32,803 nucleotides of DNA from a virus (Duplodnaviria; Caudoviricetes): the IMG/VR virus record IMGVR_UViG_3300037781_000204, positions 1 to 32,803 of that record; one strand, written 5' to 3'. Numbering within the stretch: position 1 is the stretch's first letter; each line of letters starts with the position of its first letter. The translations under genes and the position numbers were made by a program. The notes under the pieces were generated by a model that worked only from the letters and a program-made list of their open reading frames with translations, made no database searches and was not told where the DNA came from. Shown here piece after piece: positions 1 to 32,803 of the stretch.

Positions 1-252
1 ATGGGAACAAAAAAAAATATAAAAGGAATTAATTTCAAGCGAAATCCATACCGTGGCATCTTCAGAGAATTAGCTGAAGAACTATATCCTGACAAATCTC
101 CTGAAGACCAGATGGTAGTAAGAATATTCAGAAAGTATAAGAAAGGAAATCCTGAGATAACAAAAAAAGTTATTGAAAAGTGCAATGAGCGAGAAGCTCT
201 ATATATGGAGCTTAGAAAAAGAAAACCAATCTACGACAAGGTCGAGGCTTAA
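1..252 (+). CDS. Small basic putative DNA-binding protein (Ner/Cro position)
   Basis: 83 aa, Lys/Arg-rich, HTH-like segment RGIFRELAEEL...QMVVRIFRK; lies upstream of the transposase where Mu has ner. Confidence 0.45.
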   Translation: MGTKKNIKGINFKRNPYRGIFRELAEELYPDKSPEDQMVVRIFRKYKKGNPEITKKVIEKCNEREALYMELRKRKPIYDKVEA

Positions 253-253
253 G

Positions 254-595
254 ATGTCTGGAAATAAAAGAAAATCCAAAGTAGACCCGCGATTTCATTC
301 GATGGATTTTGAAAATCCAATTGTTAAAGACGCAATCAGCAGAATGAAAATTAAGTCAAGAAACCATCTTTTAGGCTACAGGTCAATAAGTATTGAAGAA
401 GTAAAGAAAGGTTACAACAATGATGACCCTGAGATCTATTGGAATTTGATGAAGAAAATAGTAGAAGTAACAGATGAAATGTGTGAGAAGTCAAAGGTAA
501 GGAATCACAAAAAGCTTGAAGGTTACAGTCTCAACAAATACTTAGACGAAAACAAGGAATATTATAATTATTGGGAAACTAATAAAAAGAATTAA
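254..595 (+). CDS. Hypothetical early protein
   Basis: ORF 173..595; likelier start is ATG 254, just after the upstream stop and preceded by GAGG (244-247). Ends 2 nt before the transposase ATG. Confidence 0.6.
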   Translation: MSGNKRKSKVDPRFHSMDFENPIVKDAISRMKIKSRNHLLGYRSISIEEVKKGYNNDDPEIYWNLMKKIVEVTDEMCEKSKVRNHKKLEGYSLNKYLDENKEYYNYWETNKKN

Positions 596-597
596 CC

Positions 598-2547
598 ATG
601 CAACAACTACTTACAACACATGAAATAGCAAAAATAACAGGAAAGAGCTTACGAGCTGTGCAATCTCATAGTCAGCTTGATAAGTATCTCGAATGTTATG
701 GTGAAAAAGAAGGACCTGGCAGACCGCCAAAATTATTTAAACCTGAAGTTCTTTCACTATGGAATAAGTATCACGTGCAAAATGACATCTCAAAAAAAGA
801 AATTCAAAAAGAGCAAAGACGCGCTGATTATATGGTGCCTCGTAATATGGACCCTGTACTATGGCAAACAGCTATTAGACACACTAGAGAAAACTTCCTA
901 TCTATGCCAGTTAAAAATCTGAAAGAAGCCGTCAGACAAACAGTTACTACTGCAGCATTCTACGGCTACGAAGTAGATGGTCAGTACATATATAATAAGC
1001 TCAAGAGAAATAAATCAAAAACTTCGAATTATAGATCTCCATTCTATTCTGAAAACTGGAATATGATTCACGACACTAAGTACAAAGTCAAAGACAATGC
1101 ACTCAACAATCATGCTTTCAACAGATACAATCTATTTGGAGTTTTCCGAAGTGCCGGTTTACTAGGTAAAGGCTACGGTAGCCGTAGAGTTATAGTTGTC
1201 GATGATTTCAAGCGTGACGTGTGGGTCGAAGACGAAGGTGAAATGAAAATGCAGTGGGGCCTTCTCTTTATTGATGGTATCACTAACTATCCATTGGCTT
1301 GTATTCCTACTGATAGTATCAATACTGATACTGTAGCTTATGGAATCCTAAAAACGGCATTTGAACATGGGATTCATGAAGATACGGTTTGGGTATTCGA
1401 AACATCCCATGCTATGAAGAATAACAATGTTCGCTCTCTTATCAAATCGTTCTATAGCAAAGAGCAATTAGAAGCGTTCAAATCTCCTAATCATTGGGTC
1501 AAGCAATTGTTCCCTGGTCAGACTGGACCGTATGTCAATTCGCCTGCTATGATCGCGCAATCTATTTTCAAATCGAAAGTAGAAAGAAGTATTAAAAATT
1601 TCAAAGACGGGTTCGATGCTGTTTATAATCCTACTACCTACCAAGGTCGTGATAGAGATGAAGGCGTGCAGCTATCACTAAAGGGCAATCCTCTCGATGT
1701 TTTAGCTATGTCTAAACCTGGTGTCGGAATGGGGGAAGTTCATACTACAGATAGAAAGCTAGAAGCTAAAACCTTTTATTCCGAAAGGCTATTGCCTGCT
1801 GAAGCATTTTGGGCCCGTTTTGAAAATTGGGTTTGGGGAAAATACATACAAATATCTAGAAGGGATATGTACAAAGACTTCAAACAGATGTTTAACTTTC
1901 CTCATAGCCCATCAATTCTAGAAGTACATAACTACTTCACTTCAGAAAATGATGGTAGTTTTATACCGGATATGGAAGACATTCAGCGCTTTGCTTATGT
2001 CCTTTACTATGCACAATCTTATAGACATAAATATACTGTTAAGATTAAGAGAATTGGACAGTACACTACGACTATTAACAACAATGAGTACCACCTAAGA
2101 AGCCGTGAACTCAATGAATCACATGTCGGATTAAGAGTGTGTACTATTCCAATAAACAAAGATTTGTCTGATTTCATAGTGATGGATGTTACCAGACCTG
2201 AAGACCCTGAATTTATTTGCATCGCTCACGATGTTACGGTAAGACGATTAGAAGACGTAAGACCGGCACAGATTGAAGCTCAGCAAATGAGAGAAGAAAA
2301 CACTAGAAGACTAAGAGAAATAGCTGATTCTAATTTCAAAGATTTAGGTGACGATTTCCACTACGACTCACACAAGCCACAAGCTGCTGAATGGGTTGAT
2401 GAAATCGGATCTAGACAAAGCAAGCTTATCGGAAACCAAAACAATGATGAAGAAGAAATTGAAGAAGTACAAGATGTAGAAGAAGTACAATTCAAATCGA
2501 AAGCAATAAAAGACATGATAGAAAAATTTGATTTAGACGATTTTTAA
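598..2547 (+). CDS. MuA/TnsB-like transposase (RNase H fold)
   Basis: N-terminal HTH (LLTTHEIAKITGKSLRAVQ), RRADxxxPR linker, core VIVVDD...LLFIDGITNYPLA...FEHG...WVFETS...KSKVERS with acidic residues D202/E268/E329, C-terminal beta-rich domain; Mu-like neighbours. Confidence 0.85.
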   Translation: MQQLLTTHEIAKITGKSLRAVQSHSQLDKYLECYGEKEGPGRPPKLFKPEVLSLWNKYHVQNDISKKEIQKEQRRADYMVPRNMDPVLWQTAIRHTRENFLSMPVKNLKEAVRQTVTTAAFYGYEVDGQYIYNKLKRNKSKTSNYRSPFYSENWNMIHDTKYKVKDNALNNHAFNRYNLFGVFRSAGLLGKGYGSRRVIVVDDFKRDVWVEDEGEMKMQWGLLFIDGITNYPLACIPTDSINTDTVAYGILKTAFEHGIHEDTVWVFETSHAMKNNNVRSLIKSFYSKEQLEAFKSPNHWVKQLFPGQTGPYVNSPAMIAQSIFKSKVERSIKNFKDGFDAVYNPTTYQGRDRDEGVQLSLKGNPLDVLAMSKPGVGMGEVHTTDRKLEAKTFYSERLLPAEAFWARFENWVWGKYIQISRRDMYKDFKQMFNFPHSPSILEVHNYFTSENDGSFIPDMEDIQRFAYVLYYAQSYRHKYTVKIKRIGQYTTTINNNEYHLRSRELNESHVGLRVCTIPINKDLSDFIVMDVTRPEDPEFICIAHDVTVRRLEDVRPAQIEAQQMREENTRRLREIADSNFKDLGDDFHYDSHKPQAAEWVDEIGSRQSKLIGNQNNDEEEIEEVQDVEEVQFKSKAIKDMIEKFDLDDF

Positions 2548-2575
2548 TAACCAATATATGAGGATATACCCATGG
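2548..2575 (+). repeat. Duplicated leader/RBS, copy 1
   Basis: TAACCAATATATGAGGATATACCCATGG, closely similar to 3017-3046. Confidence 0.7.
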
Positions 2576-2826
2576 ATACGCTACAATCACGAACACAACA
2601 AGACATAGAATTATCACTGAAAATAAAGGAACTGATAGGTAATGAGCTTATCAATGATCTAGAGGAGAAAAAGAAGATTTCAGAAGATGAGAAGCAGGAC
2701 TTACTAAAAATGCTGAATGAAAGCAATGAGCTAATTAGACAAACTGCGCAACTCGAAACAGATTTCTTTGACTTGATAGATTCTTATGTAAAAAGAGAGA
2801 CTGAGGAAGAAAATGTCGGAACATAA
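2572..2826 (+). CDS. Small helical protein with SHOCT-like motif
   Basis: GAGGA RBS; motif LEEKKKISEDEKQDLLKML; similar to the 3043 protein. Confidence 0.6.
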   Translation: MDTLQSRTQQDIELSLKIKELIGNELINDLEEKKKISEDEKQDLLKMLNESNELIRQTAQLETDFFDLIDSYVKRETEEENVGT

Positions 2827-3010
2827 TGAACAAACAAAAAAGCTTCAATTCTTAATAGAAAAGAAAGTTCTGACACCACTTGAGAGGAAGCAAATCAAGA
2901 ACAAATACAAGGCAATTCAGGACTTTAGAAACAAAGCTCAGAAATGCAGTGATGATATAGATGAGACCCTGAGCTTTGCAATGGTCAGATACCAACGAAA
3001 ACAAAACTAA
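2813..3010 (+). CDS. Small helical protein with SHOCT-like motif
   Basis: GAGGA RBS, overlaps upstream gene; motif LQFLIEKKVLTPLERKQIK. Confidence 0.55.
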   Translation: MSEHNEQTKKLQFLIEKKVLTPLERKQIKNKYKAIQDFRNKAQKCSDDIDETLSFAMVRYQRKQN

Positions 3011-3016
3011 ATTTTT

Positions 3017-3046
3017 TAACCAATTATAAGAGGATTATACAAATGG
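3017..3046 (+). repeat. Duplicated leader/RBS, copy 2
   Basis: TAACCAATTATAAGAGGATTATACAAATGG, closely similar to 2548-2575. Confidence 0.7.
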
Positions 3047-3411
3047 GATTACTAATACCAAAACAGAACCAATCTATTGACAAAAGAAAGTCAATAGCAA
3101 ATGAACTTGGGCGATTAGTCGATGAAGGTAAAATCGATGAAAGTAGCTACAATCACTTCATGTCCAAACTTAATGAAGCTGGTGAGCTTACCTTAGCTAT
3201 GCAGGAAGTGAACAAAAGAGAGCAAAAAGTAAAGGACAAATTGAGGAAGTCTGACGAATATCAAGAAAAAAGAAAAGTATCTCAGATGAAAAAATATGTC
3301 AAAGCACAACAAGAGAAAAACCTAGATGAGACTTACGGCGCTCTAGAGCTTATCACTACTCAATTAGGCGGTTCCGATGGCAAAAATTTAAAGAAATTAC
3401 TAACGAGTTAG
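3043..3411 (+). CDS. SHOCT-like motif plus coiled-coil protein
   Basis: GAGGA RBS; ELGRLVDEGKIDESSY motif followed by a charged helix. Confidence 0.6.
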   Translation: MGLLIPKQNQSIDKRKSIANELGRLVDEGKIDESSYNHFMSKLNEAGELTLAMQEVNKREQKVKDKLRKSDEYQEKRKVSQMKKYVKAQQEKNLDETYGALELITTQLGGSDGKNLKKLLTS

Positions 3412-3422
3412 GAGGCTATGTA

Positions 3423-3707
3423 ATGCACGATTACAAAAGACCTATACAGAAATTAGAACTAGATATCAGCTATTTCAAAAGGCAGTTAGCTAGCGCAAAA
3501 CTGCAGCAGAAAATGGCAAAGTCCAGTGGTGCTAAAATGCTTGCTCAGAGATTGAATACTCGAATTCAATATTTCTGTAATAGAATATCAGCATCTGAGA
3601 AAGAAGTAAAGCGACTAAAAGCTCTTTACAATATGAATGCTGAGGATCAAGCGGTCGCAAGATTAATACCAGCTAATGAATTTAAAGCGGAGGCTTCTCA
3701 TGCATAA
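3423..3707 (+). CDS. Basic coiled-coil hypothetical protein
   Basis: AGGAGG RBS; two similar helices (ISYFKRQLASA / IQYFCNRISAS). Confidence 0.7.
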   Translation: MHDYKRPIQKLELDISYFKRQLASAKLQQKMAKSSGAKMLAQRLNTRIQYFCNRISASEKEVKRLKALYNMNAEDQAVARLIPANEFKAEASHA

Positions 3708-4095
3708 TTTAACATGCGAAATAATATACGATCACTTGACTATTGATCAGCTCTATAGACTTGGTATTCTGCTAGCATCTTATGATATGCTTTCTCAACA
3801 GATTGCACTCAGAAATCACATAGATAAGAAATACGGTGTTATCTCTACAGATTACATGCAAAGAATTATTGAATGTGAAAACCTAGGTAAGAAATACCCA
3901 AAAGCTTTAAGAAGAGTATTGGATGTTCCAAACATTTCAAAGGATGTATTGAAGCTGTGTTCTATACTGCCAGTGGATATGTTCTACGAAGTACAACAAG
4001 CTTTAATCAAAGATGATGAAGTGACATTTGACACTTTCGGTGAGCTTGTAAAAATTAAAGAAGGATTTAACAAATTAACCAGGAGTCTAGTTTAA
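3700..4095 (+). CDS. Hypothetical early protein
   Basis: ORF 3676..4095; GGAGG at 3689-3693 favours ATG 3700. Confidence 0.7.
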   Translation: MHNLTCEIIYDHLTIDQLYRLGILLASYDMLSQQIALRNHIDKKYGVISTDYMQRIIECENLGKKYPKALRRVLDVPNISKDVLKLCSILPVDMFYEVQQALIKDDEVTFDTFGELVKIKEGFNKLTRSLV

Positions 4096-4097
4096 TC

Positions 4098-4682
4098 ATG
4101 GACAAAGCTCAACTACGAAAGCAAATATTTCTTACATGTCTGTCTAATTGCCATTACGACAAAGACAGAGCAAGAGCTATGCGCGAAGATATTTCTTATA
4201 AAATGTTCAGCAAATCTGAAGCCGAATTAACTGATAAACAATTGGAAGATTTACTTCATTTCCTACGCTTTGGTGAAAAACGCTGCACTAAAAAGCAAGA
4301 AAATACAGTTCGTGGCTATGCTTTCGAGTTCGCTATCTACTACCATGATTACGCAAATTTAAGAGTAGTCAACAAAGTTGGTGAAGTTATGAATCCCAAC
4401 GATGTTAAAACGATGATCCAGGAGTTATACAAAAACGGCTCTTATCGTGATGTTCCAGGCAAGTTCAAAGTAGCTCTTATGAAAGAGACTGCTAATCCAA
4501 AATGCAATCAATTGTTGCAAGAAGCCGATTATCGCGATGAAGCCAAAAAACCGAACGTTTTCTACTACGATAAAATGTCAGCAAGTGAAGCTGATTATCT
4601 GATCCGAAGATTCATGAAATTATTGTCTGAAGTAAAGATACATCATCCACTTGGTTTCGAAAAACAAATATCAAATAACTAA
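4098..4682 (+). CDS. GemA/Mu gp16 (DUF1018)-like regulator
   Basis: N-terminal pattern KQIF...YDKDRARAM...SKSEAELTDKQLEDLLHFL and a late MSASEADYLI motif resemble GemA-type proteins; adjacent to gam-like gene. Confidence 0.55.
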   Translation: MDKAQLRKQIFLTCLSNCHYDKDRARAMREDISYKMFSKSEAELTDKQLEDLLHFLRFGEKRCTKKQENTVRGYAFEFAIYYHDYANLRVVNKVGEVMNPNDVKTMIQELYKNGSYRDVPGKFKVALMKETANPKCNQLLQEADYRDEAKKPNVFYYDKMSASEADYLIRRFMKLLSEVKIHHPLGFEKQISNN

Positions 4683-4698
4683 CATAACTGGAATCATT

Positions 4699-5187
4699 AT
4701 GAAAATCAAAACAATGAAAAAATTCAACGAAAGTAGCGGCTACTATGCCGAGTTGAAAGCAAAAAAAGACAAGAAAGATGCTGAGTTCAAAGAAAAAATT
4801 GAGGCGATGAAAAAGAATTTCATCAAAGAGAACGAGTTAGACAATGCGCAAATTAAGAAGCTAGAGGAGGCTCTTTTAGATTTTGCTATAGAAAACGATG
4901 AAACACTCTTTGAAGGAAAGAAAAGCTTTAAAAACGAATTTGTGACGGTTTCTAAGCGTGCTTCATCATCGCTTGATGTAATCGAAGGAAATACTGAAGA
5001 ACTCACTATCGAAAAAATCAGAAATGACTTCCCAGTTTACGCTGATAGATTTATCAAAGTAACTGAGAAGGTTGACAAATCAACTATCAAATCTGCTATC
5101 AAATCAAAGGAAATTGATTACGATACATTAGAAGATCTAGGTTTGGTAGTAACTGAAGCTGAAGGTGTAACACTAAAAGTAAACTAG
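4699..5187 (+). CDS. gam: Mu Gam-like host-nuclease inhibitor (DNA end-binding)
   Basis: N-terminal coiled coil, LEEALLDFAIENDETLFEGKKSF...VSKR, FIKVTEKVDKSTIK and LGLVV, typical of the Mu Gam family; start reassigned to ATG 4699. Confidence 0.8.
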   Translation: MKIKTMKKFNESSGYYAELKAKKDKKDAEFKEKIEAMKKNFIKENELDNAQIKKLEEALLDFAIENDETLFEGKKSFKNEFVTVSKRASSSLDVIEGNTEELTIEKIRNDFPVYADRFIKVTEKVDKSTIKSAIKSKEIDYDTLEDLGLVVTEAEGVTLKVN

Positions 5188-5198
5188 CATAATCGGAA

Positions 5199-5232
5199 AG
5201 TGGAAGCCAGCAGCATACGGCTTCCACTCTCT
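5199..5232 (+). terminator. Stem-loop after gam (weak terminator or mRNA-stabilising hairpin)
   Basis: Perfect 10-bp stem AGTGGAAGCC/GGCTTCCACT with 10-nt loop; only a poor U tract follows. Confidence 0.55.
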
Positions 5233-5252
5233 TAAAACAAAGGAAATTACAA

Positions 5253-6266
5253 ATGAAAAAAATAGAATTAATTGAAATAGATTTAGAAAATGACTTAATC
5301 CTTCCACACCCAAAACAACATGAGCTTTATGGTGAAGAAGTTCTAGATGAGGATTTTGTAGAATCAATCAAACTGCAGGGAGTTTTGCAACCTCCGGTTG
5401 TAACCTATTTCAAAGATGTTAAAGACGGATTTGAAAACCACGACTATCCAAAAGATGCAATTGTTTTCATCTCAGGTCACAGACGTTGGAAAGGTTCTTT
5501 AAAAGCAGGAAGAGTAAAGCTTTATTGTGAACTGAAAAGGTATGGGAACTACTTCGATTCTGAGGTTGATCATATTACTTACAACAAACAAAGAAAGAAA
5601 TCAAAGGCTCAAATTGCTAAAGAATTATTAGCGTACAAGCAAAAATTAGACCAAGTTCGTAAGGTATTAGAAATTGAAGGGGTTGAAGGTGTTAAAAATT
5701 TCAACTCGTTTGATTTTCTCAAGCACGTGAAATACGATGAAAACGGGAAGCCATATTTACCTTATGCAACAGAAATGATTGAAAAGGATCTAGGTATTTC
5801 TAAAAAACATCAAGAGCAGTTGAATGTAATTTTCTCTGATGAATGGCTACAGAGTAAAATTGAAGACATACATTTTTCAAAACTTTCAGCAAGAAAGAAA
5901 AAAGAAGCTACTGAAAAATTTAGTGGTCTAGTAGAATCAGCGCGAACTGAAGTTGATAAGCGTGATGGTTTGTCAATAAATAGAATTCACAGTGAAATTA
6001 TGCGTGTCTGGAATGATATTGATTCAGTAATAAATCCAAAGCCAAAAGAGAAAGCCAAAAAGAAAAAAAGCCATACTAAAAAATGGGTAAAAGCAAAAGA
6101 TTTTGCTAATAGTATAGAAGTTTCTGAACTCGAAGTTGATAGTCCGGAGGCACACATTACTATTGGTGAAGAAACAAAAAACATAGTCTTTTTGAAAGGT
6201 GGTGATAATGCAGTTGTTGTCAACACTAAACAATTACTAAAATTCCTAAAAGAACAAGGTGTGTAA
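5253..6266 (+). CDS. ParB/Srx N-terminal domain protein
   Basis: LPHPKQ...FVESIKLQGVLQPPVV...ISGHRRW (ParB box motifs with GxRR); later HTH-like segment EMIEKDLGISKKH. Confidence 0.85.
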   Translation: MKKIELIEIDLENDLILPHPKQHELYGEEVLDEDFVESIKLQGVLQPPVVTYFKDVKDGFENHDYPKDAIVFISGHRRWKGSLKAGRVKLYCELKRYGNYFDSEVDHITYNKQRKKSKAQIAKELLAYKQKLDQVRKVLEIEGVEGVKNFNSFDFLKHVKYDENGKPYLPYATEMIEKDLGISKKHQEQLNVIFSDEWLQSKIEDIHFSKLSARKKKEATEKFSGLVESARTEVDKRDGLSINRIHSEIMRVWNDIDSVINPKPKEKAKKKKSHTKKWVKAKDFANSIEVSELEVDSPEAHITIGEETKNIVFLKGGDNAVVVNTKQLLKFLKEQGV

Positions 6267-6267
6267 A

Positions 6268-6543
6268 ATGGAATGTCCAAGATGTGGGAATACAGGTTTT
6301 CATACTTACGACACCAAAAATATAGGTGGTGGTAAAGTGAGAATTCGGAAGTGTGTCGGAACAGAGGAATCAAGAGGCTGCGGTTTAGCATTCAGAACGC
6401 ATGAGTCAATTATACAAGTTGAGGTTTTTAATCCAAATACATTAAAAACAGAAAAAGTGGACTTGACAAAGTACAAAAAAGACCATCTAGATAATGAACT
6501 CAAAGGAATGTCAGGATTTCAGCAAAGAATGTTTAGAGAATAA
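6268..6543 (+). CDS. Zn-ribbon protein (NrdR-N/Ogr-Delta-like), candidate transcription regulator
   Basis: MECPRCG...YDTK...RIRKC...GCGLAFRTHE follows the CPxCG...RxRxC..CG.xFxTxE pattern. Confidence 0.7.
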   Translation: MECPRCGNTGFHTYDTKNIGGGKVRIRKCVGTEESRGCGLAFRTHESIIQVEVFNPNTLKTEKVDLTKYKKDHLDNELKGMSGFQQRMFRE

Positions 6544-6548
6544 CGCAA

Positions 6549-7262
6549 ATGTCAAAAAACTACGAAAAAATATTAAAACAATTAGAAAGAAAGCTTACTA
6601 GGTTAATCAAATCTATGCTTAAAAGTGGTGCTAGTGAAGCTGCTATTAAAAGAGCTGCCAAAAAACTAATAAAGCAGTTCAATCCATACTCTAGATTGTC
6701 AAAACAATTCGAAAAAGATGCACTCAAAGTAGCAGAAAATGCTTTTTCTGAGACTTCTAAGAGGTTGTTTTGGATTCAGCAGCACAATAGACCAAAATTG
6801 AGCAAAAAAGCCCTTAAAACGCTAATTGTTGTCAATAATCAGTTTGCTCTAATGCAGAATAAAATCAATAAATCAGTTGTCTCTCTTGTTGAGAAGGCAA
6901 TCAAAGAAGATATTTCATCTAGTGAGTTGTCTAAACTAATTGCTGAAGCTGTAGGAGGCGGTAAATACAGAGCAAACACTATAGCTAATACTGCTTTGCA
7001 GGGATATTCAGCAGCTAACACTTTAGAAATGGCTAAAAATGCTGGTGTTAAGAAATATAAGTATTCTGGACCACCGGCGCAAAGGCAATTTTGCAAATCT
7101 AGACTAGGTAAGGTTTACACTTACGATCAAATACAAAATATGGACAATGAGCAAGGTTTGTCAGTGCTATACTTTGGCGGTGGTTACAACTGCCCTCACT
7201 TTTGGGAACCTGTTATTGATGATGAACTGATTTCCGAACTCAAATCTGAAGGTAAGATATGA
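6549..7262 (+). CDS. MuF/SPP1 gp7-like minor head (head morphogenesis) protein
   Basis: RANTIANTA, AGVKKYKYSGP...RQFC and GGYNCPHFWEPV motifs typical of MuF/minor capsid proteins. Confidence 0.75.
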   Translation: MSKNYEKILKQLERKLTRLIKSMLKSGASEAAIKRAAKKLIKQFNPYSRLSKQFEKDALKVAENAFSETSKRLFWIQQHNRPKLSKKALKTLIVVNNQFALMQNKINKSVVSLVEKAIKEDISSSELSKLIAEAVGGGKYRANTIANTALQGYSAANTLEMAKNAGVKKYKYSGPPAQRQFCKSRLGKVYTYDQIQNMDNEQGLSVLYFGGGYNCPHFWEPVIDDELISELKSEGKI

Positions 7263-8686
7263 GCGGCGTTTATCAAATGCCTAAGAATAACAACAAAACT
7301 GACACTTCGCAAGTTGGGAACAGAATACCTCCTAACTCAGTAGAAGCTGAAGTTTCAGTATTGGGTGCTATGATGCTAAGTAAAGAGGCAATTTCTAAAG
7401 CTGCTGCTTTGTTGAATGAAGATTCTTTTTATCAAGAGCGGTTTAAGTTGGTTTTCGCTGCTATGATTCGCATGAGTGAAAAAGATATAAAGGTCGATTT
7501 GATTACTCTATGTGATGAGCTGAGTAAGCAAGGCAAATTAGACAAAATCGGAGGCCGTCCATTTATAGCAAAGATTAATAAGTATGTCGCTACTTCAGCA
7601 AATGTAGAAACATATTGTTTTATAGTTCTAGAAATGCAAATGAGAAGGGAAATAATATCAACTAGCGGTGCATCAATTACTGATGCTTACGATTTGGAAG
7701 TCGATGTTCTCGAATTGCTAGACAGAACAGAAGCTGAAATATTCAAGATTGCTGAAAAGCGTATGTCAAAGAACTTCCAATCTATGCCGGAACTGACTCG
7801 CTCAACTGCAAAGGCAATTGAAAATATTCAGCTAAGAGCAAAAAACGGTGTTACTGGGTTGTCTACTGGTCTAATTGATTTGGATAAATATCTAGGAGGC
7901 CTGCAGGATTCAGAGCTAGTAATTATTGCAGCTCGTCCATCTATGGGAAAAACGGCACTGGGATTAACCATGACTATGAACATAGCTAAAGAAGGTAAAT
8001 CTGTTGCTTTCTTCTCTCTGGAAATGGCTTCTACTCAATTGCTCATTCGTTTGCTCTCAGCTGAAGCAAAGATAAATCAACAGAAAATCAGAACTGGAAA
8101 AATCAGCAAAGATGAAAACCAAAGGTTAATAGAAGCACTTGGTGAAATGAATGATTTGAAAATATACATTGACGATAGTTCACTAATGGAAATTGGTGAG
8201 CTGAAAGCCAAGTGTAGAAGACTAAAAGCAGAACATGATATTGATGTTGTATTTGTAGACTACTTACAGCTGCTTAGAGCTAACGGCCTAGAATCAAGAG
8301 AAAGAGAAATTGCTTTAATCTCAATGACTCTAAAGCAAATTGCTAAGGATTTAGAAATACCTGTAGTAGCACTTGCGCAACTCAACAGATCTATCGAAGC
8401 TAGACCAGGTAAAAGCCGTTCACCTATGCTTTCTGATTTACGTGAGTCAGGATCCATAGAACAAGATGCAGATGTGATTATGTTTGTTCAAAGACGTGAA
8501 GTCTATGGACTGATAGAATACGATGACAAAACGCCTACAGAAGGCACTGCAGAACTTATAATTGGTAAGCAAAGAAACGGACCAATCGGAACTGTTAAAA
8601 CTGCATTTGTCAAGAAATACGCACGATTTGAAAATTTAGATTTTGGCTATGAAGAAATGCCATTTGATAACGAAAGAAAATTTTAA
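7259..8686 (+). CDS. dnaB: Replicative DNA helicase DnaB
   Basis: PPNSVEAEVSVLG N-domain, Walker A AARPSMGKT, FSLEM, VDYLQL, LAQLNR, SDLRESGSIEQDAD, KQRNGP; full length, no intein. Confidence 0.97.
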   Translation: MSGVYQMPKNNNKTDTSQVGNRIPPNSVEAEVSVLGAMMLSKEAISKAAALLNEDSFYQERFKLVFAAMIRMSEKDIKVDLITLCDELSKQGKLDKIGGRPFIAKINKYVATSANVETYCFIVLEMQMRREIISTSGASITDAYDLEVDVLELLDRTEAEIFKIAEKRMSKNFQSMPELTRSTAKAIENIQLRAKNGVTGLSTGLIDLDKYLGGLQDSELVIIAARPSMGKTALGLTMTMNIAKEGKSVAFFSLEMASTQLLIRLLSAEAKINQQKIRTGKISKDENQRLIEALGEMNDLKIYIDDSSLMEIGELKAKCRRLKAEHDIDVVFVDYLQLLRANGLESREREIALISMTLKQIAKDLEIPVVALAQLNRSIEARPGKSRSPMLSDLRESGSIEQDADVIMFVQRREVYGLIEYDDKTPTEGTAELIIGKQRNGPIGTVKTAFVKKYARFENLDFGYEEMPFDNERKF

Positions 8687-8702
8687 TAATAGGAGAAACG
8701 AA

Positions 8703-8909
8703 ATGTGTGATGAAATATACCCATACGTTGGCAAACACGAAAAAGGCATGATAGTAATGTTCACCGATGAGAAAACAGGAATGTTACTAAATGATTGTAG
8801 CGCTGTAGATGAGGCTTTGAATGATTATTTCTATTGTGAAGATTGGATAGAAGGAGAGTTTGAAAGAATTGGAGTTCCAGTAATAATGATTGATGAGAGG
8901 AAAAAATGA
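8703..8909 (+). CDS. Small acidic hypothetical protein
   Basis: AGGAG at 8691 favours ATG 8703; ATGA coupling to the next gene. Confidence 0.65.
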   Translation: MCDEIYPYVGKHEKGMIVMFTDEKTGMLLNDCSAVDEALNDYFYCEDWIEGEFERIGVPVIMIDERKK

Positions 8910-9268
8910 GTAAAGTACAACTAAATTGGGAAGTCCTATCAAAGAGAACCACAGAACCCAGAACAGCAACTATTGATAATGATAAAGTGATTTGTGCTGT
9001 TAGGTTTGACGGTTATCGTCATTATGTAGCATGGATCAATACGGGTAAAAGTCCTAAGTTCAATAAGAAAATAACATTTTCACCTGCTAGTTATGTAAAG
9101 ATACAAAGAACCTATGGTGACATTGTGAGTAAAGTTGAAGAATTCTTATCAAGAGATAGAAGAAATCACTTGGTAAGTATAGATGAATTTAGAGAACTGT
9201 TGAAAAAGGAAGTCCGAAGTTATGATTTGCTTAAAGATTTACAAGAATTATTGAATAAAGAGGATTAA
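8906..9268 (+). CDS. Hypothetical protein
   Basis: GAGG RBS; coupled ORF in the operon. Confidence 0.65.
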   Translation: MSKVQLNWEVLSKRTTEPRTATIDNDKVICAVRFDGYRHYVAWINTGKSPKFNKKITFSPASYVKIQRTYGDIVSKVEEFLSRDRRNHLVSIDEFRELLKKEVRSYDLLKDLQELLNKED

Positions 9269-9269
9269 A

Positions 9270-9476
9270 ATGAGTGATTGTTTTACATGTGATTATCCGG
9301 ATCGCAAAATAGAGAAAGTTGTAAATCACAAAAATATCTGTACTGATTGTATGCAATACCACAGATTGCTCGCTAGCAAGTTGAATGTAAGTGAAGATTC
9401 AGTGATTCTAAATAGTATTTCAATGGCTAATAAAGGAATTAAAAGAGTGCAATCTGATCCAGTATTGAGAGGGTAA
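9270..9476 (+). CDS. Small Zn-finger protein
   Basis: CFTC...CTDC pairs; GAGGA RBS. Confidence 0.6.
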   Translation: MSDCFTCDYPDRKIEKVVNHKNICTDCMQYHRLLASKLNVSEDSVILNSISMANKGIKRVQSDPVLRG

Positions 9477-9480
9477 AAAG

Positions 9481-9747
9481 ATGAACATTGAAATATTATT
9501 GAAGCAAACTGAAGATGAGCAAAAAGGATATATCTATTGCTCTGTTATAAATTGGATAGCAAAGAAAGAAAAGAATATCAAAAGATTAGAAGTCGAAATG
9601 GCACTTTGTTTAGGCCATAATTTTATTTACAAATACAGTAAATATCTTTTGGAATGTGAGGAACGAAGCTTGAAAGAATTAAAGGAATTCAAAGCCAAAT
9701 TAGAAGACGGTGACTTTGACACAGTTAAAGAATTGGGGATAAAATGA
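9481..9747 (+). CDS. Hypothetical helical protein
   Basis: GAGG RBS; tight operon packing. Confidence 0.6.
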   Translation: MNIEILLKQTEDEQKGYIYCSVINWIAKKEKNIKRLEVEMALCLGHNFIYKYSKYLLECEERSLKELKEFKAKLEDGDFDTVKELGIK

Positions 9748-10049
9748 GCAAATTCCTTACAGAAAAAATTATGAATGAGTCTAATCACTATTTAGAATTG
9801 TGGCTTCAAAATATAATCACAAAGAATAGAGAATTGTTCCCTAAAAATCTCACATACAAATCATTAGAAAATGCAGGCTTTGAATTGGCATCGCATACAG
9901 TTCAAACTGAAAATGGAGGGTTTGTAACCTTATACAAATTAATGAATGGTAAAACTCAAATCGGTGAAAACTTCAGGGTCGAATTTTACATAAGTAATAA
10001 AGATAATATTGTACATGAATACTATGTAGGAGCAGAAAAAAATGGCTAA
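9744..10049 (+). CDS. Hypothetical protein
   Basis: ATGA overlap with the upstream gene. Confidence 0.6.
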   Translation: MSKFLTEKIMNESNHYLELWLQNIITKNRELFPKNLTYKSLENAGFELASHTVQTENGGFVTLYKLMNGKTQIGENFRVEFYISNKDNIVHEYYVGAEKNG

Positions 10050-10416
10050 AGAAGCACACACAGGAATGATGAAGCTATACATTGAGACATTCGAAGATTG
10101 CCCAAAGGTTTGGGATTATTTCTACTCTCGTTTAGGTCTCTGTCCGGATAGCATTCATGATAAATCAATCAGCTTCGATAGAATTGTCATTTTTGAAGGG
10201 CCATTTAGAGCTGTAATTGATATTCACAATATCTATGAGTTTCTAGGTGCTCTAATGCAGAAAAAAGCATTTTCAGAAACTGATATTGCAGATAAATTCT
10301 ACACTCCTATCAAAACAAAAGATTTGCTTTATAGATTTATTGATTGTGTAGAGAAGATGATCACTATTATCAAGCTTTGCGAACCACACTTAAAACAAGA
10401 GGTAGTAAATGCCTAG
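10042..10416 (+). CDS. Hypothetical protein
   Basis: AGGAG RBS; 8-nt overlaps on both sides. Confidence 0.65.
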   Translation: MAKEAHTGMMKLYIETFEDCPKVWDYFYSRLGLCPDSIHDKSISFDRIVIFEGPFRAVIDIHNIYEFLGALMQKKAFSETDIADKFYTPIKTKDLLYRFIDCVEKMITIIKLCEPHLKQEVVNA

Positions 10417-11020
10417 AAAATGGTCAATAGAAGAAGTTGAAACCCTTGAATTGCTCTATCCACATTTGCCAACTTTTGATGTAGCAGGCATAATTGGGAG
10501 GTCTAGAGATAGTGTGGAGCAAAAAGCCTACAAAATGTCAGTTAAGAAAACTGAAGAATATATTCAGGGTCAACAGAAGCAATGGCTAAATGCTGGTAAA
10601 TCGACTAGATTTAAAAAAGGTAATAAGTCATGGAACAAAGGGACTAAAGGATTGACAAGCTCTAATAAAACAAGTTTTAAAAAAGGACACAAACCGCACA
10701 ATCACAGATCTGTAGGCACTGAAGTAGTTACTTTCGATGGTTATATAAAAGTTAAGATTGCAGAACCAAGAACTTGGGAACTAAAGCATAGATTGCAATG
10801 GGAAAAACACAATGGTCCTATTCCTGAAGGATACAATGTGCAGTTTCGAAATGGGAACAGAAAAGATTGCAGGATTGAAAATCTTTACTTGATTGACAAA
10901 GCAGGAAATATGCAAAAGAATACTATACAGAGATATCCTGACGATATTAAAAATGTACTAAGAAGAAATGCAAAACTGAAACGAGTTATTAAAAAAATGG
11001 AGACTCAGGAAAATGAGTGA
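10409..11020 (+). CDS. HNH-family nuclease-like protein with N-terminal HTH and FKKG repeats
   Basis: KWSIEE...LYP...IIGRSRDSV HTH; TRFKKGNKSWNKG/TSFKKGHKPHN repeats; HRLQWEKHNGPIPEG...NGNRKDCRIENL...N core. Confidence 0.85.
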   Translation: MPRKWSIEEVETLELLYPHLPTFDVAGIIGRSRDSVEQKAYKMSVKKTEEYIQGQQKQWLNAGKSTRFKKGNKSWNKGTKGLTSSNKTSFKKGHKPHNHRSVGTEVVTFDGYIKVKIAEPRTWELKHRLQWEKHNGPIPEGYNVQFRNGNRKDCRIENLYLIDKAGNMQKNTIQRYPDDIKNVLRRNAKLKRVIKKMETQENE

Positions 11021-11426
11021 AAACAAAAACAGCATGAATAGATTATACGATAAGCTATTCGACACCATGGACAATATAACTGACGATCCGAAATCAATTG
11101 CAAAAGCAAAAGCAGTAGTTGAGGTGAGTGATGCAATAGTTAATGTTGCTAAGTTAGAACACAATGTAGCTAAAGCTTATGGAGGTGAATATAAACATAC
11201 AATGTCCAAACCTAAGCAAATCCCAATGCCAAAAGATAATGAACCTAGACAGCTAGAGAGTAAAGAAATGGCAATAGAATTTATTACAGCTGACACACCA
11301 GAGGAATTAAGAACAATTTGCCAAGAGTTTGAAGAAGAAAATAAGCATCGAAGCCCGGAGCTTATATATGTAACTAAGAATTCTTTAGGTAAAAGAGAAG
11401 CTAAATATAGGATGGTGAAACAATGA
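11013..11426 (+). CDS. Conserved partner of FKKG-HNH proteins
   Basis: KNSMNRLYDKLFDTMDNI...KAKAVVEVSDAIVNVAKLE resembles the small phage protein usually encoded next to this HNH family. Confidence 0.6.
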   Translation: MSENKNSMNRLYDKLFDTMDNITDDPKSIAKAKAVVEVSDAIVNVAKLEHNVAKAYGGEYKHTMSKPKQIPMPKDNEPRQLESKEMAIEFITADTPEELRTICQEFEEENKHRSPELIYVTKNSLGKREAKYRMVKQ

Positions 11427-11593
11427 CTGAAGTATTAGTACAAGCAATAAGTAAAAGACAATTAATCAAAAAACAGAGGAAATTTCTAAATGGAAAAATA
11501 GCAAAAACCTACAATCCAAAAGTAGCTTCATCTGGCTACGATTCAAAATCTAAGATGTATTTCGTGAAGTATAATTATGATACTTCGAAATAA
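11423..11593 (+). CDS. 56-aa basic hypothetical protein (below ORF-track cutoff)
   Basis: ATGA-coupled to the upstream stop; MTEVLVQAISKRQLIKKQ...YNYDTSK; fills the gap in the operon. Confidence 0.6.
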   Translation: MTEVLVQAISKRQLIKKQRKFLNGKIAKTYNPKVASSGYDSKSKMYFVKYNYDTSK

Positions 11594-11639
11594 AGTGTTA
11601 AATTTATTCAAATAATTAATCATAATAGGAGATAAATCA

Positions 11640-11834
11640 ATGCCAAATTTAGAGAATATTCTCAGGGAGAAAAGAAAGTTAGAAGCAGAGCTGACTTCAA
11701 AAGTGCAAGGATTTTTATATGAACATGGAAGTGATATTAAAGAAATGTGCATCTATGACGATATTGATACAAAAAAAACAATCGATGGTAAAAAATTACA
11801 TTCTGTAAAATTTGAAATAACAATAGGCATTTAG
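11640..11834 (+). CDS. Small hypothetical protein
   Basis: AGGAG RBS upstream; 64 aa. Confidence 0.65.
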   Translation: MPNLENILREKRKLEAELTSKVQGFLYEHGSDIKEMCIYDDIDTKKTIDGKKLHSVKFEITIGI

Positions 11835-11847
11835 GAGGATAGGAGAA

Positions 11848-12024
11848 ATGGCCAAATATTGTAATAATTGCAAGCAAAACGTGAAGCCGAAAAGAAAATT
11901 TGGAATTGGAACAGCATTAATAACAGTGCTGACATGTGGAATTTATTTATTCTTTTATTTCACGAAACCGAAACGGTGTCCAATGTGTAACGATAGGAAT
12001 TTTTCTAAAGAAGTTCTTGCTTAA
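11848..12024 (+). CDS. 58-aa LITAF-like membrane Zn-ribbon protein (below ORF-track cutoff)
   Basis: Double RBS AGGAGG/AGGAG; MAKYCNNC...FGIGTALITVLTCGIYLFFYF...KRCPMC; ends just before the terminator. Confidence 0.8.
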   Translation: MAKYCNNCKQNVKPKRKFGIGTALITVLTCGIYLFFYFTKPKRCPMCNDRNFSKEVLA

Positions 12025-12028
12025 TGAT

Positions 12029-12056
12029 AAGCCCACCGTTTGGTGGGCTTTTTTTT
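12029..12056 (+). terminator. Rho-independent terminator at convergent junction
   Basis: AAGCCCACC-GTTT-GGTGGGCTT followed by a T run; separates the + early operon from the - packaging block. Confidence 0.9.
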
Positions 12057-12564
12057 ATACAATCTCAACTTTTATATTGTCATTCAAATATTTTGCTGCC
12101 AACCGTTCTAATTCCTTATCTTCCATACCAAGAAAATCTCTTCCACGGTCTATACTCCACAAAGCTTTTTCTGCATTCTCTTGTCTATTGAATCCGATCT
12201 GAATGCCATCTTTTGGCAATGCTATTACAGATAGGTCTTTCATCATTTGTCCGGTAAGTGTAAGGTTTACAGTGCCTCCAAATTGTGGTTTCCAAGCTGC
12301 TTTTAGTGCTTTGTACCCACCTTTAATTACAACCCATTCTGATTTACCTTTTTTATACCAGAATAGATTGCCTGCAGATTCTAATCGTTTTAGAGCGGCT
12401 TGAGTAGTAGCACCTGAAGGCATAGCGAAATAACGAGTGCTATAAGGTTTGAATGGTTTCCCGTCCTTATCCCTACCCTCTTGAGTTCTCTTTCTAATAT
12501 GCTTTACTATTTCAAGTCCTAGGAGCTGTTTTGAAAGATTAGGTATCGTCACTTTGATTTTCAT
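12055..12564 (-). CDS. Virion morphogenesis / tail-completion protein (Mu gpG-like)
   Basis: IRKRTQEGRDKDGKPFKPYS...Y, VNLTLTGQM and RDFLGM motifs; follows the portal. Confidence 0.75.
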   Translation of the reverse strand: MKIKVTIPNLSKQLLGLEIVKHIRKRTQEGRDKDGKPFKPYSTRYFAMPSGATTQAALKRLESAGNLFWYKKGKSEWVVIKGGYKALKAAWKPQFGGTVNLTLTGQMMKDLSVIALPKDGIQIGFNRQENAEKALWSIDRGRDFLGMEDKELERLAAKYLNDNIKVEIV

Positions 12565-13780
12565 CTTCTAAAGCTTGGTTAAGTGAACTTGATATGTTTA
12601 GACTAATTACTTGATCTTCATCATCAGCAAGTGGAATACCTGTTTTTTCATTCCATGTTTTAACTTGGAATTTCAACCCTGAATTAATTGCATCAAGCAT
12701 TATATTTGCATTAGCTGTTCTATCCTGTTTAAGCTTTGGATGCATCACAAATTCATAAGGTACATCTAGGCCATAAGCTGACTTGTCTACATTCATATAG
12801 TAGTCATGTCTAAGTAGCATGTCATTTATTAGCAGTTCGAACTCAAATCGCATTTCCCTTGCTAGATCTTCCTCACCTCTTTCAAGCACAGTCAAAGCGT
12901 TTCTTTCTCTATCTGTAGCCATCATTGTAGTATTAGTAATAGCTACTTCTACTTCTTCATAACATGACTGTAGGAATGCATCGAATGATTTGCCGGCATT
13001 CTCGTTATTCAGACGTTCCCAAATAAATTCTACTAAATCTGATGTTACAGTAGCTTTATTTTTTACTGCTTTTCTTACAGCTTCAGCAGCTGCTTTCTTA
13101 TCTTCAGGACTAGCTCCTAGCTTAGTTTTTGCTTGGATTATCCCTTTTAGGAATTGAATGTATTGAGACCATTCCTGACGGCTCAAATTAATCATATAGC
13201 AAGCATAGATTACAGTTCTCAGTATTCCTCCTGGTTCAGGATAGTCTGGTACATAAACTAAGTAATTGTGCTTCTCATTTTCTTGAATCTCAGTCCTCAC
13301 AAATTGATTATGTTCAGCTTGTTGCAGAATTGACACACCATAATTATATCTATGGTTCCTTTCCAATTCGTACGGATTGTAATTGTAGTCGATTTGAGGC
13401 TTGAAACCATAGTCAGTTATTTCCCATTTGAGCCTTTGAACAGAAACTCCAAACAAGTCACCTTCTATATACCTTTTAGTGTATTGCTTTATTATAGAAC
13501 TCAGTCGTTTTTCAGCTTCCTCTGCTAATCTGGCATGTTCCTCATTGTTCTCATCTATTGGAACTATTGCCCAGGTCGCACTAGATACATGCGATGTTCT
13601 TCTAAGCTTATGTCTAGTCATTTTGGGAACGCATGACATAGCACGTTCTTCTAAGCTCATCAGATCCCTTACATCTCTATTTTCATCTTCAAACACAGAG
13701 GCTTTCTTTATTGCCATCTGTATATCTTTAGGGTCTGTAGGAAATTCCTTAGTGTTTAATATTGCTGCTCTATAGTTCAT
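12539..13780 (-). CDS. Portal protein (Mu gp29/DUF935-like)
   Basis: 413 aa after TerL; LFGVSVQRLKW and GGILRTV...EWSQYIQFLKG resemble the Mu-type portal. Confidence 0.7.
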   Translation of the reverse strand: MNYRAAILNTKEFPTDPKDIQMAIKKASVFEDENRDVRDLMSLEERAMSCVPKMTRHKLRRTSHVSSATWAIVPIDENNEEHARLAEEAEKRLSSIIKQYTKRYIEGDLFGVSVQRLKWEITDYGFKPQIDYNYNPYELERNHRYNYGVSILQQAEHNQFVRTEIQENEKHNYLVYVPDYPEPGGILRTVIYACYMINLSRQEWSQYIQFLKGIIQAKTKLGASPEDKKAAAEAVRKAVKNKATVTSDLVEFIWERLNNENAGKSFDAFLQSCYEEVEVAITNTTMMATDRERNALTVLERGEEDLAREMRFEFELLINDMLLRHDYYMNVDKSAYGLDVPYEFVMHPKLKQDRTANANIMLDAINSGLKFQVKTWNEKTGIPLADDEDQVISLNISSSLNQALEDENQSDDT

Positions 13781-13790
13781 TTAAAAACCT

Positions 13791-13988
13791 CTAATTCTCG
13801 TTTGTGTCGCTTGTTATTTTTGTTAGACTAAATATCTTTTTGCAATCGAAGCAGTATTTATAACATGTAGTTTCAGTGCTTATTAATTCTTTACTCACTT
13901 CATTCTTCAGTTGAAATACTTGATATTTAGCTTCAAATGTTTTGAAATCTTCATGTCTGCAATTTTCAGCTGCTGCCACTGTTCCCAT
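13791..13988 (-). CDS. Small Zn-binding protein
   Basis: CRH...YCFDCKK; 1-nt overlap with the TerL stop; GGAGG RBS. Confidence 0.6.
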   Translation of the reverse strand: MGTVAAAENCRHEDFKTFEAKYQVFQLKNEVSKELISTETTCYKYCFDCKKIFSLTKITSDTNEN

Positions 13989-15592
13989 TAAAAGCCTCCA
14001 TCAAATCCTATTGAAGTAACTTCATAAGCATTACCACCTGAAACAGCGTTTGGAATAAACATCCCATTTTCAATACCGAATTGGTAACATGAAATTAAAC
14101 AGTCTGGAAAATCATCAGATCCATTGTCCTTCTTAGAACCAAAAGTGTGGAATTGATCCCAAGCATCAGAACCTTCTTCAGTTTCTAAAAATTCTACAGG
14201 AAAGCGCAACTTACCTTGCTTATAAATAGAACTCAGATGTAGTGATATCATATCTACATTGTATTTGCAGAACATAATAGGAGGCATAGGAATGCCTTTG
14301 ATAGCTACAAAGTTTCTTATGTTATTATCCCAGATGGACTCTTGACTAACATTGCCATCCATCGCCATTATCCGAATGCGGCCATCAAACAGAGTCAGAT
14401 AATCGTTTAATAGTTCATTTGATGAACTGTAGCTTTTACACTTTGGTTTATATACATAATAAAGATCATTGCTTCTACTATATAGAATTGCTGCCATTGC
14501 TGTAGTGTCACCTTCTCCCTTTTTAGAAAGATTAGGATCACAAAATGCAGGACCATAAGCATCTGAAGGAAGCTCACTTTCATAGTAAGTCTTTTTGAAT
14601 TGCTCTGGAAATACATGACCTGACTTTAGTATCGGATCTGATTGTGCTTCAGCCCATTCTATAGCTCCGTCTACATTCATCATTGACTTCATTTCTTCTT
14701 CAGACTTTGCAGGGTATTTATTATGCCAAACTGAGCCTACATATTTAACTGCTGCAGTTATTTTGTGACTCCATGCAGGAAATGCTAATATTTCAACTAG
14801 ATCAGAGACAATCCCTTTTTCTTGATTCTCTTTCAGTTTGTTGAATAGGCATTTGGGATGCAAGTTATTTCCTATGATAATCATAGATGCATTATCGCGA
14901 GCTGATCTATAAGCCTCACGTATCTTTAACAGTTTCTTATGGTTATTTTCTTCATTGAAGACTTGTTTAGTAGTCTCCAAATCGTCACCATCTATAAAGT
15001 CTAGTCTTTCTAAATCAACGTGACTATCTCCTCTAGCACCAGCATCTAAAGAGTATGGCACATAACTACAGAATCCCTTATTTGTATTGCATTTGAAAAT
15101 AAGTATATCATCATTAAGTGTATCTATCTGTATGTCAAAATCCTCTAGTAATCTTTGATTAGAACGAATGATATTAGCAAAGGCACGAACAAATTTCATT
15201 GCTTTCTTCAAATTCTCTTTTACTATACCACCAGAATTAGCTCGACCTGAAAGAAACCACCACAATCTAATTTTGAGCAAGTAAACGGTTTTTGCTAAAC
15301 TCCTGTGAGCTCCAAACCAATGAATACCTTTTTCAAATGTTTTTTGTAACATTGTCGTATGAAGAAAACCGGGTGCATACCATCCTTGTCTAAACATACT
15401 CTTAGGAAAGTAAGTTCTATCAAAATATAAAAAATCCTTCATTGCTTTTTTGACTCTCTTATCCCTTGCTGCTTTCGAATTATCTTTGAATCCATCAGAT
15501 GGACTTGAAAACTCTCTTCTCGAAAGCTCCTCTTCAAATTTAGCAAACTCTTTTTCGAGTGGGCTTAGTTTTCTAGTTCTAGGATTTTCCAT
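13988..15592 (-). CDS. terL: Terminase large subunit
   Basis: Walker A-like AHRSLAKT, Walker B-like FIDGDDLE, coupling IIIGN, nuclease FCDPN...GDTTA and DDFPDCL. Confidence 0.9.
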   Translation of the reverse strand: MENPRTRKLSPLEKEFAKFEEELSRREFSSPSDGFKDNSKAARDKRVKKAMKDFLYFDRTYFPKSMFRQGWYAPGFLHTTMLQKTFEKGIHWFGAHRSLAKTVYLLKIRLWWFLSGRANSGGIVKENLKKAMKFVRAFANIIRSNQRLLEDFDIQIDTLNDDILIFKCNTNKGFCSYVPYSLDAGARGDSHVDLERLDFIDGDDLETTKQVFNEENNHKKLLKIREAYRSARDNASMIIIGNNLHPKCLFNKLKENQEKGIVSDLVEILAFPAWSHKITAAVKYVGSVWHNKYPAKSEEEMKSMMNVDGAIEWAEAQSDPILKSGHVFPEQFKKTYYESELPSDAYGPAFCDPNLSKKGEGDTTAMAAILYSRSNDLYYVYKPKCKSYSSSNELLNDYLTLFDGRIRIMAMDGNVSQESIWDNNIRNFVAIKGIPMPPIMFCKYNVDMISLHLSSIYKQGKLRFPVEFLETEEGSDAWDQFHTFGSKKDNGSDDFPDCLISCYQFGIENGMFIPNAVSGGNAYEVTSIGFDGGF

Positions 15593-16065
15593 GCTTCTAA
15601 TATTTCTTTTTCTGTTGCATCTGGATAAAAATATCTAACTAATTCAATTATTTTCTGTACGTCCGGTTTCTTGACTGCATCTACAAACTGCATATCTTGA
15701 TTCCGTTTCATTGTTATAGTAAGTTTTGATACTAAATCAAGTTGTTCTTTCGGTTCTAAGTCAGTACGCGATCTTAAAGCTGCTATAACATTAACTATTG
15801 TTTCATTAATTAATGTGTTAGCTCCTACTTCCAGAAGCTCTTTTGCTACTTTCTCTTTATTAGCATCAAACTCTACTCTCAGGTCAGCATCCAAAGCAGC
15901 AGTATATTCTTCATTTCTGTACTTATCTACATAGTTACGAACTTGATCTTTGGTTACATTGAACCTCAGAGCAACATTCTTGTAGCTACTGCTATCTTTG
16001 AATAAGTAGTATTTAGCTATCTTAATTTGCTTTGCTTTGCTAACAGTTTTTGATTTTTTAGCCAT
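15565..16065 (-). CDS. Putative terminase small subunit (HTH)
   Basis: Start reassigned to ATG 16065 (AGGTG RBS); HTH SYKNVALRFNVTKDQVRNYV; directly upstream of TerL. Confidence 0.65.
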   Translation of the reverse strand: MAKKSKTVSKAKQIKIAKYYLFKDSSSYKNVALRFNVTKDQVRNYVDKYRNEEYTAALDADLRVEFDANKEKVAKELLEVGANTLINETIVNVIAALRSRTDLEPKEQLDLVSKLTITMKRNQDMQFVDAVKKPDVQKIIELVRYFYPDATEKEILEAWKILELEN

Positions 16066-16495
16066 TTGGGTCACCTGCTGCTGATTCATAATGAAAGAAA
16101 AATGATACAGCGAATATTGAAATACCATCAGAATTTTTAACTGCAAAAATTGGGTCTGATTCTCTCCAAAGTCCAATGTTTGCCTCTAGTAAAGCACGTT
16201 CTATTTTCTCTGCTAAAGCGTAAGCATCTTTTGAGGATTTCAACTTAGTACCTCTTTTTGCTCCACACAGTACTAGAAGCCCAGCTATTCTGGACTCATT
16301 GAAACTACTCTGATAATCTTGATCGGTTTGTTGCTGAGCAGCATAGAACCTTATGAAAGCATCAGTAACATTGAATACTTCTTCTTCTTTTTCACCAACT
16401 AAACCTTCTTCAATTTGGCTTTCCTTAATTCCTAAGTAGCTTTTTTTCGATTTAAGTTCAGTTAGAACAATTTGTGTCATTTCATCTAATGTCAA
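16058..16495 (-). CDS. Putative tail terminator / neck protein (Mu gp37-like)
   Basis: 145 aa, TTG start coupled to the gp36-like gene; alpha/beta pattern with AYALAEKIERAL helix. Confidence 0.45.
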   Translation of the reverse strand: MTLDEMTQIVLTELKSKKSYLGIKESQIEEGLVGEKEEEVFNVTDAFIRFYAAQQQTDQDYQSSFNESRIAGLLVLCGAKRGTKLKSSKDAYALAEKIERALLEANIGLWRESDPIFAVKNSDGISIFAVSFFFHYESAAGDPNG

Positions 16496-16872
16496 AACTC
16501 TACTACTCCCTCAATATCGAAAGTATTACTACTATCTTCTTGTTCACCTTGTGCATAATATTTTGGGAAGGTCTCTAGCATTTCCTTTGCTTCTTTGTAG
16601 TTGTTATGAATTCTTTGTTTTTGCAGCTCGTCCAAAGTGATATTCAAAGCCAAAGCATAGTATTCCAATATCCAAGCATAAGGTCTTTTTAGTTGTTTTT
16701 TAACCTCTAAGTAGTCAGGATCAGTAATCAGAGCTACTGTGTAATTGGTATATCTGTATATTTCCTGCTCCACTTCATCTTTGATTTTATTGAATTCTGA
16801 TTTACTGTCAGAATCTAATTCTTTGTAAATGAGGTTCAAAATCAAACCTTGCAAGTCTACTAATTCATACAT
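16492..16872 (-). CDS. Head-tail adaptor (Mu gp36/DUF1320-like)
   Basis: VEQEIYRYTNY and RIHNNYKEAKEMLE motifs; 126 aa, helical. Confidence 0.6.
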   Translation of the reverse strand: MYELVDLQGLILNLIYKELDSDSKSEFNKIKDEVEQEIYRYTNYTVALITDPDYLEVKKQLKRPYAWILEYYALALNITLDELQKQRIHNNYKEAKEMLETFPKYYAQGEQEDSSNTFDIEGVVEF

Positions 16873-17020
16873 AATTCTACTCTCATTGAAATTAACAATT
16901 CAAAGCTAACTGACTATTTTCAATCTTTTTATCTATATGCCTATGTAGATAAAGTCTAATCAGAATAGTACCCAAATTGCACCTAATCAATTAAACAACT
17001 ATGCAAAAGGAGTGATTGCA
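16873..17020. promoter_or_regulatory. Divergent late control region with central dyad
   Basis: Gap between divergent virion operons; TTTATCTATAT-gcct-ATGTAGATAAA (16928-16953) flanked by ACTATTTT/AGAATAGT. Confidence 0.7.
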
Positions 17021-17713
17021 ATGGGAAGAAACTACACAACGAAAATAGATGGAAAAGAAGTCGAAGTAGAATTTGAGGATGAAGAAATTCTAAAACAATT
17101 TACTCAAGATGAACTGATTGAGAGAATTGACTCCAAAGATCCAGGCTTCATTAAAAAGATGTTTTCGAATCTAGGTATTAAGTTCAAAGAAACATCTAAG
17201 GAAGATGACAAGCCAAAGGAAAATGAAGATGGTAAATCAAAAGGTGAAAGCGTGATCGATAGCAATCAGTTTACAGAGGCTCTTAAGCCATTACTTGACA
17301 AGCTTGGCAATGTAGAGAATGAGTTAGATGAGATTAAAAAAAAATCTAAGCTAACGGAGCAAGAGCAAGCTAATAAAAAGCTTGAAACTTTGTTAGACAC
17401 TGCAGTTAGTGAGGGCAGAATCGCTAAAGGTGAGCGCGATAAGTGGAAGAAAACTTATGAAGATGAATATGATGGCAGGGTTGATCTATTTGAAAAGCTA
17501 GTTAATACTAGACCTGTTGACGAAAGCTTGAAAAATGGAAGCTCAAATTCATCTAGTGGCCAAAACAGTGGTAATAATAATACTGGTGAGAATGGAGGAG
17601 TTCCAACCTTTAAGACATCGGAGATAAATAAGATGTCAAAAGAGGAATATTCTAAGAATAGAGCTGCTATTAAGAAAGCCTATGAGGCAGACACAATCAT
17701 AATTGACACATAA
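17021..17713 (+). CDS. Capsid scaffolding protein
   Basis: AAGGAG RBS favours ATG 17021; charged coiled coil, LLDTAVSEGRI, low-complexity linker, C-terminal INKMSKEEY...IKKA; precedes the capsid gene. Confidence 0.7.
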   Translation: MGRNYTTKIDGKEVEVEFEDEEILKQFTQDELIERIDSKDPGFIKKMFSNLGIKFKETSKEDDKPKENEDGKSKGESVIDSNQFTEALKPLLDKLGNVENELDEIKKKSKLTEQEQANKKLETLLDTAVSEGRIAKGERDKWKKTYEDEYDGRVDLFEKLVNTRPVDESLKNGSSNSSSGQNSGNNNTGENGGVPTFKTSEINKMSKEEYSKNRAAIKKAYEADTIIIDT

Positions 17714-17750
17714 AATTGAATGTATTAATAATTTTTAAAAGGTAAATAGA

Positions 17751-18623
17751 ATGGATAAGTTTATTCCAGAAATATGGGCCCGAGAGGTCTTGGAAGATTT
17801 CCCAAAGGCTACGGTTGGCTACAATCTTTGTACTACTGAGTACGAAGGTGAAATAATAGGATTAGGTAGTAAGATACATATTCCTTCAGCGCAAAAAATG
17901 ACAGTCGAAAAATACACTGGTGCAGAGATAAACCCTCAAGTACTAGCTTCTAATGATGTTGAATTAGAGATAACTGAAGCTGATTCAATTTCAGGTGAAA
18001 TCGATAGAACTAAGCAGGCCGTATCTCCATACAACTTAACTGGTATTTATCAGAACCAAGGAAGTTTAGCACTTGCTGAATCTTCAGATAAGATGATACT
18101 AAAAGCTCAAGCTGATGGTGCTCATGCTGATAACGTAATCGACACAATAACTTTAACTCCTGCTAATATATTCACAACATTAGAGGAGTGCGCAACTAGG
18201 TTGTCAGAAAAATCTGTGCCTGCTGTTGCTGACAAATTCGCAGTGTTTACTCCTAGAGATATTCAGAATATCAGAAAATCTACGGACTATATTCCTGCAA
18301 AAGACTTAGACCCTAATACATTGATCACTGGTCAAGTAGGTAAGATCTACGGATTTAGAATCCTAGAATCAATGAATGTTTTCACCCAAGTACAAGCTGA
18401 TATTCCAAATGGAGATCCTGTTCACAGGCTTTTACCTTATGGAATGGTAGGAGCAACTGCATTTGCTAATGCAATTCCTGCAAACTTAGTAGAAGCGATT
18501 CCGATGGAGAAAAAATATGCAACTCTAATCAAAGGCTTGCATATGTACGGAATTAAGGTTGTAAGACCTGAAGCTATGGGAGTAATCAAAGTTGATACGG
18601 GTATAACTGGTACGCAAGTATAG
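17751..18623 (+). CDS. Major capsid protein (P22-coat-like HK97 fold)
   Basis: FIPEIWAREVL, YEGEI...GSKIHIP, GQVGKIYGFRILES, GLHMYGIKVVRPE. Confidence 0.88.
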   Translation: MDKFIPEIWAREVLEDFPKATVGYNLCTTEYEGEIIGLGSKIHIPSAQKMTVEKYTGAEINPQVLASNDVELEITEADSISGEIDRTKQAVSPYNLTGIYQNQGSLALAESSDKMILKAQADGAHADNVIDTITLTPANIFTTLEECATRLSEKSVPAVADKFAVFTPRDIQNIRKSTDYIPAKDLDPNTLITGQVGKIYGFRILESMNVFTQVQADIPNGDPVHRLLPYGMVGATAFANAIPANLVEAIPMEKKYATLIKGLHMYGIKVVRPEAMGVIKVDTGITGTQV

Positions 18624-18625
18624 TA

Positions 18626-18713
18626 AAAATTATCGTGGTTGAAGCGGGTTCGGATAGCTCCTGAACATGGGCGGTAACATAAAAGCCGCCCCCGTTTTTC
18701 ATAAAAAAATTTT
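18626..18713 (+). ncRNA. Structured cis-RNA (three-way junction / terminator-like) after the capsid gene
   Basis: GC-rich island; outer stem 18640-48/18691-701 encloses hairpins 18649-65 and 18670-90. Confidence 0.5.
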
Positions 18714-18739
18714 CCAAACAATTTTAAAATGGTTTTAAA

Positions 18740-19090
18740 ATGGCACTTGAGAGATTAAATATAAGTCCAACTAGTTTTGATGCATCACAAAATCATAAGA
18801 TTCTAATTCCTTTGAATTCGGATCACTATATGATGCAAATAAATTACGCAGGATTTGTTCCTGGAGCTGGAACTGCTTTCAAATTACATAGGATTGCCTC
18901 GACGAATCCTAAAGAAGCTGATTTGATTGAAATTGCTGAAAGCGAACAAATAATAGCAGATGCTAATGGAAATGTAATCTACTCAAACGAATTGCCAGAA
19001 AAAGCTGATTTTCTTTGTCTGGAATATACAGCTGATGGAAATGATAACGCATCTACATTTACTGTAAATATGTCTGCGAGGTCGTGGTAA
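18740..19090 (+). CDS. Putative virion (head decoration) protein
   Basis: 116 aa, beta-rich, immediately after the capsid gene; function from position only. Confidence 0.45.
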   Translation: MALERLNISPTSFDASQNHKILIPLNSDHYMMQINYAGFVPGAGTAFKLHRIASTNPKEADLIEIAESEQIIADANGNVIYSNELPEKADFLCLEYTADGNDNASTFTVNMSARSW

Positions 19091-19741
19091 ATGGCTAATC
19101 ATGTCATAATATTGAATAAAAGTGCTGGTGGTGGAGCTTGGGGCTCAATAAGTGGGACATTAGCAAATCAAATAGATTTGAATAATGCTTTAGGGGCAAA
19201 AGTTAATGTAAACGGCTCCAAAGTACTATCTGATAACAATTATACAACAGCCGAAAAAAATAAATTAGCAGACTTGATAAGTGGTGATGGTTGGTTTACA
19301 AAAGTTTTAAATAGTAATGTGATAATCTCAACAACTTCTTTAACTGAAATAACAGCCCTTACTTTTGATTCAACTGAGATGTTGAACCTACTGGGGAATT
19401 CACCTGAAGAATATATAGCTGAAGGAGTCATCTGGATTGACAATAACAACAAATCTGGTCAAGGGTTCATTGCTAATCTTGAAAACGGATCAGGAAATGC
19501 AAGTGCGTTGCTCTGGGAAAATGTAGGTAATATAATGCAGCTTACAAAAGGAATTTATAGCAACTTTCAGCCATATTTTAATCATACAAGTCCTATTCGA
19601 GAAGGAAGTCTTATTAGATATGATATGACTTGTAACAGCTATTCAAAATTAGAGTTGTCTGTCTCACAAAAGTATGCTACTGCAGATCCAGTCTATGTTA
19701 GAAAAGGCTCTTTTCTTAAAATAAAGAAACGTGGTGCTTGA
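19091..19741 (+). CDS. Short fibre-like virion protein
   Basis: WGSISGTLANQIDL...AL and KVLSDNNYTTAEKNKL fibre shaft motifs; beta-rich C-terminal head (GSFLKIKK). Confidence 0.6.
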   Translation: MANHVIILNKSAGGGAWGSISGTLANQIDLNNALGAKVNVNGSKVLSDNNYTTAEKNKLADLISGDGWFTKVLNSNVIISTTSLTEITALTFDSTEMLNLLGNSPEEYIAEGVIWIDNNNKSGQGFIANLENGSGNASALLWENVGNIMQLTKGIYSNFQPYFNHTSPIREGSLIRYDMTCNSYSKLELSVSQKYATADPVYVRKGSFLKIKKRGA

Positions 19742-19742
19742 T

Positions 19743-20174
19743 ATGAAAATCAAAGAGTACATAGGACAAAATGAAAATAATGATTTCATATTTATAGTTG
19801 AGGAAGAGAAAGATTCATTAATGAGAATTGTAGTTGAGGCATCTTCAAAAGAAGAAGCTGAGACTAAGATAAAAAACCTTCGATTTGATAGTGAAATAGA
19901 AATAACTAAATCTAATCTTTTGTCTCAAGTTAGATACAATGCATCTAAGCTTCTTTCTGAGACTGATTATAAGGTTCTTAGACACTTAGGTCAAAAAGAA
20001 TTATCAAGCAAAGGAAAGTTAGCAAAGACAAAGCTATCTGACAAGCAATACGAAAATCTTGAGCTCGAAAGAGAAGCAATCCGAAAGTGGAGTAATGATA
20101 AAGAAGTTGAAATCAACAACGCAACCACAATTGAAGAATTAGAACAGATTAGAGTAGAATATTCAAATGTCTAG
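19743..20174 (+). CDS. Fibre assembly chaperone-like protein
   Basis: LLSETDYKV...REAIR...EINNATTIEELEQI typical of tail-fibre assembly proteins; follows the fibre gene. Confidence 0.65.
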   Translation: MKIKEYIGQNENNDFIFIVEEEKDSLMRIVVEASSKEEAETKIKNLRFDSEIEITKSNLLSQVRYNASKLLSETDYKVLRHLGQKELSSKGKLAKTKLSDKQYENLELEREAIRKWSNDKEVEINNATTIEELEQIRVEYSNV

Positions 20175-20451
20175 AGAAACTGAAAATAGAACTAATAGAG
20201 ATACTATAAATACTATCATTATCTCAATTTTCGCATCGGCAATATTGGGATTGGGAGGCTCACACATTTATGTGTTGAATAAGTTGGCCGCTAATGAAGT
20301 AAGAATATCGCAAACAGAAGAAGCTGTTAGAAAATCGGATAGCAGATACTTAGAGATACTAGGCAAGATTAATGAATCAAACCTAAAACTTGAAAGGCTA
20401 ATGTCTGAGATTAAACAACTGAACAAGCAAAAATCAAATGAGGATAGATAA
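20167..20451 (+). CDS. Single-TM coiled-coil protein (holin/antiholin candidate)
   Basis: TM segment TIIISIFASAILGLGG then coiled coil; in the lysis cassette. Confidence 0.5.
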   Translation: MSRETENRTNRDTINTIIISIFASAILGLGGSHIYVLNKLAANEVRISQTEEAVRKSDSRYLEILGKINESNLKLERLMSEIKQLNKQKSNEDR

Positions 20452-20954
20452 TGAAATGGATTAAAGATTTACTTGACGGAGATATAACGAAATCGGATTT
20501 GCTGAATGCAGCATCAAGGATTTCTATAATAATTATATCGATAATGGCAGCAGCGTATTTTTATTCAATCTATTTAGATAACTCAACTGAGTTAGATCTG
20601 AAGATGAATCCTCACTATTTGATAGCTGAGAACAAAGATATGCCTATAGCTGATAGATTAGAGGCAATGGATGAGCTGAGTAAAATGACACCAGGTCAAA
20701 TAACAGCTTCCTTTGCAATGAGACTATCACAAACTCTGATAATGCTATTTGTGCTATCTATATCATCTAGTCTAATAGCTTATGGGTTTTCTAGAATAAA
20801 GTGGTCTGCTAAAAGCTTTGCAAAATCAAATAGCGCAGTACATATAGCAATAGCTAATTATCATGGTAATTCTACAGATAGAATGCGGGCTTTGGTAGCA
20901 ATCTTTGCAACTGTTTTTATTTCAGGTTCACTAATATTAATGGCACTAAGCTAA
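20451..20954 (+). CDS. Three-TM membrane protein (holin candidate)
   Basis: Three hydrophobic segments; directly upstream of the endolysin. Confidence 0.5.
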   Translation: MKWIKDLLDGDITKSDLLNAASRISIIIISIMAAAYFYSIYLDNSTELDLKMNPHYLIAENKDMPIADRLEAMDELSKMTPGQITASFAMRLSQTLIMLFVLSISSSLIAYGFSRIKWSAKSFAKSNSAVHIAIANYHGNSTDRMRALVAIFATVFISGSLILMALS

Positions 20955-21511
20955 TGAAAAAATCAATGTACATAATTGGCATAATCCTCCTGTTATGGTC
21001 CAGTACTCAAACTGGGTATTCCTACGGGAATACTCAGAATGGGTACGCTCCTAGAGTGGCGCAATATGGACTTAACTTCATTAAAGAAAAGGAAGGATAC
21101 AGATCTGTAGCTTATCAAGATGCAGTAAACAAATGGACAATAGGATATGGGCACACAGCAACAGCTAAAAGAGGAATGAAGATCACTCCATTAGAGGGTG
21201 AAAAATTACTTCGTAAAGATGTGAGGCGATTTGAGGTGTGCGTTTGGAAAAAAGCAAATAGAATATTGGAAGAGCACCAATTTGCGGCGTTGGTAAGCTT
21301 TACCTACAATCTAGGTTGTGGAGTCCTCAAAAGAGGTATTCTAAAAGGAATACGAAACGGTAATGATGCATTAGTATCGTACAAAATCAAATTGTATGTA
21401 TTTGCAGGTGGCCGTGTACTAAGAGGATTAGTAATTAGGAGAAAAGAAGAAGCCCGTTTTTACATGGGCGATGCTGAAATTATAAAGAGGTATTCGAAAT
21501 GCAAAAACTAG
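20954..21511 (+). CDS. GH24 lysozyme endolysin with N-terminal signal/anchor
   Basis: EGYRSVAYQD...WTIGYGHT (E-x8-D-x5-T), ALVSFTYNLG, GLVIRRKEE; hydrophobic N-terminus. Confidence 0.93.
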   Translation: MKKSMYIIGIILLLWSSTQTGYSYGNTQNGYAPRVAQYGLNFIKEKEGYRSVAYQDAVNKWTIGYGHTATAKRGMKITPLEGEKLLRKDVRRFEVCVWKKANRILEEHQFAALVSFTYNLGCGVLKRGILKGIRNGNDALVSYKIKLYVFAGGRVLRGLVIRRKEEARFYMGDAEIIKRYSKCKN

Positions 21512-22017
21512 GCTTCTCATTATTAATTCTTGTACTTGGTGCTGTTATTGGTTGGTTAATCAAACCGGATACAGTTATTACTAATACTAAGCAGGTTAAG
21601 ATAACTGATACTCTTGAAATAGTTCAGAAAGTTAAACCTGAACCAATTACAGTAGAAAAGTTAGTTGTAAAACATACTAGAGATACACTTTATCTAAACA
21701 ACGTGGATAGTTCTTACGTAGCGGATTTATTGACAGAATATTACTGCTCTCGACAGAAAGTAATCGATAGCGGATTTGAGAGGATACAAGCCTATGAAGA
21801 AATTACTACCCTTGGTGACACACTAAATATAGAATTTGCATCTGTAGCTGACATGCTGATGAAAGTTGATATAAAGTTCGCAGCTAGAGATGTTGTTAGC
21901 AAACAGATTAGAACAGTCTATTTACCACAAGAAAATAAAGAAGATGCTTGGTATGTAAAACCAGCAATAGCATTGTCAGGTTTAGCGGTTGGTTATGTAA
22001 TAAGAGGTAACCAATGA
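21499..22017 (+). CDS. Membrane-anchored lysis accessory (spanin candidate)
   Basis: N-terminal TM, T/V-rich beta linker, hydrophobic C-terminus; overlaps the lysin end. Confidence 0.5.
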   Translation: MQKLGFSLLILVLGAVIGWLIKPDTVITNTKQVKITDTLEIVQKVKPEPITVEKLVVKHTRDTLYLNNVDSSYVADLLTEYYCSRQKVIDSGFERIQAYEEITTLGDTLNIEFASVADMLMKVDIKFAARDVVSKQIRTVYLPQENKEDAWYVKPAIALSGLAVGYVIRGNQ

Positions 22018-22125
22018 GCTATTGCTTAAATCAGTATATCTTTAGGAACAAAGTTACAAGCGGCGTTATTGCCATTTCTTGTACCTAAATATACACTGTT
22101 ATTAGGACTGAGTTAATCAATAGCT
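22017..22125. ncRNA. 109-nt long imperfect hairpin filling the lysis-tail intergenic region
   Basis: 22017-22035 pairs with 22107-22125 (17/19); inner stems 22036-51/22079-92 and 22062-64/22071-73. Confidence 0.6.
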
Positions 22126-22178
22126 GTTGTTATTTAAAAAATGAAAATTAATTATTAAAATTTATAAGAGGTCGAGAG

Positions 22179-22820
22179 ATGGGACAAGGCGTAAGGTTTG
22201 GCACGAATGTCAAAGACAAAGTAGTAAGAATATTTAGAGTGAAAGCTGATCACTCTATGATATTGAAACCTAAATCAGTAGGCGATACAGAGTTCGCAGG
22301 AATAGCAGATGCAGAATTTGCATCAGAAATAGTGGGCCCAGTAAATATGGTTCCTAGTGCTGATGGTTCAAATGCAATTGATTTCAATTGTGGTGCATGG
22401 AGTGAAGAATTACTTGATTTTATAAACAATTACAAAGTAGCAGGTTCTAGTGGAGACTCTACTCCATTCCTGGCATTCCATGGTGATGAATATGGTGCAG
22501 GCGGCGCAGCTGCTAGTGATGATGCTTTATTAGTAGTCGTTCATGGTCCTACAGATCCTGATACTGGCAAAATCCTAGCTCTAAGTTGGTTATGTACTTT
22601 AGATCCAACTTCAGGTGGTTCTGCTATAGATCCTAAGAAGACAATTGACACACAATTGAAGTTCAATCAGATTAAACCAACTCAGGACATTGTAATCCAC
22701 GACTCAGCTGGTGCTAAATCAGTACTTAATCCTGCAGTTGTTGATTTCACAACTGAAAGTTCAGATATAAGTTTGTTAGAAGGTAAATACGCATACCATA
22801 AAGCAGTAGCTGAAGTTTAG
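22179..22820 (+). CDS. Putative major tail (tube) protein
   Basis: 213 aa, acidic and Gly/Ala/Asp-rich, GAGG RBS, followed by a hairpin, upstream of chaperones and tape measure. Confidence 0.6.
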   Translation: MGQGVRFGTNVKDKVVRIFRVKADHSMILKPKSVGDTEFAGIADAEFASEIVGPVNMVPSADGSNAIDFNCGAWSEELLDFINNYKVAGSSGDSTPFLAFHGDEYGAGGAAASDDALLVVVHGPTDPDTGKILALSWLCTLDPTSGGSAIDPKKTIDTQLKFNQIKPTQDIVIHDSAGAKSVLNPAVVDFTTESSDISLLEGKYAYHKAVAEV

Positions 22821-22827
22821 GTATGAA

Positions 22828-22867
22828 AATCAAACCCTGCCCATTCCTTCAGGGCAGGGGTTTGATT
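22828..22867 (+). terminator. Stem-loop after the tail tube gene
   Basis: AATCAAACCCTGCCC / GGGCAGGGGTTTGATT: 15 bp with one bulge. Confidence 0.7.
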
Positions 22868-22908
22868 CAACATTGAAATAGTTAATATCATAATAAAGAG
22901 GAAATACC

Positions 22909-23700
22909 ATGAAGAAGTTAGAGTTAGCTGAAGAAATAGCAGCAATAGAAAAAGTAGACGTTGACGAACTGATGAAAAGCTCAAAAGCAGAGCTTAAAGA
23001 CCGTTTGGATGAATTGTTAGCTACAAAGCCAAAAGAAGACTTAATCGATGAATTAATTGATTTGCATAAACAAATCGCAGAAACGGCAATTGCAAAGGGT
23101 GCTCCAGGAGAAGATACTTTAGATGAATTCTTAGCTGAGAAAAGAGCTGAAGCCGAAACATTCTCTATAGCAAATATAAGAGAGCATATAGAAATTTCTA
23201 AAGATATCTTAGTAGGTGAAGGAATAGAGTTAGAAAATGCTAATAATGAGAATGAACAAAGTGAAAGCGACATCACAACTGATTCAAGTGATGTAGATTT
23301 TCATGATACTAAAGAAGCTCAAAATTCAGCTGAGTTAGTAGATGTAATTATCAAGAATGGAAAAGTAGAATTTATATACTCAGACAAATCAACTGAGATT
23401 GTCAATTACAAGCAAAATATGCGCGAGATAGTAACCACAATCTTGAGACAAGCAAATTACGATATCAACATTGCTAACAAACCTAAAGTGAATAAGGTAG
23501 CTACTCAGAAGATTAAAGACCTTACTTACATTAGACTCTGTAGAATCACTCTTGAATTAGACTCAGTGCAAAACCAAGCTGCTAGAGAGCTGCTAAACAA
23601 GCCATTAGATGAAGTATTAGAACATAAGGCAGTAGACATGACTGTTGTCAAGAATATCGCTGATACCTACTGCGAACGTGAAAAAATAGGGAGACTTTAA
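22909..23700 (+). CDS. Acidic protein; possible tail-chaperone paralogue with N-terminal extension
   Basis: GAGGA RBS; lies between tube and chaperone genes; C-terminal half weakly resembles the 23703 protein. Confidence 0.5.
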   Translation: MKKLELAEEIAAIEKVDVDELMKSSKAELKDRLDELLATKPKEDLIDELIDLHKQIAETAIAKGAPGEDTLDEFLAEKRAEAETFSIANIREHIEISKDILVGEGIELENANNENEQSESDITTDSSDVDFHDTKEAQNSAELVDVIIKNGKVEFIYSDKSTEIVNYKQNMREIVTTILRQANYDINIANKPKVNKVATQKIKDLTYIRLCRITLELDSVQNQAARELLNKPLDEVLEHKAVDMTVVKNIADTYCEREKIGRL

Positions 23701-23702
23701 AA

Positions 23703-24236
23703 ATGCAGAACAAAGTCAAACTAGAGTTTATGGATGCAGAGACTGGTAATATTGTAGAAGCAAATGTATTCACAAAATCAGCTTCTAATGCTGTTAGATT
23801 AGAACTCCAAAAGTTAGAAAAGGAATTACGAGTATTTGCTATAAAGCATAGCAAAGAAGTTGCTGAAAAGCATCCGAAGCTATTTGATCTTCAAAAGCAA
23901 AAAGGAAATCTGGAGGCAGTTTTAGAAGCACAATCAGAATTATCTCCTGAAGAATTTGAAGCTGTTCTAGATCTGAATGATAAGTTAGCTAATGAACAGA
24001 TAAGAACTCTAATTGAGGAATTCAAAGTAATGATCGATATTCCTAAATGTATTGAAAAAGGTAGTCTAAAGAACTATCAGATAGAGCAATTAGAATCTAC
24101 ATTTGGAAAGCCGATTGTAGTCTACAAAGACAAAGAAAATGGAGCTAATAACAAAAAATTCGATTTTTGGAATAGCCAAGACTTAGATGTCCTGGGGAGT
24201 GAAAAAGAGAAATTTTTTCGCAGAGTTAAACTCTGA
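23703..24236 (+). CDS. Tail assembly chaperone (G-like)
   Basis: Upstream of the tape measure; ends at a slippery run overlapping a second ORF. Confidence 0.7.
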   Translation: MQNKVKLEFMDAETGNIVEANVFTKSASNAVRLELQKLEKELRVFAIKHSKEVAEKHPKLFDLQKQKGNLEAVLEAQSELSPEEFEAVLDLNDKLANEQIRTLIEEFKVMIDIPKCIEKGSLKNYQIEQLESTFGKPIVVYKDKENGANNKKFDFWNSQDLDVLGSEKEKFFRRVKL

Positions 24237-24495
24237 TATAGAAGCTTTAGAGCGCATAACATCGCGATATAGCATATTCCAGATAAGTCAAGATGAAAAG
24301 AAAGAATTTGATGCTGAAATGTATCTAGATTACGATATTTCAAACTTTGAACTAATAGCAAGAAGACTATCAAAAGGTGACAATCAAGAGTATAACAGAC
24401 TTTTAAATGACGTTCCAATATCAGAAGTAATAAAATTATTCGCTATCGATGCTGCTATGAATTACGCAGAATACAAGAATGCTGAGCAGAAATAG
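24187..24495 (+). CDS. Frameshift extension of the tail chaperone (T-like)
   Basis: Overlaps the 23703 ORF in the +1 frame, has no RBS, ends 24 nt before the tape measure. Confidence 0.65.
   Translation: MSWGVKKRNFFAELNSDIEALERITSRYSIFQISQDEKKEFDAEMYLDYDISNFELIARRLSKGDNQEYNRLLNDVPISEVIKLFAIDAAMNYAEYKNAEQK
24210..24235 (+). other. Programmed frameshift signal (AAA TTT TTT C plus hairpin)
   Basis: T6C run in the overlap of ORFs offset by +1; CAGAGT-TAA-ACTCTG hairpin directly downstream. Confidence 0.65.
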
Positions 24496-24507
24496 TTCAG
24501 CATTTTT
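24478..24507 (+). terminator. Terminator-like hairpin before the tape measure
   Basis: AATGCTGAGC-7nt-GTTCAGCATT (10 bp, one G-U) followed by TTT. Confidence 0.45.
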
Positions 24508-24519
24508 CATATAAGAACT

Positions 24520-27500
24520 ATGGCAACTAACATATTAAATATTGACATAATCCCAAAGCTACAGACATCAGCAGTTACTGATGTACAAAAGCGACTAAAA
24601 TCTATATTAGGTAATGAAACTGATGTAGAAATTGATATTGATGTCGATGACAAGAAAGTAAAGGATTCATTCAAAGATTTACCTGACGATGCAAAGAAAG
24701 CCGGAGATGATTCAGGTAAGAAGTTCGGATCTTCTTTTGCTTCAGGTGCTAAAAAACTAATTGCAGGTGCGGCAATTTTGGGTGGGCTTACAGCTGCTTT
24801 TTCTGCTGTCAAATCAGCAAGTGAAGATTTTATCAACTTGGAACAAAATGTACGTAACATCTCTACTCTAGGTGTTAATGTAGATGGTTTACTTGGTAAA
24901 TTATCAGAATCAGGTAAGCAATTACCATTAGAACTCAATGGTATAGCTGAAGGTTATTACAACGCAATATCCGGTGGTGTTACTGGAACGCAGGAACAAG
25001 TAATAGACTTCGTAGAAGTTGTGGGTAAAACAGCTGTCGGTGGTTTAGCTGAAGTAGCTGATGCAACAAATACATTTACAAATGTTATGAACTCATATAA
25101 TGTTGGTGCTGAAGCTGCAGAAAATATCAGTAATGGATTATTCGCAAGTGTTCAGTTTGGTAGTCAAACATTCAATGAGTTATCTAGTGCATTGCCTGCA
25201 GTAACTTCTGATGCTGCTAGTTTAGGAGTAGAATTCAATGAAGTGTCAGGTATAATGGCGCAATTGTCTAAGACTACTGAATCATCTAGTGTAGCATCTA
25301 CTAAGTTCAAAGCACTACTAATTGAATTACAAAAACCTACAGGTGAGCTTAAAAAATTCTATGCTGAGCTTGGTTTGTCTGCTCAGGATGTTCAAGAAAA
25401 GATAAAAGAACAAGGCTTAGCAAATACATTAAATGAGTTAGAACAAGCAGCTTCAGGAAGTGGAAAGCAGTTCAATCTATTATTTGGTTCTGCAGAGGCA
25501 GGTTCTGCAGCACTAAAATTAACTGGTGAAAACGCTGAGGTAACAGCAAAAACTCTTAGAGATGTAAATCAAGCTATAGAAGATGGAGCAGCTACGACAG
25601 CTTATGAAAAGAATTTAGGTAGTCTGCAAAATCAATTAAAGTTAGCTAAAAACAATATACAGGCTACATTCAATACAGCATTCACTGCAGTTCTTCCTGT
25701 CGTAAATCAGTTACTGACGGATATTACTCCAATTCTAAGTGGTTTACTAGACGGTATTGCTCCTGTATTAAGTGGACTTGGTGAAACACTAACACCAATA
25801 CTTAAAAATGTATTCGATCTAATCACTCCAATTATAGACATAATTGCAAATCAATTAGCTCCTACAATATTTAATTTGATTGGAATAATTGCTCAGCTAT
25901 TTGAACCCATTGGAGCAATCATAACTCCTATAATCAATGCTCTTTCATCAGTATTAGCTGAAGTATTACCAGTAATTGAAGAATTAGTAGAAGTACTAGT
26001 TGCTGAATTAAGTGAAGCATTATTACAAATAGCACCATTGATTGAAGTATTAGCTGAAGCTCTAGGAAGTGTTTTAGCAGATGTATTGAAATTAGTAGCA
26101 AAGATCTTAACTCAAGTTGTTTCGAATGCAGGAGGTTTGATAAATGCGCTACTAGGATTGCTGCAAATACTGACACCAGTAATTGAACTAGTTTTAAAGC
26201 TAGCAACTACTATTATCTCAGTAGGTGTTACAGCTTTCTCTGCATTAATAGATGTAGTTGGTAACGTCGTAGGTTTAATTTCTGATTTAGTTACTGAATT
26301 AGTAGGTGTGGTTACTGCTATAGGTGAGTTCTTTGGTATAATAGAAAAGAAAGTACCTGAAGCACCATTCAAAAAGACTGCTGATGATGCTGAGGTAGCA
26401 ACTACTAAGGTTCAAGATTTGAATAAAGAGCTAGAGAAGAAAGAACCAATTGATAATAATAACAAGCTGAACGAATCACTTAAAGATACATCTAAAAAGA
26501 CTAAAGACAATACAAAATATGTAGTAGAATACTTCAAAGCTTTTAAGGAAGGTCAAGATGATCTACTGAGAATGGCCAAAATAGAAGATGAAATAACCAG
26601 GATAAGAGAAGAAAGAAGTAAGAATATAAATGATGAGATAGTTGAACAAGAAAGAAATATAGACTCTCTTTTAGAGAGAAAGCTGAAGTTAGAACAATCA
26701 TTAGCAGACGGTTTTGTAATAAAAGAAGATGGCAGCAAGATAAAAATTAAAGCTGATGAACGAGTAGACCTTCAGGAAATGCTTTCTAATTTGAATAGTG
26801 ATCTACAGTTTGAATCAGCTAATCTACGTAAGCTACAGATTACGGCCGAAATAGATGAAAAAAAGCTAAAAGAAGAAACTGAAGCTACAGTTGCTAAGCT
26901 GCAAAGAGAAAGATTAGAATTAGAGGTCGATATGGATATCAGACCTAAAACTGATCTACTAGATGCATATAGACAAGATCTATTGGAGTTGGATGTAGCT
27001 ATAACTGGCGCTGGCACAATAGAACAAGAAAAGCTACAGAACGAACGATTAAAAAAGCTAAAACAAATACATGAAATTGAGAAAGAGCTAAATAGAACGG
27101 CTGCAGAAAAAGCAGCTGAAGAATATAGCCGTAGTTTTAATGCTGTTGTTGATAGTTTCAGAGATTCACTTGATACTGCCTTTGAATCCGTAAGTCCAAA
27201 TACTGAAAGAATAGATGCTATAAATGCAGAAATAGAGGCGCTGGAAGACAAAAGGATAAAAACCTTAAACGATTATAAAGAAGGAATAATCAGTGCCAAA
27301 GAATACAATGATAGAATATCAGAAATTGAAGAAGATAGAGTAAATAAAGTTAAGGAACTGAATAACTCTCAGTTCAATAGTTTCAAGATATTAGCAGATG
27401 GATTAGCAAAAGCATTCACAACCGTTTCTGATCAGTACGCAGAAATGGCTAAGACTAATATACAGACCATTAAGAAGCTAAGTAAACAAGAAGAAGAATA

Positions 27501-28416
27501 TCAAGAGCTACAGAGCAAGGGAGTAGAAATTCCGGAAGCTTTACAAAAAGCTCATGAAGAATATGGCCAAGCAGCTACAGATGCTTATAACCAATTAGGA
27601 GTTTCTGCAGGGTCTACATTAGCAGCATTATTAGTACAAGGTGAATTGACGGCTAAATCATTCTTAGGTTTGGCACTTGACACTATGAATCAAGTAATGA
27701 CAATCTACATTGCTGAGATAGTAGCTATTTCATCAGCACAATTGGGACCTATAGCAGGACCAATTGCAGCTGCAGTAGCAATTGCTGGTGTGCAAGGTTT
27801 GATTGCTATAGCTAAGTCTAAAGTTGGTGGTGCTTCTAGAGGTGTGTTTGAACTGAACGAGTCAAATATGGGTTCACCTGGCCACGGTGATGATATTCCT
27901 ATGATGGTAAGAAGAAGGGAAACAATTATACCACCTGAGATAACAGATGCCAACCCTGTAATTGCTGCTATAATGCGTGATAGAATGACTGAGGAACAGT
28001 ATTATAACAATGTTTACTTGCCAAAGAAACTTGCTGGATTTAAGATAGACATGCCAAGCTTGGGTATGGCCGTAATGCCTGCAGAGCTAAATGAAAAAGC
28101 ACTAAAACAACTTAGAGAATCTGCAAAAAAAGTAGAAATGCTGAATAGTAGATTTGACAAAATAGACCATGAGAGACTATCGGTCGCTATTTCAAGAATG
28201 AAGCAAGATAATAGGGAAAATACTCTGCAGACTAAAATGTTATCTGAGATTTCAAATAAACTATCTGAAGGTAACGAGAAACTAAGTAAGGATGTAAGAC
28301 AATTGAGAAGTGATTTTGACCACAAAACTACAGTAAATCTAGAAGGAAAATTCAAATTTGAAGATGGATCATTACAGGCAGTACTAAAGCAACGTGAAAG
28401 GAGATTAGTTACATGA
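24520..28416 (+). CDS. Tail tape measure protein (TP901-family core)
   Basis: 1298 aa; IAEGYYNAISGG...TAVGG...GSQTFNEL core, 11-aa Pro-spaced amphipathic repeats, coiled coil, GPIAGPIAAA and GDDIPMMVRRRE motifs. Confidence 0.92.
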   Translation: MATNILNIDIIPKLQTSAVTDVQKRLKSILGNETDVEIDIDVDDKKVKDSFKDLPDDAKKAGDDSGKKFGSSFASGAKKLIAGAAILGGLTAAFSAVKSASEDFINLEQNVRNISTLGVNVDGLLGKLSESGKQLPLELNGIAEGYYNAISGGVTGTQEQVIDFVEVVGKTAVGGLAEVADATNTFTNVMNSYNVGAEAAENISNGLFASVQFGSQTFNELSSALPAVTSDAASLGVEFNEVSGIMAQLSKTTESSSVASTKFKALLIELQKPTGELKKFYAELGLSAQDVQEKIKEQGLANTLNELEQAASGSGKQFNLLFGSAEAGSAALKLTGENAEVTAKTLRDVNQAIEDGAATTAYEKNLGSLQNQLKLAKNNIQATFNTAFTAVLPVVNQLLTDITPILSGLLDGIAPVLSGLGETLTPILKNVFDLITPIIDIIANQLAPTIFNLIGIIAQLFEPIGAIITPIINALSSVLAEVLPVIEELVEVLVAELSEALLQIAPLIEVLAEALGSVLADVLKLVAKILTQVVSNAGGLINALLGLLQILTPVIELVLKLATTIISVGVTAFSALIDVVGNVVGLISDLVTELVGVVTAIGEFFGIIEKKVPEAPFKKTADDAEVATTKVQDLNKELEKKEPIDNNNKLNESLKDTSKKTKDNTKYVVEYFKAFKEGQDDLLRMAKIEDEITRIREERSKNINDEIVEQERNIDSLLERKLKLEQSLADGFVIKEDGSKIKIKADERVDLQEMLSNLNSDLQFESANLRKLQITAEIDEKKLKEETEATVAKLQRERLELEVDMDIRPKTDLLDAYRQDLLELDVAITGAGTIEQEKLQNERLKKLKQIHEIEKELNRTAAEKAAEEYSRSFNAVVDSFRDSLDTAFESVSPNTERIDAINAEIEALEDKRIKTLNDYKEGIISAKEYNDRISEIEEDRVNKVKELNNSQFNSFKILADGLAKAFTTVSDQYAEMAKTNIQTIKKLSKQEEEYQELQSKGVEIPEALQKAHEEYGQAATDAYNQLGVSAGSTLAALLVQGELTAKSFLGLALDTMNQVMTIYIAEIVAISSAQLGPIAGPIAAAVAIAGVQGLIAIAKSKVGGASRGVFELNESNMGSPGHGDDIPMMVRRRETIIPPEITDANPVIAAIMRDRMTEEQYYNNVYLPKKLAGFKIDMPSLGMAVMPAELNEKALKQLRESAKKVEMLNSRFDKIDHERLSVAISRMKQDNRENTLQTKMLSEISNKLSEGNEKLSKDVRQLRSDFDHKTTVNLEGKFKFEDGSLQAVLKQRERRLVT

Positions 28417-28922
28417 ACGAATGGAAAATAGTATTGTTTGCTTCGGACAATCCAGACGAACCTGATCATGCAACAGCAAAACAAGGTGAGTATGAGTTTA
28501 ACATATTGACATTATACCCAAAAGATGTATTAGTATCGGATATTCCTAGGAAAGCCGACGGTTCGCTAGATAACAAAGCATTACTGAGAACTGTATTAGA
28601 AGTGGAGTTCTTACCATTCTATATTAAGACAGCTAAAAAGGATTTTCAGCAGGACATAAATGAATTGATATTGCTAAAAAAGATGCTGAGACAACCTTAT
28701 TTAGTAGTCAAATCATGTGATTTACCAGCTTGGGCTGATGGTCCTTCTAACTTCACGAATGAATATGAGCTGCCAGCTATAGTAAGATGGAATCACGAAG
28801 GTTCAGAGACTGTAAACAAAGAAGAAAAACAGATAGAATTCAATATAGAATTAGAGTTTGAATTCTTAAAAGGTGAAGAACAAACCACGCCAACGACCAC
28901 AACAGATACATATACTTATTAG
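28413..28922 (+). CDS. Putative distal tail protein
   Basis: ATGA-coupled to the tape measure; size and position fit. Confidence 0.5.
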   Translation: MNEWKIVLFASDNPDEPDHATAKQGEYEFNILTLYPKDVLVSDIPRKADGSLDNKALLRTVLEVEFLPFYIKTAKKDFQQDINELILLKKMLRQPYLVVKSCDLPAWADGPSNFTNEYELPAIVRWNHEGSETVNKEEKQIEFNIELEFEFLKGEEQTTPTTTTDTYTY

Positions 28923-28925
28923 GCT

Positions 28926-31115
28926 ATGGGATTAAACACTAAATATCAAACAACAATAGGATACTTAGGTAAAACTAGGTATTACTTTGAGATTAGACCA
29001 TTTGATACTACTCATTATACAGACCCTGCGACAATACAAGAGTTTCCATTGAGTGCATTCAATGATGATTGGGATTTTGAGGAATCAGCAAATGATGATA
29101 AGTTAGGAATACAGTCACCAGCAAGTGTAAATCTGAAGATAGACATAACTAAATTACCTGGAGACCTGAAAAACTATATACTATATCCATATCAAGAGGT
29201 TGATCTGACAACCTTTTTCCCATACTCAGTACCAAGCTTTGTTAACGTACCAAAATACAGAGCTTCTACAGTTATACTGTTCAAAACTGATAATGGTGAC
29301 GATACTATGCTGAAAGAAGACTTTGTAATCAATAAGAAATTCGCACTAAAACCGAGTAAAACTACTATCCACAATATATATAATACTACTGAATACAAAT
29401 CACATATAGTAGATGTGATACTAGTAGATTTATTCAGAGTAGTACACGAAGGAATGCATCCTATATATTATACCTGGTTAGCTTATAATGATATTGAGAA
29501 TAATACTATAACTACTCCTAAGCAAGTGGAACATGTATATGATTATGTATATAGCGACCACGGTCCAGTAAGTGATTTTGAGAATGTACAAGTATATAGT
29601 AGAACAAACTTCTATGATCCAGTAGTAACTACTATTGATGGATATAATATTCAAGATGGTGACTTAGTGTTATATCATCCATTTGATGCTAGTGTAATAG
29701 AAGTATGGCAATATGATCTATCCGGTAATCAGTATGTACTAGTTAAGAAGCTAGTAAACGGCAGTATAAGACCTGGAGATAGTTTTGGAGTCATAAATGG
29801 TACTTTAGGTGGTGGTCGAGCTTTGAAAGTGGTATATAATGAAGTAACTGATGGATACACTACAAAGTCAAGATACATACTGAAAGAGATTGATAATAAC
29901 CTTACTCTAGAAAGAGTAATAGCAATATTGGATGGTAATTTTAATGAGATGCAAGCATATTACTTTCCTGTTAACAGCATGAAAGATTACTATGAGTATG
30001 TATTCGATTTCATCTACAAAATGCAAATGAGAGTAGCACAATCTGATACAGACCACAAACTAATTATCGATGGTAGCATATTAGAAGCATATACATACAA
30101 GAGACAGGACTATTCCAGAAAATATGGTAGTGGCGTTTTCCTAGGATCTAATGAGATTTATTTTTGTGGCCTAGTAGAAAACGGAGGTGTTTACACAGGC
30201 GGTTTTTATGCTGAGAATGATGATAGTTATGGTATTTATGAATATAGTAATATGTGGGATTTTCACGAACTACTAAAAGGACAGTGTTTGTGGGTAAGCT
30301 ATAGAGATGATGATAAACTATATCGAATGACACTAGATAACTTTACTGCAGATCCTGGTGTGGCAAAACATGTACTAGAAATGCCTATATTTAGTAATGG
30401 TGGTTTGACTATAGAAGAAAACGATGAGACTCAAAGAGGTGTTATTGTCAATATAAATACTGATAATGACAATAAGAATGAATTCCAATGGATAAAACAG
30501 GGTACTATATTCGAAAGTGAGTTATCAATTAAGAAATTGTTTCATAATATGCCAACTATGGCACTAGATGCTGAAGGTCTAATCGATACAAAAAACTATC
30601 CGGAGTTAAAAAGCAGTTTAACTAGGGAAGTATATAAATATAACTATCCTGCAATGCCATTTGATAGCCAAAAATTAGTTTATTTCGCGACACCGACATC
30701 TATAGCTGATAGTGAGATGTGTATAAGAGTGCATAGCGACTGCAAAATCGACTTAGGATTTGATGAAACGAATTATGTCTATCAAACGCCGGTACTACCT
30801 ATAGAAGACGATGTAATAACAGGTATACAAACAATGTCAGTATTGCTGCAGAAATATTCATGTGATACTAACAATACGGCCAAAAAACTATCAGAGTATT
30901 TCACTAAAGAAGGTAGACCATCATTAGAATTAGAAATTCCAATAGAAGATGCACTAAAATTAGTAATGTATCAACAAGTAGACTTAGATTATACTGCTTA
31001 TCTAATAGATGGATTAGGTCCAGCACCATTGAGTTATAACTATTTCGTATTGCTCAGTATGTCCTACAAAAGAAACTCACCAAATGCATCAATCAAAATG
31101 TCAGGTAGGTTCTAA
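28926..31115 (+). CDS. Putative tail tip/hub protein with inserted domain
   Basis: 729 aa after the distal tail gene; contains a TTIDG...DGDLVL domain like that in the next gene. Confidence 0.55.
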   Translation: MGLNTKYQTTIGYLGKTRYYFEIRPFDTTHYTDPATIQEFPLSAFNDDWDFEESANDDKLGIQSPASVNLKIDITKLPGDLKNYILYPYQEVDLTTFFPYSVPSFVNVPKYRASTVILFKTDNGDDTMLKEDFVINKKFALKPSKTTIHNIYNTTEYKSHIVDVILVDLFRVVHEGMHPIYYTWLAYNDIENNTITTPKQVEHVYDYVYSDHGPVSDFENVQVYSRTNFYDPVVTTIDGYNIQDGDLVLYHPFDASVIEVWQYDLSGNQYVLVKKLVNGSIRPGDSFGVINGTLGGGRALKVVYNEVTDGYTTKSRYILKEIDNNLTLERVIAILDGNFNEMQAYYFPVNSMKDYYEYVFDFIYKMQMRVAQSDTDHKLIIDGSILEAYTYKRQDYSRKYGSGVFLGSNEIYFCGLVENGGVYTGGFYAENDDSYGIYEYSNMWDFHELLKGQCLWVSYRDDDKLYRMTLDNFTADPGVAKHVLEMPIFSNGGLTIEENDETQRGVIVNINTDNDNKNEFQWIKQGTIFESELSIKKLFHNMPTMALDAEGLIDTKNYPELKSSLTREVYKYNYPAMPFDSQKLVYFATPTSIADSEMCIRVHSDCKIDLGFDETNYVYQTPVLPIEDDVITGIQTMSVLLQKYSCDTNNTAKKLSEYFTKEGRPSLELEIPIEDALKLVMYQQVDLDYTAYLIDGLGPAPLSYNYFVLLSMSYKRNSPNASIKMSGRF

Positions 31116-32803
31116 TGGCTAATATATTGCATAATAAGAATAGAAGATCATTTTACGAAGGTAAAAGCAAGATAAGAGGGACTACTGTATTAGCTAATCA
31201 TGTACAAAGAGTCCAGAATAGCTCAAAATCACAAATTACATGTAAATATGTTACATTGGTAAATAAGTCATTAACAGGCAGCACTACTATAGATGGGGTT
31301 TCACCAACTAGTAGTGATAGAATACTAGTGGCCAACCAAACCGACAAAAAGCAAAACGGAGTATATACATATAATGATAGTGGTGACTGGGTACTTGAAA
31401 AAATAATAGAACCAGGTGTGCTAATAACTATAACTGGAGGAACTAAGCAAGGCACAGCATGGCTAGTAGAGACACCAAGCTTTACGATAGGCAGTGACAA
31501 TATATCTATAGTAGAACACTCACTAAATAGAAAAGGAAGTGATTTTGATAGCTTCTCATCATTAACTGCTGCAGATGAAGATTTACTTTTAGCTGAAGAT
31601 TACTCAGATTCATACAACAAAAAGAGTATTACACTATCAGCACTGAAAACATTCTTAAATTACCTCAGTAAAGCAGCTAATCAGTTTGCTAATTTTGGAA
31701 ATGTAACACCTGAAGTAACTGATGTTCTTCTAATAGAAGATGCAGATGATTCTTTCAATAAAAAGAACATAACTATAGCTGATTTGCTTGATTTAGTGCC
31801 TGCAGGACTATTAGTAGCAGAAAAAACACTATATGTATCTCCTACATTTCCTAACAGTAATCAGATGTTCAGTACTTTGACAGCTGCTATTGCTTATGCT
31901 GATTCTATTGGTAGTGAACATACTATTAAGCTATATAGAGGTGATTGGGTTGGAAATTACAACTTAGGAATCCATAATTTAGACATGATGCCTGGTGCTG
32001 TAATAGAACAAAATGATTCATCTATTCCAGCATTAGCATTAGGAGGTGGTGACTTAACTGGTTCTGGACAAATAACAGATGGAGGAGTTACAGGAACTGC
32101 TTACTTAGTAGATGTAACTGAGGATGCTAGAATAGAAGCAAAATCTATCTATGGAGACTATGGAGCTATCAATTTATCTGGTTTTGCTGGAGGCTCTGGA
32201 CGATATATAGAAATTGAAGTTGATAACCTTGGTAAAGTTAACTATGATTCATCATCAGCACCAGTATATGTTAAGATGGATGTAGGATTGCTTAGTGATA
32301 TAGATATAGATGGCAATGCAGGTGCAACATTCAATATAATAGCAAAAGAATTCTTAGGAACAGCTACACTCAATAGCAGTAAAGTCTATATGGAAGTACA
32401 GCAATTCCTAACTGAGGATACAAGAGTAATAGATGTAGATGGTGCTGATGCAGTAATCAAAGGTAGATTAGAAAACTATGATGACACAACCAGCAATACT
32501 ACAGGCGTTGGTTATCCAATAATAATAACATCTGGATCATTGAGAGTATTTGATTTCCAAGCTAAGAATCAATCAGGAGGTATATTGTGGGGAACTGCTG
32601 GAACTGTAGTTATGGCTAATGCAATATTCATATCTGGTACAGTAGGTGGTGGATTAAATGAGTATCCTATAGATGCACCAGGTCCATCATTACCATTATT
32701 AGTAGTATTTAGTACACGCTGTGGAATGAATAGAACTGTAAACCCAAATGTTAATCAAGTGACAGCAGGAAATAGGATAGTAGACACAGGATTGTTAATA
32801 TAA
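31115..32803 (+). CDS. Tail fibre/spike with probable beta-helix domain
   Basis: TTIDGV...DRILVANQTDKKQNGVY domain, two shaft repeats, then TLYVSP...FSTLTAAI...IKLYRG beta-helix cap and G/I/D-rich strands. Confidence 0.75.
   Translation: MANILHNKNRRSFYEGKSKIRGTTVLANHVQRVQNSSKSQITCKYVTLVNKSLTGSTTIDGVSPTSSDRILVANQTDKKQNGVYTYNDSGDWVLEKIIEPGVLITITGGTKQGTAWLVETPSFTIGSDNISIVEHSLNRKGSDFDSFSSLTAADEDLLLAEDYSDSYNKKSITLSALKTFLNYLSKAANQFANFGNVTPEVTDVLLIEDADDSFNKKNITIADLLDLVPAGLLVAEKTLYVSPTFPNSNQMFSTLTAAIAYADSIGSEHTIKLYRGDWVGNYNLGIHNLDMMPGAVIEQNDSSIPALALGGGDLTGSGQITDGGVTGTAYLVDVTEDARIEAKSIYGDYGAINLSGFAGGSGRYIEIEVDNLGKVNYDSSSAPVYVKMDVGLLSDIDIDGNAGATFNIIAKEFLGTATLNSSKVYMEVQQFLTEDTRVIDVDGADAVIKGRLENYDDTTSNTTGVGYPIIITSGSLRVFDFQAKNQSGGILWGTAGTVVMANAIFISGTVGGGLNEYPIDAPGPSLPLLVVFSTRCGMNRTVNPNVNQVTAGNRIVDTGLLI
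31532..31790 (+). repeat. Two approx. 46-aa tandem protein repeats in the fibre
   Basis: FDSF...DLLLAEDYSDSYNKKSITLSAL versus FANF...DVLLIEDADDSFNKKNITIADL. Confidence 0.75.

Follow-up and report, generated by a model that had tools for sequence, protein, structure and literature searches.

Transposable phages are recognized by the ATPase MuB or TnpB, which is treated as their signature and used for their detection (PMC8705779; the accessible part of bioRxiv 10.64898/2026.05.11.724261). In the accessible part of PMC7350765, MuB is the factor that makes Mu replication efficient, while MuA itself recognizes the target site, with a preference that rises from 7-fold to 20-fold without MuB; immunity of the Mu genome is described there as largely MuB-independent. 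Phages of the B3/Tn552 type, among them Leptospira prophages whose termini are TA-TA, duplicate 6 bp, and every one of them encodes the ATPase TnpB, termed a signature protein (PMC8705779). Transposable prophages are also described, in the sections consulted, from the same broad host phylum as the elements reported here, Bacteroidota: the hankyphage/Ca. Mubacviridae (bioRxiv 10.64898/2026.05.11.724261) and Flavobacterium fF4 (PMC7761591). In those sections, Bacteroidota Mu-like phages are defined via adjacent MuA and MuB genes, a rule that would miss a MuB-less family; the preprint has an ‘Only Tnp’ class, and no characterization of that class was found in its accessible part. The Mu-like roseophages vB_ThpS-P1 and vB_PeaS-P1 carry ParB in the early region, as here; unlike the present elements, they still have transposase B and possess no Gam (PMC5488378).

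The window (the whole stretch of DNA analyzed, 32,803 nucleotides) is an IMG/VR record of a provirus cut at gene borders; its repressor and termini lie outside the record, and its completeness by CheckV is 38%. All data on ends and duplications are consequently from relatives, principally ten complete prophages of 27-34 kb with both ends resolved, taken from metagenome-assembled genomes. Window and relatives share with Mu and Mu-like phages a MuA-fold transposase following a repressor/Ner-like pair, Gam, a GemA-like slot, a Mu-type portal, MuF, a protease, several end repeats, mostly TG...CA termini and many insertion sites. They differ from Mu in having no MuB, in genome size (36.7 kb in Mu), in the placement of MuF in the early block, in the lack of any match to Mor/C among the window ORFs, and in optional ParB and DnaB genes. 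On balance it is probable that these elements are a family of Mu-type prophages without MuB, in which the transposase likely captures TA-centered targets by itself and transposition is likely replicative with host restart, ParB and DnaB being optional.

The ORF at 598..2547 (+ strand) encodes 649 amino acids, which had no match in Pfam, PHROG or NCBIfam and none, by sequence, among solved structures. The best Foldseek match of its AlphaFold model (pLDDT 63.8, with low confidence across residues 316-425) was the Mu transpososome 4fcy (E 3.9e-7), with TnsB next, and its neighbors in the ESM Atlas bear Mu-transpos_C. Residues 195-349 matched an RNase H/integrase core (Z 12.7, rmsd 2.8, 121 aligned). 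Alignment placed E268 and E329 opposite MuA D336 and E392, giving a predicted D202-E268-E329 triad; D202, K325 and E329 were unchanged across 70 sequences, whereas the second catalytic acid, in a departure from Mu, is often glutamate (E in 11 of 17 sequences, D in 6). The dN/dS ratio was approximately 0.12 against L001. By its modeled fold the ORF is a divergent DDE transposase of the MuA type, in agreement with the MuA/TnsB-type assignment of the original prediction. Neither the transposase nor the ParB-like protein described below had a match in GenBank phages, and IMG/VR scans with the transposase returned no relatives. The 17-bp end repeat of the G001 prophage had 38 exact matches in IMG/VR, probably by chance.

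A MuB/TniB-type ATPase was absent from the window and from all ten complete relatives, with Mu as a positive control. The AAA_22 and TniB searches of the window were empty, and Mu MuB, the control, was detected at 2.8e-23. A profile of Mu MuB and three same-class MuBs, run against the window and each of the ten elements in all six frames, gave no match below E 0.11 (Mu, 3e-130), and a six-frame Walker-A scan of the window returned DnaB, one match in a 169-aa ORF (12055-12564) and nothing else. The MuB_C profile (PF09077) matched nothing anywhere, controls included, and so carries no information. In the transposase tree, 21 MuB-less and 7 MuB-bearing sequences separated at 98/99, or at 100/100 without long branches. 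Judged from sequence, the MuB-less transposases form a single branch apart from their MuB-bearing relatives, and the lineage without MuB that had been proposed is borne out, with neither MuB nor TnsC found in the ten complete relatives.

Loss of MuB after integration, in Mu-like prophages undergoing decay, would also leave elements without the gene; every complete copy is a prophage in an assembly, and the window is itself incomplete. However, the same arrangement without MuB is seen at 21 transposase loci, with identities as low as 20-25%, family searches show no internal stops, dN is well under dS, and ends and duplications are intact, so that decay is already largely refuted and extremely improbable. 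Supply of a MuB-like ATPase in trans, by another prophage or the host, is very improbable as well. Hosts G295 and G744 do have a MuB homologue elsewhere, and the genomes searched are incomplete assemblies, but the same query found none in G001, G061, G081, G232, G125, G684 or G682; G355 gave a marginal match (E 4e-4) and nothing more. The elements, whose virion modules are complete, also make up a branch that is deep and coherent.

Each of the ten complete relatives lies between two direct copies of a 4-bp sequence with TA at its center, in a register fixed by the end repeats. The repeats are CTAT (four), ATAT (three), TTAG, GTAT and GTAG, i.e., five 4-mers at ten different sites, some of them inside genes; for the GTAT and GTAG elements the expected 4-mer was predicted from one end before the other end was located. 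From host-flank composition, a central TA in ten of ten has a chance probability of 6.5e-14, the motif having first been noticed after five cases. Left-end placement is insecure for G094 and G223:C127, and the single-ended relative G125 has, by eye, an AAAT flank without the central TA. Multiple repeated motifs occur at each terminus. The TG...CA ends that had been anticipated were found in eight of the ten (the others being TA...TA and GG...CC), whereas the accompanying expectation of a 5-bp duplication, as in Mu, failed in all ten. The TA...TA termini, those of G001, are an inverted repeat and belong to a different transposase clade from the B3/Tn552 type. The palindromic ATAT of G001 permits 0- or 2-bp parses too; the 4-bp parse preserves the frame of the host gene. 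A TG...CA parse of the same ends was rejected, as it gave no duplication and was absent from the top 25 of 222 frame-keeping parses of the host gene.

The central TA also differs from the Mu target, given as CYSRG in the accessible part of PMC7350765. The link between MuB loss and the 4-bp length relies on published figures for Mu and B3, as no ends could be assigned to the same-class MuB-bearing control prophage G295:C15. Two further ideas on targeting were discarded. Polar recognition was suggested by the first four CTAT, all in transposase sense, and was broken by later TTAG, ATAC and GTAG in that sense. Self-immunity through depletion of target 4-mers was not borne out, as CTAT had observed/expected ratios of 1.04-1.23 in six phage genomes, as in host flanks; the ratios for ATAT inside the six genomes were 0.77-1.0. 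Foamy-virus integrase is an ATPase-free DDE recombinase with a 4-bp stagger and a flexible pyrimidine-purine step at its center. It has the RNase H core in common with the transposase by structure match, whereas here the domain architecture is that of MuA and the cargo is a whole tailed-phage genome. The family lacks MuB and makes 4-bp, TA-centered duplications; the transposase therefore likely selects its target unaided.

An alternative is that the transposase serves integration only, through IS-like pasting of a genome that is circular or linear, or through recombination at a 4-bp core, with replication from an origin helped by the phage DnaB. The absence of MuB, given its role in Mu replication, would suit this, as would an intact DnaB under purifying selection; a 4-bp repeat on both sides is formally indistinguishable from a short recombination core, and neither heterogeneous junctions nor host DNA at virion ends are seen directly in what are assembled contigs only. 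It is nonetheless unlikely. Nine of the ten complete elements have no DnaB, and no tyrosine or serine integrase, initiator or primase was named among the 52 window ORFs scanned (Pfam and PHROG for the integrases). Five different 4-mers were used, two near-identical left ends in G161 have apparently different flanks, and Gam, the Mu-type portal and multi-repeat ends are all kept.

The early block also contains ParB-like and DnaB genes. The ORF at 5253..6266 (+) encodes a ParB/Noc/KorB-like protein with a GHxR box; in the window its PF02195 match (E 0.002) is below cut-off, but ParB_N was recognized in 11 of the 13 members of the family and the fold is that of ParB/Noc/KorB, which upholds the ParB-domain call. 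No ParA-type Walker ATPase was found in the window by Pfam or the six-frame Walker-A scan. ParB is present in six of the ten complete elements, its carriers being a nested subclade (86/87) of 15 members in which the gene is found wherever the available DNA spans the locus. With a MuB-bearing outgroup, the ParB-less members branch first. The ORF at 7259..8686 (+) is an intact DnaB helicase (PF03796, E 2e-97; TIGR00665 above cut-off) with its motifs intact, as had been called; it occurs in one of the ten complete elements and is restricted to three tree tips. It is 70-71% identical to the host DnaB of eight genomes near G001, with which it groups at 100/100, and 47-56% identical to others. By this grouping of sequences, the phage DnaB was acquired from the host lineage. 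The tree nested it within the host genus-level clade, a placement that was not retained since the AU test leaves a sister position (p 0.224). Phage P1 carries a DnaB analogue, Ban, as a host-derived accessory gene; P1 is a plasmid prophage, whereas the phage with DnaB here is of the transposable type.

In a version of the original proposal, ParB would take over target choice and immunity from MuB, and the phage's own DnaB would stand in for the restart helicase of the host, giving a new self-contained system of transposition and replication. In its favor, the two early-block genes are conserved and intact, ParB keeps its box and fold and occurs across the subclade, and the literature listings, as far as these extend, include no previous Mu-like phage with DnaB. 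Against this, the same 4-bp TA footprint is made by four complete MuB-less elements that carry neither ParB nor DnaB, and ParB coexists with MuB in the two roseophages (PMC5488378). Since ParB is in six of ten elements and DnaB in one of ten, neither is a general replacement for MuB; both are later, optional additions. As the lineage's means of target choice (ParB) and of replisome hand-off (DnaB), the proposal is not sustained, and the self-contained system is unlikely.

A small ORF at 1..252 (+), upstream of the transposase in the Ner position from which its putative function is taken, is 39% identical to its positional counterpart in the complete G001 prophage, an ORF that faces a divergent repressor-like gene. 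In or near the MuB slot is a 122-aa helical ORF (3043..3411, +) of a loosely conserved family, with ORFs of 113-186 aa in that position in relatives. In a leave-one-out test, 12 of the 13 members scored higher against the family profile than any of 200 shuffles, with shuffles that ignore coiled-coil periodicity; no PHROG family was common to the members and no Atlas match was usable. This ORF is the best candidate for a transposase partner. The predicted gam-like gene was recovered at 4651..5187 (+; PF07352, E 1.3e-10; phrog_491, E 2.7e-11) as a Mu Gam-like DNA end-protection protein. The gemA-like label is the weakest of the original prediction: the 194-aa ORF at 4098..4682 (+), kept in 14 aligned relatives, is GemA-like by position and two distant orthologue candidates match GemA weakly (E 8e-5 and 0.003), but none of the 14 aligned members matches PF06252 and hhalign against Mu GemA gave 4.5%. 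A zinc-ribbon protein (6259..6543, +; NrdR-N-like, PF22811, E 0.0024, below cut-off) has homologues in the same position in relatives, and a MuF/SPP1 gp7-like head morphogenesis protein (6549..7262, +; phrog_324, E 3.5e-10; TIGR01641, E 7.6e-8) keeps its early-block position across the family.

A head-packaging block on the minus strand (12055..16872), collinear in relatives, comprises a virion morphogenesis-type ORF, the predicted Mu-type portal (12539-13780; PF06074, E 2e-19), TerL (13988-15592; phrog_38), a TerS-like ORF and two small ORFs. Protease/scaffold, major capsid, lysis and tail genes follow on the plus strand (17012..32803; PF10123, phrog_267, PF00959, PF10145) in the gene order of the G001 prophage. 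Mor had no match among the 52 ORFs, and Rfam gave 0 matches. The record ends at the stop codon of the last tail gene, and the right terminus of the G001 prophage is 119 bp past the counterpart of that gene. A 34,210-bp contig in one public assembly carries the window's element with computed overhangs of 1,277 bp (left) and 130 bp (right); the equivalent distances to the G001 termini are 1,233 and 119 bp. Being of unit length, the contig is suggestive with regard to replicative transposition. In three runs (those with a small share of words were set aside) the element continues rightward into a flank of approximately 15 kb, which fits a resident prophage and says nothing for lytic transposition.

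The elements also have a full virion gene set and show purifying selection. The most likely account is capture of bendable NTAN targets by the transposase alone, together with host restart. The transposase would bind the end repeats, nick the ends and attach them at target cuts staggered by 4 nt; this shorter stagger would require the target to bend more sharply, and the TA step may make such bending possible. Lytic growth would proceed via replicative transposition, inferred for the family as a whole, with Gam shielding DNA ends as in Mu. More tentatively, the approximately 120-aa helical protein might modulate the transposase, ParB might bind and spread on the phage's own DNA for end pairing, shielding or transcription control, and the captured DnaB might be an extra helicase for many forks. 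A version of ATPase-free replicative transposition in which a small coiled-coil partner in the MuB slot activates the D-E-E transposase with its 4-bp TA-centered footprint, a ParB clamp acquired later spreads over the phage genome, pairing the ends and blocking self-insertion, and a captured DnaB puts the replisome in place where strand transfer has formed the junction is rather unlikely.

Within the literature searched, which did not extend to the subscription-journal reviews by Toussaint and colleagues, there was no description of a MuB-less phage family and none of a transposable phage that duplicates 4 bp; accounts elsewhere in print may exist. With no MuB, and a transposase outside Pfam, PHROGs and NCBIfam, this branch is invisible to screens based on MuB or TnpB. 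If active, a one-protein MuA-like transposase that inserts 27-34 kb into TA-centered sites could be a compact tool for inserting large DNA. In effect the family repeats the Mu delta-B experiment in nature, and it is relevant to how a MuA-type enzyme fixes stagger length and target choice and to the source of self-immunity of a transposing phage genome when MuB is not its cause.

The transposase ORF (598-2547) matched nothing in Pfam, PHROGs or NCBIfam; the family's transposase escapes standard libraries. Its Atlas neighbours carry Mu-transpos_C, and an AlphaFold model built from 12 sequences (pLDDT 63.8) gave the Mu transpososome as its best structural match (E 3.9e-7), with TnsB second and a predicted integrase-type core at residues 195-349 (Z 12.7). 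The transposase profile was matched by 86 protein clusters at E ≤0.001, and D202, K325 and E329 were unchanged across 70 aligned sequences. Alignment by hhalign paired E268 and E329 with D336 and E392 of MuA, catalytic residues of that enzyme; among 17 genomic copies, position 268 is glutamate in 11 and aspartate in 6. Comparison with the related locus L001 (dN 0.19, dS 1.5) shows that the gene is subject to purifying selection.

The nearest genomic relative of the window is a prophage in a metagenome-assembled genome named 'Chlorobiota bacterium' (G001; G numbers denote host genomes and C numbers contigs), a host that we guess to be Kapabacteria/Ignavibacteria-like. The transposase profile was positive in 12 of 254 genomes of this host's order, and a wider profile in 14 of 401 genomes sampled from its class; a phylum sample of 401 gave 13, and there matches other than G001 were weak.

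A search with AAA_22, which detects Mu MuB at 2.8e-23 in a positive control, returned 148 matches across four host genomes, all of them outside the five elements that these hosts carry, and no match in the window. A TniB search found nothing within elements. A profile combining the MuB of Mu with three MuBs of this host class was run against six frames of the window and ten complete relatives and gave nothing better than E 0.11, bearing out the original prediction that MuB is missing. More distant transposases have MuB one or two genes downstream, called by homology in G295:C15, G607 and G347 and by Walker A only in G585, G545 and G360. In a core-domain tree, a single branch parts 21 MuB-less from 7 MuB-bearing transposases (support 98/99, and 100/100 after Mu, G585 and G545 were left out). 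Window aside, ten of the 21 are partial loci, so MuB-less there means only that MuB was not found in the DNA fetched. MuB may be delivered in trans in G295 and G744; however, a MuB query of seven other hosts found none and in G355 gave only a marginal match, these genomes all being incomplete.

The window is classed as a provirus and spans the complete 32,803-bp record, its first base opening an ATG and its last closing a stop codon, which indicates trimming at gene borders, without the repressor and both termini. Positions 1-9000 correspond to 104,479-113,478 of a 152,959-bp contig from public pond assemblies, a possible source, and in two more runs contigs extend 15,667 and 15,225 bp beyond the right end; the window is therefore an integrated prophage. 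Another run gave a 34,210-bp contig with the element, which by arithmetic extends past the window by 1,277 bp on the left and 130 bp on the right. As the corresponding distances to the termini of the G001 prophage are 1,233 and 119 bp, this contig suggests assembly breaks at both element ends. CheckV puts the completeness of the window at 38%, yet about 96% of a unit-length element is present, judged by the G001 prophage and the 34,210-bp contig.

Ends were resolved for all ten MuB-less elements whose both ends were in hand, and every one is flanked by a TA-centred direct repeat of 4 bp. TG...CA ends were found in eight: G232:C19 (10717-42569, duplication CTAT), G232:C7 (25067-57691, ATAG), G061:C32 (4996-31970, ATAG), G682:C107 (100162-131623, ATAT), G355:C4 (32432-60030, ATAT), G295:C16 (33492-60921, TTAG), G744:C5 (48182-77818, GTAT) and G684:C1 (2719883-2749477, GTAG). 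The others are G001:C2 (18537-52768, ATAT), with TA...TA ends that form an inverted repeat, and G081:C38 (18335-51851, CTAT), with GG...CC ends; the 4-bp footprint at these non-canonical ends does not differ from that of the TG...CA members. Repeated motifs occur at every element end, the outermost in equal register at both. Given host composition, the probability of ten central TAs is 6.5e-14, the motif having been spotted after the first five.

The G001 prophage interrupts a peptidase-like gene, where the 4-bp parse preserves the reading frame and 0- and 2-bp parses are equivalent to it; the G061 prophage apparently interrupts a transporter-like gene. Among six single-ended relatives examined by eye, two of them without secure end placement, CTAT, ATAT and ATAA were seen in one each, and AAAT, contrary to the rule, in one. 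The target 4-mer is not depleted within the phage genomes, so self-avoidance must have another source. Immediately outside the G232:C7 prophage, host repeats (23704-23753 and 57778-57819) form a 23-bp perfect inverted pair, the right-hand one lying some 110 bp beyond the end of the prophage.

The conserved early block comprises a repressor-like gene, a Ner-like ORF, the transposase, small ORFs, a GemA-like ORF, usually Gam, and MuF; a portal-terminase block follows in opposite orientation. The MuF-like head gene (window 6549-7262) closes the early block family-wide, at a distance from the portal. In G081:C38, G684:C1 and G744:C5, spread over separate transposase branches, repressor and transposase are instead central and the early and late arms point outward. 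Directly after the L001 transposase, a 93-aa ORF (L001:3010-3291) resembles the transposase's own DNA-binding region, a 93-aa protein having matched positions 75-165 of the transposase profile. It may act by itself as a regulator that binds the ends; the window ORFs at this position (84 and 65 aa) are unrelated to it.

Mosaic exchange is seen between the window and G001:C2: DnaB (7259-8686) is 86% identical and two small late ORFs (18740-19090 and 20167-20451) are 83% and 93% identical, while most other window genes show 30-57% identity. The transposase is nearer to that of L001 (75%), but DnaB is not (64%). An HNH endonuclease gene (PF13392; window 10409-11020) is common to L001 and was not seen in the G001 prophage. 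Genes resembling DNA adenine methyltransferases in their N-terminal motif lie at 19760-21908 of the G001 prophage locus (L005), where the gene adjoins a 516-aa ORF of unknown function and the pair is an insert, and at the right ends of G232:C19, G232:C7 and G081:C38.

The original prediction also had small proteins, ParB and the phage DnaB carry out target choice and replisome hand-off. The 337-aa ParB-like protein (5253-6266) is a genuine ParB-family member: 11 of 13 homologues match ParB_N, the GHxR box is conserved, and its model resembles ParB, Noc and KorB. Six of the ten complete elements carry its gene; the four that lack it, G355, G295:C16, G744 and G684, are the earliest branches with MuB-bearing enzymes as outgroup. 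The G001 prophage has an extra 110-aa ParB-N-only ORF (L005:14384-14716) immediately before the full gene. ParB also occurs together with transposase B in two roseophages (PMC5488378).

DnaB is intact in the window and confined to the window, L001 and G001. The three phage copies cluster, at 100/100 support, with the DnaB proteins of eight host genomes near G001, and those of the window and G001 are 70-72% identical to these hosts versus 47-56% to others; an AU test (p 0.224) allows placement either within or as sister to the host group. Drift is greatest in the N-terminal domain and linker. The likely order of events is that MuB absence came first, then ParB, and DnaB last. Neither can be a family-wide MuB substitute, although each may help the lineage that bears it; the proposed replacement is probably wrong.

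The only further constant is a helical ORF of 113-186 aa at or near the MuB slot, for which no known family was found. In a leave-one-out comparison, a weak control for coiled coils, 12 of 13 members exceeded all 200 shuffles. This ORF is the best candidate for a transposase partner.

Most likely, the transposase would bind the end repeats and join the ends to a target cut with four-base spacing, and the easily bent TA step would serve the short stagger, foamy-virus integrase being a parallel for a short stagger at a bendable step. Lytic replication would proceed by transposition, given Gam, Mu-type head genes, a narrow size range and no named initiator or integrase. In Mu, target-site recognition resides in MuA, transposition persists without MuB with a consensus that sharpens from 7-fold to 20-fold, and immunity of the genome depends little on MuB (PMC7350765); a MuB-free phage is therefore mechanistically plausible.

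The family would work like Mu, but the ATPase and the 5- or 6-bp duplication are both missing (Mu 5 bp, B3 6 bp; PMC8705779). According to that Leptospira paper, TnpA and TnpB are signature proteins and prophages have TA-TA ends with 6-bp repeats. A 2026 gut preprint takes neighbouring MuA and MuB genes as the definition of a Mu-like phage and lists an uncharacterised 'Only Tnp' class (bioRxiv 10.64898/2026.05.11.724261). The phages fF4 and hankyphage, unlike this family, have the ATPase, and KS10 has neither TG...CA ends nor repeats but does encode a second protein for transposition. Neither a MuB-less phage family nor a 4-bp footprint was found in the literature covered, which excludes key surveys. 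The window's family is a real and apparently undescribed variant of transposable phage, MuB-free and with a 4-bp TA-centred footprint.
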